From the NCBI GenBank assembly GCA_002898355.1, contig BEHD01000010.1, forward strand, positions 2,637-66,636: a stretch of DNA of 64,000 nucleotides. The letters are read 5' to 3'. This document shows, piece after piece, positions 1 to 64,000 of this stretch. The notes below the pieces were generated by a model, which was not told the origin of the DNA, did not search any database, and was given only the letters and a program-made list of their open reading frames with translations. Positions within the stretch are counted from its first letter, which is position 1, and the number at the start of each line of letters is the position of its first letter. Source of the stretch: an archaeon HR01 (GTDB lineage Archaea; Thermoproteota; Nitrososphaeria_A; Caldarchaeales; Caldarchaeaceae). A program made the position numbers and the translations under genes.

Positions 1-398
1 CGGCGTTAGCAGGAGCCATCTTCTGGGCTGCATATCTCACATCCGGCGTCGGGGTCAGGGCCAGAGTACACCCCATAGCTGCCACACCATCACTATACAT
101 GGTCTCCGCCCTTGTTCTAGCGTTGTCCGGCCTGCTGGTGGGTGGCGGCCTCATCCTACCCCAAACCAATGAGATACCACCCATCATCGCGTTAGTGTTC
201 CTCCCAACAGTCATGGGGCATACACTCCAGTTCTCATCCCTCAAAGGCCTCAAACCATATGAGACCTCTACGCTGGCCCTTCTAGAGCCTGTAGCAGCCT
301 CAGCGCTGGCCCTAATCGTTTTCGGAGAGGCTCCAGCACCAATCCTCTATCTAAGCGCAGCAGTCGTGATATTCGGAATCTATCTAGTAGTTAGATGA
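1..398 (+). CDS. DMT/EamA-family transporter, C-terminal fragment (5' end outside window)
   Basis: Frame of ORF 99..398 stays open back to the window start (no stop in positions 3..98). Translation ALAGAIFWAAYLTSGV...LALSGLLVGGG...VIFGIYLVV is hydrophobic and helical, typical of EamA repeat. Confidence 0.5.
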   Translation, partial: ALAGAIFWAAYLTSGVGVRARVHPIAATPSLYMVSALVLALSGLLVGGGLILPQTNEIPPIIALVFLPTVMGHTLQFSSLKGLKPYETSTLALLEPVAASALALIVFGEAPAPILYLSAAVVIFGIYLVVR

Positions 399-1333
399 TC
401 GGCAAGGACTTTTACGACGGCGGCGTCCTGTACGGCAAGCCCTACGCTCTTGAAGATTGTTATCTCTTCCACGCCTGTTCTTCCCGGCTTTAGGCCAGCC
501 GCCAGCTCGCCCAGTTCGGCGTAGATTTTTTCCTTCGCCATAAGCCCTTTTCTGATGGCTTGTATGATGTCCCCCGCCTCCTCGAGGGCGGCCTCCCTCG
601 AATCCACCACCAGCTTCGAGGATGCCACAAGCTCTGGGTCCAGCTCAGCCATGTCAGGTGTATAGGCTCCTATTGCTGATATATGGGTTCCAGGCTTGAC
701 CCATCCCTTCAAGACTACAGGGGTCCTCGAGGTTGTGGCCGTTACAACTATGTCTGAGCCATGAACCAGCTTCTCAGGCTCCCGGACAGGCTTTACCGGT
801 AACCCGGTCTCCCCTCCCATCTCTCTGGCAAACTTTTCCATCCTCTCCCCATCAATGTCATAGACCATGACCTCCTCCAGCTTGGCAACCTTGGAGAGAG
901 CTCTCAGCTGCCATCCAGCCTGATATCCGCAGCCTATCAGCCCAAGGACTTGAGAATCCTTACGTCCAAGATATTTGAAGGAGACGGCGGTGGCGGCCCC
1001 GGTCCTCATCCCCGTCAGCGCTCTGGCTGAAGCAACAAACATTATGCTGCCATTTGATGGGTTGACCGCCACCACCGACGCCTGTATTGTGGGAAGTCCT
1101 CTAGCCATGTTTTCAGGATAGACAGTAACTATCTTTGTACTGAAGACATTCATGGCTGGCATGTAACATGGCATAAGCAGTATATCTCCACGATACTCAC
1201 GTGCCTCGACCCTAGTTCTCAAAGGTGTCACCGTTACTCCTAGGCTGAAATACTTGAAGGCCTCCTCCACAGCACTTATAACTTCCTCCAAGGGTGCATG
1301 TCGAACCACATCCTCATCTGACAGGTATAGCAT
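380..1333 (-). CDS. ornithine cyclodeaminase / mu-crystallin family protein (archaeal alanine dehydrogenase-like)
   Basis: 317 aa. Rossmann motif GLIGCGYQAGWQL and overall OCD/mu-crystallin architecture (substrate domain plus NAD domain). Confidence 0.75.
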   Translation of the reverse strand: MLYLSDEDVVRHAPLEEVISAVEEAFKYFSLGVTVTPLRTRVEAREYRGDILLMPCYMPAMNVFSTKIVTVYPENMARGLPTIQASVVAVNPSNGSIMFVASARALTGMRTGAATAVSFKYLGRKDSQVLGLIGCGYQAGWQLRALSKVAKLEEVMVYDIDGERMEKFAREMGGETGLPVKPVREPEKLVHGSDIVVTATTSRTPVVLKGWVKPGTHISAIGAYTPDMAELDPELVASSKLVVDSREAALEEAGDIIQAIRKGLMAKEKIYAELGELAAGLKPGRTGVEEITIFKSVGLAVQDAAVVKVLADHLTTR

Positions 1334-1382
1334 GTCTTGATAGGGCCGGACACATATTTAAACGACTCTAGAAAGGGATGTT

Positions 1383-3638
1383 ATGATGTATTGGATTGGG
1401 TTTCTGCTTATAGCCCTCACTCTTCTCAATATACCCGTCAAGGTGGATGTGCCTTCTCACTCCTTCGCCGACCTTATAGTCGAGCTAGATGAAGGTATGG
1501 TCGGCCGGTTGGAGACTTTAGGCCATGTCCGTATGGTGATGTCTGGGATAGCCACTTTGAGGGTTTCAAGGCATTTAATCGATGACGTGGTCGGTATTGT
1601 CAGGGCTGTCTACTCTCCGAGAAGGTTCACCCCCTCCCTAGAGGTTAGTACAGCAGAGATAGGTTTGCCTGAGATAATGGAGATGAAGGGGTTGAATACA
1701 GCCGGTATTGACGGCTCCAACGTTCTTATAGCCATTATAGACACTGGGGTTGACTACAACCACCCAGCCTTCAAAGACTCTGAAGGCAGGTCTAGGATTC
1801 TTTATATCTGGGATCAGACATTGGAGGGCAAGCCTCCGAAGAGCTTCGACTACGGATACGAATGCTCCCCAGAGGAGATAAACAGCGGTGGATGCCCTGA
1901 AAGGGATGTAAACGGCCATGGAACATTGGTGGCCTCCATAGCAGCCGGCTCCTCCGGTGTTGCGAGGTCGGCCAGCCTTATAGTGGTGAAGGCTGGGGGA
2001 CCGGTGTGTGATGGAAGGTTTTGGAGCTTTGATGAGGCGGGACTGCTGGACGCCCTAGCATACGTGCATGAAAAGGCTGTTGAGCTGGGAATGCGGCTGG
2101 TCATCAATCTTAGTCTGGGCACAGATATAGGTGGACATGACGGTAATAGCCCATTGGAGAAGGTTTTGGATAGCCTTGTGGAGCAGGGTGTTGTTGTAGT
2201 TGTTGCGGCCGGCAACTCAGCCGCAGATGGCAGACATGTCAAGCTCCACACATCGGCTGAGGCTCCTGTGGGTATTCGGTTCAACATCCCCGACCAGACC
2301 AGCGAATACTCCATCTCCCTTGTCACCCAGCCGGACGAGGGGTTAGGTCTTACTCTCGTCTCCCCCGGTGGGGAAAAGCTGGAGATAGGCCTCAACAGGA
2401 CAGAGAACTGGAAAGCATACGAGGTCTCCACCGAATCCTATAAAAGGGGCAGTATCTGGGAGGGCCTGCTAACAGTAACGGGGCCCGTTGAAGGGTTGTG
2501 GCGTCTGGAGGTATCCGAGAACTCTTTGGACAGCCGGCTTCTCCATCTATGGTTGGAGAGCGACACATGCAGCAGTCTTAGGGAGTCATTCACAGCCGGT
2601 GTGGGATATGAGATATCCCAGGAATCAACCGTCTCAATACCGGGGACTGCCTCCAAGGTCATCACCGTGGGTGCATACATGACGAGAAATCGATGGGTTA
2701 CGGAGTCGGGTAGGACGGTGGGGGTGGACGGCGTAGTAGGCTCCCTCGAATACTACAGCGGTCGGGGCCCGACCATCGACGGCCGGGTCAAACCAGATGT
2801 CACAGCTCCCGGCGGCGTCATAATAGGCGCAAAATCCAGAGATATGGGAGGGGTGTCTATAGACCCCAGCGGCCTAGAGAGGCCTGGAAGGGGTACCAGC
2901 ATGGCCACACCCCATGTGGCTGGTGTCGCAGCCCTCATCCTCCAAATAAGCCCGACAACAACAGCCGAGCATGTGGCCTACGTGATACAGAAGACGGCCC
3001 GTCAGGACAATTTCACCGGCTCAATCGGGTCGGCTGGGTCCAACGCATGGGGATGGGGGAAGCTAAACGCCGTCATAGCATATCCTCTTATAATCCAGAT
3101 AACTGGATACACACCATCCACACTAAGCCTATCAGTCAACGGAACCTCAACCCCGTTATCGAGTGGCCGGGCTGAAATCATACTCCTCAAAAATACGTTG
3201 TACGAGCTTAGGCCAGTCTTCACAGGAGACGGCGTGGATGTGAGATACAGAGTCGAGCCTGAGAAGTATTACGTGTCATCTGCGGGCGAAGTCATCTTCA
3301 GCGTATCCGCACAGTACCATGTCAACGTATTCGGCGGCGACGGAGAGCTACTATACTCTGGCTGGGTGCCGTCAAAAACCGTACTGGACCTGGAGAACCT
3401 TTCAGGACTTGGGGCAGGCCAGGGTTTTCATCTGGTCCGTAGGAGTGTGGCGGGCTACTACGTTGATGGCTCATTCTTCTTGGAGAGACGGGTGTTGGTG
3501 GACCGGCCGGCAAATATATACATCGTAGTGGCTGAAGACTACACGGGACTACTTCTGGTAGCGGTTATATCTGCAGTAATACCCGTATCTATTTATCTTG
3601 GATGGGTCTACGCCAGATACAGAAGAAATAGATGGTGA
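1383..3638 (+). CDS. subtilisin-like serine protease (peptidase S8, pyrolysin-like) with C-terminal membrane anchor
   Basis: Catalytic triad motifs DTGVDYNHPAF (Asp), NGHGTLVAS (His), GTSMATPHVAG (Ser). N-terminal signal/TM segment, C-terminal TM (LLLVAVISAVIPVSIYLGWVY) plus basic tail. Confidence 0.85.
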   Translation: MMYWIGFLLIALTLLNIPVKVDVPSHSFADLIVELDEGMVGRLETLGHVRMVMSGIATLRVSRHLIDDVVGIVRAVYSPRRFTPSLEVSTAEIGLPEIMEMKGLNTAGIDGSNVLIAIIDTGVDYNHPAFKDSEGRSRILYIWDQTLEGKPPKSFDYGYECSPEEINSGGCPERDVNGHGTLVASIAAGSSGVARSASLIVVKAGGPVCDGRFWSFDEAGLLDALAYVHEKAVELGMRLVINLSLGTDIGGHDGNSPLEKVLDSLVEQGVVVVVAAGNSAADGRHVKLHTSAEAPVGIRFNIPDQTSEYSISLVTQPDEGLGLTLVSPGGEKLEIGLNRTENWKAYEVSTESYKRGSIWEGLLTVTGPVEGLWRLEVSENSLDSRLLHLWLESDTCSSLRESFTAGVGYEISQESTVSIPGTASKVITVGAYMTRNRWVTESGRTVGVDGVVGSLEYYSGRGPTIDGRVKPDVTAPGGVIIGAKSRDMGGVSIDPSGLERPGRGTSMATPHVAGVAALILQISPTTTAEHVAYVIQKTARQDNFTGSIGSAGSNAWGWGKLNAVIAYPLIIQITGYTPSTLSLSVNGTSTPLSSGRAEIILLKNTLYELRPVFTGDGVDVRYRVEPEKYYVSSAGEVIFSVSAQYHVNVFGGDGELLYSGWVPSKTVLDLENLSGLGAGQGFHLVRRSVAGYYVDGSFFLERRVLVDRPANIYIVVAEDYTGLLLVAVISAVIPVSIYLGWVYARYRRNRW

Positions 3639-3894
3639 AGGGTGGGTGGAGACTAGATATTTTGTGGAGGTTAAGGAGGCGGAGAAGCCGCTGAAATATG
3701 ATGCCGCTGTGGCGGAGACAATCAAGGGGGTTGTTAAGGGGAAGATGCTGGCGAGGATGAAGAGGGAGTATGTTGAATGTCCTCTCGCTTCGGAGAAGGT
3801 CGCTTTCCTCACATGCTTCGTCTGCGTATCCCATATCAGACGTGTCAGAGGAATAGTCCACTGCGCAGGAATCGAGAAAAAGGTTAGAAGTTGA
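3598..3894 (+). CDS. small Cys-containing hypothetical protein (start uncertain; overlaps protease 3' end)
   Basis: 98-aa ORF with Cys/His cluster ECPL...CFVC...HC. No recognised family. Confidence 0.2.
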   Translation: MDGSTPDTEEIDGEGWVETRYFVEVKEAEKPLKYDAAVAETIKGVVKGKMLARMKREYVECPLASEKVAFLTCFVCVSHIRRVRGIVHCAGIEKKVRS

Positions 3895-4157
3895 AATCTC
3901 CATCCCTAGCCTTCGCAGGGGTTGTCACATCTGTATTCGGACTATTCATAATAATAACCGGCCTACCCTTCGGCATAGCCTTCCTCATGGCGGGAATAAT
4001 CATGTTTGTCCTAGCCTATATTCTACCCCCTCCCCAGCCTCCAACGCCCGATGACCCTGGAAAGAAACTCTGCTGGTTCTGCTATAGGGAAATACCCGCA
4101 GACTCTAAGACCTGCCCTTACTGCAGGCTCCGACAGGATTCAATCCGTGACAACTAG
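3891..4157 (+). CDS. small membrane protein with C-terminal C4 zinc ribbon
   Basis: Two TM helices then CWFC...CPYC. TTG start overlapping the previous stop. Confidence 0.3.
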   Translation: MKSPSLAFAGVVTSVFGLFIIITGLPFGIAFLMAGIIMFVLAYILPPPQPPTPDDPGKKLCWFCYREIPADSKTCPYCRLRQDSIRDN

Positions 4158-5981
4158 GCGTAACCTCCTTCCAGAATATAGTGCGTTGATGATAGCTCTC
4201 CCATTCTCCGACCTCTTGCTCACCTTGATGACACCTCTCTTCCCTACCGTAGCTGAAAAAAGGTACTGCCCATCCACGTAAACATTCAGCCTCCCTCTAG
4301 CCACATCATCCTTAAGGACAAGATTGACTGTGTTCCCACTCTCCGTAATCTCGAAATCTATCTCCCTACCCAGGGTTGGGATTTTAGGTTCCACCTCTAA
4401 AGAGACGCCCAGCTCCTTCTCCAATCTAGCCACGTTTTCTCCGTGTCTCCCTATCAGCCTTGGAACCACATCCTTATCCACCCTCACAACCACCCGGCCG
4501 CCCCCTTTCATCTCAACCTCAGCTGCAGGGTCGTATTCATGTACCGCAGTTCTAACCGACTCCAGTATCTTCGCCCTGTTCTTCTCAGCTTCAGCAGAGA
4601 TCTTTCCCACAGGTATCACAACATTCTCCTCACCGTATGTGTAGATTTCATACTCCAGTTCTCCGGTCTCGAAGTCTCTCACCTCCACTAAAGGCCTTGA
4701 TAGGTCCTGCTCAACCATTCCAGTAGGTACTCTAACAACCAGGGATATCTCATAGACCTTGGCTATCCGACCGTCCTTTAGAAAGATTACGGTATCGATA
4801 ATATGAGGTATCATGCCAAGCTCAACCCTTCCTATAAACCTCTGAATGGCGCCTACAGCATCACTAGCATGTACAACACCGATCATGCCGACACCGGCCA
4901 GCCTCATATCTGCGAAGATGCGGAAATCTTTCTCCCGCCTCACCTCATCAAATACGGTGTAGTCGGGCCTTACCAGCAGTAGTATCTCCGCCGTCTTCTC
5001 AAAATCTCCTTCAAGCGGGCCATACTGAGTTATCTCTGGACCGACCTGCAGGTCTCTAGGGGATTCCAGCGTCTTTACTACCCGGCCCTGCCTGCTGTAG
5101 AACTCGGCCAGACTCGCTGCGAACGTGGATTTACCGCTTCCCGGTGGCCCGGCTATAAGTATACCCTCAGCCCTGTTAGCAAGCCTCTCCATCAGCCTTC
5201 TGGACAGCCTGTAGTCTTCAAGCCTAAGCCTTACTATAGGACGGACAACAGTAACCTCCAACCCATCTGAGAAGGGAGGCCTCGCCACGGCTATCCTGAA
5301 GCTTCCTATCTGGACCACCATGGCACCGCTCCTCATAATCTCCACCACGCCTTCAGGCGATAGGCGGGCGTGCTCCGTTATCTCACGAATAACCTTGTTG
5401 AGGTCTTCAGCCGTCAACGGTTCGTCGGAAATCTTCACAAGCTCAAACCTTCCCGGAGAACCTCTCTTAGCATATATCGGCGCCCCCTCCTTGAGATGAA
5501 GGCTTAGGGTGTCGGGCGTGAAGTATTTCTCGAAGGACATCTCCCTCTCCAGCTCGTCAGGCGGGAAGTATCTGACCGATATGCCCTCGGTCTCCGCCAC
5601 CAAGGCCTGGACAAAGTCGCATGTGTAGAGGGATGCGTTCTCTTTTTTGGCAACCTCCCTGATAAGGGCGTCTATACGCCCGCTTCTAGCCAGTTTAATA
5701 TCTTCTAGGCTCGGCCTCTCCCCGGCAAACCTTATGACAATACCCCGGGGACCAGCCATCTCCCTCAGCTTCTTCAGCTCATTAAGACCGATGAAGCCCG
5801 GCTCTCTTTTCTTGGAAGCCTGGGCCTGCAGCTCATCGATTACAGCCACCGGAATCACTATCTCAGCATCCTTCAGCTCGCCAGCCTCAGCCATCTGCGT
5901 TATCTTCCCATTTATGATGGCGCTGGTGTCTGGAACTATCCTCAATCCGTAAAATCCTACTATTAGGGGATTAAAAAACAT
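4140..5981 (-). CDS. PIN-domain / PilT-like ATPase / KH-domain protein (COG1855-type archaeal ATPase)
   Basis: N-terminal PIN-like DTSAIING...D...ELQ. Walker A GPPGSGKST and PilT/VirB11-like core. C-terminal KH-like VPRLIGRHGENVARLEKELG. Confidence 0.7.
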   Translation of the reverse strand: MFFNPLIVGFYGLRIVPDTSAIINGKITQMAEAGELKDAEIVIPVAVIDELQAQASKKREPGFIGLNELKKLREMAGPRGIVIRFAGERPSLEDIKLARSGRIDALIREVAKKENASLYTCDFVQALVAETEGISVRYFPPDELEREMSFEKYFTPDTLSLHLKEGAPIYAKRGSPGRFELVKISDEPLTAEDLNKVIREITEHARLSPEGVVEIMRSGAMVVQIGSFRIAVARPPFSDGLEVTVVRPIVRLRLEDYRLSRRLMERLANRAEGILIAGPPGSGKSTFAASLAEFYSRQGRVVKTLESPRDLQVGPEITQYGPLEGDFEKTAEILLLVRPDYTVFDEVRREKDFRIFADMRLAGVGMIGVVHASDAVGAIQRFIGRVELGMIPHIIDTVIFLKDGRIAKVYEISLVVRVPTGMVEQDLSRPLVEVRDFETGELEYEIYTYGEENVVIPVGKISAEAEKNRAKILESVRTAVHEYDPAAEVEMKGGGRVVVRVDKDVVPRLIGRHGENVARLEKELGVSLEVEPKIPTLGREIDFEITESGNTVNLVLKDDVARGRLNVYVDGQYLFSATVGKRGVIKVSKRSENGRAIINALYSGRRLRLVVTD

Positions 5982-5982
5982 C

Positions 5983-8502
5983 TCATATTCTTGGAAGCCT
6001 CTCCCGTCTGGCAGAGACCTTTTTTACAGTCTTCCTCACGGCTAGAACAGACACCGTTACTACTAACAGAAGCATCAAGGGCAGGGCCAAAAGCCAGAAA
6101 TCGTTCAGGGAGATCATAACACCTGGGCCCAAGTAGAAGGCGTAGGGGATGACTACCGTGACCTCCCTATCATCCGCTATAAGCTCCACCTGATTCTCTA
6201 CCTGTTTGGGTCCATAGGTCACTAGTAATCTGTAACCTCCCTGTGGGATGGAGGTAAAGGTGGCTGACGGCCCCACTCCTCTAGAGATAGCCCTATCACC
6301 CTTCAGAAGGACTATATCTGCAGGAACCGGCTCCCCCATCTGGTTAACAACCCTCACCTTCAACGAGAAGATATGCAGGGTCAGAGACGCTGTCTCCCCC
6401 GCCTTCACCTTCCCTATACCATACTCGGCCCCGTATAATAAGACCTTATACGTGTATTCCCTAGCAGGGGCCTGACCGAATAACGCAACACCCTGCTCAG
6501 ATGTCTTGGATGAGCCTATACCCTCTACCACCACCTCAACAGCCTCAAGTGGTGAACCATACTGGTCCACAACCTTCACCGCTGGCCTTCCAACACCGAC
6601 AATTATCTCCGCCTCCTCTGATGCCACCTCTAAATCCGCATCATACACCCTCTCCCCCGCAACCTCCACCACAAGCCTGTAGAGCCCGCCGGGAACCGCG
6701 TTGAAGACCGCTAAACCCTCCGAGGTATTTGATTCCAGAGATCTGCCGTCAGAGTAGATGAGCACGTGCCCATTTATCAGGGGTTCGCCGTCCAGCGTTT
6801 TTAGATGGAGCCTGAATGGGTGGATGGATGTTAAGAGCTGGCTGTCACCAGGTAGCTGGATTCGCTCGTCGAAGACGGTTTTCCCTAGATACTCGGCTAC
6901 GATATGGTAGATGGCCCGGGGGATTGCCTCAAGCTTCACCACACCGTCCACGGGCTGGAATGCTCTTCCGTTAACCGAGACAGCCTCCACGGGCGCCGTC
7001 CTATTGGAGCGGTCTATAAACCGCAGTTCAACATCGTGTATCCCGAGTCTCAGCTCATGCTCTCCGTGGTCTTCGGGAATGTTGAATGTGTATCGGCCCA
7101 CCTCGTAAGTGGCTCCGTCAAGCCAGCTCCGGTATTGGGCGGTGATGGTGTAGGCTCCCCGTGGCAGCTGTATGAATGATACCTGTCTGGACGCATCTGT
7201 CTTGATGTCTAAAGGTTGGATGGATAGGGAGACGTTGGCTCTGAGACTTCTCCCTTCCACATCTTTTAATGATAGTATTAGATCGCCCACCTCCGCCCTA
7301 GCCTGTAAATATCCGCCGGGGTCGGTCTTGACGAATGGCTCATCAACCAGGATACTGCCGTTAAAAACCTCAACCCCCCTCCATAAAATCTTCACAGGGT
7401 AGACCCCTCTTGGCACGTTTTTGAACCGGGCCACACCATCCATGGATTGTGTGGACACCCATCCGAGAGATACAGCAGCGTCAAGCCTCCGGCCGGCCAG
7501 GTCTATAACCTCCACATATGCATCGTAGACGCTAGTCCTTATCATCCCGTTCTTGGCCAGGTCGGAGAGCAGTGGAGTGAATAGCTTTACGGTGTATGTC
7601 TCGCCATCGTAGGGTGAGGTGTAGTAGACCCATACCCTGTAGACTCCGTCCTGTAACCTCTCTATATCTACAAATCCATTACTATCGCCATATAGGACAT
7701 GCCTAGACCATGCTCCGGCCAACGTATTCTCCATTACAAGTGTGATGTTGGGGACGGGGTTTGTGCCGAGGAAATCCATGACTCTAAGCCTGAATGTTCT
7801 ATATGGCCTTATCTCTACATAGCCTAGGGAAACTGGAGCGGTTAGCGGGCCAATACTTCTACCATCATCATAGGTGAACACGGCCCCTACTCTAAGCTCG
7901 GCTGATAGCCTGCCCACAGGTGCGTCCTGTGGAGGGTTGATGGTTATGTTGAACAATCTCTCCTCGGACCTTCCTAGAGTCTCAGGCTCCTGATACTGTG
8001 TTATGGCAATGGGCCTGCTGTAACCGCTGACCCAAATCTCAAATGAGCTGATTCTAAAGTATCCAGGCTCAAGGTTTTTCATCCTTATAATGGCCCATCC
8101 CGAGCCCCCAGCATGTATGTCACCCTGCCACATGGTTACATCGGCGGCCAGATGCCAGGAGCCGATTATCTCTCTCCGGAGGCAGACTGTGAAGACTGTG
8201 TCTATACTGAATCTTCTCTCTCCGTATGCTATGGAATAGCCTGTCAAAGTTACGTAATAGCTGTAATACCAGGCGTAGATGTCTAAGATGGCGTAGCCTG
8301 TGGCGTTGGTCGTTCCCGAGACAGAGTGTCCCGGATTCTCCAACGTCACCGAGGCGCCCTGTAGGGCCTCGTCTGTAGCGCAGTCGACAACCCTTACGTA
8401 TGAGGTCCCATAGGCGGTTCCGCTGGGCGGAGGCTCCAACCCATAAGCGGACCCAATAACCATCACCACAAGAAACAGCATAAGTATCTGAACCCTTATC
8501 AT
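5983..8502 (-). CDS. large secreted surface protein with repeated beta-sandwich domains and C-terminal TM anchor
   Basis: 839 aa. N-terminal signal peptide MIRVQILMLFLVVMVIGSAYG. Repeated approx 90-aa beta-rich modules (..V.L....G..Y.V.V.Y.G..V...). C-terminal TM plus basic tail ...VLAVRKTVKKVSARRERLPRI. Confidence 0.6.
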   Translation of the reverse strand: MIRVQILMLFLVVMVIGSAYGLEPPPSGTAYGTSYVRVVDCATDEALQGASVTLENPGHSVSGTTNATGYAILDIYAWYYSYYVTLTGYSIAYGERRFSIDTVFTVCLRREIIGSWHLAADVTMWQGDIHAGGSGWAIIRMKNLEPGYFRISSFEIWVSGYSRPIAITQYQEPETLGRSEERLFNITINPPQDAPVGRLSAELRVGAVFTYDDGRSIGPLTAPVSLGYVEIRPYRTFRLRVMDFLGTNPVPNITLVMENTLAGAWSRHVLYGDSNGFVDIERLQDGVYRVWVYYTSPYDGETYTVKLFTPLLSDLAKNGMIRTSVYDAYVEVIDLAGRRLDAAVSLGWVSTQSMDGVARFKNVPRGVYPVKILWRGVEVFNGSILVDEPFVKTDPGGYLQARAEVGDLILSLKDVEGRSLRANVSLSIQPLDIKTDASRQVSFIQLPRGAYTITAQYRSWLDGATYEVGRYTFNIPEDHGEHELRLGIHDVELRFIDRSNRTAPVEAVSVNGRAFQPVDGVVKLEAIPRAIYHIVAEYLGKTVFDERIQLPGDSQLLTSIHPFRLHLKTLDGEPLINGHVLIYSDGRSLESNTSEGLAVFNAVPGGLYRLVVEVAGERVYDADLEVASEEAEIIVGVGRPAVKVVDQYGSPLEAVEVVVEGIGSSKTSEQGVALFGQAPAREYTYKVLLYGAEYGIGKVKAGETASLTLHIFSLKVRVVNQMGEPVPADIVLLKGDRAISRGVGPSATFTSIPQGGYRLLVTYGPKQVENQVELIADDREVTVVIPYAFYLGPGVMISLNDFWLLALPLMLLLVVTVSVLAVRKTVKKVSARRERLPRI

Positions 8503-8591
8503 CGTCTACACACTATATATTTAGAAAAATATAACCACATCCACACTCAAAACCTGGGGAATAGCCAGATCATACTACAGGCTTTCACTAG

Positions 8592-9263
8592 CTACTCCCC
8601 GTGTAGGATGCGGAGCAGCTCCAGAGGCCACGAGATTATGGTTTTGCATCCGGCCTGTTCAAACGTTTGACGGTCGTGGATGCCGCCCTCTACAGCTATG
8701 AAAGAGGCCCCAGCCTCCCGGGCTGCCTGGAAATCGTGTACGCTATCCCCCACATATAAGATGTCTTCAGGCCTGGCAGCCATCCTCTCAGCGACCTTCA
8801 ACAGCAAATCCCCCCTGGGCTTTAGATTACTAACGTCATCTCTGGAGACGATGGCGTCTATCTTATCCAAGAGCCCAGACCTCTCCAGAGCCAGCACCGC
8901 AGCATCCCTGTGGGTGTTGGTGGCCACTGCTACACGGAATCCGGCATTCTTCAGACTATTGACGAGCTCCACAACCCCCTCCCTCGGCTTGCTTAGCCGG
9001 GCGGCCCTCATCTCATACTCCTTCATAATTGACAGGACCTTCTCCCTCAGTAGATGGGCTCTCCCATCTCCGATAACGTCTCTAGCTTTTTGGAGAAGTG
9101 ACTGGATTGATTCCTTAACCGAGATCTGGTCCTCCGGCATGCCCATCTCAACCATCGCCTCAACAACCCTCTTCTTGGCCTCGGTAAGCTCCAGTCGGAA
9201 CTCTATTATCGTTCCGTCGAGGTCTAATACGATGATTGACGGCCTGGTATATCCGCCCAACAC
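8592..9263 (-). CDS. HAD-superfamily hydrolase (phosphatase)
   Basis: Motif I IVLDLDGTIIE, motif III/IV K...GDSVHD. Size 223 aa. Confidence 0.75.
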   Translation of the reverse strand: MLGGYTRPSIIVLDLDGTIIEFRLELTEAKKRVVEAMVEMGMPEDQISVKESIQSLLQKARDVIGDGRAHLLREKVLSIMKEYEMRAARLSKPREGVVELVNSLKNAGFRVAVATNTHRDAAVLALERSGLLDKIDAIVSRDDVSNLKPRGDLLLKVAERMAARPEDILYVGDSVHDFQAAREAGASFIAVEGGIHDRQTFEQAGCKTIISWPLELLRILHGE

Positions 9264-9308
9264 CTCTCAACTATCTATAAAAACTCCGTAATCAACTTAT
9301 ATCCGGAT

Positions 9309-10499
9309 ATGGGTACAGCAGCCGTAGTGGGAGTAGGCCACACACAGTTCGGCCAGCGCTCAGATATGACACTGGCGGAGCTGGCATGGCATGCCATAAA
9401 GGAGGCGTTACAAGACGCTGGAATTACCCAGAGGGACGTAGACTACGTGGTCACATCAAATGTTGGGGGCTGGAGCTCTGAGCCGCTACCAGCTATATTG
9501 GTCAACGAATACTCCGGTCTCGGAGATGTTGGAGTCATGAGGGTTGAGGCTGCATGCGCCTCAGGGAGCGCGGCAATAAGAGCGGCATATAATGCAGTTG
9601 CTTCTCGTGAGGCTGAGATAGCTCTTGCAGTCGGTGTTGAGAAGATGACGGAGTCGCCAACCCTGCAGGCTGTAGAGCTCCTGGGAAGGGCTGGAAACTT
9701 CTTCTGGGAGTTTGAGCAGTTTGGACTCACATTTCCAGCATACTACGCTCTCTACGCAACAGCCTACATCAACCAGTACGGTGCCAAGGAAGAAGACCTA
9801 GCTGCTGTGGCGGTGAAAAACCATTTCTACGGCTCACTCAACAGCCTCGCCCACTTCCAGAAAAAAATATCTATAGAGGATGTGATGTCATCCAGATATA
9901 TTGCCTGGCCCCTAAAACTTTACGACTGCAGCCCCATAACAGATGGCGCGGCAGCCGTTGTTATAGCGTCGGAGGATATGGCTAGGAAACTTACCGACAC
10001 GCCTGTATGGATAAGGGGCATCGGAGTTGCATCCGACACCTCCAACCTCAGCAGACGGCAAAATTTTCTGGGACTGGCCTCGACTGTGAAGGCTGCGGAT
10101 GAGGCGTATAGGAAAGCTGGTATAGACAAAACCGAGGCGGTTAGACGGCTGGATTTGGCTGAAGTTCATGACTGTTTCACTATAGCCGAGATACTTGCCT
10201 ACGAAGACCTAGGTTTTGTAGGTAGGGGGGAGGGGTATGCACTGGCCCGCGAGGGTGAGACATACAAGGGCGGTCTGATTCCCGTAAACTTGGACGGAGG
10301 GCTGAAGGCCAAGGGCCACCCCATAGGAGCAACAGGGGTCAGCATGGCTGTGGAGGCTGTAAAACAGCTTAGACAGCAGAATGCGAAGGCTCGTCAGGCA
10401 GACATCAAGAATGGGTACGCGCTAACTCACAACGTAGGAGGGACAGGCCACTACGCCTACGTGACGATATACTCTCTAAACCGTCCAACCCAGTCCTAG
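9309..10499 (+). CDS. archaeal thiolase (acetyl-CoA C-acetyltransferase, SCP-x/lipid-transfer type)
   Basis: Thiolase fold with active-site Cys in VEAACASGSAAI. C-terminal GGLKAKGHPIGATG. Confidence 0.85.
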   Translation: MGTAAVVGVGHTQFGQRSDMTLAELAWHAIKEALQDAGITQRDVDYVVTSNVGGWSSEPLPAILVNEYSGLGDVGVMRVEAACASGSAAIRAAYNAVASREAEIALAVGVEKMTESPTLQAVELLGRAGNFFWEFEQFGLTFPAYYALYATAYINQYGAKEEDLAAVAVKNHFYGSLNSLAHFQKKISIEDVMSSRYIAWPLKLYDCSPITDGAAAVVIASEDMARKLTDTPVWIRGIGVASDTSNLSRRQNFLGLASTVKAADEAYRKAGIDKTEAVRRLDLAEVHDCFTIAEILAYEDLGFVGRGEGYALAREGETYKGGLIPVNLDGGLKAKGHPIGATGVSMAVEAVKQLRQQNAKARQADIKNGYALTHNVGGTGHYAYVTIYSLNRPTQS

Positions 10500-10511
10500 A
10501 GGCGTTAATGT

Positions 10512-11045
10512 ATGGAGTCAAAAGAAAAGATAGAGAAGATGGTGGCTGACTGGCTTAAGATGGTTGAGGAGCTTATGAAAGAGTCTGGGCTTCCTATAGT
10601 TCCGGACCCGAAAACCTCCGACCCAGTCTGGGTTGATGTGCGGGAGCTGAGACTACGATACTTAATCCCTGTTAAAAGGATAAGAAAATTCTTTGAAGGG
10701 CTGGCTGAAGGGAAACTCTACGTCACAAAATGCCCTGCTAAGAATATCTACTATTTCCCACCCCAGGCCGACTGTCCCGCATGTATGGATGAAAACATCG
10801 TCTGGGATGAGATAAGCGGTAATGGAAAGCTTCTAACATACACGGTGGTGAATGTCAAACCCTACAGCTTCGCCCACCACTCAAACTATGTCATCGCCAT
10901 TGCAAGGATGAGTGAAGGCTTCAACATCCTATCATGGATGTCTGTGGATGACCTCTCTAAGATACACGTTGGAATGGATGTGAAGCTGGTGGTAAAAAGA
11001 AGAGAGCCTGAGGGCTTCTTCACATATTATCTGGAGCCCGCCTAG
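10512..11045 (+). CDS. DUF35 OB-fold / zinc-ribbon protein (thiolase-HMG-CoA synthase complex scaffold)
   Basis: C4 ribbon CPAKN...CPACMD followed by OB-fold region. Sits immediately 3' of thiolase, as in archaeal mevalonate-pathway entry complexes. Confidence 0.75.
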   Translation: MESKEKIEKMVADWLKMVEELMKESGLPIVPDPKTSDPVWVDVRELRLRYLIPVKRIRKFFEGLAEGKLYVTKCPAKNIYYFPPQADCPACMDENIVWDEISGNGKLLTYTVVNVKPYSFAHHSNYVIAIARMSEGFNILSWMSVDDLSKIHVGMDVKLVVKRREPEGFFTYYLEPA

Positions 11046-12256
11046 CCCCTCCTAGTGGCCGAAACTATCGAGAGGACATCCCTATCTTTAAGCTTGTAGT
11101 CGCCGGGGAGCCGTAGCCCAGTCCTTACATCCACAGCGTATAGAAGGCCCTTCTCTAGCTCTGTATGAACAGTCCTGGCCAGATCCCTGACCGTGGAGCC
11201 AGGAGGCATGAGAAAGACATCCGGAAGAACGTTGCCCGACTTGTCAGATAGCTTAACCGTGTCGGATATGGGATATACAGCGCTCATCCCCAGAAGCTTG
11301 AAAACCGAGACGTTGATGGCGAACTGAACACCTGTACGCATGTATTCCCCAAGTATCCTAGACTGGATGAAATCTAACGCCTTCCTCTGCTGGGACGTCA
11401 ACTCCGACTCCTTCAAGATCTTGAAATCCTCTTCCCCGGGAACATATTTGATCAGTCCTTTATGTACAGCCCTCCTCAAGGTTAGCTCTGCCTCGGCGCT
11501 GGCGGGAACAACGATATAGTTGGGAAGCCTCTCCCTCAAAATCTCAAAGTTGGCCTCTGCGGTCTCGATGTCCATCTTGTTTGCCAGGATTATCATGGGC
11601 TTCGAGACATTCAGTAGATTCTCGGCGAATCTTTTCTCATCCGTTATTTTCCAGTTTCCGAATTCTTTACCATCGAGCCCTGAAAGTTTCAAGGCGGCCT
11701 CCACATGCTTCTCAGTTATTTTGGCTCCTCGGAGTATGCTGGACAGTGTCTCGGGTAGGTCTCGGCCTGCCTTCAAGTTGCGGTCTATCTTATCATCCTG
11801 CCTGTCTATCAGCTTCAAGAGCCACATCACCAGCTCCTCATGGATATCGAAGACATCGGCCAGTGGGTTTCCCTTACCCGGCTCCGTTAGCCTACCCTCC
11901 TCATCCACGCTTCCCGAGGCATCAACGATGTGAATAAGAGCGTCTGCTTGTGATGCTACAGAGAGGAACTGGTTTCCGAGACCCTTCCCAGCCCAAGCCC
12001 CCTTTATTAATCCTGGAAGATCTATAAGCTCTATCGGTATATGTCTAAAACCTTCTACACATAGGGAGTTTCTGGGGTTATCGGTCACCTTTAACTCTCT
12101 GCAGACGCACGGGGTAACTGCGTATCCGGTGCCGTAGTTTGGCTGCTTTGTGGTGAACGGATATGTGGAGACCTCCGCCTGAAGAAGAGTGGCCGCATTA
12201 AAGAAGGTGGTCTTCCCTGCGTTGGTCTTCCCTATAAGTCCGATTTTAACGTGCAA
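11042..12256 (-). CDS. Obg-family GTPase (DRG/YchF-like) with C-terminal TGS domain
   Basis: G1 GLIGKTNAGKTT, G3 DLPGL, G4 ANKMD. C-terminal TGS-like ...DRDVLSIVS. Confidence 0.7.
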   Translation of the reverse strand: MHVKIGLIGKTNAGKTTFFNAATLLQAEVSTYPFTTKQPNYGTGYAVTPCVCRELKVTDNPRNSLCVEGFRHIPIELIDLPGLIKGAWAGKGLGNQFLSVASQADALIHIVDASGSVDEEGRLTEPGKGNPLADVFDIHEELVMWLLKLIDRQDDKIDRNLKAGRDLPETLSSILRGAKITEKHVEAALKLSGLDGKEFGNWKITDEKRFAENLLNVSKPMIILANKMDIETAEANFEILRERLPNYIVVPASAEAELTLRRAVHKGLIKYVPGEEDFKILKESELTSQQRKALDFIQSRILGEYMRTGVQFAINVSVFKLLGMSAVYPISDTVKLSDKSGNVLPDVFLMPPGSTVRDLARTVHTELEKGLLYAVDVRTGLRLPGDYKLKDRDVLSIVSATRRG

Positions 12257-12303
12257 CTTCTACAGACCCATCATATTTTCCCTCAACCTAAAGAAAAACT
12301 TTA

Positions 12304-13170
12304 TCATAAAACCCGGTCGTAGTCCTTCAGGATATCGGGGAATTGCTCGATTACATCCTCGGGTGTTATATGGAAGCCCTTTTTCTTCACTGCCATAACA
12401 CCGGCCAACCCGTTAACACGGGCCGCTGCTACTGCGGCTTCGAAGGCTGTGGCGCCCCGAGCCATCAATCCCGCGGCCAGACCTGCCAGGGCGTCGCCCG
12501 TGCCTCCGACAGTCATGCCCGCCGCTTCCCAACTCTTTCTGTTTAAGACTACTGTGGAGCCGTCCGATATGACATCGACCATGCCTTTAAGTAGTATCGT
12601 TATACGGTGCTCTGACGCTTCCACCCTAACTTTTTCGGCCCTCTCCTCTAAGGTTGTGGGTAGCTCATACTTGAAGACTCTCCTATATTCACCTGCATGG
12701 GGTGTGAGGATAAACCCAGAGCCTTTAATAGTCTGGAGAACCTCGGGGAAAAGAGCTGTAGCATCCAAAACCGCTTTGATCTTGGAGTTCATCGCATAAT
12801 CCAGTAGACGTATTATGCCTTTTTCTGAACCCCTCGCCAGTCCAGGCCCAACCACTATGGAGTTTACACCGGTTATAGTGTCCACAACTCTCTGGACCAT
12901 CCTCGGTGTCAGCTTGTAGTCGGTTAGTGGCATGACGATTATGGATGGTGTATAAGCCCTGAGAGCGGTTGATATCCGCTCGGGGACAACGAGATACGCT
13001 AGGTCAACCCCTGCTCTAAGAGCGGCCAAAGCGGAGAGGAGAGGAGCTCCGTGATATAGCCAGCTGCCACCGACAACCATGACGACGCCGTTCTCTCCCT
13101 TCCTAGAATCCAAGCGTCTGGGCTTGCAGGCTGCAGCAATATCCTCATCTGAAGATTCCCTCACAATCAT
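12304..13170 (-). CDS. nnrD: ADP-dependent NAD(P)H-hydrate dehydratase (YjeF C-terminal / carbohydrate-kinase-like domain)
   Basis: GVVMVVGGSWLYHGAPLLSALAALRAGVDL... and GGTGDALAG motif typical of Nnr2/YjeF-C. Confidence 0.8.
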   Translation of the reverse strand: MIVRESSDEDIAAACKPRRLDSRKGENGVVMVVGGSWLYHGAPLLSALAALRAGVDLAYLVVPERISTALRAYTPSIIVMPLTDYKLTPRMVQRVVDTITGVNSIVVGPGLARGSEKGIIRLLDYAMNSKIKAVLDATALFPEVLQTIKGSGFILTPHAGEYRRVFKYELPTTLEERAEKVRVEASEHRITILLKGMVDVISDGSTVVLNRKSWEAAGMTVGGTGDALAGLAAGLMARGATAFEAAVAAARVNGLAGVMAVKKKGFHITPEDVIEQFPDILKDYDRVL

Positions 13171-13201
13171 AGATTATCCACTGACGGCCGTTGCTAAAAA
13201 G

Positions 13202-14056
13202 ATGCGGCTATATATTGGCCCCCACAAGATGGGGGTCGGGATGGATGCTGATTTCACGGTGCTGGGAAGCTCAGCCCTCGCCGTCTATCTCACAATATTT
13301 CTTAAGAACATGGGTTTTGATGTATGTCTAGTCCTGAACGGTAGGAGACTGGGTGATATACCTCTACAGCCTATGAGGGAAGACCATTTGGAGCTTGCCG
13401 GGGTAGAGCCTGGTAAATATTCAGAAGCCATCCATACAGAGTGTCTTTTAGGCCGGTCTGAAGAGGTTGTCAGACTCGAAAACCCCATCCATATCTGCCG
13501 CATGACGGAGGTCCTTGAACAGGCTGCAGCCCACCACCTCCTAAAGCTATCTATCAACGTAAACACAGATGGAACAGCCAAAATAATTGACTGTAGAAGA
13601 CCCATTGGCAGACCCCACAACGTCTTCATATCTGCGGGGATAGCGGATAACAGGAAAGGGTTCACCATAGAGACTCACACCCAGTCTCTAAAAATATACT
13701 TCGATTTCGGCCCCAGTTCAGAACTCCTCTTCACATACGGAAGGCCGCCCGCCAACGCTTCCAAAATTCTCATGACCTACAGCTACAGCCTCACTCCACC
13801 ATCGCAGCTGAGTTCAGCCTCTCTCTCCAACCCTTGGAAGGCTAAAGGGCTTGCACCCGCCTCACCCCTAGGCGATGCAGTCGCTGAGATACTTCTGGCC
13901 CAACATCTAGCAGCCACAGCGGACAGGGATGAGGGACTGCCAGAATATATAAAGCTGATCACGGAGAGTCAAAGAACAGTGGCCAGTATCATCGCTGGTG
14001 AGCATCCTGAGCCTAAATGTTTTCGAAGCCTTATATACTCTATAGACAAATACTGA
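13202..14056 (+). CDS. hypothetical Rossmann-fold oxidoreductase (ketopantoate-reductase ApbA/PanE-like?)
   Basis: Likely start MRLYIGPHKMGVG... (the ORF-track start at 13079 would overlap nnrD). Degenerate dinucleotide-binding motif FTVLGSSALAVYLTIFLKNMGFDVCLV. Weak family assignment. Confidence 0.3.
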   Translation: MRLYIGPHKMGVGMDADFTVLGSSALAVYLTIFLKNMGFDVCLVLNGRRLGDIPLQPMREDHLELAGVEPGKYSEAIHTECLLGRSEEVVRLENPIHICRMTEVLEQAAAHHLLKLSINVNTDGTAKIIDCRRPIGRPHNVFISAGIADNRKGFTIETHTQSLKIYFDFGPSSELLFTYGRPPANASKILMTYSYSLTPPSQLSSASLSNPWKAKGLAPASPLGDAVAEILLAQHLAATADRDEGLPEYIKLITESQRTVASIIAGEHPEPKCFRSLIYSIDKY

Positions 14057-14114
14057 AGAAAATCACGTTAAACTTAATTACCGATAAGGAGTATAAAAAA
14101 CAACCCGAAAAGAG

Positions 14115-14414
14115 GTGAAGAAGATGTCAGAAGATTCCGTGGTCTTGATCGGGCGAAAACCAACGATGAACTATGTCTTGGCAACGACACTCCCACTGGC
14201 TGAGGGGAAGAAGGTCGTCCTCAAGGCGCGTGGGAGGGCGATAACGAAGGCCGTCGACGTCGTCGAAGTTGTTAGGAGGAGGTTCGTACAGAACCTGCAG
14301 GTGGAGAAGATAAGCATAGGCACCGAGGAAGGCAGAACGGGGAACGACGGCCGAACCCGCAACGTCAGCACTATCGAGATAGTCGTCTCGCAGCCGAAGA
14401 CCTCTAAAAAGTAA
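14115..14414 (+). CDS. albA: chromatin protein Alba (DNA/RNA-binding)
   Basis: Strong similarity pattern to Sso10b: VVLIGRKPTMNYVLA...KARGRAITKAVDVVEVV...RNVSTIEIV. Start may be MSED at 14124. Confidence 0.85.
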   Translation: MKKMSEDSVVLIGRKPTMNYVLATTLPLAEGKKVVLKARGRAITKAVDVVEVVRRRFVQNLQVEKISIGTEEGRTGNDGRTRNVSTIEIVVSQPKTSKK

Positions 14415-14452
14415 ACCCGTGCAGGCGTCCGGAGTATCCGGCGCTCATATTT

Positions 14453-15253
14453 TTGTTTATTAAAAACAGGGTTTTAAGAGTTAAATATCATCTACTAATT
14501 ATAACTTCGTTAAGGCAGTCTTTATTATCTGGTCCCACATGTGTAGGTGGTTGGGTTTTGAGTCTTATATCCCGTGAGTGGGTTACTTGTTCAAGTTGCG
14601 GTAGGAGGACCCTCAAGAGCGGCTATTGTATGTGGTGTGGTAACAAGCTAGTTGAGCGGGAATTTACCAGTGTGGCCCCTGCGGGAGACCAGCAAGCACA
14701 GCCTCCCAAAACAATAGCCTTCAACTATGTTTTCAAGGTTGTCTTCTTGGGGGATATAGCGGTCGGGAAGACATCAATTATAAAAAGATATGCCCTTGGA
14801 CAGTTCTCACCTGAATATTTCCCCACCTTCGACCTCACAACCTACTCAAAGACGCTAGAATATCCCCCAATCAAGATAGATTTAACAATCTGGGATACAG
14901 CCGGCGGACTGCCGGAGGAGGATAAGGTTGGCCCTGTAGTTACAGGGGTGGATGTGGGGGTGTTGGTCTTTGAGGTGTCTAGGAGGAGTAGCTTCAACAA
15001 TATTCCAATCTACCATCAGATTGTGGAGAAGTTCAATCCTAAAGCCCATATACAGGTAGTGGGAAATAAGTTGGACCTGGGTTTTAGGCAGGTTGAGAGA
15101 TCGGAGGGTGAGGCTTTGGCAGCCAAGCTTGGAGGCTCATATATAGAGACCTCAGCCACCCTTGGCACCAATATAGATAAGCTGTTTAACAGGAATATTA
15201 TGGAATGCCTTAAAAACAGGCTTGACGCCTTAAAAAAGGAGTTAGAGGGGTAA
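14453..15253 (+). CDS. Ras/Rab-like small GTPase with N-terminal C4 zinc ribbon
   Basis: Zn ribbon CSSCGRR...CMWCGNK. G1 GDIAVGKTS, switch I Thr, G3 WDTAGG (Gly replaces catalytic Gln), G4 GNKLD, G5 ETSAT. Confidence 0.7.
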   Translation: MFIKNRVLRVKYHLLIITSLRQSLLSGPTCVGGWVLSLISREWVTCSSCGRRTLKSGYCMWCGNKLVEREFTSVAPAGDQQAQPPKTIAFNYVFKVVFLGDIAVGKTSIIKRYALGQFSPEYFPTFDLTTYSKTLEYPPIKIDLTIWDTAGGLPEEDKVGPVVTGVDVGVLVFEVSRRSSFNNIPIYHQIVEKFNPKAHIQVVGNKLDLGFRQVERSEGEALAAKLGGSYIETSATLGTNIDKLFNRNIMECLKNRLDALKKELEG

Positions 15254-16305
15254 TGGTGTTAGAGGATTCGATACTCCGCAGGAGTGATGTTCTACAATTA
15301 CTGAGTCAGCTGAGGTCGGGGAAGGTTAAGGAGTTAAGGCCGGTTTTAGACCCTTTGAAGGGATTCCGGTATCCAACCGCTGAGGAAGTCATAAAAACAG
15401 GCACGGATGACGTGAACTATATTCTAAACACGTTGGCCAGATTAGACGTTCTCAGAGGAGAAATCCAAGAATCTCTAAATGCTTGCAGCAAGTGTGGAGG
15501 TGCTTCACACTTCTTCACTTATAGATGTCCTTCATGTAGCTCATCCAAACTTGAGAAGGGGCCCGTGCTGGAGCATCTTGTATGCGGCCATGTGGATTTC
15601 GAACAGGCATTCGTCAAAGGCGGGGTCTACCAGTGTCCCAAGTGTAAGAAAACCATGACCACTCTGGGAGTAGATTATAGGCGGCCGGGGACATATTACA
15701 AGTGTCTCAACTGTGGCCGGATAAGCGCCATACCAGCCAGACACTACATCTGTGTTAGCTGTAAAACAGATTCTGAGGAGGAGGGTCTCATACTTTTCTC
15801 AGGCTTTACATACACATTAAACCCAGAAAAGATAGATGTCATATCCAACTACACGTTAGATCTCAATCCACTTATCAATTTTGTTCAATCCAAAAACTGG
15901 CTGCCTATCACCCCGGCAACACTGAAAGGTAACTCGGGCGTCAGCCACACCTTCACATTCCTCGCTCATCCTTCATATGCGCCGCCAAGGGAAGGGGTAG
16001 CTATCGATGTTGATATCTCTGACGAGCCTGTGGACCAGCAGCGTGTGTTAACCCTTTTCTCAAAAGCCCTCGATGTGGGTGTGAAAAATACTGCCCTAGC
16101 AGTTGTCGGAGATGTCAACGAGTCGGCCAGATCCCTCGCAAAGGCTTTCGGGATAATGTTGTTCATCGGAAAAACTGTTGAAGAAGTCTACAATAGCCTG
16201 TTTTCGTATTTGGGAGACTTGATAGCTAGAAAAAGTAAGGAGAGCTTGCGTGTTGAGGCGGAGTATCTGGAATCCCTTATCAGATCGCTGGAGAGAATAA
16301 GCTAG
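15253..16305 (+). CDS. multi-zinc-ribbon protein with winged-helix-like N-terminus (hypothetical regulator/partner of GTPase)
   Basis: TAATG stop/start overlap with GTPase gene. Five CxxC pairs (CSKCGG, CPSC, CPKC, CLNC, CVSC). C-terminal approx 150-aa domain of unknown family. Confidence 0.5.
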   Translation: MVLEDSILRRSDVLQLLSQLRSGKVKELRPVLDPLKGFRYPTAEEVIKTGTDDVNYILNTLARLDVLRGEIQESLNACSKCGGASHFFTYRCPSCSSSKLEKGPVLEHLVCGHVDFEQAFVKGGVYQCPKCKKTMTTLGVDYRRPGTYYKCLNCGRISAIPARHYICVSCKTDSEEEGLILFSGFTYTLNPEKIDVISNYTLDLNPLINFVQSKNWLPITPATLKGNSGVSHTFTFLAHPSYAPPREGVAIDVDISDEPVDQQRVLTLFSKALDVGVKNTALAVVGDVNESARSLAKAFGIMLFIGKTVEEVYNSLFSYLGDLIARKSKESLRVEAEYLESLIRSLERIS

Positions 16306-16322
16306 GAGATAGCTCATCAACC

Positions 16323-17786
16323 ATGAAGAAATATATCATACTGCTAGCAGTACTTTCCTTCATTACGTTAATCATTATACCTTTCATAGTTAGCAGGCTG
16401 ACTGTATGGTTCAGCTTTGTTGCTGGCGTGGCAATGGCGTTTGTGTTGACTTTTGTCTATCTGAGGAAGAAATCGTTCTATAGGGAGGATATTAGGAGAG
16501 AGAGGGCCCCCCTACTATCCCTATCTCTGGTTGTAGTTCCCGCTGCCACTGGTGTTGTATCACTTATCGAGGGCTACAACATCTTCCAAGAATGGTTTAA
16601 GCCCCTTCTCATCTCAAGCTTCACCATCACGTTCTTCGTCAATCTATTCTCGATTCCGATGGCCTTGAGAACAAGTTTCTTGGAGGAGCAGCTTGAGAAG
16701 GAACCTGTCTACATCACCAGTGTTAGTGTTATAATACCTGCATACAACGAGGAGAAATGGATTGGAAAGACCATCGAGGCTCTTCTGGAATCTGACTACC
16801 CAAACCTCGAGATAATAGTGGTTGATGACGGGAGCACTGATAGAACCTACGAGATTGCCTCCCAGTACAGAAAACGTGGGGTGATAGTTCTACGTAAGGA
16901 AAATGGGGGTAAAGCCTCCGCCATAAACTACGGCCTTCTCTATGCAAGGGGTGAGATAATCTTCACTGTGGATGCTGACAGTCTTGTATCAAAAAACGCC
17001 ATCAGCCTCATGACATCCTATTTCAGGGATAGGAGGGTGGTGGGCGTTGCCGGGAATGTCAGGGTTTTCAATAGGGTTAACTGGCTAACAGGTAATCAAG
17101 CCCTTGAATATGTTACGCAGATTAATTTACTGAGAAGGGCCACATCAACCTTCGGAGTTGTTCAGGTTATGCCGGGTCCTCTTAGTGCCTTCAGAAAGGA
17201 GGTTTTGACGGGTCTCGGAAGATACGACAAGGATACCGTAACAGAAGATTTCGATATAACTGTGAAGCTCCTCAAGTCTGGAGGTATAGTCCAGGCTCCT
17301 ACCAAAGCTTTAGCATACACGGAAGCCCCTACCAGTCTTAGGGATTTCTACCGGCAGAGGATAAGATGGTATAGGGGCAATGTGCAGGTATTTCTCAAGC
17401 ACAGAGACGCCTTCACGAACCCCCGCTTCGGCTTCCTGAACTATGTTATCTACCCGCTTCTCTTCATACAGGAATTTGTCATACCGACACTCGGAATCCT
17501 CACCATACCGGCAGCCATATTCGTCATAGCCTCAGGAGGCCTATACTGGATTATCAGCCTGATACTAGCATTAATTCTCCTCCAGTCCTTTCTGAGTCTG
17601 ATAGCCTTGGAGCTGGAGGATGAAGATGTTAGGCTTGTTCAGTACGCCCCCTTCGCAGTATACGGATATAAACATCTCTTGGATGCATTCATGTTAAAGG
17701 CCATCATCGATATTGTCTTTCTTAGACGGCGTGTGGGCTGGACTAGGGCAAGGAAGATGGGTTACGAAGTCTTGGCTCAGCACTAG
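16323..17786 (+). CDS. processive family-2 glycosyltransferase, integral membrane (cellulose/chitin/PNAG-synthase-like)
   Basis: N- and C-terminal TM bundles. GT-A core with VIIPAYNE, DDGSTD, DAD, TED (TVTEDFD) and Q(R)xRW (RQRIRWYRGN) motifs. Confidence 0.8.
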   Translation: MKKYIILLAVLSFITLIIIPFIVSRLTVWFSFVAGVAMAFVLTFVYLRKKSFYREDIRRERAPLLSLSLVVVPAATGVVSLIEGYNIFQEWFKPLLISSFTITFFVNLFSIPMALRTSFLEEQLEKEPVYITSVSVIIPAYNEEKWIGKTIEALLESDYPNLEIIVVDDGSTDRTYEIASQYRKRGVIVLRKENGGKASAINYGLLYARGEIIFTVDADSLVSKNAISLMTSYFRDRRVVGVAGNVRVFNRVNWLTGNQALEYVTQINLLRRATSTFGVVQVMPGPLSAFRKEVLTGLGRYDKDTVTEDFDITVKLLKSGGIVQAPTKALAYTEAPTSLRDFYRQRIRWYRGNVQVFLKHRDAFTNPRFGFLNYVIYPLLFIQEFVIPTLGILTIPAAIFVIASGGLYWIISLILALILLQSFLSLIALELEDEDVRLVQYAPFAVYGYKHLLDAFMLKAIIDIVFLRRRVGWTRARKMGYEVLAQH

Positions 17787-17788
17787 TG

Positions 17789-18127
17789 TTATGGCTTAAC
17801 ATGGCTACCCCATCGGCTGAGGAACATATTATCCAGCTTCTTATCCCTCATATCGTCTGGCAGCATTCTAGGTATGTCTCCTGTGATAGGATACCACCTC
17901 CCACAGCTACCGCATCTCAATATACCCTCAGAGATCTCGTAGCTGTAGCAGGTATGGCAGTCAGTCTCCCGGAGTTGGGAGATGTATCCTCCATGGTAGG
18001 AGCAGTATAGCTCGCATTTCCTTATTTTCTGAGGCGGCTGTATCGTTCTTCTCTCGAAAACTTCCAGAGTTAGGGGGAAGGCTCTACACATGGGGCATGC
18101 GAGTATGTCTGATAGGCGGTATTTCAT
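17789..18127 (-). CDS. Trm112-like / DUF343 zinc-ribbon protein
   Basis: ILACPMCR...L...RCGSCGRWYPITGDIP is the Trm112 signature. 112 aa with inserted Cys-rich segment. Confidence 0.5.
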   Translation of the reverse strand: MKYRLSDILACPMCRAFPLTLEVFERRTIQPPQKIRKCELYCSYHGGYISQLRETDCHTCYSYEISEGILRCGSCGRWYPITGDIPRMLPDDMRDKKLDNMFLSRWGSHVKP

Positions 18128-18133
18128 CCGATA

Positions 18134-19018
18134 GTGCGGTATTTACGAGATTTAAATAGTTACCGTGACATGCCAGATAATAGAATGAGTGGGCTGTTTG
18201 AAGGTGTGAAATCCTCAGTCCCGGTGGTGCTTTCGTTGGCTATCACCTGGTTTCTCACCTATATCATTTCGGGTGGGCCACCGCCTCCAGCCCCTGCAAT
18301 CACACCCATCCCCGAGCCTGCTGGAGATTCTGGACAGGCCCTCTATGCCCCAGCCCCATATCTGAACACGTTGATTGTTTTGACAACCCTAGTGGCGGGG
18401 GGAGTCATCATGGTATACCTGCTCCACCATCACCGAGCCCTCAAAGTCTTCGCTGCCTCACTTACTGCCGCAGCATCCTTCTCGGTGACAAGTTATTTTC
18501 TTCTCTTAGCCAGCCCATTGGATGGGCTCTTCGTCTTCACCATCTCGGGTCTCGCCGCATTAGCTGTTCTCTACTCCATCTTCAAGCGGGGAGGGGTGCC
18601 ATCAGTGTTAGCCTCTGCTTATGTGGGTGCATCGGCAGGCTCCGTTATGGGCATCTCCATACCTTACTGGACAGCCATCATAGTGTTGATAGGGGTCTCA
18701 GCATACGATATTGTAGCCGTCTCTATAGGTCCTCTCAAAGTATTAGGGAGTGATAAAGTCGGGAGGATACCTGGGTTAATGGTGGACTTTGGAGGCATCA
18801 GCCTAGGGATGGGTGACCTCTTCTTCTACTCTGTTGCGCAATCCTTCTCCATCTATCATTGGGGGCCCCAGGCTGGCCTGATGTCAACAACAGGTCTCGT
18901 AATAGGCTTCCTTACAACAGTATACCTCGCTGGAAAAAGACGCATTATCGCCGGACTCCCACTGCCCCTCACCCTCTCGCTTGCACTAGGCTATCTAGCA
19001 GGCTCTCTCCTTCAGTAG
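18134..19018 (+). CDS. GxGD-type intramembrane aspartyl protease candidate (presenilin/SPP-like A22, or prepilin-peptidase-like)
   Basis: Polytopic membrane protein, 294 aa. YD motif (GVSAYDIVAV) and GxGD motif (LGMGDLFFYS) about 40 aa apart in adjacent TM helices. P-x-L near the C-terminus. Confidence 0.45.
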   Translation: MRYLRDLNSYRDMPDNRMSGLFEGVKSSVPVVLSLAITWFLTYIISGGPPPPAPAITPIPEPAGDSGQALYAPAPYLNTLIVLTTLVAGGVIMVYLLHHHRALKVFAASLTAAASFSVTSYFLLLASPLDGLFVFTISGLAALAVLYSIFKRGGVPSVLASAYVGASAGSVMGISIPYWTAIIVLIGVSAYDIVAVSIGPLKVLGSDKVGRIPGLMVDFGGISLGMGDLFFYSVAQSFSIYHWGPQAGLMSTTGLVIGFLTTVYLAGKRRIIAGLPLPLTLSLALGYLAGSLLQ

Positions 19019-19968
19019 AGATGGCAGGCTACATACCTACCCCGACCGACATATCTCAGCGTAGGTTCCTCACCTCTGCATCTATCAAAAGCATACGGAC
19101 ATCTGGGATGGAAACTGCAGCCAGGAGGTTTTCTCGCAGGGTTGGGAGGCTCACCCTTCAGCATCGGGCGCTCGATAAACCTGTTTCGCGGGTCGGGTTC
19201 AGGCACAGACTCCACCAAAGCCTTCGTATAAGGATGGAGAGGCTCCCACAACACATCCGGGACAGGGCCTAACTCGACTATCTTACCAAGATACATAACC
19301 GCCAGACGGTCTGAGAAATACCTAGAGGTAGCTATGTCGTGGGTAATATAGAGGAAGGATATACCTTCAGATTTCTGAAGACCCTTCATGAGTTCTAGGA
19401 TCTCGACCCTACTTGATGCGTCTATCATTGAGACAGGTTCATCGGCCACTATATACCGGGGCTTGAGGATTAAGGCTCTAGCTAGGGCAACCCTCTGCCT
19501 CTGCCCACCGGAGAGCTGGTGGGGATATTTCAACGCAATCTCCTCAGGCGGAGTAAGCCTGACCTTCTCCAAGGTCTCCATAACTCTCTCCCTCCTATCA
19601 TTGATTCCATGTATTATGAGAGGCTCTTCAACAATGTGGTAGACATCCATGAAGGGGTTGAGGCTGGAGTATGGGTCTTGAAAGACAATCTGGCCCTCAC
19701 GCCTGAATAGACGGAGATTATCATCATCCAGACCTGTCAGCTCCACCCCTCTAAAGTATATTTTACCGGCTGTAGGTCTGACCAGAAGAAGAGTTGCACG
19801 TCCTAGTGTTGTTTTCCCGCATCCCGACTCCCCCACCAGACCGAGGGTCTCACCCTGGAAAATGCTCAAGCTCACCCCATCCACTGCCTTCACAACCTGT
19901 TTAGAAAACAGGGTCCTGCGGGACATGAAATAGACAGAGAGGTTTTCCACCTTCAGCAGGGGCTCCAT
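19012..19968 (-). CDS. ABC transporter ATP-binding protein, oligopeptide/dipeptide type (OppF/DppF-like)
   Basis: Walker [10 protein letters not shown], signature LSGGQRQR, Walker B, C-terminal Opp-type extension with CxxC. Confidence 0.85.
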
Positions 19969-19972
19969 AATG

Positions 19973-20926
19973 TCACCCGTAGAGAAGGCATCTCACCTTT
20001 ACCCTGCCACTAGAAAACATCGGGGGACGAACGGATATGCAGCGGTCAAACATTACTGGGCATCGTGGATGGAATCGACACCCTGAGGGCGGGTTAACAA
20101 GATCAGGTGGAGAGCCGGGGATATATTCTGGGGGTCTATCCCCCCGCAGCCTAGGTGTAGCAGCCAGAAGCTTTCTCGTATATGGATGAAGCGGATTCGT
20201 CAACACATCATCCGCATCACCCAGCTCAACGAGTTCACCTGCATACATTACAGATATCCTGTCACATATATCACTGGCCAGCGTGATGTCATGGGTTATG
20301 AATATCATGGCCAAACCCATATCCCTCTTTAGTCTTTTAAGGAGGTTCATTATCTGTGTCTGAACCGATACATCGAGGGCCGAGGTCGGCTCATCCAGTA
20401 TGACCAGTTTAGGTCTTAGTATGAGCGCCATAGCGAGCATAGCCCTCTGCTTCATCCCCCCGCTAAGCTCATGGGGGTAACGCCATATCGTCTCCTCAGG
20501 AAGCCCCAGCATCGAGAAGAGACGAGCTACCTCCCCCCTAGCCTTATCCCAGGAGATTTTCCTACTCTGCATCAACGGCTCGGCCACCTGAAAACCGATC
20601 CTCAGAACTGGATTGAAGCTGTTTAAAGCACCCTGGAATACCATCGAAATCTTTCTCCATCTAATCTCCTGGTCATATCTCTCTGCAGGTATTGCAAGAA
20701 TGTCTTCACCATCGAAGAGCAGTTCCCCACTACTAAAGCATACATTGTCAGGGAGAGTCCTCATGATGGCTAGGGCTATGCTTGTTTTGCCGCATCCCGA
20801 CTCCCCCACCAGCCCCATGGTCTCCCCCTTTTCCAGCTGGAAAGACACATCCTCCACAGCCCTCAGCACACCCCTCTCAGTCATGTAGTGGATGGTTAGA
20901 TTTCTCACATCCAGTAACACCATCAT
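19973..20926 (-). CDS. ABC transporter ATP-binding protein, oligopeptide/dipeptide type (OppD/DppD-like)
   Basis: [28 protein letters not shown]-terminal oligopeptide-ABC tail. Confidence 0.85.
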   Translation of the reverse strand: MMVLLDVRNLTIHYMTERGVLRAVEDVSFQLEKGETMGLVGESGCGKTSIALAIMRTLPDNVCFSSGELLFDGEDILAIPAERYDQEIRWRKISMVFQGALNSFNPVLRIGFQVAEPLMQSRKISWDKARGEVARLFSMLGLPEETIWRYPHELSGGMKQRAMLAMALILRPKLVILDEPTSALDVSVQTQIMNLLKRLKRDMGLAMIFITHDITLASDICDRISVMYAGELVELGDADDVLTNPLHPYTRKLLAATPRLRGDRPPEYIPGSPPDLVNPPSGCRFHPRCPVMFDRCISVRPPMFSSGRVKVRCLLYG

Positions 20927-22344
20927 CTCATCCTCCTAAGCCTAGGACTCACCACCGGCTCAAGACCGAGGGATAGAAGGATGAAGGTAAGACCCGTTAC
21001 CACTATCAGGACGCCTGGAGGTATGATCCACCACCATAACCCTATGTTCACGCCACCACTTCTGAAGGAGTAGTCCAGCATCTGACCCCAGCTGGGTAGG
21101 GAGGGATCTCCAAGGCCGAGAAAGCTTAGAGATGCTTCAGCAAGTATCGCCGACGGCGTTGAGAGAATCATCTGGGCCAGGATGAACGGTGCTATTCGTG
21201 GAAAGACATGTCTAGACATTATACGCCATCTTGGGGCGCCTAGAGAGACAGCGGCCTCCACATACTGTTCAGACTTCACCTGCAACACTATAGACCTCAC
21301 CACGATGGTCAGCCCAGACCAGCCGAAGACAACGAGGATCATTACAATAAGCCATATGCTGGGTTTGAAGATGAAGGTGAAGAAGATGAGGAGGGGGAGC
21401 AGAGGTATGTTGTTAAGGATATCGGAGACCCTCTGTATGATCTCGTCAACCCTGCCACCGATGTAGCCGCTCATTATCCCAAGACTTGACCCAATAGAGG
21501 TTGTTAGGACCGATGTCACGAGGCCTATGAGGAGCGCCACTGGAAACCCGAACAGTAATCCGGCCGCCAGATCCCGACCGATCCTATCAGTTCCGGATAA
21601 GCCGTAAACCTTCCCACCCACAACAAACTTAGCCCATGAAAGGTTATCATCATGAGTATCACCTATAAACACCACATTCACTATATACCTCCCCTTTAGA
21701 ACTCTCTCCCCCAGTCCTTCACCAGATAGCTCGAGAAAGATTATTCTCTCCGGCCCCAGCCTGGCCACATCATTATATGAGAGGTCTACATTATTCATCC
21801 TCAGAAAAAGTTGGAGCGACCTGGCCACCTGTTCTTCTCCGCTGAGAAATATCCTTTGGGATGGGTCAAACCTCCTATAGGGGGGTGTTTCCTCCGGGAG
21901 GACAGTACCAGCCGTGGCGAAGTATAGCGGGACTGTGAGCCCGTCTGGCCTCTCAACTGTTATTTCCAGATAGGGCGGCCGGCCATAAAAGATTGCCGGT
22001 CCCAAAGTGATGGATAGGAAGCTGGGTGTATCCGAGTATTCGTATTGGAAGTCCAGCCGGTAAACCTTGTAGTACTGGCCGTCTGAATATGTGTATGCCG
22101 GACTATCTGTGAGAATAACCATGTGTTCGGGGAGTTTATCTGCAGTGAATAGGTTCACCCATGAGGGGGGTGCCTCCTTAGGGTAGTCGGCCCAGTAGCC
22201 GGGGTTGTTCCAGATTCGCAGCCCGAAATCCTGTGGATACGTGATTAGGACATATAGCGAGACTATAGTCATGGAGGCTAGGAGCAAGACTCCCGCCTTT
22301 GACGTCGGCGAGCTCCAGAAAACCCTCCACTCACGTGCCGGCAT
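20923..22344 (-). CDS. ABC transporter permease (OppC/DppC-like) with long N-terminal extracytoplasmic domain
   Basis: C-terminal half carries the BPD-transporter EAA-like loop. Approx 230-aa N-terminal domain after the first TM. Confidence 0.8.
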   Translation of the reverse strand: MPAREWRVFWSSPTSKAGVLLLASMTIVSLYVLITYPQDFGLRIWNNPGYWADYPKEAPPSWVNLFTADKLPEHMVILTDSPAYTYSDGQYYKVYRLDFQYEYSDTPSFLSITLGPAIFYGRPPYLEITVERPDGLTVPLYFATAGTVLPEETPPYRRFDPSQRIFLSGEEQVARSLQLFLRMNNVDLSYNDVARLGPERIIFLELSGEGLGERVLKGRYIVNVVFIGDTHDDNLSWAKFVVGGKVYGLSGTDRIGRDLAAGLLFGFPVALLIGLVTSVLTTSIGSSLGIMSGYIGGRVDEIIQRVSDILNNIPLLPLLIFFTFIFKPSIWLIVMILVVFGWSGLTIVVRSIVLQVKSEQYVEAAVSLGAPRWRIMSRHVFPRIAPFILAQMILSTPSAILAEASLSFLGLGDPSLPSWGQMLDYSFRSGGVNIGLWWWIIPPGVLIVVTGLTFILLSLGLEPVVSPRLRRMR

Positions 22345-23390
22345 TATATCCTAACCCTCGGGTCAAGAACCACATAGAGAATCTCGAGGATGAACCGTGA
22401 GGCAATATAGATGAGGGTGTAGAGATATGTTAGGGCTATCACTAGGTTTTCATCGAACGATGTTATGGCCTCGTAGTAAAGCCTACCCATGCCTGGGAAG
22501 TTGAAGACTGTCTCAGTTAGAATAGCTCCGCCTATCGAGCCGGAAATAGCGAAAACTATGTTGGTAACTATCGGCGGTGCCGCAGGCCTTATGATGTACC
22601 GTCTCATGAGGAGATTCTCCTTGAGACCCTTGGCCCTAGCGACAGCCACAAAATCTTCCCTAGTCACGTTTAACACTATTGTCCTAGAAATATAGGCCCA
22701 ACCGCCTAATATCACCGTTACCAGAGTCAGGACTGGTAGCGTAGCATGCCATAAAATGTCGGCGGCTCTTTCCAGGGGTGTTGTCGGTGGTGGAGTACTG
22801 TAGAGACCCCCGAATGGGAAGATTCCGAGATAGAAGCTGAAGGCGAGGATGTAGATCAGCCCCATCCACCATGAGGGGAGTGCGAATGAGACAGAAGAGA
22901 ATAACGATACGGCTCGGTCATATCTAGAGCCAGCCTTGAGGGCGGCTCTGGCGCCGAGGGCTATCCCGACAGCACTACTGATAGCCACGGCCGTTGTGAC
23001 AAGGGCAACGGTGTTTGGAAGCCTCTCCAGAATTATATCGGACACCTTGGAGCTGCCTGAAAAGGATGTTACTGTTCTGGAGCTGCCCAGGTCTAGGATT
23101 AAAACCCTTAGAATCATCTGTGGGAGTCTGGTATACCATGGCCGGTCTAGCCCATAGGCTGTTATTAGCTCGGACCGATATGTTTCTAGCGCCCTCTCCA
23201 GCTCCACCGGGTCTCTTATTCTCTGGGAAAGCTCCTGTCTCACAGCCCTCAACTGCTCGCCCACATAGGCTGTCAAAATCCTATCCGATACACCTGTGGC
23301 TCCTAGAACCAAGACCACCAACATCAAGACCCCGAAAAGCACCAAAATAAGAGTCACGGCCTTCAGAGCCAGAACCCTCACCAGACTCAT
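22344..23390 (-). CDS. ABC transporter permease (OppB/DppB-like)
   Basis: Six-TM BPD permease. Probable start at internal Met MSLVRVLALKAV (the ORF-track start at 23501 adds a non-hydrophobic 37-aa extension and would overlap the neighbour). Confidence 0.8.
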   Translation of the reverse strand: MSLVRVLALKAVTLILVLFGVLMLVVLVLGATGVSDRILTAYVGEQLRAVRQELSQRIRDPVELERALETYRSELITAYGLDRPWYTRLPQMILRVLILDLGSSRTVTSFSGSSKVSDIILERLPNTVALVTTAVAISSAVGIALGARAALKAGSRYDRAVSLFSSVSFALPSWWMGLIYILAFSFYLGIFPFGGLYSTPPPTTPLERAADILWHATLPVLTLVTVILGGWAYISRTIVLNVTREDFVAVARAKGLKENLLMRRYIIRPAAPPIVTNIVFAISGSIGGAILTETVFNFPGMGRLYYEAITSFDENLVIALTYLYTLIYIASRFILEILYVVLDPRVRI

Positions 23391-23465
23391 CCTATGAAAA
23401 AAGTATAGACAATAATATAACTTCACGCCGAGATTAGATAAATATCGCCATCTGTCATCAGTTTT

Positions 23466-24338
23466 GTGAATTCTTCTGAGTTTGTGGCTGCCTGCTGTCA
23501 ATCAGGCCTGTTACTGGAGCTTGCCACCACACCCAAGCCGGGGCTGGTGGACAGGATGTCAAGAGTCTCCGAGTTCGACAAGTTCCTTATCTCCGCCGTG
23601 GTCCTTTATAGACACTTTAGGAGGGCGGCTGAGGGGTTGCCTGTTGGGAAATGTATCGAGGATGCGTGTAGGGATATGCTTTTACGGCAGAGTGGTGGGA
23701 ATACCCATCTAGGCGCTGTCCTATTGTTGATGCCTGTGGCGGCGGCCGCCCGTACATACGGTGATGCAGAACAGCTGCGGGGAGGGCTGAAGGCATTACT
23801 GAAGGAGCTGGATTACCGTGACACCATTTCTATTTTCAGAGCTGTGAGGATGGTACGCCCAGGCGGCTTGGGCAGAGTTGGCTTCCTCGATGTGATGGAT
23901 GAGCGTACCTTCGAAAAGATAGTCAGGAATAGGATAGGCCCCCTTAAGGCGTTAACTCCGTACAGGGAGTGGGATGTGGTGGCCCATGAGTATCTGACCG
24001 GCTACGAGGCATGTTACAGATTTGGATTCAGATATCTCAAGGCTGAGATAGATTCGGGTAAGGGTTTTAACGAGGCAGGGGTCAACACCTTTCTCAATAT
24101 TATGGCGAACATTTGGGATACCCATGTGATAAGGAGGCATGGTAGGCCCTCAGCGAGGATGCTCTCCCGGATGGCCCGCCGTGTGCTTGATGCTGGTGGA
24201 GCCTCCACTGAGGAGGGTGTGGAGGCTCTGGGAGAGTTTAGGATGAAGGTGGAGAGGGCCGGATACAGGCCCGCCGCCTCGGCCGACATACTGGCTGTTT
24301 CATTCACATTGTTGATGTTGGATGGGTGGAGTCCCTAA
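23466..24338 (+). CDS. CitG/MdcB-family triphosphoribosyl-dephospho-CoA synthase-like protein
   Basis: LELATTPKPGLVDR motif is characteristic of the CitG family. About 290 aa. Confidence 0.55.
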   Translation: MNSSEFVAACCQSGLLLELATTPKPGLVDRMSRVSEFDKFLISAVVLYRHFRRAAEGLPVGKCIEDACRDMLLRQSGGNTHLGAVLLLMPVAAAARTYGDAEQLRGGLKALLKELDYRDTISIFRAVRMVRPGGLGRVGFLDVMDERTFEKIVRNRIGPLKALTPYREWDVVAHEYLTGYEACYRFGFRYLKAEIDSGKGFNEAGVNTFLNIMANIWDTHVIRRHGRPSARMLSRMARRVLDAGGASTEEGVEALGEFRMKVERAGYRPAASADILAVSFTLLMLDGWSP

Positions 24339-25183
24339 CCATACCCTCTGTAAATTTTCCTCAGCCTTTCCATGTTGGTTCTATAGTTTCCTCGTCTATC
24401 CTCCGGTGTTTCAAGAACCATAGGCTTATCCCTCACATATTTGTGGTTGATGAAGGCTTCAAACCCTTTCAGTCCTATATTACCCAATCCAATGTGTTCA
24501 TGGCGGTCTAGGCCGCTGGCCAGCGCCCCCTTGGAGTCGTTGAGATGCACAGCTTTTAAATGCTTAACACCCACGATGTTATCAAACTCTTCAATAGTCT
24601 TCTCAACAGCCTCCTCCCCAGAGATATCGTATCCCGCACCGTGTAGGTGGCATGTATCGAGGCAGACGCCCACCCTATCACTGTCTCCAAGACCCTCTAA
24701 AATCTTTGACAGGTCTTCAAATCGGCTGCCACACGAGTTTCTCTGCCCTGCCATGTTTTCGAGAAGTATCTTCACATCGTTACCCACCTTAGACAGGCCC
24801 GTCTGGCATGCCTCCACCACCTTGGCTATTCCAGCCTCTTTTCCAGCCCCCAGATGACTACCCACATGGACCACAAGCATGCCTATGCCCAGCTGGCCGC
24901 ATCTCTCCAGCTCAGCCACAAGAGATTGGACAGATTTGGCGTGTATAAGCTTCTTAGGTGATGCTATGTTGGGAAGATATGGCATGTGCGCCATAACCAC
25001 TTTAAACCCTTGCCTATCCAGCTTCTCTCTGAAAGCCACCACATCCTTTTCTTTTAACTTGGTGTACCGCCAGCCTCTAGGATTTCTAGTGAATATTTGG
25101 AAGGTTGTGCATCCAAGGTCCACGGCCCTATCCACCGCAAGGTCTATCGAACCCGCAATTGAGACATGGGCGCCCAGCAGCAA
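24335..25183 (-). CDS. nfo: endonuclease IV (AP endonuclease family 2)
   Basis: TIM-barrel AP endonuclease signature: MLLGAHVSIAGS..., metal-binding His/Asp/Glu pattern (HxxY, D..H.H, GLGN). Confidence 0.85.
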   Translation of the reverse strand: MLLGAHVSIAGSIDLAVDRAVDLGCTTFQIFTRNPRGWRYTKLKEKDVVAFREKLDRQGFKVVMAHMPYLPNIASPKKLIHAKSVQSLVAELERCGQLGIGMLVVHVGSHLGAGKEAGIAKVVEACQTGLSKVGNDVKILLENMAGQRNSCGSRFEDLSKILEGLGDSDRVGVCLDTCHLHGAGYDISGEEAVEKTIEEFDNIVGVKHLKAVHLNDSKGALASGLDRHEHIGLGNIGLKGFEAFINHKYVRDKPMVLETPEDRRGNYRTNMERLRKIYRGYG

Positions 25184-25242
25184 TCCGTCGGAAGAGTAGA
25201 TATGACATGCTTAAATATCTATAGGGGCTATCTGGCCGATAG

Positions 25243-25593
25243 ATGGAAACAATTCATAAGTGCCCTCTATGCGGCGAGGCTGTAACCTGGGTTGAGCGGC
25301 AGACAGGCCTCTACGCCTGCCTCTACACATGTATCAAAATAACCCCACTACCAAAACATCTTGCCACAAGACACCGGGAATACCTTGAAGAGGCGAAGAA
25401 GATTGCGCCGCCGATATTCTACTCCGCCCTATTCTTCGCCGCCCTTTCCATATTATACCTAGTCTTGTGGCCTTCAAATCTCATAGTCCCTGGAGCCTCC
25501 CTAGCTGGTGTAGGGTTCTTTCTAATACTTGGATGGATTATGCGGGTTCGGCTGATTCGCCGTCACCGTCTCCCCGGCCTGAATTCTTCCTAG
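25243..25593 (+). CDS. small membrane protein with N-terminal zinc ribbon
   Basis: CPLCGE...CLYTC then two TM helices. No family assignment. Confidence 0.3.
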   Translation: METIHKCPLCGEAVTWVERQTGLYACLYTCIKITPLPKHLATRHREYLEEAKKIAPPIFYSALFFAALSILYLVLWPSNLIVPGASLAGVGFFLILGWIMRVRLIRRHRLPGLNSS

Positions 25594-26125
25594 AATTCCT
25601 AGCTATATCTCTAGCAATCAAAGAAATGTTAACCACGATTAGAACAACCACCAGGAGGGGGCCTAGGGGGCTGAGATACTCGCCCCTGAGAAATAACGAT
25701 AGATATCCGAGACCTGTCCAATAGGGTATCTTGATGCCGGTCCATCTCCCCAATATGTGGTCGGGAGGCACAGGAGACCAGTAGTCGGGGGCACTGTTTG
25801 CATCACCCTTGGTTATGAATCCTCCAGCCACCTTACCCACCGCCCTGTGAACAATTATTGCGTTGCCCGCTCCCTTCTCACCAGGCCTGTAGAATACTAT
25901 GACGTCACCGTTCGTCGGGCTGGCCCGTATATCGTCCACGGCAACAGGCGTCACGAGTATTATGTCTCCGACCTCAATCACAGGTCTCATACTCCCGCTT
26001 TTGACCACCAGAAGAGGATAGGTGAGGCCGAGGGAAGTGTGGAGGATGGATAAGACCAGCATTACGGCGATGAGGGAGAAAACAACACCGTAAGCTATTT
26101 TTTTCGCCTTCAAGCCCCCAGCCAC
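25538..26125 (-). CDS. signal peptidase I (archaeal S26B/Sec11-type)
   Basis: N-terminal TM, catalytic Ser box SGSMRPVIEVGDIILV, conserved His region downstream. 195 aa. Confidence 0.75.
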   Translation of the reverse strand: MAGGLKAKKIAYGVVFSLIAVMLVLSILHTSLGLTYPLLVVKSGSMRPVIEVGDIILVTPVAVDDIRASPTNGDVIVFYRPGEKGAGNAIIVHRAVGKVAGGFITKGDANSAPDYWSPVPPDHILGRWTGIKIPYWTGLGYLSLFLRGEYLSPLGPLLVVVLIVVNISLIARDIARNSRKNSGRGDGDGESAEPA

Positions 26126-26357
26126 TCTAGACTTTCCAAAACCTCCTGCTAAAATAAGTATCGCAGTGCTGGGCTGAGGAGCTCTCTCCCACCCATCTCG
26201 GCCGCAGCCCAGTTCCTGAATATAACATCTTAATCAGTAGATTTGAAGCTAGCCCAGCTATATACTTATTCAAGTCCCCGCATCAGAATAGATATGTCCA
26301 AATCTCCAGACGCTACACACGTAAATGGGCATCCGGATGCTGTAAAGGGTAACAGTT

Positions 26358-29084
26358 CTATATTCGCGGTATCCTTCTAGGAGTCTCCCTCGGACGTGGG
26401 GTTTCAGGCCTTCTCTGCCCGTAGCTCCTCTGCCGTGGCGTTCTAGCCCTCGGCCTTCCCCATCTCAGGAGGCTCACCACCGAAGAAGCTGAAACCGCCG
26501 CTGTGGCACCCAAGACGATTCCCTGATTCTGGAGATTGTCAATCACATGTACCAATGTGAGGGCTTTGTTCTGACGGAGTTTATATATGGATGAGTAGGT
26601 GTACTCTCCGATCTTGGTCACCCAGTCATAGTCTCCCTCCGCCGCATAGATGACGGATTCCCCTGTCTCATCGGTTTCTCCCCCTGTAATCTCCTTTCCA
26701 TCCCTTGAAAGCTTTATCTCGGCTCCTGATACAGGCTGTCCGTCAGGTGTAATGACGCGGACCTCGACCCTATAGACCTTAGCCTCTACAGTTACGACAC
26801 CAGACTGAGCCACCGAAACAACCTGGGAGGCGACATTGGTGTCTTGATAGAATACGTCAAGGGTGAAGTCTCCTTTGGGCAGTTTAATTTCGCTCCTCCC
26901 ACCTGCGTCTGTCACCGCCTGACCTACAAGCTTATTGGATGTGGACGCCTTCACCTGTGACCCTGCCAACGAGGTGCCGTCAGCCCGTTTCACCTCAACA
27001 GTGAGGTAGTAAACAGATACCTGCACCCTCACAGCATCCTCATCTAAACTGAAGGCTACAGGCCTGTCATAGACGGTGAACCCTAGATAGGTGACTGTTG
27101 TCCTGTAGGACCCTGCCGGTATGTTCTCAAACCTCACCTTACCATCTGAGACCTCACCTGAGAACCTTGCTCTGCCTAAGACTATCTCGGCCTCACCTGA
27201 CTCGAGAGGTGTAGACTCGCTATCCACCACCTCCAGGACGGCGTCCACGACAGACTTTGCGTTGATTTTGAATGTTTTGGATGCGTCAACATTTATCTCC
27301 TCACTGTGCACCGGTATGCCTAGATATTCTACGGATATGCTGTATCGTCCGACTGGCAGGTTTCTGAAGTTTGCTCCCTCCGTTGGGCCTGTCTCGTTTG
27401 ATTCCACTATGTTTCCAGCCTGCAAAACTATGGTTGCGCCTTCAAGATGTTTTTCCCCATCGGAGTCATAGACATCCAACACAATGTTATAGACCTTAGT
27501 TAGCAAGTTATCCTCTATGTTTTCCCTCAGCTCTATTTCCTGCGGGTCTAGGACTCGTATTCCCCTATACTCCACGTAGAACCTGTAGGATATTGGTATG
27601 AGTCCTGATACCTCAACAACACCGTCATCACCAGCTTCAACAACTCCCAAATCTACGCCGTCACTGGATGAGAGGAATAGCCTCCCGGATATTGGTTCAC
27701 CATCCGCATTCAATATATGTAAAATAAGAGTGTTGAGCTTGGGTGTGATAGTAATCCTCTTATTCTCGCTGTCCACGTCTACCTGTCCGGTCCCGATTAC
27801 GTATGGTCCCCTAGATATCTCGTAGCTATAGCGTCCTCCAGGCACGTTGTTGAAAGATATCCCATAATCCCTCGTGGTCCCGCTCACTGTGAAGACGCTA
27901 CCCAGCTGCAGGGTGATATCTACGCTTCCGATAAGCTTCTCGCTCGGTGTTTTAGGCGCCTCAACCCGTACTATGATGTCGTAAAACCGGGCTTGAACAC
28001 GAGTGTCTGCTGGAACACTTACCGGCCCCCTGAATACCTCATTGTCACCAATCTTTAGAACAAGTGTGTAGGTGCGGGGTTTAACGAAGCCAAACGACAG
28101 GATTCCTGATGTGGTTGATGCTTCGCTATAACGTGTGCTATCCCTCAAAAGTTCGGCTGAAAGCCTATACTGGGAGCCGGATATCACATCTGCTCCATCC
28201 ATATCATACACAGTTACACTGTAGCGGGTGAGGTCTGTTTTAGCGTTATAGGTTCGGCCGGCTCCGGAGATTTCGATTAGACTTGGTGAGGAAAAGACGT
28301 TTTCACCCTTGTATTCGACCTCCAGATAGTAGTTCCCGTCTGGGAGTAGATCAAGCCTAACAACCCCTCCACTGTCTGTCTCACCCGACGCAAAACCTGT
28401 TGTATTTCCCGATTGTTTGACGCCATACCATACCCTGACTATAGCGGATGGAACTCCAGCCCCAGGGTCTGAACTGTCCAAGACGTTGACTGTTAGGCGG
28501 TGGAGCCCAGCTGTTATCCTCAAAGTTCCTCCGGTGAAGGCTCTGGGAGATTCCCCTACAGCATGGCCTCTGTAAAACACTTTCACGTTGTAGGTTGTGT
28601 AGGGCATGAGTGGTAGGGAAGCCCTTCCACTGGTGTCTGTTGTGGTGTTGTTGGTTAGGGAGGCACCATATTCAAGGACGAGGCTGGCCCTCGGCACGGG
28701 AACACCGGTCTCCGATTCAACCTGTATAACCATAGTGGAGACGTTTACATTAAGCGGCACCACATACGGTGAACTCGGGTCTACCTCGGAAGCGTTGACT
28801 ATCCTATTATAAACCGTTATCCCCCTAAACTCCACCGTAACTGTGTTGCTGGCTTTTGGGTTAGCGTTTATTACCGCCTGCCCAGATTCATCAGTTGTGG
28901 TTGAACCTGTTCCATTAAGTTTTACTATTGCCCCTTTTATCGGTGTTGAGCCGTCGGCGGTCCGGACGACATATCTGATATTCTCCGTCGCCGCCAAGAC
29001 TGGCTGTGAGCCCGTGATTAGGAGAATTAGTGATAAGAGCAGTGTGACCGCTAATAATATCGCCGGTGTCCTCGACAGGGCCAT
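26358..29084 (-). CDS. large secreted surface protein, paralog of 5983..8502 (repeated beta-sandwich domains)
   Basis: 908 aa. Signal peptide MALSRTPAILLAVTLLLSLILLITGSQPVLA. About 9 repeat modules. C-terminal hydrophobic segment plus Arg-rich tail ending RRIPRI. Confidence 0.6.
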   Translation of the reverse strand: MALSRTPAILLAVTLLLSLILLITGSQPVLAATENIRYVVRTADGSTPIKGAIVKLNGTGSTTTDESGQAVINANPKASNTVTVEFRGITVYNRIVNASEVDPSSPYVVPLNVNVSTMVIQVESETGVPVPRASLVLEYGASLTNNTTTDTSGRASLPLMPYTTYNVKVFYRGHAVGESPRAFTGGTLRITAGLHRLTVNVLDSSDPGAGVPSAIVRVWYGVKQSGNTTGFASGETDSGGVVRLDLLPDGNYYLEVEYKGENVFSSPSLIEISGAGRTYNAKTDLTRYSVTVYDMDGADVISGSQYRLSAELLRDSTRYSEASTTSGILSFGFVKPRTYTLVLKIGDNEVFRGPVSVPADTRVQARFYDIIVRVEAPKTPSEKLIGSVDITLQLGSVFTVSGTTRDYGISFNNVPGGRYSYEISRGPYVIGTGQVDVDSENKRITITPKLNTLILHILNADGEPISGRLFLSSSDGVDLGVVEAGDDGVVEVSGLIPISYRFYVEYRGIRVLDPQEIELRENIEDNLLTKVYNIVLDVYDSDGEKHLEGATIVLQAGNIVESNETGPTEGANFRNLPVGRYSISVEYLGIPVHSEEINVDASKTFKINAKSVVDAVLEVVDSESTPLESGEAEIVLGRARFSGEVSDGKVRFENIPAGSYRTTVTYLGFTVYDRPVAFSLDEDAVRVQVSVYYLTVEVKRADGTSLAGSQVKASTSNKLVGQAVTDAGGRSEIKLPKGDFTLDVFYQDTNVASQVVSVAQSGVVTVEAKVYRVEVRVITPDGQPVSGAEIKLSRDGKEITGGETDETGESVIYAAEGDYDWVTKIGEYTYSSIYKLRQNKALTLVHVIDNLQNQGIVLGATAAVSASSVVSLLRWGRPRARTPRQRSYGQRRPETPRPRETPRRIPRI

Positions 29085-29172
29085 GCCACTACATCTTCCT
29101 GCCCGTAATTTAACATATCATCCTTCGATATTTCTATAGTGTTACAGATATATTTTATCTGTAACTCCTGCA

Positions 29173-29688
29173 TTATCTTGACTCCGCTGCAATAGTGTCG
29201 AGGGTCCATTTAACCGAGTTAACTATCTCCCTCAACCGGTTATCGTCCCTGTAATTCTTCACTATCACCTCCCTAGCTGTCTCGCCATCGTAGATTACCT
29301 CATAGTCAAGCCCTGACCCCGGCTCCATCTTCCCCTCCTCAATCTTTTGACGGTCAGATTCCTTCATCGAGTCAAGAACCTTCCGGAGTAGAAATGAGCT
29401 GAAGGGCCTCATATCCTGGGTTACTCTTATCTCGGGGTTAAAGACTATACGGGCCTGATGCGGCTCAACGGTCATAGTGGCTAGGAGTGTTCCCGTCCTC
29501 CCACGTATCCGTCTCATCGGCTGCTCCGGGAGCTGTGGTTTTCTGAAGCTTTTATCCGTAAGCGCTTTATCAACCAGTTCCAGCATCCCTTTCACATGCT
29601 CTGCCTCCCTATCTAGCTCTGCCAGCCGTCTCTCGAGATACGTCTTCAGCTCGGCCAGCCGTTTGACCTCGGGGTCATCTTCTCCCAT
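29173..29688 (-). CDS. hypothetical coiled-coil protein, co-oriented 3' of DNA ligase
   Basis: 171 aa. N-terminal coiled coil (KRLAELKTYLERRLAELDREAEHVK). No recognised family. 42 bp downstream of lig on the same strand. Confidence 0.4.
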   Translation of the reverse strand: MGEDDPEVKRLAELKTYLERRLAELDREAEHVKGMLELVDKALTDKSFRKPQLPEQPMRRIRGRTGTLLATMTVEPHQARIVFNPEIRVTQDMRPFSSFLLRKVLDSMKESDRQKIEEGKMEPGSGLDYEVIYDGETAREVIVKNYRDDNRLREIVNSVKWTLDTIAAESR

Positions 29689-29730
29689 GCCATTTAAAGA
29701 TGATATGTCGCCGTCCTTAAACTTTGCTCT

Positions 29731-31500
29731 CTACCTTTCCTCAGACACCTTCGCCTCAATCCTCTTCAGCTGCCTTCTATACATCTCAAGGATCTCCTTA
29801 GAGGTGGTGGCATCTTCAGCCTTCCTATCATCCCTGTACCTGCCAGTATAGCGGGGGAACCGGATGGCCAGTCCGTGGCCCGCCTTGATGCTGTCCTTAG
29901 CGCATGTATGGGTAGGGCTGAGGGTAATCTCGGCGCCGATTATCTCAAGGACTATCCTGGGGTCCACCCAGACATCGGCCTCCAAAACCGTCTCAAGCCT
30001 CGGACTAGGATGTCCAAGCCTGTTGCTGTTGACGAGGTTCGTGAAGTATTCCAGGTCCTCATCCTTGAATCCAGAACCTACTTTACAGACCGTCTGGAAG
30101 ACGTCTCTCTCATCATCATATGACGCCATCAGCAATGCACCGTATCTTCCGGTTCTACGACCCCGACCATGGAATGCTCCGACAACCACAAGGTCCACAG
30201 TATCTATCATCTCGCTTCGGTAATCCCGTTTATATTTGATCCACTGCCAACCGCGGGCTCCGGCCCTATAGACCGAGTCCTCACCAACCGACTTGGCTAT
30301 CACACCTTCGCATCCCAGCTCAACAGCTTCATTGAAGAGTTTATCAAGATCCTCAGGTGTTGTGACAAGCTTTCCATAGCTTAGTTTTACAGTTTCTGAG
30401 GGTTTAACTATCTTTTCTAGGGCTGTTCTCCTTTCCAGAAATGTTGAGTTCGTCAAGTCCCTGCCGTCGAGATATAGTAGATCGAAGAAGTATAGGGTTA
30501 TGGGGTATTCCTCCACTGCTTTCTCGATCTCTTTTTTCCTCCTCCTATGCATCAGCTCTTGGAAGGGTAGCATCTCCCCGGTGTCTAGGGAGACGGGGAC
30601 AGCCTCACACTCCATTATGGCCTCATCGGCTTCTATGTTGGATAGGACGGCGGATACGACATCTGGATACTGGGAGGTGATATTTTCCTGCCGTCTAGAA
30701 AATATGAGGACCGTTTCACGGGACTTGTGGATCTGCATCCTCTCACCATCATATTTGTGCTCGACAAACGCCCTACCATCCGTCTTCAACAGAATCTCTT
30801 CAGCTGTGGAGAGTCGCTCAGCTAGCATGCACCGTACAGGGACACCCACGCGTATCCTGAAATCACGTATCCCATTCAAACCTTCCAAGGCAGCTGTCTT
30901 GGCTACGAGTCCGATGTCGGAGCTTAGGTTGTAGGCCCTCTCGAATTCCTCCTTGGAGCCTCCGAATACTTTGGCGAGAGCCTCGAGGATGGTCATATCA
31001 GCAACACCTAGCCTCATGTTCCCGGTAACAATCCTTAGAATATGCTTGGCCTCCACAGGAGACGTTTGAGAGAGAATTCTAGAGAGTATGGCCAGTTTAG
31101 TCTCCTGGGCCCCGGGGCCAGAAGCCTTCGCAATCTGCTCAAGACTACTATATACATACTCTACCGTCAGTTCTTGGAAGGATAGGGTGGTCTGCGCCTT
31201 CTGGCCGAGAAGTATCAAGGCTACAGAGCCTACATCTCCGTGCTGAGCATAAAGTTGGGAGATTGTCGTCTCTCTAGCTCCTGAGACTCTCTGCACCGCC
31301 TTCAAAGCCAGCTTCTCAGCCACCCCAAGCTCGAGACCCCTATATGCGGGATAGACCTCCCCCAAAGTCATATAAGCGACTTTGTCCATTAGCTCCGGCG
31401 GTGTCTTGGAAAAGAGTTCTGAGAGAATATCGATCATCTCCAGCCTTTTAGTGGTGGCTTCAAGCTTTTCATAATATGAGGCCAGAACAGCGAATAACAT
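29731..31500 (-). CDS. lig: ATP-dependent DNA ligase
   Basis: Adenylation motif KYDGERMQIH (KxDG), OB domain and DNA-binding domain. 589 aa. Confidence 0.9.
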   Translation of the reverse strand: MLFAVLASYYEKLEATTKRLEMIDILSELFSKTPPELMDKVAYMTLGEVYPAYRGLELGVAEKLALKAVQRVSGARETTISQLYAQHGDVGSVALILLGQKAQTTLSFQELTVEYVYSSLEQIAKASGPGAQETKLAILSRILSQTSPVEAKHILRIVTGNMRLGVADMTILEALAKVFGGSKEEFERAYNLSSDIGLVAKTAALEGLNGIRDFRIRVGVPVRCMLAERLSTAEEILLKTDGRAFVEHKYDGERMQIHKSRETVLIFSRRQENITSQYPDVVSAVLSNIEADEAIMECEAVPVSLDTGEMLPFQELMHRRRKKEIEKAVEEYPITLYFFDLLYLDGRDLTNSTFLERRTALEKIVKPSETVKLSYGKLVTTPEDLDKLFNEAVELGCEGVIAKSVGEDSVYRAGARGWQWIKYKRDYRSEMIDTVDLVVVGAFHGRGRRTGRYGALLMASYDDERDVFQTVCKVGSGFKDEDLEYFTNLVNSNRLGHPSPRLETVLEADVWVDPRIVLEIIGAEITLSPTHTCAKDSIKAGHGLAIRFPRYTGRYRDDRKAEDATTSKEILEMYRRQLKRIEAKVSEER

Positions 31501-31639
31501 CCCCCAATAACCTTCGACATCCTAGATAAAAATATGGTATGGGGGACATCTCAAATAATATATCTTTTCCATAAATGCTGAGGGTTAAAAATAAAGAATA
31601 TTTAATAGGTAAGGCGAGGACGCATAGCATCGAGAACTA
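31501..31639. promoter_or_regulatory. AT-rich divergent promoter region between lig and mptA
   Basis: Multiple TATA-like boxes (ataaaaatatgg, ttaaaaataaagaatatttaatagg) between divergently oriented start codons. Confidence 0.4.
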
Positions 31640-32530
31640 TTGGACTTGAGTCATGTAGATGTTCAGTCTGAGAGGCCACGCCACCCCATCCCAGTCGACT
31701 GGGTCAGCGTCTCCAATCTAAGGATTCCATTTCATAAACTAGAAGATGACGGGGTCAGACTCGCCTCGGCACCAGTAATAAGCGCTGGGATAGGTCTCCC
31801 AAAGCATCAGAGGGGAATCCACGCATCTAGAACCTATGAGGCGATCACATCTGTTTTGTCTGATCTAGACCTTCATGGCATACGGCTCGGCGGGGATGTG
31901 GTGGGTGAGATAGCCCGTAAGATGTTAAGTCTCCACTCCTATGGCTCTGTATCGAGGGTCGTCGTCAAGGCAGAAGCCTTCTACTGGGATAAGACGCCTG
32001 TCTCCAACCTAAGCTCTCTTCAAAGCTTTCATCTAATCTATAGGGCTGACGGACAAAGGCTTGGAGACTCGATACATGTCAAGGATTTTATCGGTGTAAA
32101 AGTTGCAGGGATGACGGCGTGTCCATGCGCAAAGGAGGTTATCAAAAAAATATACAACATAGACGACACACCTCTTCCTATCGGAACACATATGCAGCGT
32201 AGTTTCGCCAAAGTCATAGTTCAGAATGGGTACGGCATCAAACTAAGCGACTTGCTGGGCCTAGTTAGGAGCTGTTTCAGCAACAGAACAGTAGAGTATT
32301 TGAAGAGAATCGATGAGGCAAAGCTTGTGGCAGATGCTTTGGAGAGGCCCAGATTTGTGGAGGACGTAGCAAGAGATATCGTCCACAACATCGTCACCGT
32401 ATATAGTCACATACCCGACGATAACAAGATATTCGTATGGGTGAAATCACTCGAAAGCATACATGAACATAATTTGGAGGCTCGAATCTGTATTAGTTTC
32501 GGAGAAGCTAGACGTCATATAGGATTCTGA
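31640..32530 (+). CDS. mptA: GTP cyclohydrolase FolE2/MptA family (GTP cyclohydrolase IB)
   Basis: About 300 aa DUF198 architecture with metal-binding TACPCAKE motif (CPCS/A box of FolE2/MptA). Confidence 0.6.
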   Translation: MDLSHVDVQSERPRHPIPVDWVSVSNLRIPFHKLEDDGVRLASAPVISAGIGLPKHQRGIHASRTYEAITSVLSDLDLHGIRLGGDVVGEIARKMLSLHSYGSVSRVVVKAEAFYWDKTPVSNLSSLQSFHLIYRADGQRLGDSIHVKDFIGVKVAGMTACPCAKEVIKKIYNIDDTPLPIGTHMQRSFAKVIVQNGYGIKLSDLLGLVRSCFSNRTVEYLKRIDEAKLVADALERPRFVEDVARDIVHNIVTVYSHIPDDNKIFVWVKSLESIHEHNLEARICISFGEARRHIGF

Positions 32531-32531
32531 G

Positions 32532-33323
32532 TTGGACCTGGGCCGCTGGCTAGAAATATACCGGGAAATATGTGATATACTCAGGATAGACCCCCGTAAG
32601 GATATAGAGGCTGCAACAATTTTGGCAGATATAATCCATGATAGATGTCTAAGCAGACGTGAGATAGTGGAGCTCCTAGGTGTTCGGAGGGCTGTGGCCA
32701 TATTTGGTGCCGGTCCTTCACTGGTTAAGGACCTTTCAAAAGCGCTCCCGGTTATAGAGAAGGAGGAGGTTTTGAAAATTGCCGTTGACGGCGCATGCCG
32801 TGCTTTCCTCGAGAAAGGCATAGTCCCAGACGTGGTTGTAACAGACCTAGATGGAGGTGATGAATATCTCGAGAGGTGCTCGATGTTGGGATCACTTATG
32901 GTGGTACACGCCCACGGAGACAACATATCCAGCCTGCTGAGAGTGGTGCCTAATCTCAGGGGTCCGATACTTGGAACGACGCAGACTAAGGTGGTCCCGC
33001 CGTTAGAAAACTTCGGCGGCTTCACAGACGGCGATAGGGCGGTCTGCATGTTTGAAGAGCTGGGATATGACACTATTATTATAGCTGGTATGGACTTCGG
33101 TACGGAGATAGGGCAATTTTCCAAGCCCTTACCCCCCACAGCTGAATTTCTCAACAGAAAGATAGTGAAGCTGAAGATAGGCCGTAAAATTCTAGAAAAT
33201 CTGGCCTGTATTTCGAGGGCCAGCTTCTACGATTTAACGGCCAATTCTTCGGATATACCGGGGTTCAGGAAGCTAGGATGGGAGGATATCTATGAAATGC
33301 TTATGAGCGGCCGTATGAGGTAG
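32532..33323 (+). CDS. mptE: DUF115-family protein, probable 6-hydroxymethyl-7,8-dihydropterin pyrophosphokinase (MptE-like)
   Basis: AIFGAGPSL and VVVTDLDGG motifs of DUF115. Immediately 3' of the mptA-like gene. Confidence 0.5.
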   Translation: MDLGRWLEIYREICDILRIDPRKDIEAATILADIIHDRCLSRREIVELLGVRRAVAIFGAGPSLVKDLSKALPVIEKEEVLKIAVDGACRAFLEKGIVPDVVVTDLDGGDEYLERCSMLGSLMVVHAHGDNISSLLRVVPNLRGPILGTTQTKVVPPLENFGGFTDGDRAVCMFEELGYDTIIIAGMDFGTEIGQFSKPLPPTAEFLNRKIVKLKIGRKILENLACISRASFYDLTANSSDIPGFRKLGWEDIYEMLMSGRMR

Positions 33324-33371
33324 CTGGGCCGGCAAAAGACAAATTATCCTAGAAAACATGATGGGGCGGAT

Positions 33372-36300
33372 ATGTTGGAGGACCTGAGACGATACGAGCC
33401 GGTGGAGCTGGAGAAGAGGATATCTGACTTGTGGAGGGAGAGGGATATCCCTGTTAAGGTTCTGTCCTACAGGTCTGGCGCCCCCCTATACGCCTTTCTC
33501 GAAGGGCCACCAACCGTAAACGGCTTCATGCATGTGGGCCATGCCCGTGGAAGGGTCTACAAAGACATCGTGCTGCGCTACAAGTCTATGAGAGGGTTTG
33601 ACGTATGGCGTAGAGCTGGGTGGGACTGCCAAGGTCTTCCCACGGAACTGGAGGTAGAGAAAAGACTTCAGATATCAAGTAAGAAGGACCTTGAGAGGAT
33701 TGGGCTGGAGAAGTTCGTTGAGGAAGCCAATAGAGTGATAGACTACTATATTAGCCATTGGAGGGCTGCCAGCGAGAAGCTAGGCCTGTGGCTGGACTAT
33801 GATAATGCCTACGAGACTAGGAGGAACGAGTATATGGAGCATGTCTGGGCTCTTCTCAAGCATGCCCATAGCATGGGCGACTTGGTGGAGAGCCTGCGGG
33901 TTGTCCCTACATGTCCTCACTGTGAGACGCCTTTGTCACAGCATGAGTTGGCCCAAGGATATGAGGATATTGTCGACCCCTCTGTATACGTCAAATTCCC
34001 GACATCTGAGGCTAACACCTACATAGTGATTTGGACAACTACTCCGTGGACGCTTCCAGGTAACGAGTCTGTGGCTGTAAACCCCGAAAGCAGGTATGTC
34101 GTCCTAGAGACGGGTGGTGAGAGGTGGATAGTGGCTGAGCCCGCTCTACAGAGATTCGCCTCCGAAACAGGGTTGTCCAGCTGCCGTGTCGTTGAGGTTA
34201 GAGATGGGGCCCAGCTTGTAGGCCTCACCTATAGACATCCTCTAGAGGATGAGGTCCCATACCATAAGGGTCACACGCATCAAGTGATAGCGGGGCATCA
34301 TGTCTCAATGGAGGAGGGGACGGGGTGTGTCCACATTGCACCTGCCCACGGCCCCGATGATTTCGAGCTGGCACAAGAAAACGGCCTACCAGTTTTCTGT
34401 CCTGTATCCGCCTCGGGAATCTTCACATCTGAGGGTGGAAGATATGAAGGGCTCTCTGTCGATGAGGCATCCAAGATGATCCTAGAAGATCTCAAGGTGA
34501 AGGGGTTGCTGGTGAAGAGTGGGGAGATACTGCATAGCTACCCACTATGCTGGAGATGCGGCACCAAGCTCATATATCTAGCTAGTGTCCAGTGGTTTTT
34601 AAAAGTTGATAGGATAAAAAATGCTATGGTCGAGGGTAACAAGAGCGTGAAATGGTGGCCAGAATGGGCTGGTAGAAACAGGTTTGGTGAATGGCTTGCC
34701 AACGCAGATGATTGGTGTATCAGCAGGACGAAGGTCTGGGGCACACCTCTTCCTGTATGGCGTTGTGAATCATGCGGTAACAAGAGGGTGGTAGGTTCTA
34801 GGAACGAGCTTGAAGAAGCGGTGGAAAAGCCGAGCAATCCAGACCTCCACAGGCCATGGATAGACCAATACATCTTCAAATGCAGTTCCTGTGGAGGGCC
34901 TATGCGGCGTCTCCCCTTTGTCTTAGATACATGGCTTGACTCGGGTGTTGCCCATCTCGCCAGTGTTAACGGCCTCCACGACCCTCAGCTATTCCAGAGA
35001 CTCTTCCCCTACGACTTTGTCACGGAGGCTATAGACCAGACACGGGGGTGGTTTTATACTCTCCTCTTCACATCCACACTACTTTATGGAAGACCGCCCT
35101 ACAAGTCTGTTCTCAACCAAGGCCATGTCCTGGACGAATACGGGAAGAAAATGTCAAAATCGAGGGGTAACGTCATATGGGCTGTGGATGCCTTTGAGAA
35201 GTATGGTGTGGACCCTCTACGAATCTATCTGGTCTATAAGGCTGAGCCATGGAGCACGATAAATTTTGTACCTTCAGAGATAGCCTTGGTGAGGGAGCAG
35301 CTGAACATTCTCTGGAACATATTCAGTTTTGCATCCACATACTTTAGCCTAGACAATTACAAGCCGTGGGAGCACAGCCCTAGAGACTATCTCGACAGCC
35401 TTCTCCCGGAGGATAGGTGGATTCTAACAAGGGTTAACACGGTTGTGGGGCAGGTCACCCGATTTTTGGAGGATATGGAGATTAACAAGGCGGCCAAAAC
35501 CCTCCTGGACTTTATAGTGGAGGACATCAGCAGGACCTATATCAGGGCGATAAGAAGGCGTGCATGGAGTGAGAAGGCATCCAGGGAGAAGCTGGCAGCC
35601 TATACATGTCTCAGCTATGCTCTGAGGAAGACCGTTCAGATGTTAGCACCCTTCGCCCCCTACCTGGCTGAGGCCCTATACATCCGAGTCCGAGGCCCTC
35701 AAGAACCGGAGAGCATCCATCTTTCGGACTGGCCCTCTGTGGACAGTGATCTCACCTGGCCCGATGTGGAGGAGAATATGGAGGTGATGAGGGAGGCCCT
35801 GACAGCAATATTGGCCGCCAGACAGAGAGCTGGAAGGAAGCTAAGAACCCCCGTCCAAAGGATAATCATATCCCCTAAAACACCTGAAGCTCTAAAAGCT
35901 CTCAAATATTTCGAAGACTACCTCATGGCCTCCTCCAACTGCAGAAGGCTGCAGATACTGGATATTGGCGGTGTTCCTGATGAGGTAGGGTGGGAGCTCC
36001 AGCCCAACCTCAAGGTTTTAGGGCCTAAACTGGGTAGGAGGCTTCCGCTCCTACAGGAGAAGCTGAAAATGCTGGAGGCGAGAGAGGTGTTGGACCAGCT
36101 CCGAGCCGGCAGTATCTATATAGGACTGGATGATGCCAGCGGGGTTAACCTACAGCCTGGCGACTTGGTCGTCAAAGAACTGATACCCCCCAACTTCTCC
36201 ACCGGCGAATGCAGTAGCTGCAAGGTATATGTTGATACGGAGCTCCCCACCGAGCTCGGAGCTGTTGCCGCGGCCAACGAGGTTATCCGCAGGATACAGT

Positions 36301-36530
36301 TGATGAGGAAGGAGGCCGACCTCAACGTCTTGGACAGGATTGAATGTATAGTCAAGGTGGGAGACAGGGATTTCGCCCGCAGCCTCATAGCACAGACGGA
36401 ATACATCGAGGAGGAAACCAGGTCTAGACTTGAGGTGGTTATAGAAGATTTGGATAGGGTCGAGGGGTTCCACTGGAGGAGTTGGAAGATTGACGGCGTT
36501 GATACCTTGATAGGGATCAGGAAAGTTTAG
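33372..36530 (+). CDS. ileS: isoleucyl-tRNA synthetase
   Basis: Class I HIGH (HVGHA), KMSKS (KKMSKSRGN), GWDCQGLP. CP1 editing insertion. 1052 aa, typical archaeal IleRS length. Confidence 0.85.
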   Translation: MLEDLRRYEPVELEKRISDLWRERDIPVKVLSYRSGAPLYAFLEGPPTVNGFMHVGHARGRVYKDIVLRYKSMRGFDVWRRAGWDCQGLPTELEVEKRLQISSKKDLERIGLEKFVEEANRVIDYYISHWRAASEKLGLWLDYDNAYETRRNEYMEHVWALLKHAHSMGDLVESLRVVPTCPHCETPLSQHELAQGYEDIVDPSVYVKFPTSEANTYIVIWTTTPWTLPGNESVAVNPESRYVVLETGGERWIVAEPALQRFASETGLSSCRVVEVRDGAQLVGLTYRHPLEDEVPYHKGHTHQVIAGHHVSMEEGTGCVHIAPAHGPDDFELAQENGLPVFCPVSASGIFTSEGGRYEGLSVDEASKMILEDLKVKGLLVKSGEILHSYPLCWRCGTKLIYLASVQWFLKVDRIKNAMVEGNKSVKWWPEWAGRNRFGEWLANADDWCISRTKVWGTPLPVWRCESCGNKRVVGSRNELEEAVEKPSNPDLHRPWIDQYIFKCSSCGGPMRRLPFVLDTWLDSGVAHLASVNGLHDPQLFQRLFPYDFVTEAIDQTRGWFYTLLFTSTLLYGRPPYKSVLNQGHVLDEYGKKMSKSRGNVIWAVDAFEKYGVDPLRIYLVYKAEPWSTINFVPSEIALVREQLNILWNIFSFASTYFSLDNYKPWEHSPRDYLDSLLPEDRWILTRVNTVVGQVTRFLEDMEINKAAKTLLDFIVEDISRTYIRAIRRRAWSEKASREKLAAYTCLSYALRKTVQMLAPFAPYLAEALYIRVRGPQEPESIHLSDWPSVDSDLTWPDVEENMEVMREALTAILAARQRAGRKLRTPVQRIIISPKTPEALKALKYFEDYLMASSNCRRLQILDIGGVPDEVGWELQPNLKVLGPKLGRRLPLLQEKLKMLEAREVLDQLRAGSIYIGLDDASGVNLQPGDLVVKELIPPNFSTGECSSCKVYVDTELPTELGAVAAANEVIRRIQLMRKEADLNVLDRIECIVKVGDRDFARSLIAQTEYIEEETRSRLEVVIEDLDRVEGFHWRSWKIDGVDTLIGIRKV

Positions 36531-36588
36531 ACCGCAACACTTATAACTATCTTATCGGAATTGGCTAGAAGCGGAGCGGCGTAGCAGA

Positions 36589-37269
36589 ATGAGACCTCTT
36601 ATAGGATTTGCTGTGGGCATCGTCGGCGTCGTTATAATTCTTGCACCTGTCGCCCTCTACATCATGACCGGCTATGGGTCTCCCGTACAGCGTATTCTGG
36701 ATATGCAACTGGTTCCAGGTATGCCGTTTGGGTTAATATTATCATCCGCAGGTGCTGCCGTCTCGGCCGTAGGCGTAGTATTATTCATCAAGGCTATGAG
36801 GACCGTGGGCTCGACACCTCCCCTCGCAGAGTATACCAGACCATCCAGGCCGATGAGACCTAGCCCTAAGAGAGATCTGGAGGAGATAGAGGCGGAGATA
36901 GAGAAGATCTTGGACGACGGGAAAGGTGAGGGGCCTAGGGTTGAAGTGAGAATGCCTCAAACACCTCAGAGGAGCGCCCAGTCAGTTACCGCTGAAAAGG
37001 CTCCCCCACGTGAGAAACAGCCCTCCACCCATGTGAAAACCCCTAGTGTTAAGGTTATCTCCCGGGGCTTCGATCTGGTATGCAGGTCTTGTGGCGCCAT
37101 AAACCCTCTCGATAGCAAAGTTTGCAAGGAATGTGGGGGGAAGATATATGAGCCCAACCCGAGGCTTCCCGCATGCCCCGTCTGCGGCGCACCTCTGGAG
37201 GGTGAACAGCGGGTGGGGGAGAGGGTGGTGTGTACAGTATGCTTTTCAGAGCTTTTAATCAGTAGATAG
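36589..37269 (+). CDS. membrane-anchored zinc-ribbon protein (hypothetical)
   Basis: Two N-terminal TM helices, Pro/Ser-rich linker, C-terminal double ribbon CRSCG...CKECGG...CPVCG...CTVC. Confidence 0.35.
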   Translation: MRPLIGFAVGIVGVVIILAPVALYIMTGYGSPVQRILDMQLVPGMPFGLILSSAGAAVSAVGVVLFIKAMRTVGSTPPLAEYTRPSRPMRPSPKRDLEEIEAEIEKILDDGKGEGPRVEVRMPQTPQRSAQSVTAEKAPPREKQPSTHVKTPSVKVISRGFDLVCRSCGAINPLDSKVCKECGGKIYEPNPRLPACPVCGAPLEGEQRVGERVVCTVCFSELLISR

Positions 37270-37281
37270 TTAGGCATGTAG

Positions 37282-37521
37282 GTGGCTGCCTTGGAGGGAG
37301 CTAAGCCAATCCCAACAATCATGAAAAACCTATCAAAACACGTTAAGGTCATCTTGAAGAACGACCTCTGCTACGAGGGTATGATGGTCGAATGCGACAA
37401 CTACATGAACCTCGTCATAGACCATGTAGTAGAATACCATGGGGAGAATAAGCTGGCCGGATATCCCAGGGTCCTCATAAGGGGTAATAACGTCCTATAT
37501 CTCATCCTCTCCAGCAAGTAA
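37282..37521 (+). CDS. Sm-like archaeal protein (LSm)
   Basis: 79 aa. Sm1/Sm2 pattern: VKVILKNDLCYEGMMVECDNYMNLVI...PRVLIRGNNVLYL. Confidence 0.65.
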   Translation: MAALEGAKPIPTIMKNLSKHVKVILKNDLCYEGMMVECDNYMNLVIDHVVEYHGENKLAGYPRVLIRGNNVLYLILSSK

Positions 37522-37591
37522 CCCTATTCATATTATCTAAAGTGGGGATAGGAACTTAAATAGGAAGAATCTATGACCAGAGAGAGGACCC

Positions 37592-38827
37592 ATGCTGTTG
37601 TCGGAGAATTTTGTTACCGTCGAATCTCTGGATAGAAAGGCAGTCGAAGAGCAGCAGATAGAGTTTGTGGAGAGGAAGGGGCTTGGGCATCCCGACTACA
37701 TCATCGACGCCGCATGTGAGGCCTCCTCCATACAGCTCTCCAAATACTATCTCAAAGAGTTCGGATACATACTGCACCATAACCTAGATAAAGGACTTCT
37801 AGTGGGTGGGAGAGCTGTTAACAGATTCGGTTACGGAAGAGTTGAAGAGCCCATCACAATCATCGTTGCAGGCAGAGCATCCACACGAGTCAAGTCCCCC
37901 ACGGGAGATATAGTTATTCCGGTGGATAATATAGTGAAGGATGCAATCAAGAACATGATAAGGAGTAACTTCAGGTTCCTAGACCCCGACCAGCATATTG
38001 TCATTGAGACCAGGATTCGGGAGAGCGCACCAGACCTCAAGGCTGTAGTAGAGTCCAAGACGAAGACTCCTTTGGCTAATGATACATCCTTCGGCGTCGC
38101 CTTCTACCCCTTCACACCGTTGGAGAAGATAGTATACGAGACTGAGAGGCGTCTCAACTCCCCCGACTTCAAACACCGTGTCAAGGAGAGCGGTGAAGAT
38201 GTTAAGGTGATGGGGCTGCGCAGGGGCAAGACAATCATTATAACTGTTGCTGACGGCATAGTGAGCACACTCACCAAGGATAGGGATCATTATCATGCGG
38301 TTAAGGAGGCAATCAAGGATGAGGTGGCTAAACTGGTGAATAAGATAGCTCCAGACTATGAGAGTGTGGTCTACGTCAATACGGCGGACAAATACGGCGT
38401 CCAGGTAGATAATGAGATCTTCTACCTCACCTGTACAGGTACTTCCGCTGAGCACGGTGACGACGGTAATACGGGCAGGGGTAACCGGGCTAATGGGCTT
38501 ATAACCCCCAACCGGCAGATGTCCTTAGAGGCTGCAGCCGGCAAGAACCCGATATCCCATGTGGGTAAGATATACAATATCCTGGCAAGGCTCATAGCTG
38601 AGAGGATATACCATGAGACTGGACAGGTTAGGGAGGTTTACGTAAGGATATTGAGCCAGATAGGAAGGCAGATTGACCAGCCCCTCTCAGCCTCTGTCCA
38701 AGTGCTGGCGACCAATAAATTCACCTCAAACCTAGGAAACGAGATTCAGCGGATAGTAGAGGACGAGGTGTCCAAGGTCACTAGGATAACAGAGCTGGTT
38801 CTCTCAGGGGAGGTAACTGTCTTCTAG
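37592..38827 (+). CDS. mat: S-adenosylmethionine synthetase, archaeal type
   Basis: N-terminal VESL...EFVERKGLGHPDYIIDA is the archaeal MAT signature. 411 aa. Confidence 0.85.
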   Translation: MLLSENFVTVESLDRKAVEEQQIEFVERKGLGHPDYIIDAACEASSIQLSKYYLKEFGYILHHNLDKGLLVGGRAVNRFGYGRVEEPITIIVAGRASTRVKSPTGDIVIPVDNIVKDAIKNMIRSNFRFLDPDQHIVIETRIRESAPDLKAVVESKTKTPLANDTSFGVAFYPFTPLEKIVYETERRLNSPDFKHRVKESGEDVKVMGLRRGKTIIITVADGIVSTLTKDRDHYHAVKEAIKDEVAKLVNKIAPDYESVVYVNTADKYGVQVDNEIFYLTCTGTSAEHGDDGNTGRGNRANGLITPNRQMSLEAAAGKNPISHVGKIYNILARLIAERIYHETGQVREVYVRILSQIGRQIDQPLSASVQVLATNKFTSNLGNEIQRIVEDEVSKVTRITELVLSGEVTVF

Positions 38828-39546
38828 AAAGTGAAACGGTCCAACCCCCTGCTCCTCCTAAGTATTTCGCTGCACATCCTAGGTGTTAGACATCTAAACT
38901 CCACGCCTAACTGCCTGCATACGCTGGACGCCTTGCTGGATATGGATGGGGCGGCTACAATGGTCCTTGGCTTCTCACCCAGCTCCCTCTCGATGGATGA
39001 CGCATATTTCTGGAGCTGGATGATATCCTCCCTTGAAGCCCTAGCCTTCTTCAGCTCCAAGATGACGAGCCTCCCCTCCCTATCTCTACCCATGAGGTCT
39101 ATACGTCCAGAGCGGAATACCTGTCTCTCCTCGGCGAAGGGTTTGAAGCCTGGCTCCACTATATCGGGCTGAAGTAGGACTGCACTTTTCATCTCATCCT
39201 CGGTGGCGTACATCTCAAACTGGGCATCGTCGGAGAGGGAGAAGATATACATCTTTGGCGTTCCACTGAAGCTTACATCCAGCCTCTCTGAACGGCGTCT
39301 AACCACCAGTTTCAGCCCCTCCTGCCCCATCTCTATCTCTATCCGCGAGTTGGGTGGCTGCCAGTTAACAGGCTCGTAGCCCGTCGGCCTGTGGACCAAA
39401 ACACTCTTATCATTTTTGATTATAACCAGCCTCTCCCCCCACCCCAGACGGGAGGCAGCCCTACCCTCATATCTTACACTGCATAGTCCCACAAGAATTA
39501 TGAGATTGTTGGATTCAAGGGCCTCCTTCAGCGTCTTCTCAGACAT
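38824..39546 (-). CDS. nucS: endonuclease NucS (EndoMS), mismatch-specific
   Basis: 240 aa. N-terminal dimerisation/DNA-binding domain plus C-terminal RecB-like nuclease motif GRIDLMGRDREGRLVILELK. Confidence 0.7.
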   Translation of the reverse strand: MSEKTLKEALESNNLIILVGLCSVRYEGRAASRLGWGERLVIIKNDKSVLVHRPTGYEPVNWQPPNSRIEIEMGQEGLKLVVRRRSERLDVSFSGTPKMYIFSLSDDAQFEMYATEDEMKSAVLLQPDIVEPGFKPFAEERQVFRSGRIDLMGRDREGRLVILELKKARASREDIIQLQKYASSIERELGEKPRTIVAAPSISSKASSVCRQLGVEFRCLTPRMCSEILRRSRGLDRFTF

Positions 39547-39552
39547 ACCCTC

Positions 39553-40860
39553 TCAAGTCGGAAGGTTTAATGCTCTGAGAATCTCGATGTGTGGGTCAGA
39601 CCTAACGGGGAAGTATATGAAGGCCCATAGCAGCTGCGCTACTGTGATGGCTAGAAGGACCGCCCTAGAAAATTTTCCATCATCCAGCATGTATGAGAGC
39701 CCTATGACGAGTCCTGGAAGAGACATGACGAAGTAGAAGGGATAAACCCACCGGTTAAAGAGATACGCGATAGGATAGTAGATGCCATAGTTTAGAGCCA
39801 GCCAGGATAGTGTGAAGGATTCAACCCTGATATCTACATGGTTTCTCCTGTTTATGATTATCCTGTGGATGGCTGTGGGGATGACGACAAGTGTGGTCCA
39901 CCAGTAGGGGCTGTAGATACCCCAGTAGGCTATGGGATGCCAGGTCTTCTCTCCAGCAGAAGCTGTCACGACGTTGAAAGGCATGGGTTGGAATTGCTGT
40001 ATAGGCGATATCCAGCTGAAGGGGAGGTCTATGATGGTGCCTGAGCGCTCGACACATCTAAAGGGTAGGATGTAGGATACGCATGTGTATCTGAGTTGGG
40101 TGTGGTAGGCTAGCATGTAGTCGAGGTGGGCGAAGGGGTTGTTATAGGCTCCGAACCAGAGGTCGTAGAAAGTTAGTCCGGCTAAGAACAACGCCATCAT
40201 AGGGATGGATGTCCTCTCGAAAGCCCTCAGTGTTTTCTGGACTGCATCCCCCCACCCACCATCACTAAGGGAGTTGAGGAAAGTGTATGTCAGCAGGCCT
40301 AGATATGCGAAGAGGCTGGAGGTCTTGGAGAGGAGGGCGAGGGATAGGATCAGGCCTGAAAGGATGTACTGGTTTCGGATGTATAGAAAGGCTCCTAGGA
40401 CGGTGAAGAAGACGGCTGGGCCGTCAAGAATTGCTATAGAACCCACGTTGAGGAACATTATATCGGCGCCCAACAGCACGGCCGAAACCCAGACCACAAC
40501 CATGCGGCGTGTCAGCTCCCACGCCAGTAATACCAGGAAGCCCACCGCTATGGATGAGAGAATCGATGGGAAGAACCGCCAGCCTATAGGGTTGTCTCCG
40601 AAGACCCGTATCCCGAGGGCTATCAAAAGCTTTGAGAGGGGCGGATGCTCGTTGTTTACAGCTTCTCCGTTGAGGAGTTTTCTGGCTGCTGGGACATAGT
40701 AGTATTCGTCAAAGATTAGAGCACATTCGGTGGGCGGCTTCTCTATACACTGTTCAGGGGGCAGGGAGGGTGATGGATAGTTGATGATAGCAATTCTGAG
40801 ACCTACAAGGATTAGGATGGTGGCTAGGGCGATAATGTATGGCTTCTTCAACTCTATCAC
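39553..40860 (-). CDS. GT-C fold membrane glycosyltransferase (PMT/ArnT, GT39/GT83-like)
   Basis: Multi-TM. First-loop acidic motif region FDEYYYVPAARKLLNGE and overall dolichyl-phosphate-sugar transferase topology. Confidence 0.55.
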   Translation of the reverse strand: MIELKKPYIIALATILILVGLRIAIINYPSPSLPPEQCIEKPPTECALIFDEYYYVPAARKLLNGEAVNNEHPPLSKLLIALGIRVFGDNPIGWRFFPSILSSIAVGFLVLLAWELTRRMVVVWVSAVLLGADIMFLNVGSIAILDGPAVFFTVLGAFLYIRNQYILSGLILSLALLSKTSSLFAYLGLLTYTFLNSLSDGGWGDAVQKTLRAFERTSIPMMALFLAGLTFYDLWFGAYNNPFAHLDYMLAYHTQLRYTCVSYILPFRCVERSGTIIDLPFSWISPIQQFQPMPFNVVTASAGEKTWHPIAYWGIYSPYWWTTLVVIPTAIHRIIINRRNHVDIRVESFTLSWLALNYGIYYPIAYLFNRWVYPFYFVMSLPGLVIGLSYMLDDGKFSRAVLLAITVAQLLWAFIYFPVRSDPHIEILRALNLPT

Positions 40861-42422
40861 TTCAGCTTCTTACACATGTATGGGCCTATCCTCTCATAAC
40901 CCAGCTTACGGTAGTAGTTTCTCACGCCAACCCCGCTGATGACAGCCACTCGGTCAAGTCCGTAATCCTCCATGGATATCCTCTCCGCCTCAGAGAGGAG
41001 CATCCTCCCAAATCCCCTATGCTGGGCGGATTTAACTTCAGGATTCCCGCCAACGGGGGTCATGACACCGTACACGTGTAGCTCCCTCACCAGAGAGGAA
41101 TTCTCCAGCTCCTCCCTAAGACACCGACCGGGTATTCTAAGCCTAATAAAGCCTATCAGCGAGTCAGTATCCTCATCATCCAATGTTATAAACCACTCGT
41201 CTCCATGGCTGGCACGGTATCTGAGACGGTTTATGGTCAGCCTCTCCCATAGAGCAGGCCTCCGGCCTACCTCCCTACATCTTATGCACCGGCACCTACC
41301 CTCCATCTTGCCCTCCACCTCCTGTCTAAGGTTTGCCACCCTGCAGCCATCTAACGCATATTCTAGAGGTATCTCCCTCAAAACCCTATTAACCCTCACG
41401 TAGGGCGGTATGTCTTTAAAGAACTCGGATAAAACCCGTATCAGCTCTCTGTCGCTGTAGGGCCTGTAGAGGCCCTTCCTCCACATCTCCTCAAGCCCTG
41501 TGCCGGGAAGAACAAGGGTTGGATATATCTTGAGCATGTCAGGCCTGAAATCTTCAGAGCGGAAAAGCCTTTGAAGCATCTCAAGATCTTTCTCAGGGGT
41601 TGAACCTGGCAGGTTGGGCATCATATGGTAGCAGACCTTGAAAGCGAGGTCCTTCAGGTCGGCCGTCGCCTCAACCACATCAGCCACGCTGTGTCCACGA
41701 TTAACACTTTCAAGAATGCCGTCATCTAACGTTTGGACCCCCAGCTCAACCCTAGTCACACCCATATCAACCAGCTTCCTTGCCTGGGGATATTTGGCCC
41801 AGTCGGGCTTGGTCTCGACGGTTATTCCTGACACGTGTATGGCCGCATTCTCAGCATTCTGGAGGGCTGTCTCCAAATCAGGTGAGACTACACCATTCAA
41901 CGCATCAAGACATCCCTTAATGAATTTACGTTGGAAGTTTTCCGGGGTGGCTGTGAATGTTCCACCGATAATTATTATCTCGACCTTATCCACATTATGG
42001 CCTAGGCTACGGAGCTTCTCCAACTTCATCAATGTCTGCCTGTATGGGTCGTAGCCGGCTTCACGGGCTTCGATGATGACAGGCTCTCTACCGGTATAGC
42101 TTTGGGGTGTTCCCTGCTGAAATCCCCCAGGGCAGTAGATGCATTTGCCGTGTGGACACGAGTATATGGGGGCTACAACTGTAATCACGGATACACCTGA
42201 CACAGTTTTGACTGGTTTCTTTCTCAGCAGTGTCCGAAGCCAGGCTGGGTCTTCGTCTTTTAGGGCTTGGTAGAGCTGGTTGTTGGAGGGTATCACTGAT
42301 AGGCCGAGTCTCCTGACAGCTTCTAACTTCGCCTTGTGAAGCTCTTGATATGTGGATGGCTCAGCCTCCAGGAGGTACTGGATAACATCTCTAAGGCTCT
42401 CCCTATTCAGGGTCTCTAGCAA
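40857..42422 (-). CDS. elp3: Elp3-family radical SAM / GNAT tRNA wobble-uridine modification enzyme
   Basis: Radical-SAM CPHGKCIYCPGG, TIM-barrel core, C-terminal GNAT (HRGFGRMLLSEAE). 521 aa. Confidence 0.85.
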   Translation of the reverse strand: MLETLNRESLRDVIQYLLEAEPSTYQELHKAKLEAVRRLGLSVIPSNNQLYQALKDEDPAWLRTLLRKKPVKTVSGVSVITVVAPIYSCPHGKCIYCPGGFQQGTPQSYTGREPVIIEAREAGYDPYRQTLMKLEKLRSLGHNVDKVEIIIIGGTFTATPENFQRKFIKGCLDALNGVVSPDLETALQNAENAAIHVSGITVETKPDWAKYPQARKLVDMGVTRVELGVQTLDDGILESVNRGHSVADVVEATADLKDLAFKVCYHMMPNLPGSTPEKDLEMLQRLFRSEDFRPDMLKIYPTLVLPGTGLEEMWRKGLYRPYSDRELIRVLSEFFKDIPPYVRVNRVLREIPLEYALDGCRVANLRQEVEGKMEGRCRCIRCREVGRRPALWERLTINRLRYRASHGDEWFITLDDEDTDSLIGFIRLRIPGRCLREELENSSLVRELHVYGVMTPVGGNPEVKSAQHRGFGRMLLSEAERISMEDYGLDRVAVISGVGVRNYYRKLGYERIGPYMCKKLK

Positions 42423-43366
42423 TTCTCCCTCCCCAGCCTACGGACCATACGGCTTATCCACCTTAAGGCTCTATAGGGCCTCGGCCCCAGCGGACCGCCC
42501 AGAACCACCTCATCATAGCCCAGCTCAATAATATTAGCTATATGCTCCTCTAGACGTTCAGGCTTCCCCCATATACTGAAATAATCCACCCAGTCGCCAT
42601 CTGAGACCTGATAAAGTCCCTCCCAGTCAGAGGTCTCCAAGCAACGTGCCACCCTACCCCTCAGCTCCTCCGATACGCCAATCCTCTCCAGATATTTGGG
42701 GCTGGACCCTGCCATAAGGTATGCGGCGAAGGGGACAGCGGTCTTCCTTGCCTTTCCAGCATCTTCGTGGATAGATACGATGAGGTGCACAGCCATGACG
42801 AAGTCTCTTCCTCCAGTTAAGGCATCCCTGACATTTTCCTTGGCCTCCCTAATCATTTCAAGGTTTGACCAGTTGACTAATACCCCGTCTCCAATCTGCG
42901 CAGCCAGCCTCATCATCCTAGGACCCTGAGCCCCCAGAAAGATGGGAAGCCTCTTCACAGGCGGCATCTCCAGCCTAGGCCCCTCCGAGAAGATTTTCCG
43001 CAATCTTTCGACGAAGAAGGATACCTCCTCGACCGGGTTCCTCCTCTCTATACCAAGTCTGGCTAGTGAGAGTTTATCTCCGGCCCCCACAGCCAGCCTA
43101 AACCTATCGCCGGCCATGTCGTTTAGAGTCGTCATTATCTGGGCTATGGTGATGGGGTGGTGTATGTAGGGGTTTACCACTGACGGGCCAAGGATTAGCC
43201 TTCTGGTTCTCCTAGCCGCCTCCGAGAGGGCTATGAAGACGTTGCGGTTGAAGAAATGGTCGCTCATCCAGAGACCGTCAAAACCCAGACCCTCAGCTAT
43301 CATGGCCATAAGTGCGGTCTTCCAGAGGGGGTCTCTCGGGACAAGCTCTACGGAGAACTTAGGCAT
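42416..43366 (-). CDS. luciferase-like monooxygenase-family (LLM) oxidoreductase, probably F420-dependent
   Basis: TIM-barrel LLM pattern (LWMSDHF..., GAGDK, FLGAQGPRMMRLAAQIGDG). F420 biosynthesis genes lie elsewhere in the window. Confidence 0.65.
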   Translation of the reverse strand: MPKFSVELVPRDPLWKTALMAMIAEGLGFDGLWMSDHFFNRNVFIALSEAARRTRRLILGPSVVNPYIHHPITIAQIMTTLNDMAGDRFRLAVGAGDKLSLARLGIERRNPVEEVSFFVERLRKIFSEGPRLEMPPVKRLPIFLGAQGPRMMRLAAQIGDGVLVNWSNLEMIREAKENVRDALTGGRDFVMAVHLIVSIHEDAGKARKTAVPFAAYLMAGSSPKYLERIGVSEELRGRVARCLETSDWEGLYQVSDGDWVDYFSIWGKPERLEEHIANIIELGYDEVVLGGPLGPRPYRALRWISRMVRRLGRENC

Positions 43367-43583
43367 CCCTCCCAGTCCTCAACACCATAACCGTCTTGTC
43401 AGGCTCCACCATCATACATGCTTTTTTCAAAAGTTTAAACCCCTCCACACCCCACAATTCTCCCGTCTGGTACATGTCAGCTATACGCCACCCCATAGCC
43501 CTAGGTATCCTGTCAGCATACAGACTAGCAACCAAGATATCTAGTAGCTTCCCAGCTATCACCCTACGCCGTATAACCATCAC
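43359..43583 (-). CDS. small hypothetical protein, first gene of overlapping operon
   Basis: 74-aa ORF. 8-bp overlap with the LLM gene start. AT-rich promoter-like sequence immediately upstream (43584..43635). Confidence 0.3.
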   Translation of the reverse strand: MMVIRRRVIAGKLLDILVASLYADRIPRAMGWRIADMYQTGELWGVEGFKLLKKACMMVEPDKTVMVLRTGRDA

Positions 43584-43635
43584 CTCCGAAACAGCATAAG
43601 TAATAAATAAATCTCTGCAAAATTATTACTGTATA

Positions 43636-44343
43636 ATGCTGGGGTTCATCTCCAAAAAGGCTGTAATACGTGGGGTCGTAAGCAGGGGGGCTGTAATCTA
43701 TGGCCCCACAGAGATATCGGAGGGGTGCTTCGTGGATGACGCTGTGATAGGGTACCCTACACGTGGCCGTCTGATGTATGTCTTAGAGAAGTCTTCCGAC
43801 GCCACGGAGGCCTTGGATGAAGTGAGCCTAGGAGCCTACTTAGGTCCCCGATGCATAGTGAGAAGCGGTTGCATCATCTACGAGGAGGTCATGATGGAGG
43901 ACTCTGTGGAGCTGGGCCACGGGGTCCTGATAAGGTCAGGTAGCGTCGTTAGGTCAGGCTCGAGGATAGGAAGCTTTACCCAGCTGGACGGGAAAGTATT
44001 GATTGGGAAAAACGTCAACATCCAGTCAAATGTTTACCTACCCCACCTTACAAAAATCCTAGATGATGCCTTCCTAGGCCCCGGCGTAACCATGACCAAC
44101 GACCTCTACCCTGTGGCATCATCCCTCAAAGGCCCAACCATCGGGGCTAAAGCCATCATAGGGTCTAGAGCCGTTATCCTCCCCGGAGTAAATATAGGAG
44201 AGGGGGCTGTGGTGGGAGCAGGCTCAGTAGTCACCAGAGATGTGAAACCATACACGGTCGTCTACGGGGTCCCAGCCCGTGAAGTATATAGCCGTGAAGA
44301 ATATGATAGGAGGAAGGCCATGTACGAGTTGAAGGAGGGGTAA
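43636..44343 (+). CDS. hexapeptide-repeat (left-handed beta-helix) acyl/acetyltransferase
   Basis: Repeated [LIV]-G-x-x-x-x hexads throughout (IGKNVNIQSNVYL, IGAKAIIGSRAVILPGVNIGEGAVVGAGSVV). Confidence 0.6.
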   Translation: MLGFISKKAVIRGVVSRGAVIYGPTEISEGCFVDDAVIGYPTRGRLMYVLEKSSDATEALDEVSLGAYLGPRCIVRSGCIIYEEVMMEDSVELGHGVLIRSGSVVRSGSRIGSFTQLDGKVLIGKNVNIQSNVYLPHLTKILDDAFLGPGVTMTNDLYPVASSLKGPTIGAKAIIGSRAVILPGVNIGEGAVVGAGSVVTRDVKPYTVVYGVPAREVYSREEYDRRKAMYELKEG

Positions 44344-44396
44344 TGCTTAAAAACCAGGGGATAGCTTGATAGGTAGGTGAGGCTGAGGAAGCAGTA

Positions 44397-44705
44397 ATGG
44401 CTGACATATGTTCCACATGTGGACTCCCAAAATCGATATGTGTATGTAGCACGATAAGCAGAGAGCAGCAGAGGGTTAAGATAAAGCTGGAGCATAGAAA
44501 ATGGAATAAGCCTACCACAGTTATCGAGGGGCTAGACGGGACGAAGAAGGACCTTCAAGAGATAGCGTCCAAGCTGAAGGCTTTTCTGGCCTGCGGCGGC
44601 GTAGTAAAGGAGGGCAGCATACTACTTCAGGGAGACCATAGAGAGAAGGCTAAAGAGGCCCTTCTAGCCCTAGGACTGACGGAGGATAAGATCGAGGTAA
44701 TTTAG
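44397..44705 (+). CDS. sui1: translation initiation factor aSUI1 (eIF1 homolog)
   Basis: N-terminal Zn-binding CSTCGLPKSICVC followed by SUI1 fold (RKWNKPTTVIEGL...). Confidence 0.85.
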   Translation: MADICSTCGLPKSICVCSTISREQQRVKIKLEHRKWNKPTTVIEGLDGTKKDLQEIASKLKAFLACGGVVKEGSILLQGDHREKAKEALLALGLTEDKIEVI

Positions 44706-45640
44706 GCGGCCTGTGCAGAAGATGCTAAGCCTTCAAGGATATCTTTCAATCCCTTAAACCTATTTCTAACAGTAACCTCTGTGACACCAGCGGCCCTTGC
44801 GATGTCCTTCTGAGTGAGGTTCTGTGTTGTTTCCTGACAGGCCATGTAGAGGGCGGCGGCAGCTATACCCACCGGGTCTTTACCGACGGTCGCACCCTTG
44901 GCCACGGCCTCACTCAACAGCCTCATAGCCTCCTGTACTGTCCTCTGGTCAAGCCCCACCTTGGACGCTATCTTGTTCAGATATATTGATGGGTCTGCCA
45001 CTGGCACCTTAAGCCCGAGATGTTTAAGGAGGAGCCGGTAGCCCTGGGCTATAGTCTTACGTTTCACAGCTGCGTATGCCCTTTCAAATTCCCTCAGATC
45101 TCTAGGCGTACCCAACTGTCTACAGGCCGCATAAGTGGCTGCGGCCATGATGGATTTGATGGAGCGTCCCCTAACCAAGCCTGCTTTGAGGGCTTTCCGA
45201 TAAATGAGCATGGCCCTCTCCGCCACAGCGGGTGCCAGATGCAGTTTGTCCACGTATATCTGTAGAATGTTAACTGCCTGCTGTAGGTTTCTGGTCTCGG
45301 ACGAGTTAACTTGGGATGTGGCATCAAGCTTCTTAAGCCTGAGCATCTTCTCCCTAGCCTCCTTGGGTAGTTTCTTCCCCGAAGCATCCTCATCTATCCG
45401 GTCTATCACTGTAGAAAGCCCGTGGTCCCTATACATGATGGATAGTGGTGCACCAGCTCTGCTTCTGCTCTCCTCTTCCTCATCTATGTTCCTCCACTCA
45501 GGCCCCATATCCACATCCTTCTCCTGTATGACGAACCCGCACACCGTACATGTAACCTCCCCTGTCCTAGGGTCCGTTACCAGCATTTCATTTCCACATT
45601 CAGGACAGAAGACTGTTTCCTTCCAACTTTTTCTAACCAT
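44702..45640 (-). CDS. tfb: transcription initiation factor IIB
   Basis: N-terminal zinc ribbon CPECG...CTVCG, B-reader/linker, two cyclin repeats. Confidence 0.9.
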   Translation of the reverse strand: MVRKSWKETVFCPECGNEMLVTDPRTGEVTCTVCGFVIQEKDVDMGPEWRNIDEEEESRSRAGAPLSIMYRDHGLSTVIDRIDEDASGKKLPKEAREKMLRLKKLDATSQVNSSETRNLQQAVNILQIYVDKLHLAPAVAERAMLIYRKALKAGLVRGRSIKSIMAAATYAACRQLGTPRDLREFERAYAAVKRKTIAQGYRLLLKHLGLKVPVADPSIYLNKIASKVGLDQRTVQEAMRLLSEAVAKGATVGKDPVGIAAAALYMACQETTQNLTQKDIARAAGVTEVTVRNRFKGLKDILEGLASSAQAA

Positions 45641-45709
45641 TTTTCCCTCAACCTCCGAAAGCCATATAGGCTAGCCCACCGTCGCCGATGGGATAACCTA
45701 TAAGGTTTT

Positions 45710-45733
45710 CTATCTATTTACGGTAATAGATAG
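45710..45733. promoter_or_regulatory. perfect 9-bp inverted repeat CTATCTATT-n6-AATAGATAG in tfb/cysS divergent intergenic region
   Basis: Read directly from sequence. Roughly equidistant (about 70 bp) from the tfb and cysS start codons. Flanked by AT-rich TATA-like elements. Confidence 0.5.
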
Positions 45734-45800
45734 TATTTAAGCTTTTCACTGTTTCAACCACCTTATCATTTTAAAAAGGCCCTTACAGCATCCATGTGGG

Positions 45801-47228
45801 TTGACGTATAAAATAACCGTCTTCAACACCCTCGGCAGGGAATATCAAGAATTCAAAACAATTACACCTGGACTGGTGAAGATGTATATCTGCGGCCCCA
45901 CAGTGTATGACTCGGCCCATCTCGGCCACGCCAGAACCTACATCGCATTTGACGCCATCATAAGATTCCTAGAATACATGGGTTACAGGGTCATCTATGT
46001 GAGGAACATAACCGATGTGGGACATATCCGGGAGGAGTCGGGCATGGATAGGATGATTCACGGAGCGGAGAGGGAGAGAAGGCATCCCATGGAGGTGGCG
46101 GACAAATACATGATGGAGTTTTTCAAGGATATGGATATGCTGGGTGTGAGACGGCCCGACATCCAGCCGAGGGCCAGCATGGTCATACCTGAGATAATCG
46201 ACGCTGTCCATAAGCTTATTGAGAAAGGCTTCGCATACACCGTCGATGGAAGCGTCTATTTTGAAGTCTCCAAATTCGACGGATACGGAAGGCTCTCCCG
46301 AATAAAGATTTCGGAGCTGCAGAGACATAGGCTGGAGCCGGACCCTAGAAAAAAGAGCCCCGGCGACTTCGCCCTCTGGAAAGAAGCACCGCCAAACTAT
46401 CCACTGGTCTGGAGGAGCCCCTGGGGTCTAGGATTTCCGGGATGGCATATAGAATGCTCTGTGATGAGCATGAAATATCTCGGAGAACAGATAGATGTTC
46501 ACGGAGGAGGCCATGACCTAGTCTTCCCACACCACGAGAATGAGATAGCCCAGTCTGAAGCCTTGAGCGGTAAATCGCCCTTCGTAAGGTACTGGCTTCA
46601 CACAGGTGAGCTGACGGTTGAGGGGCAGGGGATGCACAAATCCTTAGGCAACTACATAACCATCAGAGAGGCATTAAGAAGATATAGCCCAGACCTAATC
46701 AGGCTCTTTATCCTCTCCTCCCATTATAGGAGCCCTATAGACTTTAGCGAGAAGGCTATGGCACAGGCACGGGAGAACTTGGAAAAGATTGTTGATGCCC
46801 TAAACCTTCTCTCAGAGGCGAGCGATGGCGGAGGTGATGAATTGGCCAACTCTGTGGCGTTAGATGTTGAGGAGTTTAAAAGTGCTATGTGCAACGACTT
46901 CAATACACCGTCAGCCCTAGCGGCCATCTATGCAGCCGCAGATAAGGTCAGGGCCCATATAGGGATGGGAAGGCCCGTCGGCACCCCTTCAAAGGTGGCT
47001 GGGATGATTCTTGAGATGTGTAATGCATTAGGCCTTCTTAGAGGGTTTACACCCGTGAGGCTGGCCGTCGAAGCCGAGAAGGTCCTAAAGGTGTTGCTGG
47101 ATGTTAGAAGGGAGCTGAGAAGGCGGGGCCTCTATGAGATAGGTGATGAAATAAGGAGTAGGCTGGCGGAGATAGGGATAAAGGTGGAGGATACAAGGGA
47201 CGGGGAACGAGTCCGCTTAACTTTATAA
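45801..47228 (+). CDS. cysS: cysteinyl-tRNA synthetase
   Basis: CGPTVYDSAHLGHARTY (HIGH), Zn-binding Cys/His, KMSKS-variant GMHKSLGN. 475 aa. Confidence 0.85.
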   Translation: MTYKITVFNTLGREYQEFKTITPGLVKMYICGPTVYDSAHLGHARTYIAFDAIIRFLEYMGYRVIYVRNITDVGHIREESGMDRMIHGAERERRHPMEVADKYMMEFFKDMDMLGVRRPDIQPRASMVIPEIIDAVHKLIEKGFAYTVDGSVYFEVSKFDGYGRLSRIKISELQRHRLEPDPRKKSPGDFALWKEAPPNYPLVWRSPWGLGFPGWHIECSVMSMKYLGEQIDVHGGGHDLVFPHHENEIAQSEALSGKSPFVRYWLHTGELTVEGQGMHKSLGNYITIREALRRYSPDLIRLFILSSHYRSPIDFSEKAMAQARENLEKIVDALNLLSEASDGGGDELANSVALDVEEFKSAMCNDFNTPSALAAIYAAADKVRAHIGMGRPVGTPSKVAGMILEMCNALGLLRGFTPVRLAVEAEKVLKVLLDVRRELRRRGLYEIGDEIRSRLAEIGIKVEDTRDGERVRLTL

Positions 47229-47251
47229 AAGATCTGAGCAGGGACTTTTCT

Positions 47252-47962
47252 ATGAAAGCTGTCATACTCTCTGGAGGCTACGGGAAAAGGCTGCGGCCCC
47301 TAACCAACACCGTACCCAAGCCCCTCCTAGAAGTGGGGGGGAGGCCGATAATTGAGTGGCAGATAGAGTGGTTGAAATCTTACGGTATTAAAGAATTTGT
47401 TATATGCGCCGGGTATCTTAAGGAGAAAATATTGGAGGCGGTAGGGGGAGGGAATAGGCTGGGTGTAAAGCTTGGATACGCCGTAGAGGATGAGCCGCTG
47501 GGTACGGGAGGGGCCTTGAAGAACGCTAAACACCTTCTCTCGCTCGAGAAAATGTTTTTAGTGGTTAACGGCGACATACTAACCAATCTAAACCCCTTAA
47601 AGATGGTGGAGCGTATCAACGGCAAGATGGCTGTGATGGCGGTCACACCACTCCAATCCCCCTACGGTGTTGTAGACTTCGACAGGCAGTCATTGGTTGT
47701 GAAAAGGTTTAGGGAAAAGCCTAAGCTAGCAGATTACTATGTCAACGCCGGAGTTTACCTCTTCACCTCCGAAATATTTGATTATCTTCCATCGGTGGGC
47801 GATATGGAGAAGCAGACGTTCCCACATCTAGCGGAGAAGGAGCTCATCCTCGCTGAGCCCTATGAAGACATCCAGTGGATTAGTATAGACAGCCATAAGG
47901 ACTTGGAGGAGGCGGTGAAGCTTGTGGACGTTTTCAGGTATGCCGAGGTTGGAGGTGCTTAG
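47252..47962 (+). CDS. sugar-phosphate nucleotidyltransferase (short form)
   Basis: N-terminal MKAVILSGGYGKRLRPLT...PKPLL pyrophosphorylase signature. Confidence 0.75.
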   Translation: MKAVILSGGYGKRLRPLTNTVPKPLLEVGGRPIIEWQIEWLKSYGIKEFVICAGYLKEKILEAVGGGNRLGVKLGYAVEDEPLGTGGALKNAKHLLSLEKMFLVVNGDILTNLNPLKMVERINGKMAVMAVTPLQSPYGVVDFDRQSLVVKRFREKPKLADYYVNAGVYLFTSEIFDYLPSVGDMEKQTFPHLAEKELILAEPYEDIQWISIDSHKDLEEAVKLVDVFRYAEVGGA

Positions 47963-48452
47963 CCATTATCGCTGCATCTTCACCGTCAGCATAGTAGCCC
48001 TTCTGTATGCTGACCGTCCTAAAACCTAGTTTCCTGTAAAGGTTTATGGCCTGGGTGTTGGACACCCTCACCTCAAGATAGGCCTCATCGCAGTTATACG
48101 TATCAGCCAGCTCTCTGAGGACGTTGTTCATGAGCTGGGTGGCTATTCCAAGCCTCCGGTAGTTGGGAAGAACCGCCACCGATACTATATGCCCGGCCTT
48201 CCTCACCCTCAGCATGTCCAGCTTGGAGAATATCCTCTCCACCCTGCACATGACATAGCCGACAACCCTACCGTCAACCAAGGCCACCCAGAAGGCCTTG
48301 CCGAAGTCCCTCGCCAGCGACTCGAAAAACGAGTAGGTATAGTTTTCTGGGAGGCAGACCCTGTTGACGTTCATAACCTCTATGAGGTCTTCAATTCTAA
48401 CCTCTCGGAGGACGAGCTTCTCCTCTAAACGTTCTCTCCCAAAGGTTTGCAT
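47934..48452 (-). CDS. GNAT N-acetyltransferase (RimI/Ard1-like N-terminal acetyltransferase)
   Basis: Motif A region VSVAVLPNYRRLGIATQLM. 172 aa. Confidence 0.7.
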   Translation of the reverse strand: MQTFGRERLEEKLVLREVRIEDLIEVMNVNRVCLPENYTYSFFESLARDFGKAFWVALVDGRVVGYVMCRVERIFSKLDMLRVRKAGHIVSVAVLPNYRRLGIATQLMNNVLRELADTYNCDEAYLEVRVSNTQAINLYRKLGFRTVSIQKGYYADGEDAAIMAKHLQPRHT

Positions 48453-48536
48453 GGTTATGATGCGTAGCTTACGGTCTAACGGGTTTAATAAGCTTTATGG
48501 CCCTCTCACCCTAAAGACATTTAGCATAGTCTTGGC

Positions 48537-49649
48537 TTGTTGATGCAGATAATGAGTTGGGGTAGCTATTACGACCAGCTGGAGCAGATCAAGCTAGTCC
48601 TAGCCAGAAACTTCACCGTGGTGGATGTTTACTTTGAGGCAGGCGTCTTGACATTCAAGGTCTCGGAGACATGGATTAAGGAGCGGTTCAGGGAATGTGT
48701 GAAACAGCTCAAAAGCATTAACATGATAGCCACAGCCCGTCTCGAGTCTGACGGCGTCAAGATAAGGGTTTATCCCTATAGGCTTCCTCCAGCCAACAGA
48801 TATAGACTCCCTATAATTCTAGCGCTAGTATCCATTGTCGCTGTTGCGGCTGATGGGTATCTCCGCTCAACTTCATCCGTATTCAACCTACTACCCATAA
48901 GATATGGGTTCCCAGATATGGTTTTCAACGCAGCCATCTACGCCACATCCCTCTTCGCTATAATCTTCATCCACGAGATGGGCCACAAGATATCCGCTAG
49001 GATAGATGGAGTGGCTACAAGCGCACCCTACTTCATCCCGGGGCTGCCAGGCTTTATACCAACTCTTGGGGCCGTGATCTTCCAGAAGGAGCCGCTTACA
49101 AACCGTGACGACATGTTCGATATAGGAGTTAGCGGCCCGGTGGCTGGATTCATAGTTTGTGTCGTTGTTACGTTTATCGCCTTCGAGACAGCTATCTGGA
49201 TTCCAATAGACCGCTACATAGGAATAATAAGCGCTATCTCGGCGGAGGGGGCTGTTCTCGAGCCCCCTCTCCTCATCCAGCTGGTGGGGATGCTTTACTC
49301 AAGGGGTGGCGAGGCACCCTTCTTTATGAACGTAGGTTTTGCGGCATGGCTTGGGTTGGTTGTTACAGCCCTAAACCTCCTGCCGATATGGCAGCTGGAC
49401 GGCGGAAGAATATTCAGGAGCTTTCTGTCGAGAAGGCAGCACATAGCCGCTTCATACATCTCAATAGCTATCTTGGTGGCCTCGGGATATTATTTTATGG
49501 CGATCATGATCCTGCTCCTGATGTCCCGTAGCGCCGATATAGCCCCCCTAGATGAGGTATCCCCCCTCTCCCCCGGCCGGAAGCTGAGCATTATAGGGAT
49601 AATGGCCATTTTGATCCTCTCCTTCGTGCCAATTAGTAGATTGTTTTAG
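48537..49649 (+). CDS. site-2 protease family (M50) intramembrane metalloprotease
   Basis: HEMGH in TM helix (IIFIHEMGHKISA) and LNLLPIWQLDGGRIF (LDG motif). Confidence 0.7.
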   Translation: MLMQIMSWGSYYDQLEQIKLVLARNFTVVDVYFEAGVLTFKVSETWIKERFRECVKQLKSINMIATARLESDGVKIRVYPYRLPPANRYRLPIILALVSIVAVAADGYLRSTSSVFNLLPIRYGFPDMVFNAAIYATSLFAIIFIHEMGHKISARIDGVATSAPYFIPGLPGFIPTLGAVIFQKEPLTNRDDMFDIGVSGPVAGFIVCVVVTFIAFETAIWIPIDRYIGIISAISAEGAVLEPPLLIQLVGMLYSRGGEAPFFMNVGFAAWLGLVVTALNLLPIWQLDGGRIFRSFLSRRQHIAASYISIAILVASGYYFMAIMILLLMSRSADIAPLDEVSPLSPGRKLSIIGIMAILILSFVPISRLF

Positions 49650-50719
49650 ATATTTTCCAGCCTAGAGCCGAGAGACTGGGCTAGGACTAAGATTTTCGCC
49701 TCCTTGCTTTTAACCCGCCACGCATATGTCAGCGCCTGATCTAGGGTGTCGGCATGCCGCGCTCCTAGGAGCTTTTCCACCAGTGATGACGGGGTTGCGG
49801 TCACCATGCATATTTTATTCTTTTCAGCTCTTTCAGCCCATAGGCCTACCCATCTCCCGAAGATGTCGTCAGAGGCCTTCTTTGTTAGGGTGTCCACAAA
49901 GCTCTGCGGCCCCAGCCCTCCGGAGCATTCCAAGGGTATGATAACCACCTTATCCTTCACATTCTCCCCCACAGCAGATATGAGGTGTATCGAGCTTGAG
50001 AGGTAGAGGTCGGTGGGGTGGCCCGGCCCTCCCAAGACAATTATATCGTAGGCTTCCTCTGATGCGAGATGGGAGCGTTGCATGACGAGCTCAGATATTC
50101 TGTCGCCTATATCCTGAGGTCTCCCCACCAATATCTCTGCGACGGCTCCGCCATAGGAGATGATAGGGATGATCGACGTGTAAACCTTCTCCAGTCTATG
50201 AAATGTTGTTATCTCTCCACCCCAGAATATGGCGGGTGATACGAGGATATCTGCTTCAGATTGGTCTGGCTGGAGCCCAGATATTTTCTCAACCCCCCTC
50301 CTTCTCAGATGTGACGCCACCTCAGATATGCACTCCCTCTCCACATGTTCGGAAAAGTAGCGCCACGCCGTCACCCTTATCTCAATATCTTTAGGGGTGA
50401 AGCCGTTTATGGATAGTTTATCGACCAACATTTCAAGAAGCTCCAGAAAGCCTTTCAAGCCTGCGACATAATCCACAACCAGTGTAACGGGCTGCCCTGC
50501 ATCCAGAACCCCTACCACACCATCCAGTGATGGTGAAGAGTCCAGCGAGGGCTGGGGTGGCTCAACAACCCTAAGGTTATCTCCGGAGCCGAAATCTGCG
50601 AATATCTCTGTTCTTCCGTATTTAAGCCAGACATCAACCACGTACAGTGCCACCATGTTTCTTGTTAATATATATCGCCACGTTAGAACAGTCATGCCTT
50701 GCAGGGGAGAGGATTTCAT
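49646..50719 (-). CDS. LarA-like / DUF2088-like protein (weak assignment); start trimmed
   Basis: ORF-track N-terminal 100 aa is Ser/Thr low-complexity antisense to the neighbour and was discarded. The remaining approx 350 aa has two-lobed alpha/beta pattern loosely resembling lactate-racemase-family proteins. Confidence 0.3.
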   Translation of the reverse strand: MKSSPLQGMTVLTWRYILTRNMVALYVVDVWLKYGRTEIFADFGSGDNLRVVEPPQPSLDSSPSLDGVVGVLDAGQPVTLVVDYVAGLKGFLELLEMLVDKLSINGFTPKDIEIRVTAWRYFSEHVERECISEVASHLRRRGVEKISGLQPDQSEADILVSPAIFWGGEITTFHRLEKVYTSIIPIISYGGAVAEILVGRPQDIGDRISELVMQRSHLASEEAYDIIVLGGPGHPTDLYLSSSIHLISAVGENVKDKVVIIPLECSGGLGPQSFVDTLTKKASDDIFGRWVGLWAERAEKNKICMVTATPSSLVEKLLGARHADTLDQALTYAWRVKSKEAKILVLAQSLGSRLENI

Positions 50720-51326
50720 AGAGACGTTGATGGGGAGGAGGAGCTCCAAGCTGTTGAGGCCGGGGTATGTGCCTAGGGAGGTGGTGATTAAAGCCCTCGA
50801 GGCAGGTGTTTCGGCGGCTAACGCCCACAACGCACAGCCCTGGCGTTTTATAGTCGTTGACGACAAAGCCGTAATGGAGGAGCTTCTAAAGGAGATGGAG
50901 AGGTTGTGGCGGAGAGACTTGGTGGATGACGGGCTTGACGTGGAGAAGGTGGATAAGATAGTGGAGAACGCCGTCGGCAGAAGCCGTCGGGCTTCACTGC
51001 TTCTGGTGGCCTGCCTCACTATGGAGGATATGGATAAGTACCGAGATAGCGTGAGAAATCATTACGAGTACATTATGGCAGTCCAAAGTGTTGCTGCCGC
51101 TCTCCAGAATATCCTGCTGGCCCTACACGCTATGGGATATGGTGCTTGCTGGAGATGCTCAGCGCTCTTCGCACCTGAAGCTGTGAGGAAGGTTCTTGGG
51201 CTTCCTGAAGACTTGATACCGCAGGCCTTGGTTGAGGTCGGGTTAAAAGGTGGGGAGACGAAGGGTGTGAGACGGCCTCTGGGGGAGGTGGTTCACCATA
51301 ACAGGTGGGGTGTGGCATATTGTTGA
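50694..51326 (+). CDS. nitroreductase-family flavoprotein (FMN-dependent NADH/F420 oxidoreductase fold)
   Basis: LLRPGYVPREVVIKALEAGVSAANAHNAQPWRF is the nitroreductase N-terminal signature. 3' end overlaps the cofD start by about 20 bp. Confidence 0.7.
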   Translation: MPCRGEDFIETLMGRRSSKLLRPGYVPREVVIKALEAGVSAANAHNAQPWRFIVVDDKAVMEELLKEMERLWRRDLVDDGLDVEKVDKIVENAVGRSRRASLLLVACLTMEDMDKYRDSVRNHYEYIMAVQSVAAALQNILLALHAMGYGACWRCSALFAPEAVRKVLGLPEDLIPQALVEVGLKGGETKGVRRPLGEVVHHNRWGVAYC

Positions 51327-52246
51327 CAGCTTTAGCTGGCGGTGTGGGAGGCTCTAAGCTTCTTCTCGGGTTGAAGTATGAGATGAACGGTGTGGGCACG
51401 GCAGTGGTCAATACCGCAGACGACGAGGAGTTTTTCGGCCTACACGTATCACCCGACATAGACACGGTCATCTACACTCTTTCAGGGCTGGCTGACGAGT
51501 CAAAGGGATGGGGGATAAGGGGCGACACATTCCACACCCTCGAAATGCTTGGCAGGCTAGGATGCGAGACATGGTTCAAACTAGGTGATAGAGACTTAGC
51601 CATCCACATCTATAGGACGATGAGGCTGAGGGCTGGCGCATCACTCACTGAGGTGACCGCCGAGATAGCTGAAAGGCTTGGGGCAGGGTGGAAGATACTG
51701 CCAATGACTGATGACAGGGTACGGACATGGATAGAGACTCTTGAAGGGCCTATGCCTTTCCAGACATACTTCGTTAAACGTGGGGCCGCCGACAGAGTTG
51801 TATCCATCGAGTACAGGGGTGTTGAGAGGGCAAGGCCCAGCCGGGAGGTGGTTCAGGCCCTTAAGGAATCTGACGCTGTAATAATCTGTCCCAGCAACCC
51901 CTTTCTCAGCATAGAGCCCATCCTAAGGCTTGAAGGTGTTAGAACACTTCTTAGACAGATGGACGGCGTGGTGTTGGCGGTGAGCCCGATAGTGGGTGGT
52001 AGAGCTTTAAAGGGGCCGGCTGCCAAGATTATGGCCGACCTAGGCATGGAACCATCACCAGCCTCAGTGGCCGAGCTCTACAGAGACTTTCTAGACATCA
52101 TGGTTTTGGATAGAGTTGATGCGCATTACGTTGATGAGATTTCCTCGATGGGGATAAAGACAGTCATAACCGATACAATCATGAATTCTCTGGATGAGAA
52201 GAGGGCTTTGGCCAGAAGATGTCTTGAGGCGGTGGGTATTATTTGA
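51305..52246 (+). CDS. cofD: 2-phospho-L-lactate (or EPPG) transferase CofD, F420 biosynthesis
   Basis: UPF0052/CofD N-terminus ILLTALAGGVGGSKLLLGL and overall approx 310-aa CofD architecture. GTG start. Confidence 0.8.
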   Translation: MGCGILLTALAGGVGGSKLLLGLKYEMNGVGTAVVNTADDEEFFGLHVSPDIDTVIYTLSGLADESKGWGIRGDTFHTLEMLGRLGCETWFKLGDRDLAIHIYRTMRLRAGASLTEVTAEIAERLGAGWKILPMTDDRVRTWIETLEGPMPFQTYFVKRGAADRVVSIEYRGVERARPSREVVQALKESDAVIICPSNPFLSIEPILRLEGVRTLLRQMDGVVLAVSPIVGGRALKGPAAKIMADLGMEPSPASVAELYRDFLDIMVLDRVDAHYVDEISSMGIKTVITDTIMNSLDEKRALARRCLEAVGII

Positions 52247-52842
52247 GAAGGGCCGCAATAATACCTGTTAAGAGGCTTTCAGATGTGAAGAGTAGGCTGG
52301 GAACCAGGCTGGAGAAGTCTGAGAGGGTTGGCCTTAGCGTCTCAATGCTCAGCCACGTGGTCCAAGCATGTATGGAGGCGGGCTTCCACCCAGTATGCGT
52401 CTCGCCAGACCCTGAGGTTGAAAAAATCGCCAGAACCCAGCGGTGGGGGTACATAAAAGACCGTGGTAAATCCCTCAATACTGCGGTGGAGAAAGCGTTA
52501 AAGAGCCTTTCAGCCCAAGGCTATAAAGAGTTGGTGGTTGTACACCCCGACCTCCCCCTACTCACACAGAAAGATTTGAAGCAGATATCGACGTTGGCCC
52601 GGTTTTCAGATGCGGTAATCTGCCCAAACCTCGACGCATCAGGCACCAACATAGTCTACCTCCGGAGACCCAGGGCTTTTCATCCAAGATATGGGAGAAA
52701 CAGCTATGTACGCCATCTAAAGGGCTTCACATCCAGAGGCTTCGCAGTCAAGACCTACATCTCCCTAGGGACAGCCCTCGACTTGGATACACCCAGAGAC
52801 CTAAGACTTCTTTCTCTTCTTCGCACTTCTCCTCAGGGCTAG
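52243..52842 (+). CDS. cofC: 2-phospho-L-lactate / PEP guanylyltransferase CofC, F420 biosynthesis
   Basis: AAIIPVKRLSDVKSRL N-terminus typical of CofC/MobA-like NTP transferases. TTG start overlapping the cofD stop. Confidence 0.7.
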   Translation: MRRAAIIPVKRLSDVKSRLGTRLEKSERVGLSVSMLSHVVQACMEAGFHPVCVSPDPEVEKIARTQRWGYIKDRGKSLNTAVEKALKSLSAQGYKELVVVHPDLPLLTQKDLKQISTLARFSDAVICPNLDASGTNIVYLRRPRAFHPRYGRNSYVRHLKGFTSRGFAVKTYISLGTALDLDTPRDLRLLSLLRTSPQG

Positions 52843-54165
52843 ATAGGCTATGACCATCAACAGGGGTATCACCAGAAGCAGCTCCAAAACCAGCGGTAGA
52901 ACGGCGCCGGTCTCGGGCACAGAACTGGTGGGTGAGACCGTGGTTATGACGGTTGTTTGGGGCCTGCTCAAATCCACCTCACCAACAAAAACCTCAGCCC
53001 TATTGCCGACAGAATCCACAGCCACAACACTCATCAAAACCTTGGTTGCCCCACTGGGTGGATGGTAAACCGCCGAGTACCTACCGTCAGGACCGCCAGC
53101 CATAGCGACAGTCTCATTGCCGGAGACATAGACCCCTCTATAGATTGTGGCAACCGCTAAAACTCCGTCGGCTCCGATATCGCCTTCAGGGTCTTTAACC
53201 GTCGCAAGAACCTCCACCACACCCTCCCCAGTCTTCAAAGATGCCTCACTGATCTGTGGCGGCTTGGAGTCTGAGACCCAAGCCAGCGACTGTGATGATG
53301 AATCGATAAACCATAGTTTTTTATCTGAGCCGATGGAGGGTGTTGAGGGGATTACCTCGGGTAGCATTTTCTCTGATAGCTGGCCGTTCTCCACCACACC
53401 CAAGACCCTCCGATTGGGACTGGCATAGTAGAGTTTCCCGTTCGCTGCCACTATCTGAGGGTCAACGGCGGTACCAGACGGAAGCTCTACAACGGTTGAC
53501 GGCCGCTCCCAGCCCACCATGGATATTATCTTCCTCTCAACGGTGACCGCCCACAATCTCTCCCCCTCCGAGTCGACACCTACGACGACCCCGCCCAGCT
53601 CCACAGTCCTCACCTCAGACCCCCTCAGGACATGGATTCTCTGGAGGGATTCATCCAAGGCCCAGACGTAGCCTCCCGAGGCTGTGAGAGTGTTTAAACC
53701 ATCGGCAAGGGGTAGGTTATAGGCCTCCACAAGCTGGGAGGATTCTATATCGTATACAGCTAGAGTCCTAGCCTTCGGCATGGACACGAAGAGCCTCCCA
53801 TCGACATCCATGTCTGACGGCTTTGAGTCCAGCTCTATCCTGCCCAGCTCCCGACCGGATGTATCGTAGATCAGTATCTGGGGCGGTGTCTCGAGCTGGA
53901 GGAATATCCTATCCTGGGTCGTTAAGACCTTGGAGGGTACGCCGTCTAGGGCCACCTCCACATAGCGGCTGGCGGCGTCGTTGTAGATGCCGAGGACAGG
54001 CCTGTTGGAGAAGACTATGGCTACATTCTCTCCTCCTCCAGCAGATATTTGGGAGGGTACGCCTGTGGATGGTATGCTGACAAACCTAGGGTTTGAAAGT
54101 CCGTTGACTATCTGCGGAAAGCTTAGAAGTATTAAAAAGGCTAGGAATAGGAGGGCAACCCGCAT
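52801..54165 (-). CDS. secreted beta-propeller-like surface protein with C-terminal TM anchor
   Basis: Signal peptide MRVALLFLAFLILLSFPQIVNG. Repeated beta-strand blades. C-terminal TM LPLVLELLLVIPLLMVIAYLAL plus RRSAKKRKKS tail. Confidence 0.5.
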   Translation of the reverse strand: MRVALLFLAFLILLSFPQIVNGLSNPRFVSIPSTGVPSQISAGGGENVAIVFSNRPVLGIYNDAASRYVEVALDGVPSKVLTTQDRIFLQLETPPQILIYDTSGRELGRIELDSKPSDMDVDGRLFVSMPKARTLAVYDIESSQLVEAYNLPLADGLNTLTASGGYVWALDESLQRIHVLRGSEVRTVELGGVVVGVDSEGERLWAVTVERKIISMVGWERPSTVVELPSGTAVDPQIVAANGKLYYASPNRRVLGVVENGQLSEKMLPEVIPSTPSIGSDKKLWFIDSSSQSLAWVSDSKPPQISEASLKTGEGVVEVLATVKDPEGDIGADGVLAVATIYRGVYVSGNETVAMAGGPDGRYSAVYHPPSGATKVLMSVVAVDSVGNRAEVFVGEVDLSRPQTTVITTVSPTSSVPETGAVLPLVLELLLVIPLLMVIAYLALRRSAKKRKKS

Positions 54166-54176
54166 TCCCCAGCGCC

Positions 54177-54362
54177 CTACTGAGCCTGGGCCTTCACCTT
54201 CTTAGCCCGTCCCCGACGTCTTCTCCGCTTTTTAAAGCTGGCTCTGGAATATTTTAACACAGTCTCGCTGAGCTCGGGTGGAAGACCCTTCAACGTCTTC
54301 CTAAGTTTCTCAGCCAACTCCATAGCCTCATAGAACCTATCCAAGACTTTTCTCCTAGCCAT
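54177..54362 (-). CDS. small basic protein (hypothetical nucleic-acid binding)
   Basis: 61 aa. Helical N-terminus and Lys/Arg-rich tail KKRRRRRGRAKKVK. 11 bp upstream of the surface-protein gene. Confidence 0.3.
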   Translation of the reverse strand: MARRKVLDRFYEAMELAEKLRKTLKGLPPELSETVLKYSRASFKKRRRRRGRAKKVKAQAQ

Positions 54363-54541
54363 GACCTATTAAAGGCCTTTCTCTCACGATATAAAGATTT
54401 ATAAATCATTCCCCAGACTGGACGTCGTCAACCTGTCCCTCAGATATCTCCGCTTGTTGACGTTCTATTCCTCGGCAGTGGAGCGGCTGCGTTGGTTGTT
54501 GAGAAGGCTGGGTCGGTGGGTGGGGTTCTCTGTCTTAAAGA

Positions 54542-55942
54542 GTGCAGGTGTCAGAGGCTCTACCTGGAAGAGAATGGGCCTCAGCCTACGTAACTGCAGA
54601 ACAAATGGTTCAGAGTATATATATTCAGGGAGGTGCTGCATGTTGGATGAGCCCACACTATTTAGAGGTGGATTCTTCATCGGTGGCTGAAGCCGTTGCC
54701 AAGATTCATGGTCTGAGGGGGGATTTGAGGTCGTTGGCAGAGTATGTCAGGCCTGTTGTGGAGGATGTCAGGCTTAGGGGTGACGAGGCCATATTGGAGT
54801 ATGCACGGAGGTTTGACGGTGTCTCACTGGAGAAAAGTACTCTGAGGGTTCAGAACTCGGAGATGGATGCGGCCTTTAGGCGGGTTGGGGGGCAGCTTAG
54901 GAGGGCTTTAGAGAAGGCTGAGGAGAATATACGGGCCTTGGCTAGGCTTCAGCTGTCAAGGCTCAGATTTTCCAGGCGTATCGTCTCAGGTGTGGAGATT
55001 GTCCAGAGGCCGCTGCCTCTTGCTAGTGTTGGATGCTATGTGCCCGGCGGTTCAGCCGCATATCCTAGCACGGCGTTGATGACCTCCATCCCTGCAAAGG
55101 TCGCCGGTGTTGAGAGGGTGGTTGTATGCACCCCGGCCGGACGTGATGGGAGAATCCCTGACCCCGTATTGGCTGCCCTTAAGATTGTTGGGGTTGATGA
55201 GGTGTACCGTGTTGGAGGACCCCACGCCATAGCCGCGATGGCCTACGGCACTGAGACTATACAGGCCGTGGATAAGATTGTAGGGCCCGGGGGCCCCTAC
55301 GTTACGGCGGCCAAGTATGTAGTGTCAGCTGATGTGGCCGTGGACATGCTGGCAGGCGCAACCGAGCTGGTGGTCTATGCTGAGAAGGTGGATGAGGCTG
55401 AGGATGCGGCCTATGAGGTCTGCGCCCAAGCTGAACACAGCAGAGACACAGTGGTGGGTGTTGTTACAACATCTCGGGAGGTGGCTGATGAGGTCTCAAG
55501 ATATATAGGACTGCTCTTGTCCAGGGTTGAGAGGTCGTCCATAGTGTCCGAGTCCTGGACGAAGAATGGTTTCATAGCAATATGTGATAGCGTCTCCACC
55601 GCAGCCCGGCTAATAAACGGGGTGGCCCCCGAGCATCTCGCAATAGTCTCATCCAACCCCAAGAGACTGGCCTCTAAGATAGTGAACGCCGGACTGATAT
55701 CTATCGGCCGATATACTTCACCAGCCCTCTGCGACTACATCGTTGGAGCGAACCACGTCCTCCCCACCCACGGGCTTGCCAGGGTTAGGGCTGGGTTGGG
55801 GGTTTACGACTTCGTGAAGACCGTTTCTACTGTGAGGGTGTCTAAGGGTGCTGCCCGTAGGCTGGGAGGTGTCGCTGCAGCTATTGCTAGGGCTGAGGGG
55901 CTGGAATGCCATGCTGTCGCTGTGGAGAGGTGGAGAAGATGA
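54542..55942 (+). CDS. hisD: histidinol dehydrogenase
   Basis: HisD core (…GDEAILEYARRFDG…, Zn-binding His/Asp/Glu pattern). The 5' end is uncertain: GTG at 54542 or ATG at 54647. Confidence 0.8.
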   Translation: MQVSEALPGREWASAYVTAEQMVQSIYIQGGAACWMSPHYLEVDSSSVAEAVAKIHGLRGDLRSLAEYVRPVVEDVRLRGDEAILEYARRFDGVSLEKSTLRVQNSEMDAAFRRVGGQLRRALEKAEENIRALARLQLSRLRFSRRIVSGVEIVQRPLPLASVGCYVPGGSAAYPSTALMTSIPAKVAGVERVVVCTPAGRDGRIPDPVLAALKIVGVDEVYRVGGPHAIAAMAYGTETIQAVDKIVGPGGPYVTAAKYVVSADVAVDMLAGATELVVYAEKVDEAEDAAYEVCAQAEHSRDTVVGVVTTSREVADEVSRYIGLLLSRVERSSIVSESWTKNGFIAICDSVSTAARLINGVAPEHLAIVSSNPKRLASKIVNAGLISIGRYTSPALCDYIVGANHVLPTHGLARVRAGLGVYDFVKTVSTVRVSKGAARRLGGVAAAIARAEGLECHAVAVERWRR

Positions 55943-56514
55943 GGCTTAGCAGGGTGGAGAGAAAGACGGGGGAGACCGAGATTGTTGCGGAGCTGAACCT
56001 CGACGGCTCCGGCATCTCCGAGGTTAGTACGGGCTATAGGTTTCTAGACCACATGGTTATGACACTTTCTAAGCATTCACTGATAGATATCAAACTAAGG
56101 GCTGTCGGCGACCTTAGGCATCACACCGTGGAGGACTGCGGCATCACTATCGGACAGGGAATCTCCAAAGCACTCTCCGACAGGGCAGGGATTAGGCGAT
56201 ACGGCTACAGCATAGTACCCATGGATGAGGCCGTGGCCTACGCAGCCGTCGACCTTGTGAAGAGGCCGAAGTCTGTGGTTAGGTTCGGAGCCCGAGGAAA
56301 TGTGATAGAGGATACACCCATCAGTGAGATAGCCCACTTCCTTGACAGCCTCATAATATCTATGGAGGCCACGGCCCATGTCAAGGCATTAGCAGGCCTG
56401 GATGACCATCACAGGGTGGAGGCGTGCATCAAAGCATTCGCCCTTGCACTTAGGATGGCTGTAGAGCCTGATCCGAGACGTAGTGGCATACCCTCCACAA
56501 AAGGTATGATGTAG
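55939..56514 (+). CDS. hisB: imidazoleglycerol-phosphate dehydratase
   Basis: LSRVERKTGETEI...IDHHRVEACIKAFALAL. ATGA start/stop overlap with hisD. Confidence 0.85.
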   Translation: MRLSRVERKTGETEIVAELNLDGSGISEVSTGYRFLDHMVMTLSKHSLIDIKLRAVGDLRHHTVEDCGITIGQGISKALSDRAGIRRYGYSIVPMDEAVAYAAVDLVKRPKSVVRFGARGNVIEDTPISEIAHFLDSLIISMEATAHVKALAGLDDHHRVEACIKAFALALRMAVEPDPRRSGIPSTKGMM

Positions 56515-56551
56515 GGGAAGAGGCTTTAAGCATCCGTGGATATCTAATCTC

Positions 56552-57196
56552 ATGCCCCTTATAGATCTCTCACAGGAGATCAGCCCTCGTACACAGGTCT
56601 TCCCCACATACCCGACACCGTATTTTCTCCTCTGGACTAGGAGGGAGATATACGGGTTTGAGGCTGAGGTTTTGATGATGGCTGTACATACGGGAACACA
56701 TGTGGATGCACCATACCATTTCTCGCCGGAGGGTGTGGGGATAGATGAGGTGAGACCTGAAAAGCTGGTGGGGGAGGCTGTGGTGGCCGATTTACATGGC
56801 GTGGAAGAGCTGGAGCTGATAACCTTGGAGAGATTTCTGAAGTCGCTATCAACAGAGGTCAGGGAAGGCGACATCGTCTTGGTGCGGACAGGGTGGGATA
56901 GATACGTTGGCGATAGTAAATATGTAAAGTCATATCCAGGGCTCTCCAGAGAGGTTGCCGAGTATCTCGTTGATAGGAGGGTGTCAGCCTTGGGAATTGA
57001 CACACCCAACCCAGACCACCCCCAAGACAGCACCTTCCCAGTCCACAATACTCTTCTACCAAGAAACATCCTCATCATAGAGAATTTGGCAAACCTAGGC
57101 TCTGTATCAGGCCGTCGGATACGCTTTATCGGCCTTCCACTGAAGCTTAAAGGATTGAGCGGCTCACCTATCCGTGCCGTAGCGGAGGTGCCATAG
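56552..57196 (+). CDS. cyclase-family protein (kynurenine formamidase-like, PF04199)
   Basis: HTGTHVDAPYHF metal-binding signature. 214 aa. Confidence 0.65.
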   Translation: MPLIDLSQEISPRTQVFPTYPTPYFLLWTRREIYGFEAEVLMMAVHTGTHVDAPYHFSPEGVGIDEVRPEKLVGEAVVADLHGVEELELITLERFLKSLSTEVREGDIVLVRTGWDRYVGDSKYVKSYPGLSREVAEYLVDRRVSALGIDTPNPDHPQDSTFPVHNTLLPRNILIIENLANLGSVSGRRIRFIGLPLKLKGLSGSPIRAVAEVP

Positions 57197-57197
57197 C

Positions 57198-57728
57198 TCA
57201 TCGGGAGACCCATCTGCTGTTCCTCACATAGAAGCGGAGGAGCCTGTTCTTTCCTTTACTGACGCCTATACGCCTGCTCACAGCAACTTCATCCACCGCA
57301 TATCCATCATCCTCTACCCATACCTCATCAGAGGTGCAGAGGTCTATGCCGTCCAGTCTCCTGTCTATTTTCAAGGTTCTACAAAGCCTTCCAGGTCCGG
57401 TGGTACTTCCTTCAACGTTTTCAAGGGGTTCAGCAGACCTTATCAGAACAGCTTCACCCCCACCCCTAACAACATTCATGCAGTGGTTGTTGTGAACCAT
57501 GTAGACATAAAGTGTTCCAGGGCTCTTGAACATGCTTCTATTCCGTTTGGTCATGCCTTTGAATGCGTGGTTGGCTGGGTCATTCTTCACATATGCCTCC
57601 ACCTCAGTAATTCGGCATCTTATCACGGCGCCGTTCACAGACCTCACAAGTATCTTCCCCAGCAGCATCTTAGCCAGCTCTACCGTATCCCTGTCGTAGA
57701 AAGATGGGCCGAGCCTACTCCCAGCCAT
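57198..57728 (-). CDS. DNA-3-methyladenine glycosylase (AAG/MPG family)
   Basis: LGPSFYDRDTVELAKMLLGKILVRS...EVEAY...GMTKRNRSMFKSPGTLYVYMVHNNHCMNVV aligns with the human AAG core. Start set at MAGSRLG. Confidence 0.75.
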   Translation of the reverse strand: MAGSRLGPSFYDRDTVELAKMLLGKILVRSVNGAVIRCRITEVEAYVKNDPANHAFKGMTKRNRSMFKSPGTLYVYMVHNNHCMNVVRGGGEAVLIRSAEPLENVEGSTTGPGRLCRTLKIDRRLDGIDLCTSDEVWVEDDGYAVDEVAVSRRIGVSKGKNRLLRFYVRNSRWVSR

Positions 57729-59035
57729 ACATATTAAAGGCTGCGGAGCCATTAGAAAAACTAAAATCCCAACCATCACAAACTGTTAGCCGACCCCTTC
57801 TGAAGATAATTGCAGACCTACAGATACACAGCAGGTTTTCAGGAGCCACATCCAGCAGGATGAATCTTAGAGAGATTACCAGCTTCGCCAAGATGAAGGG
57901 TTTAAACCTGCTGGGCACGGGAGACGCCCTCCATCCTGTGTGGCTTGAGGAGCTGAGGGCCGGACTGGAGCCTTCGGAGGGTGAGGGCGTATATAGGCCG
58001 AGGCATGACCCGGAAGCCAATGTCCACTTCATAGTCCAGACAGAGGTGGCGACTGTACACAGCTATGGGGGGAAGGCTAGACGCATACACCACGTGATTC
58101 TGATGCCTGACCTCGATATGGCTGAGCAGGTGAGGGATATTTTGAAGGGCTATGGAAACCTTGACAGCGATGGCAGACCTGTCCTCAACATGTCACCAGC
58201 CCATCTCGTGGAGATGGTGATGGAGCTCTCCAGCCAGAGCATCATATTCCCAGCCCACGCATGGACACCGTGGTGGTCCATATTCGGAGCCTTTGGAGGA
58301 GTGGACCATATAGAGGAGTGCTACGAGGATATGACAAAGCATATCCACGCCATAGAGACGGGACTATCCAGCGACCCATCCATGAACTGGAGGGTGAGCT
58401 GGCTGGACGGCTATGTGCTTCTTAGCTCTTCGGACGCCCACAGCCCCTACCCCTTCAGGATAGGGAGGGAGGCTGTAGTCTTCGAGCTTGGCAGGCTCAC
58501 GTATAGGGAGCTGGTGGAGGCCGTAAGAATGAGGGATAGGGAGAAGATCTTGATGACCCTTGAGGTCCCGCCTGCGTATGGCAAATACCACTGGTCGGGG
58601 CATAGGGAGTGTGGGGTGGGGCCCCTCAGCCCTCGAGATGCAAAAAAGCTGGCCTACAGATGTCCAGTATGTGGTGGGAGGCTGACCAAGGGTGTGGAGG
58701 ATAGGGTGGAGGAGCTGGCCGATAGAGAGCCCGGCTACACGCCAGCGGACGCCATACCTTTCAAAACCATGATACCGCTACAGGAGCTCATGGCCCTCTC
58801 GATGGGGCTTGGCCCAGACTATGAGGCAAAGCTGATGAGCCGGAAGATCTGGAACACATATGAGAGGATGATTTACAGGCTGGGGAGCGAGTATGCAATA
58901 CTGTTGGATATATCGATAGATATGATACGTCAGGAGGCGGGTCCCAGGCTAGCCTCTATGGTGGAGCTGATGCGTAAGGGTATGCTGGAGATAGTTCCCG
59001 GATATGACGGAGTGTATGGGAGGCTTGTGTTCTAA
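57704..59035 (+). CDS. PHP-domain nuclease with C-terminal zinc finger (EndoQ-like)
   Basis: N-terminal PHP H-x-H (IADLQIHSRFS), further His/Asp metal ligands, C-terminal HRECG...YRCPVCGG. 443 aa, similar size to EndoQ. Start codon uncertain (overlaps the divergent AAG gene). Confidence 0.45.
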   Translation: MGRAYSQPYILKAAEPLEKLKSQPSQTVSRPLLKIIADLQIHSRFSGATSSRMNLREITSFAKMKGLNLLGTGDALHPVWLEELRAGLEPSEGEGVYRPRHDPEANVHFIVQTEVATVHSYGGKARRIHHVILMPDLDMAEQVRDILKGYGNLDSDGRPVLNMSPAHLVEMVMELSSQSIIFPAHAWTPWWSIFGAFGGVDHIEECYEDMTKHIHAIETGLSSDPSMNWRVSWLDGYVLLSSSDAHSPYPFRIGREAVVFELGRLTYRELVEAVRMRDREKILMTLEVPPAYGKYHWSGHRECGVGPLSPRDAKKLAYRCPVCGGRLTKGVEDRVEELADREPGYTPADAIPFKTMIPLQELMALSMGLGPDYEAKLMSRKIWNTYERMIYRLGSEYAILLDISIDMIRQEAGPRLASMVELMRKGMLEIVPGYDGVYGRLVF

Positions 59036-59115
59036 TAAATTTATAAATAGTTTCGGGATTGACGCTTATATTTTGCTGTTTTTCTCTCCCTTTCACCCGG
59101 TTCGGGGGTGTTCTC

Positions 59116-60744
59116 ATGGTCAAGTGGAAGACTTTACAGCATAACGGGGTTGCCTTGCCCCCACCATATGAGCCGAAGGGGCTCAGTATATGGATAAGGG
59201 GGGAGAAGATACCCCTCACACCTCTACAGGAGGAGATGGCCTATGCTTGGGCGCTCAAGAAAGATACACAATATGTTAGAGATCCCGTATTCGTCAGAAA
59301 CTTTCTCAAGGATTTCCTAGCGACCTTCGATGAAAGATTCAGAGACGCAACCATTGAGGAGATAGACTTCGGCGAGGTCTTCCAATATGTTGATAGGGAG
59401 AGGGAGCTGAAGAAGGACAAGGAATATAGGAAGAAAATTTCGGCGGAGAGGAAGAAAAAGAGGGAGGAGCTTAAGAACATCTATGGATACGCCGTGGTTG
59501 ATGGTAAGAAGGTTGAGGTGGGGAACTGGATGGTGGAGCCTCCAGGGATCTTTATGGGTAGGGGTGAGCACCCACTACGGGGTAGGTGGAAGCCGAGGAT
59601 ATATGAGGAGGATATCACGCTCAACCTTGGCGAGGAAGCACCTATTCCACCGGGCAACTGGGGACAGATAGTCCACGACCATAATTCGATGTGGCTGGCC
59701 AGATGGAATGATAAGCTGACCGGGAAGGAAAAATATGTATGGCTCTCCGATACGGCAGACCTCAAGCAGAAGAGGGATAGGGAGAAGTATGAGAAGGCAC
59801 GGATGCTGGAGAAGCATGTAGAGGATGTGAGGGCTGCAATCCTGAAGACCATGGAGTCGGAAGACCCTCGAAAACGGAAGATTGCACTGGCTTGTTTCCT
59901 GATTGATAGGCTGGCTATGAGGGTTGGCGATGAGAAGGACCCTGACGAGGCTGATACTGTAGGCGCCACCACACTGAGGGTTGAGCATGTGAAGCTCTCA
60001 GGCACAAAGGTCTCCTTCGACTTCTTAGGCAAGGACAGTGTACGCTGGCAGAAGGAGATAGACTTGAGGAATGAGCCTCCTATAGTTCATAAGGCCCTTT
60101 CAGAGCTCCTGGAAGGGAAGAGGCCGGGGGACCAGATATTCGACGGCATATCCAGCAGGTCTGTTAACAATTTTCTCGGCAAGCTTTTGAAGGGGTTGAC
60201 GGCCAAGGTCTTCAGAACATTCCTGGCCACAAAAGTTGTGAAGGATAGTCTGAGGAATGTGCCTCTCGAGAAGGCTAAGACCTCAGAGCAGGCCGCCATC
60301 TATTATGCAAAGCTGGCCAACCTCAACGCAGCCATAACCTGCAACCATAAGAGGGCGCCGCCCAAGAACTGGGAGAACTCCATAGCGAAGAAGGAGGAGG
60401 CCGTGAAGAGGATTGAAGAGCAGATAAGTGAGGCTAGAAGGGATAAGAAGAAGAGGAAGAAGCTGGAGAAGCTCCGGGAGAGGTTGGAGAAGGCCCGCTA
60501 TAATCTAGATCTGGCCCTTAAGACGCGGGACTACAACCTCAACACATCGCTGAGAAACTACATAGACCCCAGGGTCTATAAGGCTTGGGGATTAATTACG
60601 GGGATGGATTGGAGGCGCATATATTCGGCTAGCCTTCAGCGGAAGTTTAAATGGGTTGAGCGGGCTTCAGTCAAGGAGTTTGTCGCCGAGATAATCTCCG
60701 CTCCAGAGCTGAAGGCTCAGGCGGTCACACAGGTTGGAAGCTGA
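59116..60744 (+). CDS. DNA topoisomerase IB, eukaryotic type
   Basis: N-terminal KWKTLQHNGVALPPPYEPKG matches the TOP1 core. Catalytic-Tyr box TSLRNYIDPRVYKAW (SKxxY). Start set at MVKWK (the ORF-track start at 59059 adds an unlikely extension). Confidence 0.85.
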   Translation: MVKWKTLQHNGVALPPPYEPKGLSIWIRGEKIPLTPLQEEMAYAWALKKDTQYVRDPVFVRNFLKDFLATFDERFRDATIEEIDFGEVFQYVDRERELKKDKEYRKKISAERKKKREELKNIYGYAVVDGKKVEVGNWMVEPPGIFMGRGEHPLRGRWKPRIYEEDITLNLGEEAPIPPGNWGQIVHDHNSMWLARWNDKLTGKEKYVWLSDTADLKQKRDREKYEKARMLEKHVEDVRAAILKTMESEDPRKRKIALACFLIDRLAMRVGDEKDPDEADTVGATTLRVEHVKLSGTKVSFDFLGKDSVRWQKEIDLRNEPPIVHKALSELLEGKRPGDQIFDGISSRSVNNFLGKLLKGLTAKVFRTFLATKVVKDSLRNVPLEKAKTSEQAAIYYAKLANLNAAITCNHKRAPPKNWENSIAKKEEAVKRIEEQISEARRDKKKRKKLEKLRERLEKARYNLDLALKTRDYNLNTSLRNYIDPRVYKAWGLITGMDWRRIYSASLQRKFKWVERASVKEFVAEIISAPELKAQAVTQVGS

Positions 60745-61450
60745 GAAGCAGGCCATCAGGAAAGCGGTTTGGGATAGGCTGGAGAGAGCAGGTGTCGCAC
60801 GTTTCCCACGACCTGTGGTGGGTAGGATACCTAACTTCATAGGCTCCGAAGCTGCTGCGGAGATGCTGAGGAGGTCTGAATCCTACATCTCGGCTACGAC
60901 GGTAAAGGTGAACCCGGACGCTCCCCAGAGACCGGTCCGGGAGATGGCCCTCAGGGATGGGAAGACACTAATCATGCCCACGCCACGTATAAGGCATGGG
61001 TTCCTAGTTTTGAGAGCCGGTGATGTTCCAAAATCCATGTTGAGGCGGGCGTCAACCATAGGCGGCATGTTTGAGCTGGCCCGAAAAGTGGAGTCCGCCG
61101 CCCTACCCCATGTCGACCTAGTTGTGGTAGGCTCAGTGGCAGTTACGGGGGATGGATGGAGGCTGGGTAAGGGTGAGGGATACGCCGAGCTGGAGTATGC
61201 AATCCTCCGTGAGATGAAAGTCTTGGACCCAGATACTCCCGTATTCACAACGGTACACAACCTCCAGCTGGTCGAGAGGATACCGCACACAGCCTACGAC
61301 CTGCCTGTGGATAAAATCTTCACCAACACGACAGTCATAGAATGCCCGAGGCAGCCAAAGCCAGAGGGGATTATGTGGGAGATGCTTAAACCTGAGAAGC
61401 TGGCGGAGATACCGCTGCTGGCCGAGATATATAGAAGGCGGAAAACCTAG
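60734..61450 (+). CDS. 5-formyltetrahydrofolate cyclo-ligase-family protein
   Basis: MTHFS-like pattern with LGKGEGYAELEY (GxGxGY[YA][DE]). 238 aa. Confidence 0.5.
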   Translation: MEAEKQAIRKAVWDRLERAGVARFPRPVVGRIPNFIGSEAAAEMLRRSESYISATTVKVNPDAPQRPVREMALRDGKTLIMPTPRIRHGFLVLRAGDVPKSMLRRASTIGGMFELARKVESAALPHVDLVVVGSVAVTGDGWRLGKGEGYAELEYAILREMKVLDPDTPVFTTVHNLQLVERIPHTAYDLPVDKIFTNTTVIECPRQPKPEGIMWEMLKPEKLAEIPLLAEIYRRRKT

Positions 61451-61872
61451 ACAGGTTTTTGCGTATCTGGCCGCATTATCCTGGGTAGGCTCCAGCGCCG
61501 ATGCGTCATGGGCAGGCATTATCTCATAGAAGCTTCCCGGAAGAAGCTCTGTCTCACCTCCATCCTCTGACACTATCTTGAGACGACCAGATATGGTATA
61601 CCCTATGTGGTGGAGCTGACAGCTATCAGTCTTCGCAATTGGCTTGGACCACCTTCAGCTAGGCTGAAGAGTTATTCGTAGAAGGGAGAATCCTCCAAGT
61701 TAACCAACTCTGCCCTTCCGTTCTCAAAACTTCTTACCTCGTTAGGCGACTCCACTTTCCTGTTCTTTATTGATATGAGGGGCAACGGTCCCCGAACCTA
61801 TTAAGGGTGTGTGGGAGACCGATATTTAGGTAGTCCGTCCTTGCTTAATAGCCTGACCGAACATGTAATAAC

Positions 61873-62280
61873 ATGTCAGTTGAGATGGAGAGAGTATTGC
61901 GTAAGGCTGTGGATTCATACAACGCTGGAAATCTAGGCGTGATTGATGAGTTGTGTGATAGGGGGTTTGTCTATCATGGGAACGGTGAAGAGGCTCTGAC
62001 GAGGGATGGGTTGACACGGTTTATCCGTGGAATGATAGCCGCCTTCCCGGATATGCACATCCGTGTGGACGACCTCTTCTCCCAAGGCGACAGACTATGC
62101 TACCGCATAACAATAACGGGAACCCACAAAGGTGAGCTGATGGGGCTACCACCTACAGGGAAGAAGATATCGCTGAGGTCGATTGGTATAATGCGGTTCA
62201 AAGATGGTAAGATTGTGGAAGAGTGGGAAAACTACGACGAGCTGGGGATGCTGCGTCAGCTGGGTGCCATAAGAGACTAG
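61873..62280 (+). CDS. SnoaL-like / NTF2-like ester cyclase family protein
   Basis: 135 aa. DSYNAGNLGVIDEL...FVYHG...EEWENYD pattern of SnoaL-like cyclases. Confidence 0.5.
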   Translation: MSVEMERVLRKAVDSYNAGNLGVIDELCDRGFVYHGNGEEALTRDGLTRFIRGMIAAFPDMHIRVDDLFSQGDRLCYRITITGTHKGELMGLPPTGKKISLRSIGIMRFKDGKIVEEWENYDELGMLRQLGAIRD

Positions 62281-62446
62281 ACCCCAACCATTTTGATGCC
62301 TGTAGATGAGCTGTAGTGGATAGGCTTCCCCAACATTTTACTGGCGTAACCGATGGGTTATATGAATCGTGGGTTGTGGACAAATACCTCTCGAGATAGG
62401 AGTTAGGGATATATCATATATAAATGCTGTCGGTGAATATATACTG

Positions 62447-62458
62447 TATATGCATATA
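62447..62458. promoter_or_regulatory. 12-bp perfect palindrome TATATGCATATA within AT-rich promoter region upstream of dsrE-like gene
   Basis: Read from sequence. About 40 bp upstream of the 62499 start codon. May simply be a TATA box, or an operator. Confidence 0.35.
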
Positions 62459-62498
62459 ACATATTAGGAAAATCGAATATTTTAATGAACGAGGAAAC

Positions 62499-62999
62499 AT
62501 GACCCAAATAACCCAGAACGTATTGGGGGAGAAGACCCCTACAGCCAACAAGCTCTCCATAATCCTCTCCAAGGGAACCCTCGACATGGCCTACCCGGCG
62601 CTTATGCTGGCCAACGCCGCGGCCACGATGGGGATGGAGGTCCACCTCTTCTTCACCTTCTGGGGGATGAACGTCATCGACAAGAGGAAGGTATCCAAGC
62701 TTAAGGTCTCACCCGTTGGAAACCCAGGCCTACCCATGCCCAACATATTGGGCGTCATCCCCGGCATGACAGCCCTAGTTACCAGGATGTTGAAAAACCG
62801 AATCAACAAGCAGAATGTTCCCTCCATATACGAGCTTATCAAGACGGCCAAAGAAAACGGTGTAAAATTCCACGCATGCTCTACCACTATGGATGTGATG
62901 GGGTTGAAGATGAAGGACTTTATTGCGGAAGTGGATGATGTCGTTGGCGCTGCCACATTCATACAGTTGAGCGAGGGAGGCCAAGTAATCTTCATCTAG
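62499..62999 (+). CDS. DsrE/DsrF-family sulfur-relay protein
   Basis: DsrE fold pattern (LSIILSKGTLD...GMEVHLFFTFWG...FHACSTTMDVMG with conserved Cys). Confidence 0.7.
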   Translation: MTQITQNVLGEKTPTANKLSIILSKGTLDMAYPALMLANAAATMGMEVHLFFTFWGMNVIDKRKVSKLKVSPVGNPGLPMPNILGVIPGMTALVTRMLKNRINKQNVPSIYELIKTAKENGVKFHACSTTMDVMGLKMKDFIAEVDDVVGAATFIQLSEGGQVIFI

Positions 63000-63013
63000 A
63001 CGGTGATGACACT

Positions 63014-63262
63014 ATGTCGCAGGCACAGCAGAGAAAAATAATTGATTCGAGGGGTAGCTTCTGCCCAGGCCCCCTCACAGACCTCTTCAAGGCATACAGG
63101 CAGGCCAAGAATGGAGATGTACTGGAGCTGTGGGCCACTGACCCAGCGGCGAAAAGCGATGTAACGGCGTGGGCCAGGAAGACGGGCAACGTAGTGGAGG
63201 AGATTAAGGAGGAGCAGGGCTATGTCAGAATTGTGGTGAGGGTGACGGGGAAGTCTGGATGA
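63014..63262 (+). CDS. tusA: TusA-like sulfurtransferase
   Basis: CPGPL (CPxP) active-site motif. 82 aa. Confidence 0.75.
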   Translation: MSQAQQRKIIDSRGSFCPGPLTDLFKAYRQAKNGDVLELWATDPAAKSDVTAWARKTGNVVEEIKEEQGYVRIVVRVTGKSG

Positions 63263-64000
63263 GGGCGGTAGTGCTGGGTGGGGGTACAGGCGGAACCCTG
63301 ACCGCCAACCTCCTAGCGAGAAAAATCAAGGATGTCACTCTGGTAAGCAGTAATGACATTCACGTGTTTCAGCCGGCCAACTTGGATATAGCCTTCAAAG
63401 GTGCAAAACCTGAAAAATTTGTTCGGAGGCAGTCAAGCCTCCTCAGCAGACATGTCAGATTCATACCTGACCCCGCCGCTAAAATCAAGCTCGAGGATAG
63501 GCTGCTGGTCACAGAATCTGGGAGAGAGATAGGATATGACTATCTGGTGATAGCCACAGGCTCTTATACGGCCCCACATCAGGTGGAGGGCCTGGCCCAG
63601 TATAGCCACAACTTCCACAGCGGTCAGGAGGACTCGGCCAGAATATGGGAGGAGTTGAAGAGGTTCTCTGGCGGGAAGATAGTCCTTTTGATCGCCGGAG
63701 TCCCCCATAAATGTCCTCCGTCACCAGTCGAGGCCATGTTCCTTATGGATGACTTTTTCAGGAAACGAGGCTTGAGGGAGAAGGTTGAGCTAACCCTCCT
63801 CACGCCATATCCTAGGGCTTACCCAGCGGCCTCCATCGCAGAGATAGTTGAGCCGCTCTTCCAAGAACGGGGGATAAACTTCCTCCCCTTCTTTAATGTT
63901 GACCACGTTGAAAAAGGTGTGGTGTATTCTATGGAGGGTGAGAAGGTGGAGTATGACCTACTGATATCAATTCCACCCCACACCGGCTCCGATGTTGTGA
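63259..64000 (+). CDS. FAD-dependent pyridine-nucleotide-disulfide oxidoreductase, sulfide:quinone-oxidoreductase / FCSD-like (3' end outside window)
   Basis: ATGA overlap with the tusA stop. N-terminal FAD motif VVLGGGTGG. Open to the window end. Confidence 0.6.
   Translation, partial: MRAVVLGGGTGGTLTANLLARKIKDVTLVSSNDIHVFQPANLDIAFKGAKPEKFVRRQSSLLSRHVRFIPDPAAKIKLEDRLLVTESGREIGYDYLVIATGSYTAPHQVEGLAQYSHNFHSGQEDSARIWEELKRFSGGKIVLLIAGVPHKCPPSPVEAMFLMDDFFRKRGLREKVELTLLTPYPRAYPAASIAEIVEPLFQERGINFLPFFNVDHVEKGVVYSMEGEKVEYDLLISIPPHTGSDVV

Follow-up and report, generated by a model that had tools for sequence, protein, structure and literature searches.

Three adjacent genes on the + strand of the 64-kb window (the whole stretch of DNA analysed here) encode a Rab-like small GTPase, a TackOD1 protein and a membrane GT2 synthase. 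Their maximal open reading frames span 14453..15253, 15253..16305 and 16323..17786 in the ORF listing, the stop of the GTPase gene and the start of the TackOD1 gene share one base (TAATG), and 17 nt separate the TackOD1 and GT2 genes. This layout, already given in the preliminary description, could be read directly from the sequence. The locus comprises:

14415..14557, + strand: leader/intergenic region, with a probable operon promoter and an AGGTGG ribosome-binding site (read from sequence)
14558..15253, + strand: Rab-like small GTPase, 231 aa, TTG start (Pfam Ras, E=5.6e-33)
14588..14638, + strand: N-terminal C4 zinc ribbon of the GTPase, CSSC-x9-CMWC (motif reading and AF2 model)
14894..14908, + strand: G3 / switch II of the GTPase, DTAGG, with Gly replacing the catalytic Gln (read from sequence)
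15173..15247, + strand: extended C-terminal helix of the GTPase, residues 206-230, with the subfamily-invariant Arg221-Leu222 (AF2 model and alignments)
15253..16305, + strand: TackOD1 protein, 350 aa (Pfam PF18551, E=1.7e-34, residues 13-186)
15253..15447, + strand: winged-helix-like N-terminal part of the TackOD1 protein, residues 1-65
15451..15819, + strand: Cys-rich beta region of the TackOD1 protein, residues 67-189 (motifs and AF2 model)
15865..16170, + strand: restriction-endonuclease-like (Mrr_cat-like) alpha/beta domain of the TackOD1 protein, residues 205-306
16177..16299, + strand: long C-terminal helix of the TackOD1 protein, residues 309-349, with the motif L[KR]xEAExLE
16323..17786, + strand: membrane GT2 synthase, 487 aa, PgaC/IcaA-, NodC- and chitin-synthase-like (Pfam and NCBIfam matches)

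The reading frame previously proposed for the GTPase gene was kept, but its start at 14453 was not. The gene most likely starts at the TTG codon at 14558, since a database protein with 100% identity to the window GTPase (P0015) is annotated with a length of 231 aa, the orthologs open with M(S/G)LISREW, the AGGTGG motif lies 7 nt upstream of this TTG and the stretch 14453-14500 is AT-rich and promoter-like. The 35 codons ahead of this TTG in the maximal frame (14453-14557) are probably untranslated, and the AT-rich TTTATTAAAAA and TTAAATAT within the leader would probably constitute the operon promoter. Scanning for sigma-70 promoters and terminators, a model inapplicable to archaea, gave matches no more frequent than in shuffled sequence. 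No second TackOD1 gene or second GTPase of this subfamily was found elsewhere in the 64-kb window.

Sequence features of the three proteins

The closest solved structures to the window GTPase were Sec4 and Rab proteins, and its AF2 model reached a mean pLDDT of 88.4. Among the G boxes initially described as canonical, G1 (the P-loop GDIAVGKT, residues 65-72 of the 231-aa protein) and G4 (NKLD, residues 170-173) are so, while G5 (SAT, residues 199-201) is only near-canonical when compared to SAK. In switch I, the Thr contacting Mg and the gamma-phosphate is present as T90 in PEYFPT, aligned with the invariant Thr. The reported loss of the catalytic Gln held: G3 reads DTAGG in place of the DxxGQ of the Ras superfamily, the Gly codon is GGA, from which Gln would need at least two base changes, and the Gly is kept in all close orthologs (DTAGG or DTSGG), which excludes a sequencing error. 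None of the 21 subfamily sequences in our alignments carried DxxGQ. With an intact P-loop, NKxD and switch-I Thr and no catalytic Gln, the GTPase would bind GTP and hydrolyse it very slowly. The GAP-dependent hydrolysis also envisaged at first found no candidate GAP, as the operon revealed no fold of the roadblock, longin or GAP type; similarly, no roadblock/LC7 (MglB) or longin partner adjoins the GTPase. Some subfamily members may not switch on nucleotide state, since they have lost G60 or the switch-I Thr, the latter being missing from the DIEPT subgroup.

The subfamily is distinguished by an N-terminal MFERSFKV and by the invariant Arg-Leu in its long C-terminal helix. The C4 ribbon, which the AF2 model connects to the G domain through a disordered linker, was confirmed; it is kept in the orthologs with a complete N-terminus (P0016, L001 and L013), limited to the close clade of the window and absent from the other subfamily members. 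The window GTPase ends in ...KKELEG and has no C-terminal Cys prenylation motif, unlike the eukaryotic Rabs in the same alignment, which end in CxC or CC.

The second protein scored 119.4 bits against the TackOD1 model, above the gathering cut-off of 32, and was modelled by AF2 with a mean pLDDT of 88. It had been anticipated not to be a well-known unrelated enzyme, and it proved to belong to an uncharacterised signal-output domain family. The five CxxC pairs (residues 78, 92, 128, 151 and 167) and the winged-helix-like N-terminus were as first described; the CxxC motifs and an HxxC at 108 are predicted to form three zinc sites, and the Cys-rich region agrees with the TackOD1 description in PMC5847659. 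The C-terminal domain, previously left unassigned with roadblock, longin or GAP families in mind, has a restriction-endonuclease-like fold instead. The catalytic (D/E)xK / D...(D/E/Q)xK signature is absent, the window protein having SHTFTF and VAIDVDIS at the motif positions, and these columns are unconserved in the TackOD1-protein alignment and in the Mrr_cat-matching relatives. Judged from its sequence, the domain is an inactive restriction-endonuclease-like fold. Response_reg, the model for a REC receiver domain, gave no match to the window protein, which is not a response regulator. A C-terminal helix of 41-48 residues with L[KR]xEAExLE was found in TackOD1 proteins from all GTPase-positive loci (11/11); at most GTPase-negative loci the tail comprises 10-30 residues and lacks this motif. 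L021 and L023 have a similar tail, yet no adjoining GTPase, and the association between GTPase and helix may reflect the shared ancestry of one clade.

The identification of the third gene as a GT2 was borne out by Pfam Glycos_transf_2 (E=1.2e-39), and Pfam chitin-synthase models matched too. The protein carries DDG168, DAD217, TED307 and QRIRW345, and hydropathy revealed four hydrophobic segments near the N-terminus (5-113) and two or more near the C-terminus (375-428). It thus has the DxD, TED and QxxRW motifs between transmembrane segments that define a processive membrane GT2, and these motifs suggest that the enzyme is probably processive and polymer-making.

Conservation of the cassette and exchange of its inputs

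The preliminary description had staked its proposal on the three genes being co-located in other genomes. The order GTPase-TackOD1-GT2, with overlapping or near-abutting genes, recurred in at least five lineages (Nitrososphaerota, Bathyarchaeia, Nezhaarchaeales, Nitrosopumilales and Nitrososphaerales) with differing flanking genes. Close orthologs (L001-L004 and L013; 59-62% identity) were set aside because their whole neighbourhood is syntenic, which makes them uninformative on functional linkage, and linkage was judged on relatives at 26-36% identity. When the GTPase subfamily was looked up in reverse, a TackOD1 gene was immediately downstream in 6/6 members and a GT2 was present in all five loci with enough sequence. 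The spacing between GTPase and TackOD1 genes was 5 nt or less, or the genes overlapped, in every case, which suggests translational coupling.

TackOD1-GT2 adjacency was scored with the family HMM (E<1e-30) and a GT2 within 2 kb of the TackOD1 gene, and a GT2 was found in 30 out of 43 species-level loci. Nine of the GT2-negative loci were cut by contig ends, leaving 34 evaluable loci from archaea and bacteria, with adjacency in 30. The adjacency loci were archaeal (Bathyarchaeia, Nitrososphaeria, Nezhaarchaeales and Hadarchaeota) and bacterial (Chloroflexi, Alphaproteobacteria, Bacteroidales, Desulfobacterales, Caldisericaceae, Aminicenantes and Mycobacteriaceae); the TackOD1 and GT2 genes often overlap, and flanks vary between loci. 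The constant partner of the synthase is TackOD1, not the GTPase. A polysaccharide context was apparent at several loci, with a polysaccharide deacetylase within the L015 cassette, a sugar-nucleotide epimerase/dehydratase in L035 and a TackOD1 fused to a UDP-Glc dehydrogenase-like domain in P0336. Domain scanning of 10 long members, taken from the top 150 of the family, revealed no TackOD1-GT2 fusion; the only fusions were to REC, Mrr_cat, rubrerythrin and UDP-Glc dehydrogenase-like domains.

Where the GTPase stands in the window, other lineages have REC, V4R, ACT-V4R, KaiC with a NitrOD5-like protein, rubrerythrin or a degenerate GGDEF. This position is therefore a slot for signal input, which the GTPase fills as one of several interchangeable input modules. 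A REC domain is present in the TackOD1 relatives L030, L038, L052 and P0255, and bacterial members carry the degenerate GGDEF in place of the endonuclease-like domain. V4R is an additional gene in many relatives, and a four-gene form (GTPase, TackOD1, GT2 and V4R) occurs in L017 and L056-L058. The V4R HMM gave no match in the 64-kb window, and no V4R or ACT-V4R gene follows its GT2; the window is a three-gene variant in which V4R is absent and a zinc ribbon is added to the GTPase. V4R also accompanies TackOD1-GT2 at loci without a GTPase, and may thus sense a small molecule instead of promoting nucleotide exchange.

Proposed control of the synthase and competing readings

Altogether, we assign a probability of about one half to the three-gene operon being a signalling cassette, in which a nucleotide switch acts via TackOD1 on a membrane GT2 polysaccharide synthase. 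The output controlled within this one operon would be a GT2 of the PgaC / chitin-synthase kind that is embedded in the membrane and probably processive. The TackOD1 protein, which accompanies this family of synthases throughout archaea and bacteria, would be the conserved output or adaptor component. The GTPase would act as the input switch, reporting nucleotide state or a bound partner; its extended C-terminal helix may pair with the extra C-terminal helix of TackOD1 in GTPase-containing cassettes, and TackOD1 would then activate or inactivate the synthase, most likely by contacting it directly at the membrane. We infer the control of the synthase by the GTPase and TackOD1 from genomic context; each of the binding steps, their dependence on nucleotide and the kind of polymer made are proposals as well. 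The original suggestion of a GTPase switch on exopolysaccharide synthesis is supported by this context, but has to be amended as to which protein is constantly linked to the synthase.

It is possible, although we consider it unlikely, that the same cassette works by transcriptional control. TackOD1 would then bind DNA as a regulator that arose from an inactivated endonuclease of the Mrr type and that switches the synthase operon beside it and, at other loci, operons for type IV pili, with the GTPase, REC or V4R altering its DNA binding. The winged helix, zinc ribbons and Mrr-like fold do make the TackOD1 protein resemble a DNA-binding protein, and most response-regulator output domains bind DNA. 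The passages on TackOD1 in PMC5847659 define it as an output domain of response regulators, and type IV pilus loci without GT2 (the TackOD1-family members L024, L034 and L040, and the pilus loci covered in PMC4858521) would suit a family of surface-structure regulators. However, it would be unusual for a regulator and its target to stay paired across two domains of life as TackOD1 and one enzyme family do, with genes in the same direction and often overlapping; the degenerate GGDEF of bacterial members recalls post-translational c-di-GMP receptors such as PelD, the P0336 relative is fused to a sugar-nucleotide dehydrogenase, and small Ras-like GTPases usually work by protein contacts at membranes.

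More doubtful is that the GT2 is not an exopolysaccharide synthase but a minimal transferase of the cellulose-synthase fold, serving lipid-carrier, N-glycan or envelope glycosylation, in which case the cassette would regulate envelope glycosylation and not polymer secretion. The solved relatives of the window GT2 are 6yv7, BcsA and hyaluronan synthase, the best being 6yv7, a non-processive archaeal (Pyrobaculum) mannosyltransferase (E=7e-21). The PgaC/IcaA score (190.5 bits) is far under the cut-off of the equivalog TIGR03937 (422.3), the NodC score is likewise far under its equivalog cut-off, and L060 has a PMT-like GT-C gene downstream. Against this, TED and QRIRW are intact in the window GT2, whereas 6yv7 has WRIRR aligned to QRIRW; the highest family scores were those of PgaC/IcaA, XrtG-associated GT2 and NodC, next to the chitin-synthase matches, and the L015 cassette contains the deacetylase. 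Finally, the endonuclease-like fold and a GC content of the three-gene region (0.47) slightly below its surroundings could recall a defence or mobile element, or simply unrelated neighbours, but this is most improbable given that the cassette is kept in many unrelated genomic contexts, that (D/E)xK is missing and no PADLOC defence model matched any of the three proteins, and that no integrase or repeats were seen around the genes, which are flanked by housekeeping genes in synteny with relatives.

Relation to known systems and significance

Bacterial synthase-dependent exopolysaccharide systems such as PgaCD, BcsA-PilZ, PelD-PelF and Alg44-Alg8 have a membrane GT2 beside a dedicated cytoplasmic signal-receiving partner. 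Similarly, the window GT2 adjoins a candidate signalling partner, and the degenerate GGDEF of bacterial TackOD1 proteins is a likeness to PelD. In contrast to these systems, signalling in the window would rely on which nucleotide a Ras-like GTPase has bound and not on c-di-GMP, and the cassette is without a PilZ, PgaD or GIL domain, the adaptor fold (TackOD1 with an inactive endonuclease domain) being unrelated. The closest functional analogy, with no common descent implied, is that of yeast Rho1, the regulatory subunit of the beta-1,3-glucan synthase Fks1, in which a Ras-superfamily GTPase governs a membrane polysaccharide synthase. However, Fks1 is a GT48 and not a GT2, and Rho1 retains the catalytic Gln, carries a prenyl group and needs no adaptor to bind the synthase, while the window GTPase has neither the Gln nor a prenylation motif.

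Like MglA/MglB and Rup (Wuichet and Sogaard-Andersen 2014, PMC4316618), the cassette places a Ras-superfamily GTPase in a conserved neighbourhood with signalling partners; unlike MglA/MglB, the window contains no MglB/roadblock partner, and its GTPase best matches Rab/Sec4, not MglA. GT2 or zinc-ribbon neighbours were not reported in that survey of prokaryotic small GTPases. Asgard GTPase genes generally lie outside operons with candidate regulators, and their partners are hard to predict (PMC10933270). The V4R family is thought to be ancestral to TRAPP Bet3, according to a passage of the same paper that cites Podar 2008. A Rab-like GTPase and V4R share one gene cluster in the sister cassettes L017 and L056-L058, as in Rab-TRAPP, although the window itself is without a V4R gene. 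That the four-gene cassette is ancestral and a prokaryotic forerunner of Rab-TRAPP logic, with V4R as the exchange or loading partner of a Rab-like GTPase licensing the secretion of a surface polymer at the membrane, seems to us very unlikely; if true, GTPase-controlled export in TACK archaea would predate eukaryotic vesicle traffic.

The passages on TackOD1 (arCOG06883) in Galperin et al. 2018 (PMC5847659) and Makarova et al. 2016 (PMC4858521) place the domain in thaumarchaeal type IV pilus loci, as an output of response regulators with an obscure function. The window protein is a stand-alone member, an architecture listed there; these descriptions do not include glycosyltransferases, GTPase and V4R partners or the endonuclease-like C-terminal domain. 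As presumed at the outset, no earlier account of the GTPase-TackOD1-GT2 cassette was found in the literature on TackOD1/arCOG06883 or on small GTPases with glycosyltransferases or V4R, and this conserved archaeal cassette is apparently undescribed.

These findings define a dedicated archaeal GTPase subfamily whose gene order links it to two specific partners and a single enzymatic output, a small and testable system that proposes a concrete job for a Ras/Rab-like GTPase and bears on the open question of the roles of such GTPases in archaea. They also appear to give TackOD1, a family of about 2,800 cluster representatives, its first functional context, as the constant partner of a PgaC-like synthase with many kinds of input in archaea and bacteria. 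If confirmed, this would be a widespread and overlooked regulation of surface-polysaccharide or biofilm production.

Operon layout and the GTPase

Reading of the window bore out the three reading frames at the proposed coordinates, all on the plus strand. The GTPase stop and the TackOD1 start overlap in TAATG, and the gap between the TackOD1 and GT2 genes is 17 nt, as directly seen in the sequence.

14453-15253, plus strand, GTPase, maximal reading frame
14894-14908, G3 motif DTAGG of the GTPase
15253-16305, plus strand, TackOD1 protein
16323-17786, plus strand, GT2 synthase

The preliminary description had placed the GTPase from 14453 onwards. The extent of the reading frame stood but the start did not, as gene callers and orthologs begin at TTG 14558. 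This codon is the most likely translation start and would give 231 aa, because an identical database protein (P0015) is annotated at 231 aa, the aligned orthologs share the N-terminus M(S/G)LISREW, AGGTGG precedes the TTG and the 105 nt before it (14453-14557) are AT-rich. This 5′ extension of the maximal frame probably contains the promoter and is not coding sequence. The GC content was 0.47 across the operon (window 14001-18000) versus 0.49-0.54 elsewhere in the window.

The GTPase belongs to the Ras family (Pfam Ras, E=5.6e-33), with Sec4 and Rab proteins as closest solved relatives. The G1 and G4 boxes, previously called canonical, read GDIAVGKT and NKLD, and G5 reads SAT. The N-terminal zinc ribbon proposed before was recovered as CSSC...CMWC near the N-terminus, and alignments limited it to the window clade. 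The replacement of Gln by Gly in G3 is genuine: orthologs keep the Gly as DTAGG or DTSGG in the alignment, and therefore it is no sequencing error. An AlphaFold2 model placed an extended C-terminal helix at residues 206-230 (mean pLDDT 88.4).

A profile built from four GTPase lineages (the window clade and those of loci L016, L017 and L020) retrieved a compact subfamily of 175-205 residues, with MFERSFKV as common N-terminal sequence and an invariant Arg-Leu within the extended C-terminal helix. The DxxGQ motif was found in none of the 21 subfamily sequences, whose switch II variants include DTAGG, DTAGM, DLGGE, DTDGE, DVCGE and DANGK. In the subgroup carrying DIEPT, DIEQT or DVETT the Gly of switch II is gone as well, and the switch I Thr is missing from most members. 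Separately, P0023, P0126 and a set of Asgard proteins of ~337 aa are Rab-like GTPases extended at the N-terminus by ~150 residues that resemble a roadblock/LC7 domain; they were set aside as unrelated to the TackOD1-GT2 cassette.

The TackOD1 protein and the synthase

In the 350-aa protein, residues 13-186 match TackOD1 (PF18551, E=1.7e-34), a family of roughly 2,800 cluster representatives. The passages of PMC5847659 on this 'Thaumarchaeal output domain 1' define it on TACK response regulators as an output domain with 11 conserved Cys and term its function obscure, and those of PMC4858521 on arCOG06883, the same family, had earlier noted it in thaumarchaeal type IV pilus loci. The five CxxC pairs previously counted are present, with one HxxC besides. 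In the AlphaFold2 model (mean pLDDT 88), a helical N-terminus leads into a beta region rich in Cys; an alpha/beta domain (205-306) follows, and a terminal helix of 40 residues (309-349) closes the chain. TackOD1 relatives gave direct matches to Pfam Mrr_cat, the lowest E being 9e-17. Instead of the roadblock, longin or GAP domain that had been guessed for the C-terminal part, the alpha/beta domain is predicted to be an endonuclease fold, inactive because neither the window protein nor its relatives conserve the catalytic (D/E)xK positions.

In 11 out of 11 GTPase-containing loci, the TackOD1 protein carries a C-terminal helix of 41-48 residues with L[KR]xEAExLE. Most TackOD1 proteins from GTPase-less loci stop 10-30 residues past the last strand; L021 and L023 are exceptions, having tails that resemble the helix and no adjacent GTPase. 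Shared ancestry could explain the association between helix and GTPase. In the protein P0336 (743 aa), an N-terminal UDP-glucose/GDP-mannose dehydrogenase-like region is fused to TackOD1 and the C-terminal domain, which could be a genuine sugar-nucleotide supply link or a gene-calling artefact.

The synthase has the motifs DDG and DAD and, as first described, an intact TED, an intact QxxRW (QRIRW) and hydrophobic segments that flank the catalytic domain on either side. Its top family scores were PgaC/IcaA (190 bits, under the equivalog cut-off), an XrtG-associated GT2 and NodC, and the Pfam chitin- and cellulose-synthase models matched too. The nearest solved relative is 6yv7, a minimal cellulose-synthase-fold mannosyltransferase that has WRIRR where the window protein has QRIRW; among membrane synthases, BcsA and hyaluronan synthases come next. 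Elsewhere, TackOD1 and GT2 are separated in L015 by a polysaccharide deacetylase (PF01522, 2089-3123), a hint of a product like PNAG or chitin, and the L035 cassette includes a sugar-nucleotide epimerase/dehydratase. A polymer-forming enzyme is favoured because of the family scores, the intact QRIRW and TED, these deacetylase and epimerase cassettes and the dehydrogenase-like TackOD1 fusion.

A constant TackOD1-GT2 pair with variable proposed inputs

The operon is flanked by housekeeping genes, all syntenic in the related loci L001 and L004.

9309-14414 and 17789-23501, flanks: thiolase with DUF35 OB-fold partner, YchF-like GTPase, Carb_kinase-family protein and 13079-14056, a conserved frame with no Pfam match; next Alba, Trm112 (convergent with GT2), presenilin/SPP-like membrane protease and Opp-type ABC transporter

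Orthologs at 59-62% identity share the entire neighbourhood with the window and were rejected as evidence of linkage, being syntenic throughout. Distant TackOD1 relatives (26-36% identity) have unrelated surroundings, but a PgaC-like GT2 adjoins them almost always. Taking one genome per species and scoring reading frames with family HMMs, we obtained 43 TackOD1 loci from archaea and bacteria. A GT2 lay within 2 kb of TackOD1 in 30, usually immediately downstream and often overlapping; nine were left unevaluated, being interrupted by a contig end, and four were true negatives by HMM scoring. Three of these four have type IV pilin-like or KaiC genes around TackOD1. GT2-less paralogs in L024, L034 and L040 sit beside class III (type IV pilin-like) signal-peptide genes, with a KaiC-like ATPase also in L034, in agreement with the published pilus link.

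The preliminary description had treated the three genes as a unit, and GTPase-TackOD1-GT2 does recur in independent look-ups. In the reverse direction, six out of six GTPase-subfamily genes are followed directly by a TackOD1 gene, and GT2 continues the cassette in all five loci with enough sequence. A defence system or a chance neighbourhood is disfavoured. The third component differs by lineage.

Input modules and cassette forms
V4R or ACT-V4R: many Bathyarchaeia, Hadarchaeota
REC fused to TackOD1: Nitrososphaeraceae, Chloroflexi, Alphaproteobacteria
Degenerate GGDEF at TackOD1 C-terminus (weak match): several bacteria, including L035, L036, L043, L051
KaiC/GvpD-like ATPase and weakly NitrOD5-like small protein: Bathyarchaeia, L021 (2128-4748), L023 (40-2304)
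Rubrerythrin-like gene between GT2 and TackOD1: L009 (6522-7001), also L033
TackOD1-Mrr_cat-rubrerythrin fusion: P0378
Ras-like GTPase: window clade, L016, L017, L020
Four-gene form (GTPase, TackOD1, GT2, V4R/ACT-V4R): L017 (169-4023), L056 (6001-10635), L057 (6001-9714), L058 (6001-9707)

About 8 of 13 bacterial proteins have RxxD at an I-site-like position five residues ahead of the degenerate GGDEF active site, a spacing likewise found in c-di-GMP I-site receptors. In L021 and L023 the ATPase, a membrane protein and the small protein lie upstream of TackOD1-GT2. The rubrerythrin-like gene or fusion could serve as an input for redox state or iron. In its fuller form the cassette consists of GTPase, TackOD1, GT2 and V4R, since V4R or ACT-V4R follows GT2 in the four loci listed; V4R was not found in the window clade by an HMM search covering the 64-kb window.

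Proposed function

We propose that the locus would be a signalling cassette acting on the GT2 synthase, with TackOD1 as the putative output component constantly paired with this synthase family and the Gln-less GTPase as one among several interchangeable inputs. The GTPase probably holds GTP stably, is predicted to show negligible hydrolysis by itself, and probably docks on TackOD1 via paired C-terminal helices (206-230 of the GTPase, 309-349 of TackOD1). The closest functional analogies are the bacterial c-di-GMP-regulated synthases and yeast Rho1-Fks1. We give direct control of the enzyme by TackOD1 a probability of about 0.5; it is favoured by the tight pairing with a single enzyme family, which spans both domains and often involves gene overlap, and also by the variants with a PelD-like degenerate GGDEF and by the dehydrogenase fusion. 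Transcriptional control by TackOD1, to which its Mrr-like architecture (an endonuclease fold together with winged helix and zinc ribbons) and the pilus-locus paralogs without GT2 would point, is a less likely alternative.

Each component of the cassette is a member of a known family. We found no description of the GTPase-TackOD1-GT2 cassette in the literature searched; the passages on TackOD1/arCOG06883 in PMC5847659 and PMC4858521, the only papers there that name the family, make no mention of glycosyltransferases, and surveys of prokaryotic small GTPases report no TackOD1-GT2 neighbourhood. According to the relevant passages of PMC10933270, Bet3 of TRAPP has been proposed to descend from V4R (as cited there), and Asgard GTPase genes are generally not in operons with such partners. 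V4R has a low probability of being the exchange factor for the cassette GTPase, because it also accompanies TackOD1-GT2 where no GTPase is present. Nevertheless, it is unusual and notable that sister lineages encode a Rab-like GTPase in one gene cluster with a protein of V4R, the TRAPP-ancestor family.

Follow-up and report, generated by a model that had tools for sequence, protein, structure and literature searches.

In Mycobacterium tuberculosis, FbiB's C-terminal domain is a dehydro-F420-0 reductase that depends on FMNH2 (Bashiri et al. 2019, PMC6450877), and for archaea the same authors postulated a separate enzyme of this activity, 'CofX', remote from CofE. Stand-alone nitroreductase-fold proteins (NTRs) of Thermomicrobia, known as 'FbiE', are reported to reduce DF420, according to the accounts of Braga 2020 given in PMC8498797 and PMC8764529, and the presence of independent FbiE homologs in predicted archaeal F420 producers was already stated in a 2021 review (PMC8498797). 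The reductase role is thus not new, having been shown in bacteria and previously predicted for archaea. With regard to the precursor of the side chain, assays of archaeal CofC/CofD pairs have so far covered M. jannaschii and two Hydrothermarchaeota and gave a preference for 2-phospholactate (2-PL), next to 3.5-30% turnover of phosphoenolpyruvate (PEP). The authors of those assays reinstated 2-PL as the probable precursor in archaea, and later work favours 2-PL in methanogens.

We analysed a 64-kb stretch of DNA (the window) from the hot-spring archaeon HR01 (Aigarchaeota/Caldarchaeales), in which all four genes of the original prediction were found at or near their predicted positions (Table 1). 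The NTR, cofD and cofC genes are consecutive, with overlapping reading frames, and a LarA-fold gene lies divergently upstream. All three candidate start codons of cofD (GTG 51305, TTG 51320 and TTG 51323) precede the NTR stop codon (51324-51326), the overlap between the two frames being 22, 7 or 4 nt depending on the start chosen. Likewise, the cofC start TTG 52243 falls within the cofD stop TGA 52244-52246, a 'TTGA' overlap also seen in two Caldarchaeum MAGs. The predicted overlaps were therefore borne out by both junction sequences, and the three genes probably form one tightly packed and translationally coupled operon. An earlier NTR start at ATG 50655 is unlikely because the homologs are 205-210 aa long. 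No cofE was detected within the window. A gene for a Mer-like F420-dependent oxidoreductase was located 8 kb from the operon, and the organism therefore appears to use F420.

Table 1 Features of the F420 locus of archaeon HR01 (positions within the window).
Feature	Position	Strand	Basis
NTR, stand-alone nitroreductase-fold protein, 210 aa	50694..51326	+	PF00881, TIGR03553, PDB, AF2/Foldseek, tree
cofD, phospholactate / enolpyruvyl-phosphate transferase	51305..52246	+	TIGR01819, Pfam CofD, junction sequence
cofC, guanylyltransferase of 2-PL/PEP type	52243..52842	+	TIGR03552, alignment to 6BWG, junction sequence
Divergent intergenic region, 52 bp, with TATA-like element	50642..50693	.	Sequence; comparison with Caldarchaeum loci L001 and L002
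Divergent LarA-fold gene, 331 aa (GTG 50641) or 336 aa (ATG 50656)	49646..50641	-	Pfam LarA_C, fold

The HR01 NTR is 100% identical to a protein of the same archaeon named 'Coenzyme F420:L-glutamate ligase' at NCBI, a misnomer that this analysis corrects. The protein matched Pfam PF00881 with 94 bits, and its best family model was TIGR03553, the FbiB C-terminal domain (119.6 bits; PRK13294, 122 bits), with BluB at 55 bits, the NfsB-like model at 41 and classical nitroreductases at no more than 41. A generic enzyme (a nitroreductase or flavin reductase of the NfsA/NfsB, BluB or a similar type) that neighbours cofD-cofC by chance would accord with the size and functional diversity of the nitroreductase superfamily and with the score of the HR01 NTR, which is below the curated cut-off of TIGR03553 (F420_FbiB_CTERM; 249.55 bits). 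The same cut-off was also missed by the stand-alone, cofDC-linked NTR of T. roseum (163 bits) and by fusions of the CofC-NTR and NTR-CofD types (136-143 bits), so it appears to be tuned to actinobacterial fusion proteins. Against a generic enzyme, the BluB and NfsA/B models scored at least 64 bits lower than the FbiB model, and unlinked NTRs gave about equal scores with the FbiB and BluB models, unlike the HR01 protein. Among solved structures, the best sequence match was the M. tuberculosis FbiB C-domain (4XOM/4XOO/4XOQ; E 2e-22 for 4xom), the next generic NTR scoring 59 bits. The AF2 model (pLDDT 91.5) returned FbiB C-domain chains (4XOQ/4XOO/4XOM) as all of its top 11 Foldseek matches in the PDB, with about 190 residues aligned at about 30% identity, TM of 0.75-0.87 and rmsd of 2.5-3.8 Å. 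These data support the assignment of the HR01 NTR as a homolog of the FbiB C-domain and not as an enzyme of the NfsA/NfsB type.

In a neighbour-joining tree of 42 sequences, 27 fell in the FbiB-type clade, outside of which were 14 unlinked NTRs and 3gfa. The clade, recovered in 100/100 bootstrap replicates, unites the M. tuberculosis FbiB C-domain with every cofDC-linked NTR, every fusion protein and the stand-alone NTR of T. roseum, in agreement with the predicted grouping of the HR01 protein with FbiB rather than with generic NfsA/NfsB-type enzymes. It also contains an NTR from a Paraburkholderia plasmid with no F420 genes within 6 kb, a non-F420 context that would suit a generic enzyme. The neighbourhoods of the other members speak against chance. 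The order NTR-cofD-cofC was kept in 10/10 informative loci, namely those with NTRs 41-68% identical to that of HR01 and enough DNA, from Caldarchaeum, Nitrososphaerales (relatives of ammonia oxidisers), Methylarchaceae, Bathyarchaeia and one Anaerolineales (Chloroflexi) bacterium, with all genes on the same strand and, where they do not overlap, separated by no more than 26 nt. Neither cofD nor cofC was found near any of the NTRs with 33% identity or less. Since it recurs in every related locus with enough DNA, the adjacency is far above chance. The Nitrososphaerales loci carry an additional, convergent cofE, and the Anaerolineales locus reads fno-cofE-PNPOx-NTR-cofD-cofC-LLHT. Natural fusions to F420 enzymes, of three kinds, occur among the closest relatives at the level of 50% clusters: CofC-NTR (P0130 and P0171), NTR-CofD (P0139) and CofE-NTR, the architecture of FbiB (P0151 and P0195). 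The linkage expected from the original prediction thus holds in several orders of archaea as well as in one bacterium and is reinforced by the fusions, which, with the fully supported clade, renders a chance neighbour very improbable.

The agreement with FbiB is less complete in the proposed substrate pocket. Docking to M. tuberculosis FbiB placed P289 and M372 along the enolpyruvyl pocket and R337 at the carboxylate (PMC6450877). The HR01 protein retains Met372 as M128, His290 as H45 and the RRS flavin-phosphate motif, but of the three docking residues, P289 and R337 are not conserved. The P289 column, occupied by A44 in HR01, holds Ala in 80/119 family members and Pro in 31/119; R337 is replaced by N92, with the invariant R96 following four residues on, a position at which 74/119 members have Arg. 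The T. roseum NTR similarly carries an Arg at the later position, with Gly where FbiB has R337. It was on such residue grounds that archaeal NTRs near cofE were dismissed by Bashiri et al. 2019 (PMC6450877). The differences at P289 and R337, the score below the TIGR03553 cut-off and the Paraburkholderia context all weigh against a reductase acting on a PEP-derived substrate.

Both partner proteins scored above the cut-offs of their families. CofD scored 318.8 bits with TIGR01819 (cut-off 257.45) and 165.7 bits with Pfam CofD, and CofC scored 158 bits with TIGR03552 (cut-off 105). In the alignment to M. tuberculosis FbiD (6BWG), CofC has Gly at the G163 position, where Ser/Thr marks 3-PG enzymes (PMC8764529, PMC6450877), and keeps Ser166 and the Asp residues of the three-Asp metal motif; the motifs 'hpDLPl', 'lDlDtP' and 'RYGRNS' were recognized in the alignment to 6BWG and 7P97. 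Judged from its sequence, which does not separate the use of PEP from that of 2-PL, CofC is of the 2-PL/PEP type and not of the 3-PG type.

We consider it probable that the NTR-cofD-cofC operon builds the side chain of F420-0 from PEP, with the NTR as the dehydro-F420-0 reductase. In the pathway proposed, CofC would activate PEP with GTP to enolpyruvyl-diphospho-guanosine, and CofD would move enolpyruvyl-phosphate onto the deazaflavin FO, yielding dehydro-F420-0. The NTR would then reduce this intermediate, with reduced FMN as the likely hydride donor, to the (S)-lactyl group of F420-0, to which CofE, encoded elsewhere in the HR01 genome, would add glutamates. The choice of PEP is decisive for this scheme, because the reductase is needed only if PEP is used and would not be required with 2-PL as the precursor in HR01. 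Computation supports the prediction of the NTR as the 'missing' archaeal dehydro-F420-0 reductase, but not its novelty, given that FbiE is known and its archaeal homologs had been noted.

The NTR could also take part in side-chain synthesis in a different capacity, converting EPPG to LPPG before CofD acts, serving as a flavin or F420H2 oxidoreductase in support of the pathway, or repairing or scavenging dehydro-F420 that arises by side activity in a pathway that runs mainly on 2-PL. The fusion partners of the NTRs include CofC in addition to CofD and CofE, so that genomic context does not fix the partner step; a PEP turnover of 3.5-30% by archaeal pairs that prefer 2-PL would call for a clean-up reductase; and the lack of conservation at R337 in HR01 would accord with such a role. 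The only activities reported for the clade are, however, on dehydro-F420-0 or DF420, which M. tuberculosis FbiB (PMC6450877) and, as recounted in PMC8498797, the Thermomicrobia NTRs reduce, and EPPG has been described as a labile, channelled intermediate. We regard these other roles as unlikely and retain dehydro-F420-0 reduction as the preferred assignment.

The divergent gene had been proposed, tentatively, to be LarA-like and to fit a 2-PL route. It is present, but the minus-strand open reading frame listed for it, 49646-51019 (457 aa), is over-extended; all homologs start with 'MVEVWLKYGRTEIFAD', and the start was accordingly placed at GTG 50641 or ATG 50656, so that about 52 bp separate the two genes. 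The single AT-rich TATA-like element of this spacer, TTAATATATAT, occupies 50665-50675, at a distance of about 24-29 nt from either start codon. In the Caldarchaeum loci L001 and L002, an TTAATATA element lies equally far from the NTR ATG in a spacer of otherwise different sequence. From its sequence, the spacer may serve both genes as a shared promoter, with transcripts that are leaderless or nearly so in either direction.

A LarA-type fold was recovered for the divergent protein, of which the AF2 model (pLDDT 73) was of moderate confidence: all 18 PDB fold matches at E<=1e-5 belong to the LarA family, with TM about 0.5 and 12-15% identity. In Pfam it matched LarA_C only (29 bits), and NCBIfam models of the LarA family gave 24-29 bits against cut-offs of at least 460. 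We considered a nickel-pincer 2-hydroxyacid racemase that would supply L-lactate for a 2-PL route and be tied to the operon by the shared promoter region. Such a role would accord with the fold matches, the only significant ones being LarA-family racemases, with the profile match to Mar2 (E 1.5e-10) and with the 52-bp divergent promoter region shared with the F420 operon, an arrangement kept in the two Caldarchaeum MAGs. The matches to Mar2 and LarA are, however, limited to the C-terminal half. Compared with the LarA racemases (5HUQ, 2YJG and 6D6Z), the protein is alike in its two-domain fold and its C-terminal GGxGyPxD and EC-x-GLG motifs but has an N-terminal half about 75 residues shorter and lacks the residues for catalysis and cofactor binding. 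In L. plantarum numbering, we take these to be the catalytic His108 and His174, the NPN-tethering Lys184, the Ni-ligand His200, and Gln295 and Lys298. Over its N-terminal 200 residues, the family alignment showed no His or Lys that is invariant and could replace one of the first four; Gln295 is replaced by Ser and Lys298 by His, Pro or Asn, and the SDHTRP-type motif reads VDYVAG. Neither larB nor larC nor larE was found in the 64-kb window. The protein has only five database relatives, confined to Caldarchaeales-like genomes, and its gene adjoins the F420 genes only in Caldarchaeales, next to the NTR in L001 and L002, being absent beside NTR-cofD-cofC in the Nitrososphaerales, Methylarchaceae, Bathyarchaeia and Anaerolineales loci. 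A 2-PL route would, moreover, be redundant with the reductase. The LarA fold of the original prediction thus stood, and the link to a 2-PL route did not: we find the racemase role highly improbable and consider the gene probably a lineage-specific neighbour that is not part of the F420 pathway.

In our data, the archaeal hosts of the NTR clade are restricted to Nitrososphaerota-type archaea and Bathyarchaeia. Archaea may be split, a proposition that we judge evenly balanced, between methanogen-type lineages using 2-PL and Nitrososphaerota (Aigarchaeota and ammonia-oxidiser relatives) and Bathyarchaeia using PEP via dehydro-F420-0 with a translationally coupled FbiE-CofD-CofC module. If so, the recurrent fusions that join the reductase to CofC, to CofD, to CofE and to a PNPOx/FDOR-like domain would suggest a channelling complex with its own flavin-reducing partner, and both the location of 'CofX' and the source of FMNH2 would be accounted for.

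The HR01 NTR fits the postulated 'CofX' in that no cofE lies within the window; the postulate covered archaea in general, including methanogens, whereas the NTR clade has the narrower distribution described above. With M. tuberculosis FbiB, it shares the fold, Met372, His290, the RRS motif and the pathway context, but it stands alone beside cofD-cofC instead of being fused to CofE, whose gene is elsewhere, and differs by having Ala for P289 and Asn for R337, with the conserved Arg four residues later. The FbiE of Thermomicrobia is represented here by T. roseum TRD_RS12805, which may not be the exact protein assayed. This protein and the HR01 NTR are stand-alone (about 210-225 aa), belong to the same 100%-bootstrap clade and score below the TIGR03553 cut-off, and they are 38% identical (E 2e-39). 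They differ in the archaeal host of the HR01 protein and in gene arrangement: the HR01 gene comes first and overlaps cofD, whereas on the T. roseum megaplasmid the order is cofD-cofC-transporter-NTR, the NTR following cofC and the transporter.

The gene of the stand-alone nitroreductase-fold protein (NTR) encodes a product that matches an NCBI protein of archaeon HR01 with 100% identity; the next-best matches, at 53-68% identity, are proteins from Caldarchaeum/Aigarchaeota and Nitrososphaerota MAGs. The three candidate starts of cofD all precede the NTR stop codon (51324-51326) and the TTG start of cofC overlaps the TGA stop of cofD in a TTGA arrangement, in agreement with the original prediction that NTR overlaps cofD and cofD overlaps cofC. 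The TTGA junction was also found in two Caldarchaeum MAGs whose CofC proteins are only about 37% identical. An alternative NTR start at ATG 50655 was rejected: it has a CATG in common with the opposite gene and disagrees with the lengths of the homologs. On the minus strand, an ORF of 457 aa was considered over-called, since its homologs all begin MVEVWLKYGRTEIFAD, which places the start at one of the two codons listed for the LarA-fold gene.

Features of the F420 locus of archaeon HR01
Feature	Position	Strand	Remarks
NTR (nitroreductase fold)	50694-51326	+	210 aa; ORF listing and family scans
cofD	start GTG 51305, TTG 51320 or TTG 51323; end 52246	+	TIGR01819, 318.8 bits, above cut-off
cofC	52243-52842	+	TIGR03552, 158 bits, above cut-off
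LarA-fold gene	start GTG 50641 or, less likely, ATG 50656; end 49646	-	

The divergent NTR and LarA-fold genes are separated by about 52 bp containing a single AT-rich element, TTAATATATAT (50665-50675), at about 24-29 nt from either start codon. In two homologous loci of other genomes (L001 and L002), an TTAATATA element is equally far from the NTR start and the remaining spacer differs. This element may be a shared archaeal TATA region, in which case the transcripts would be leaderless or near-leaderless. A gene on the minus strand (52801-54165), convergent with cofC and overlapping its 3' end by 42 nt, encodes a protein of 454 aa that is predicted to be secreted or membrane-anchored and has a weak Vgb-lyase (beta-propeller) match; L001-L003 keep this arrangement. 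A Pfam scan of ORFs of at least 180 aa and tblastn detected no cofE, cofG, cofH or PNPOx partner in the window.

The HR01 NTR matched the model for FbiB's C-terminal domain (TIGR03553) with 119.6 bits and the FbiB model PRK13294 with 122 bits, through the C-terminal part of the latter alone, compared to 55 bits for BluB and at most 41 bits for models of the NfsA/NfsB type. Among solved structures, the best sequence matches were those of the M. tuberculosis FbiB C-domain (4XOM, 4XOO and 4XOQ; E 2e-22, residues 14-196), followed by a generic nitroreductase with 59 bits. A confident AlphaFold2 model (pLDDT 91.5, 38 homologs used) retrieved exclusively FbiB C-domain chains as its 11 best PDB fold matches (TM 0.75-0.87, rmsd 2.5-3.8 Å, about 30% identity), while BluB-like proteins, AlbA and other nitroreductases ranked below with lower identity and mostly larger rmsd.

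In a neighbour-joining tree, a simple distance method (42 sequences, 202 columns, 100 bootstraps), every cofDC-linked NTR, every fusion protein, the stand-alone NTR of Thermomicrobium roseum and the M. tuberculosis FbiB C-domain formed a clade with 100% bootstrap support, outside of which were left 14 nitroreductases without F420 neighbours and 3gfa. Because of this placement and of the model and structure matches, clustering of the HR01 protein with generic NfsA/NfsB enzymes, the outcome that would have spoken against the original prediction, was not observed. The HR01 NTR is thus probably an archaeal member of the known FbiE/FbiB-C kind of dehydro-F420 reductases, FbiE being the stand-alone enzyme. 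The FbiE clade also comprises a plasmid-encoded NTR from Paraburkholderia sp. PGU19 (L044, 5932-6606), 41% identical to the HR01 protein and with 140 bits on TIGR03553, which sits among FAD-binding and acyl-CoA metabolism genes; F420 genes are absent for 6 kb around it, so that belonging to the clade is by itself no guarantee of an F420 context. NCBI and JGI records label NTRs of 205-210 aa as 'coenzyme F420-0:L-glutamate ligase' even though the ligase domain is absent, a propagating misnomer that the present analysis corrects.

A synteny scan with one genome per GTDB species yielded 42 loci, 11 of them with NTRs at 41-68% identity, 10 of which included enough downstream DNA to be informative. 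NTR, cofD and cofC occurred in that order on one strand in all 10, overlapping or at most 26 nt apart, so that the adjacency is conserved across archaeal orders. The linked loci span Caldarchaeum, an unclassified Nitrososphaerota MAG, Nitrososphaerales/Nitrososphaeria, Methylarchaceae, Bathyarchaeia and one Anaerolineales bacterium. In the same scan, neither cofD nor cofC was detected within 10 kb in loci whose NTRs were at most 33% identical, and these unlinked NTRs had similar scores with the FbiB model and the BluB model. The Nitrososphaerales loci have a convergent cofE after cofC, the Anaerolineales locus is arranged as fno-cofE-PNPOx-NTR-cofD-cofC-LLHT, and in lineages other than Caldarchaeum Asp-tRNA synthetase or an FGGY kinase is encoded upstream of the NTR gene. 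The FGGY-family carbohydrate kinase, divergently upstream of NTR-cofD-cofC in a Bathyarchaeia MAG (L009, 966-2411, minus strand), was seen in one locus only and its position is probably coincidental; we are not aware of any lactate kinase ('CofB') having been identified.

When 1.84 billion cluster representatives were searched exhaustively with HMMER and then scanned with Pfam, natural fusions emerged among the closest relatives, with CofC-NTR (P0130 and P0171), NTR-CofD (P0139) and CofE-NTR, the FbiB architecture (P0151 and P0195), as well as PNPOx-NTR proteins (P0141 and P0148). That fusion occurs with all three side-chain enzymes is strong evidence, of the Rosetta-stone kind, for a role of the NTR clade on the F420 side chain. 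Long open frames lie upstream of the NTR match at two loci, L012 and L017, but these were rejected as FbiB-type fusions, as CofE queries miss them. In P0141 and P0148, a PNPOx/FDOR-like split-barrel domain occupies the N-terminus of FbiE-like nitroreductases, and in the Anaerolineales F420 cluster a separate PNPOx/FDOR-like gene of 130 aa (L011, 9594-9986) lies directly upstream of NTR. This domain or gene could be a partner supplying reduced flavin to the reductase.

The weakest link of the reductase reading is PEP as the substrate. In HR01 CofC the metal-binding Asp residues are retained, as is Ser166, and the protein is predicted to be a 2-phospholactate (2-PL)/PEP-type enzyme, the 3-phosphoglycerate (3-PG) type being excluded because Gly occupies the position where Ser/Thr marks 3-PG enzymes. 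We know of no kinase shown to make 2-PL. The 3-PG diagnostic residue is the only known substrate marker in CofC sequences, and according to the literature CofC assays cannot tell 2-PL from PEP as the in vivo substrate, CofD acting as a second filter. The archaeal CofC/CofD pairs assayed, which favour 2-PL, are those of M. jannaschii and of two Hydrothermarchaeota, none being from Nitrososphaerota. A 2-PL route would render the adjacent reductase redundant, and a conserved, dedicated reductase welded to cofD-cofC is the best available argument for a predicted route via dehydro-F420-0 (DF420-0) in these lineages.

The original prediction had tentatively considered the divergent gene to be LarA-like and to fit a 2-PL route. 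Its only Pfam match was a weak one to LarA_C (29 bits), and it scored 24-29 bits on curated LarA-family models with cut-offs of at least 460. The assignment to the LarA fold holds, because LarA-family racemases were the only significant PDB fold matches (18 hits, TM about 0.5, 12-15% identity) of an AlphaFold2 model of moderate confidence (pLDDT 73, 6 sequences). Only the C-terminal half showed sequence similarity (E 1.5e-10 for the profile against Mar2, residues 154-310), and some 75 residues are lacking from the N-terminal half in comparison with LarA. In the N-terminal half of this tiny family, with five database relatives in a word-indexed homolog search, the invariant residues were Tyr, Glu, Pro, Trp and Gly only, with no stand-in for the two catalytic His, the cofactor-tethering Lys and the nickel-binding His of LarA. 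Gln295 of LarA is aligned with Ser, and Lys298 with a variable His, Pro or Asn. The gene adjoins F420 genes in Caldarchaeum loci only, where the M50 peptidase gene on its far side is also kept, a case of ordinary local synteny. We conclude that the divergent gene likely encodes a degenerate LarA-fold protein and not a lactate-supplying racemase; the likeness to LarA thus stands for the fold, but the proposed fit with a 2-PL route does not.

Elsewhere in the window, a luciferase-like protein (42416-43366, minus strand) had Mer as its best match (PRK02271; its 240.5 bits narrowly miss the cut-off of 276). Mer, the F420-dependent methylene-tetrahydromethanopterin reductase, is unexpected in a non-methanogen, and such a Mer-like oxidoreductase suggests that HR01 uses F420. 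Together with genes at 31640-33323 and 23466-24338 (plus strand), namely an adjacent pair for a GTP cyclohydrolase of the MptA/FolE2 type and an MptE-like pterin diphosphokinase, and a CitG-like triphosphoribosyl transferase homolog, it hints at a methanopterin-type C1 carrier pathway. The window also encodes a full-length eukaryotic-type DNA topoisomerase IB (59059-60744, plus strand), which is a known hallmark of Thaumarchaeota and Aigarchaeota; its N-terminal domain, catalytic core and C-terminal domain each exceed the Pfam cut-offs. A Ras/Roc-family small GTPase gene (Pfam Ras, 114 bits) immediately followed by an overlapping gene for a TackOD1 'thaumarchaeal output domain' protein (14453-16305, plus strand) resembles a signalling module of two genes. 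A homolog of presenilin-like membrane proteases, with a score right at the Pfam threshold (18134-19018, plus strand), and an ELP3 radical-SAM/GNAT protein (40857-42422, minus strand) are eukaryote-like features of the HR01 lineage.

Bashiri et al. 2019 (PMC6450877) showed that the FbiB C-domain reduces DF420-0 with FMNH2. Across more than 1000 genomes, they inspected the ten genes flanking archaeal cofE in either direction. The search gave only 16 nitroreductase ORFs, dismissed for low identity and missing F420-binding residues, and they postulated an unknown 'CofX' remote from cofE. Reduction of DF420 by stand-alone Thermomicrobia nitroreductases was reported by Braga et al. 2020, as cited in later papers, a 2021 review (PMC8498797) named the stand-alone enzyme FbiE and mentioned independent homologs in archaea predicted to produce F420, and a 2024 paper assigned the step in CofE-only organisms 'possibly' to a stand-alone nitroreductase 'or a yet-unknown enzyme'; a text search of the literature found no later papers on archaeal FbiE. 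The proposal that NTR is the missing archaeal DF420-0 reductase is probably correct in substance, but its novelty was overstated, because the archaeal prediction and the Thermomicrobia enzymes were already in the literature, and the gain is confirmation and extension rather than discovery. Besides the corrected database name, the analysis adds a clean demonstration, at the sequence level, of a putative FbiE-type reductase gene in Aigarchaeota, and it shows how widely the NTR-cofD-cofC order is conserved and what the full set of NTR fusions is. Activity of the NTR would mean that Aigarchaeota, and with them the ammonia-oxidising archaea, which are of global importance, start F420 synthesis from PEP and not from the enigmatic 2-PL. 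For the 'CofX' step, the HR01 NTR provides a concrete archaeal candidate that can be cloned, and the finding offers thermostable parts for heterologous F420 production.

The T. roseum NTR, which shares 38% identity with the HR01 protein (E 2e-39), is encoded on a megaplasmid in a different arrangement, cofD-cofC-transporter-NTR. With 163 bits on TIGR03553 it is, like the HR01 protein, below the cut-off of 249.55 bits. The CofC-NTR and NTR-CofD fusions, with 136-143 bits, and proteins of the ammonia-oxidiser type, with about 150 bits, likewise fall short of it. The cut-off thus appears tuned to actinobacterial fusion proteins, and the shortfall of the HR01 protein is no ground for its exclusion from the family. 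Adding 241 to the chain number reproduced P289, R337 and M372 of M. tuberculosis FbiB, whose roles were taken from PMC6450877. M372 is conserved as M128 in HR01 (Met in 87/119 family members) and H290 as H45 (His in 114/119), and the widely conserved RRS motif is present. P289 is replaced by Ala, as in 80/119 members (Pro in 31/119), and R337 by Asn. Four residues past the R337 position lies R96, invariant in the archaeal alignment, in a column with Arg in 74/119 members and Ile in M. tuberculosis. The T. roseum NTR has the same pattern, with Gly at the R337 position and Arg at the later one.

Follow-up and report, generated by a model that had tools for sequence, protein, structure and literature searches.

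Neighbouring AAG glycosylase, EndoQ and topoisomerase IB genes in a Nitrososphaerota archaeon: probably a local synteny, with a probable non-canonical EndoQ start

The endonuclease Q (EndoQ) of Pyrococcus furiosus (PfuEndoQ; PDB 5ZB8, 7K30-7K33) is a PHP-domain enzyme whose metal ligands, His8, His10, Glu76, His84, His139 and Asp193, were described as "completely conserved" (PMC5961232). Its essential single zinc is held by E76, H84 and H139, and the H8A variant keeps about half of the activity (PMC5961232, PMC8307549). Cleavage of abasic sites by EndoQ is also reported (PMC4357722, as cited in PMC8438529), and in Thermococcales a C-terminal PIP box mediates stimulation of the enzyme by PCNA (PMC4858679). 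Reviews still describe a narrow distribution of EndoQ (PMC8438529, PMC5961232). Archaeal topoisomerase IB (topo IB), for its part, is described as a phylogenetic hallmark of the phylum Nitrososphaerota and a functional relaxase (PMC4824112, PMC8748870); structure 6z01 is that of CsTOP1 from Caldiarchaeum subterraneum (PMC8748870).

Here, we analysed a 64-kb stretch of archaeal DNA (the window) in which genes for an AAG-type glycosylase, an EndoQ homologue and a topo IB follow one another. An original prediction, made from the letters of the window, had read the trio as a dedicated repair cluster with overlapping divergent starts. We consider it rather likely that these are three independent DNA-maintenance genes, brought together by local lineage-specific synteny and not forming a dedicated system, that EndoQ starts near CTG 57800 and that the overlap is an artefact.

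Identity of the three proteins

A check of the ORF list placed all three ORFs where the original prediction had put them, and their identities, AAG/MPG glycosylase, EndoQ and topo IB, are those that it had named (Table 1). All three genes are already recognised within this archaeal group, the best matches of AAG and EndoQ being Nitrososphaerota and Caldarchaeum MAGs. Together with the topo IB match given below, these matches place the window in a Caldarchaeales-like archaeon (Nitrososphaerota, formerly Aigarchaeota). Their enzymatic activities are presumed here from homology. An Rfam search of the window returned no structured RNA at gathering thresholds.

Table 1. Features of the AAG, EndoQ and topo IB locus (window coordinates)
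Feature	Position	Strand	Remarks
AAG/MPG-family DNA-3-methyladenine (methylpurine/hypoxanthine) glycosylase	57198..57728	-	176 aa from ATG 57728
Divergent spacer between AAG start and conserved EndoQ N-terminus	57729..57799	.	71 bp, A/T-rich
Upstream extension of the EndoQ ORF, probably not coding	57704..57799	+	32 codons; homologue comparison, pLDDT
EndoQ homologue, conserved core	57800..59035	+	411 aa, CTG at beginning; PfuEndoQ 5zb8 match
Spacer between EndoQ and topo IB	59036..59115	.	80 bp, A/T-rich, GC 0.40
Eukaryote-type DNA topoisomerase IB	59116..60744	+	542 aa; Pfam, 6z01 match

The AAG-family identity was borne out by Pfam PF02245 (7e-51; 172.6 bits for a cut-off of 27, covering positions 1-180 of the 181 in the profile), by TIGR00567 (1.2e-43; 148.9 bits, over the cut-off of 116.35) and by human AAG structures, which align from ORF residue 21 on (E=6e-32). 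The longest ORF, 57198-57779(-), reaches GTG 57779; relatives are annotated as 176-177 aa, the nearest being 93% identical. Like human AAG/MPG and bacterial Aag (PF02245), the protein is single-domain and alignable over its whole length; it differs in being short and in having no N-terminal extension. The positions of human Glu125, Tyr127, His136, Tyr159, Asn169 and Arg182 carry the same residues, E125, Tyr127, His136 and Asn169 aligning with ORF residues E61, Y63, H71 and N102. We take E125 to be catalytic, Tyr127, His136 and Asn169 to be base-binding and Tyr162 to be intercalating; the Tyr162 position is occupied by His96 (ORF numbering), within "YVYMVH" for human "YVYIIY". The protein is predicted to be a monofunctional glycosylase that would flip out alkylated purines and hypoxanthine and leave an abasic site. 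A later AAG start would remove the overlap with EndoQ, but the next Met is ORF residue 38, and beginning there would cost an N-terminal segment conserved with human AAG; this option was rejected.

The eukaryotic-type topo IB was also correctly recognised. It contains Topoisom_I_N, Topoisom_I and Topo_C_assoc (Pfam E-values of 2.4e-74, 1.2e-68 and 4.8e-17) and aligns with the Caldiarchaeum enzyme (6z01) from residue 1, with E=2.5e-262. CsTOP1 (PDB 6Z01/6Z03) and Nitrososphaera viennensis TopIB are its closest known relatives, and it is near-identical to CsTOP1 across residues 1-523, with no notable difference. The segments TLRVEH, FLGKDSVRW, AKVFRT, CNHKRAPP and SLRNYIDPR, identical or near-identical to those of CsTOP1, presumably carry the active-site Arg, Lys, Arg, His and Tyr that correspond to human R488, K532, R590, H632 and Y723; the protein thus has the N-terminal DNA-binding domain, the catalytic core and the C-terminal domain of the eukaryotic type. 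The protein would be the hallmark relaxing enzyme of Nitrososphaerota. As ATG 59116 aligns with CsTOP1 residue 1, the spacer that separates it from the co-oriented EndoQ gene is exactly the 80 bp that had been predicted.

The PHP-domain ORF of 443 aa, 57704-59035(+), had been assigned to EndoQ on architecture and size, and the assignment proved right by sequence, fold and active-site residues. The suggested comparison with P. furiosus EndoQ gave an end-to-end phmmer match with E=2e-64, in which query residues 36-441 align with residues 4-380 of the chain, and full-length homology at about 34-35% identity. TIGR00375 matched with E=4.6e-60 and 204 bits, under its equivalog cut-off of 326.6 bits, and the local Pfam copy gave zero matches. 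[quoted passage not shown] A histidinol phosphatase or a PolX-type PHP protein, the identities that would have spoken against EndoQ, was rejected: other PHP proteins reach a TM of about 0.3, versus 0.8-0.9 for EndoQ.

We then read the PfuEndoQ alignment against PMC5961232 and PMC8307549. Pfu H10, E76, H84, H139, D193 and H195 correspond to H42, E114, H130, H185, D244 and H246, and Pfu T142, W144, E167, G169, L170 and S171 to T188, W190, E218, G220, L221 and S222; the mapped catalytic and pocket residues are all invariant in a 21-sequence alignment. The window protein therefore keeps the metal ligands E76, H84, H139 and D193, W144 and the complete lesion pocket (His139, Thr142, Glu167, Gly169, Leu170 and Ser171). 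Conservation of the PHP ligands, which had been proposed as a check, holds for five out of six (H42, E114, H130, H185 and D244) but fails at His8, replaced by Gln40; Gln occupies this position in 21/104 close homologues. While Gln40 breaks the "completely conserved" rule, activity would nonetheless be expected, since H8A is still half-active and the essential zinc is bound without His8.

The zinc site was also only partly as anticipated. It does not lie at the protein end: it occupies positions 300-323, and a helical domain of 120 residues comes after it. The C4 site of PfuEndoQ (Cys249, Cys252, Cys268, Cys271) becomes H-C-C-C (H300, C303, C320, C323), three Cys being kept and the first, Cys249, being replaced by His300. 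His is found at this first position in 120/120 top EndoQ matches, and zinc binding by the H-C-C-C site is plausible. Moreover, the window EndoQ ends 4 residues past the GYDGVYG motif, without the C-terminal disordered tail and PIP box of PfuEndoQ. Of 120 homologues, 108 carry a tail with a PIP-like L-x-x-[FY]-x at its end, and those of the window clade (8/120) have no tail; the feature is accessory rather than catalytic. Because of Gln40 and the missing PCNA-binding tail, the activity and the partners of this protein, whose host is a Nitrososphaerota archaeon and not a euryarchaeon, may differ from those of the Pyrococcus enzyme. A dU, dI or abasic residue would be flipped into the pocket beside the zinc centre (E114, H130, H185, D244), and the backbone would be cut at the phosphodiester bond directly 5′ of the lesion, from which strand-displacement repair could start.

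Start of the EndoQ gene

The original prediction had reported a 5′ overlap of 25 bp between AAG and EndoQ. As ORF geometry this stands (ATG 57704 for EndoQ, ATG 57728 for AAG), but the evidence suggests that both starts are not used, and the overlap is probably an ORF-calling artefact. ATG 57704 is the only in-frame ATG, GTG or TTG for the EndoQ extension, which over its first 25 bp lies antisense to the start of AAG. The ORF sequence has no canonical start between 57704 and motif I. No homologue aligns with the 32-codon extension. Between the window and its closest relative (locus L087), the extension has accumulated 12 non-synonymous changes and 1 synonymous change, and L087 has an in-frame TAG at codon 5; in L081, L082, L090 and L091 it has in-frame stops or no canonical start. 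AlphaFold models residues 1-28 as disordered (pLDDT <50). The 20 codons that follow the extension show 7 synonymous and 2 non-synonymous changes between the window and L081. The extension thus evolves as non-coding DNA does and, unless the in-frame stops are recoded, is interrupted in relatives.

In the alignment, most of the listed homologues have their initial Met four residues before ADLxIHS. At this position, the 66 loci scored have ATG (35), TTG (14) or CTG (6) among their codons, and the window, which is outside these 66, likewise has CTG. Of the seven CTG loci, including the window, six are from the window clade and the other one is L086. CTG 57800 is common to all seven clade members, the outgroups having ATG or TTG. 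Altogether, an extension that is non-conserved, stop-broken and disordered, and a shared CTG at the conserved N-terminus, point to near-cognate initiation and to a divergent promoter spacer of 71 bp. A non-ATG start, mentioned as an alternative in the original prediction, is now the favoured explanation of the overlap. As to the codon actually used, translation would most likely begin at or just after CTG 57800, a near-cognate codon of TTG ancestry, and not at ATG 57704.

The spacer itself has a GC content of 0.42, versus 0.50-0.55 in the flanking coding sequence, with TATA-like runs ttagaaaaactaaaat at 57752-57767. L087 and L001 have an identical 71-bp spacing, with an A-rich element in the same place. 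We propose that 57729-57799 is a shared bidirectional promoter region, out of which AAG and EndoQ would be transcribed divergently.

It could be argued that the overlap is real, EndoQ being translated from ATG 57704 with a lineage-specific disordered N-terminal tail, from a promoter inside the AAG coding sequence, which would make the 5′ mRNA ends antisense and perhaps interfering. Indeed, ATG 57704 is the sole canonical start that retains the essential first beta-strand and motif I, and L001 EndoQ also has an upstream start (GTG, -7). The frame is open through 32 codons, but the chance expectation of this is about 0.2 and the model predicts disorder for this stretch. Furthermore, the extension contains a stop in L087, and in four other relatives a canonical start is lacking altogether, while their cores are still under purifying selection, and no TATA-like sequence was found upstream of 57704 within AAG. 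We regard a real overlap as unlikely, and return to the non-canonical start. In a more specific version, which we consider somewhat less likely than not, EndoQ of the whole clade would be made at a very low level from a conserved near-cognate codon, either CUG 57800 or AUA/AUY two-three codons on, descended from UUG. Four relatives have no ATG, GTG or TTG start at all for EndoQ, and an 8-codon ATG mini-ORF ending at a UGA that overlaps the EndoQ CTG in L001, L081, L082, L090 and L091 suggests termination-reinitiation at CUG. This last idea is speculative, because the mini-ORF frame has no canonical start in the window, and in L087 only a shorter 6-codon TTG version. It speaks against a near-cognate start that, to our knowledge, there are few documented cases of archaeal genes beginning with CTG, ATA or ATT. 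If true, a DNA-nicking enzyme would be held at very low levels through such a rarely documented mode of initiation, and the near-cognate start would explain why gene callers truncate EndoQ (M53) or over-extend it (57704). A further counter-argument is that the window, unlike the four relatives, does possess an ATG in frame at 57704 and no stop after it, which leaves some probability to the use of this ATG and to a real divergent overlap of 25 bp.

Synteny of the trio

The trio is adjacent in six relatives of the window only. The order hisD-hisB-cyclase-AAG(-)-EndoQ-topoIB-MTHFS is found in L001, L081, L082, L090 and L091, and partially in L087. A tblastn search of 80 other GTDB loci found neither AAG nor topo IB within 6 kb of EndoQ in 79 of them; the remaining one is the nearest relative. 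At the next-closest EndoQ homologues (64-67% identity) the synteny is absent and the neighbours differ. The dedicated repair cluster that had been proposed is not supported: the adjacency is limited to one narrow clade, in which the unrelated genes on either side keep their order just as well. Against the reading as mere synteny, AAG and EndoQ have stayed together as a divergent pair across about 25% protein divergence.

In Caldarchaeum sp. (L088/L089), AAG lies directly behind a UDG gene, 6 bp downstream. As in the window, AAG adjoins a uracil-processing enzyme there and converges on hisD; the partner is, however, no divergent EndoQ but a uracil-DNA glycosylase of family 4/5 type, encoded on the AAG strand. 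The 64-kb window contains no UDG gene. In two lineages, therefore, AAG has a uracil-processing enzyme as its neighbour, and the two enzymes are unrelated, which hints that it tends toward deaminated-base enzymes and that some functional linkage is possible.

Such a linkage could take the form of a co-regulated module for deaminated and alkylated bases, in which AAG and EndoQ share a bidirectional promoter, EndoQ serves both as dU/dI nickase and as abasic-site endonuclease for AAG products, and topo IB is expressed by read-through. Since abasic sites are also cut by EndoQ, the AAG product could be its substrate, and the recurrence of AAG beside uracil-processing enzymes goes in the same direction, as do the spacer, which measures 71 bp in each of the window, L087 and L001, and the divergent pair in 7/7 clade members. 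In the five clade loci long enough to show it (L001, L081, L082, L090 and L091), topo IB comes 58-80 bp after EndoQ in the same orientation. But it has its own elements, a TATA-like aaatttataaatag at 59037-59050 and a Shine-Dalgarno-like GGGGGTG run 5 nt ahead of its ATG, so that a promoter may lie in this spacer. In addition, the unrelated his, cyclase and MTHFS neighbours are conserved at least as well as the adjacency, which is lost at 64-67% EndoQ identity and missing from 79/80 other loci. We find the module improbable, and any functional coupling of AAG, EndoQ and topo IB, EndoQ acting on the AAG product included, would be conjectural. It is far less probable still that this EndoQ homologue acts not primarily in genome repair but against uracil-containing or otherwise modified foreign DNA. 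An antiviral role was suggested for a bacterial (Bacillus) EndoQ (PMC8307549), and loss of the PCNA-binding tail in the window clade might uncouple EndoQ from the replisome. However, the gene lies on the chromosome among conserved housekeeping genes, defence genes and mobile-element signatures are absent from its surroundings, and the family is near-universal across the related lineages sampled. Three independent genes in a lineage-specific order remains our preferred reading.

Distribution of EndoQ and use of the locus

This locus corrects the existing picture more than it extends it, and opens no long-standing question. For annotation, it illustrates how gene callers, faced with a non-canonical start, arrive at a false divergent overlap or cut the protein short. 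Enzymologists gain ready comparisons for Pyrococcus EndoQ: natural variants with Gln in place of His8 and His in place of Cys249, and a clade without the tail. An EndoQ outside Euryarchaeota, which the original prediction held to be notable in itself, is not: homologues are abundant and already named in many lineages. Among 8000 candidates scored, 7630 are homologues at E<=1e-10, and among the matches listed many from Nitrososphaerota, Methanomethylicia, Nezhaarchaeota and Caldarchaeales bear the NCBI name "endonuclease Q family protein". Among the papers listed by our literature search on EndoQ in TACK lineages, none mentions both. EndoQ is widespread in TACK, DPANN and many bacteria and is not a speciality of Thermococcales or methanogens, as the databases show and the reviews do not. 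Indeed, the 596 confirmed matches in GTDB species genomes come from TACK, DPANN and many bacterial phyla, and homologues are also plentiful in Bathyarchaeia.

EndoQ and its neighbours

The locus belongs to known gene families; its variant features are modest, and one start codon is probably non-canonical. The original prediction placed three large ORFs here, encoding a methylpurine glycosylase (AAG), endonuclease Q (EndoQ) and a topoisomerase IB (topo IB); the ORF listing bears out their coordinates, and profile, structure-sequence and fold matches confirm the assignments. The AAG ORF matches PF02245 in a Pfam profile search (7e-51, profile positions 1-180 of 181), exceeds the TIGR00567 cut-off and aligns with human AAG structures from ORF residue 21 (6e-32). 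The annotated AAG length in relatives (176-177 aa) fits the ATG at 57728. Topo IB, of the eukaryote type with three Pfam domains, aligns residue for residue from ATG 59116 with PDB 6Z01 (E=2.5e-262), the topoisomerase IB of Caldiarchaeum subterraneum (PMC8748870). As topo IB is described as a phylogenetic hallmark of Nitrososphaerota (PMC4824112), its presence in the window is expected. By the topo IB alignment and the best matches of AAG and EndoQ, the window belongs to a Caldarchaeales-like archaeon within that phylum.

Features of the AAG-EndoQ-topo IB locus (window coordinates unless a relative's locus is named)
Feature	Position	Strand	Basis or remark
Cyclase/arylformamidase-like gene	56552-57196	+	converges with AAG (-)
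AAG/MPG glycosylase ORF	57198-57779	-	Pfam PF02245, TIGR00567, human AAG structures
EndoQ ORF	57704-59035	+	ORF listing; PfuEndoQ homology
Topo IB ORF	59059-60744	+	three Pfam domains; 6Z01 alignment
Mini-ORF (relatives)	L081 ~4915-4941; L001 4433-4459; also L082, L090, L091		MGHASEVP* / MKTTSEVP* / MWEGVKMR*

Judged by sequence, predicted fold and residues, the PHP-domain protein is an endonuclease Q homologue. Its match to P. furiosus EndoQ is full-length (E=2e-64), and a profile search finds TIGR00375 (4.6e-60). For its AlphaFold model (input alignment of 21 sequences; pLDDT 87.3), the fit to 5ZB8 gives TM 0.81/0.90 and an rmsd of 2.1 Å, and other PHP proteins reach a TM of about 0.3 at most. 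Mapped onto the published PfuEndoQ structures (PMC5961232, PMC8307549), the essential metal ligands Glu76, His84, His139 and Asp193 correspond to E114, H130, H185 and D244, the lesion pocket Thr142, Glu167, Gly169, Leu170 and Ser171 to T188, E218, G220, L221 and S222, and Trp144 to W190; none of these residues varies in the alignment of 21 relatives.

Three departures from the Pyrococcus enzyme were noted. His8 is replaced by Gln40, and Gln occupies this position in 21/104 close homologues; the Pyrococcus H8A mutant retains about half of the activity (PMC5961232, PMC8307549). The first zinc-site cysteine is replaced by His300, as in all 120 top matches; the site lies mid-protein and not, as first proposed, in a zinc finger at the end. 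Finally, Pyrococcus EndoQ has a C-terminal tail with a PCNA-binding motif, whereas the clade formed by the window and six relatives does not: the window protein (stop 59033-59035) and the database proteins P0001-P0005 end right behind the GYDGVYG motif, and 108 of 120 homologues carry a tail of 19-38 residues with a terminal PIP-like motif of the LEDYF type. This implies, at the sequence level, that the tail was lost in the window clade.

In the closest relative, L087 (GCA_038890035.1), an otherwise intact EndoQ gene, roughly 93% identical, is interrupted by an in-frame stop at precisely the codon aligned to E218, the invariant pocket glutamate (Pfu Glu167). A recent nonsense mutation, a variant within the population and an assembly error are all possible causes.

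The EndoQ family is very large, with 7630 proteins at E<=1e-10 among 8000 candidates scored and at least 596 confirmed matches when one genome per GTDB species is taken. The GTDB matches listed cover Bathyarchaeia, DPANN lineages, Methanocella, WOR-3, Saccharibacteria, Thermodesulfobacteriota and others. Many listed matches from Nitrososphaerota, Caldarchaeales, Methanomethylicia and Nezhaarchaeota already bear the NCBI name 'endonuclease Q family protein', others the old misnomer 'UvrD helicase'. The occurrence of EndoQ outside Euryarchaeota, initially thought notable, is therefore already on record in the databases, and in the EndoQ literature we found no characterised members beyond Euryarchaeota and Bacillus.

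The start codon of EndoQ

Read from ATG 57704, EndoQ overlaps AAG, read from ATG 57728, by 25 bp. Either a shared bidirectional control region or a non-ATG start had been suggested, and comparative evidence leaves both standing. Sequence comparison points to an EndoQ ORF that is called too long at its 5′ end. In most homologues listed, the first residue is a Met four residues ahead of ADLxIHS, at window ORF position 33. The 32 codons upstream align with no homologue and are modelled with pLDDT < 50; compared with L087, where codon 5 is an in-frame TAG, they show 12 non-synonymous changes and 1 synonymous change, and AAG identity between the window and L087 is 93%. Over the 20 codons after position 33, window and L081 differ by 7 synonymous versus 2 non-synonymous changes. 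The open stretch upstream of position 33 contains no ATG, GTG or TTG in L082, L091 and L087; in L081 and L090 a TGA lies three codons ahead of that position, and L001 has a GTG at -7. Four relatives lack a canonical start upstream of a conserved N-terminus that is under purifying selection, and P0002-P0005 are therefore called from Met53, without PHP motif I. That the window protein does use ATG 57704 is possible but rather doubtful.

At position 33, 66 family loci have ATG (35), TTG (14, the nearest outgroups L083 and L085 among them), GTG (2) or CTG (6). CTG is the window's codon too (57800-57802), and of the seven CTG loci then counted six belong to the window clade, the seventh being L086. 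In the simplest history, TTG would have changed to CTG in the clade ancestor, initiation would have gone on at this near-cognate codon or at ATA/ATY two to three codons downstream, and some lineages would later have gained upstream starts. In L013 (Bathyarchaeia), the start position holds ATC immediately behind a stop ('VI*IRVIADLHIHS'), a candidate for a further non-canonical start in the family.

With EndoQ starting at CTG, the AAG-EndoQ spacer measures 71 bp (57729-57799; GC 42% against 50-55% in the flanks), and the window, L087 and L001 share this spacing as well as the position of an A-rich TATA-like element. It would then be a bidirectional promoter region. Five relatives have an 8-codon ATG mini-ORF in the +1 frame whose TGA stop overlaps the conserved CTG (cTGA). 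Because this frame lacks a canonical start in the window and L087 has only a 6-codon TTG version, termination-reinitiation here is speculation.

Gene order around EndoQ

When 80 retrieved EndoQ loci with 6-kb flanks were searched by tblastn with the window proteins, AAG and topo IB were matched only in L001, the closest relative of the set. Among the loci of the nearest EndoQ proteins, the same order, hisD-hisB-cyclase-AAG(-)-EndoQ-topoIB-MTHFS-SnoaL-DsrE-TusA, recurs in L081, L082, L090 and L091 and is seen in part at L087. In the nearest loci with 64-67% EndoQ identity the neighbours differ (LSm and acyl-CoA synthetase; purine nucleoside phosphorylase; LUD-domain protein; methyltransferase). 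The adjacency is whole-block synteny, with unrelated genes kept equally well, and the dedicated repair cluster originally proposed is not supported.

A truly co-regulated AAG/EndoQ/topo IB module appears unlikely. One observation speaks for a link: in Caldarchaeum sp., a uracil-DNA glycosylase (UDG) gene immediately precedes AAG, so that two lineages have AAG beside a uracil-processing enzyme, via unrelated proteins, and a hand-over from AAG to EndoQ is conceivable because EndoQ also cuts abasic sites. However, topo IB has TATA-like and Shine-Dalgarno-like elements of its own in the 80-bp spacer before it. Whole-block synteny remains our reading.

The Caldarchaeum UDG (PF03167) and AAG genes (L088/L089, 4389-5570) are co-oriented and 6 bp apart, with PolD DP2 and a KaiC-like ATPase as neighbours, and they converge on hisD; together they look like two glycosylases that serve deaminated and alkylated bases. 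A 5-formyltetrahydrofolate cyclo-ligase gene is found near EndoQ in the window clade, and five Bathyarchaeia loci (L005, L006, L007, L015, L016) carry homologues with 42-51% identity to window 60734-61450 at ~3-5.5 kb upstream of their EndoQ genes, which may reflect either chance or a remnant of ancient synteny. The window MTHFS-like ORF (TTG start 60734) overlaps the topo IB end by 11 bp (60734-60744); the overlap is 4 bp in L082, L090 and L091, and L081 has a gap. On the other side, the stop codons of the cyclase/arylformamidase-like gene and AAG lie 1 bp apart (57196-57198), leaving no room for separate terminators.
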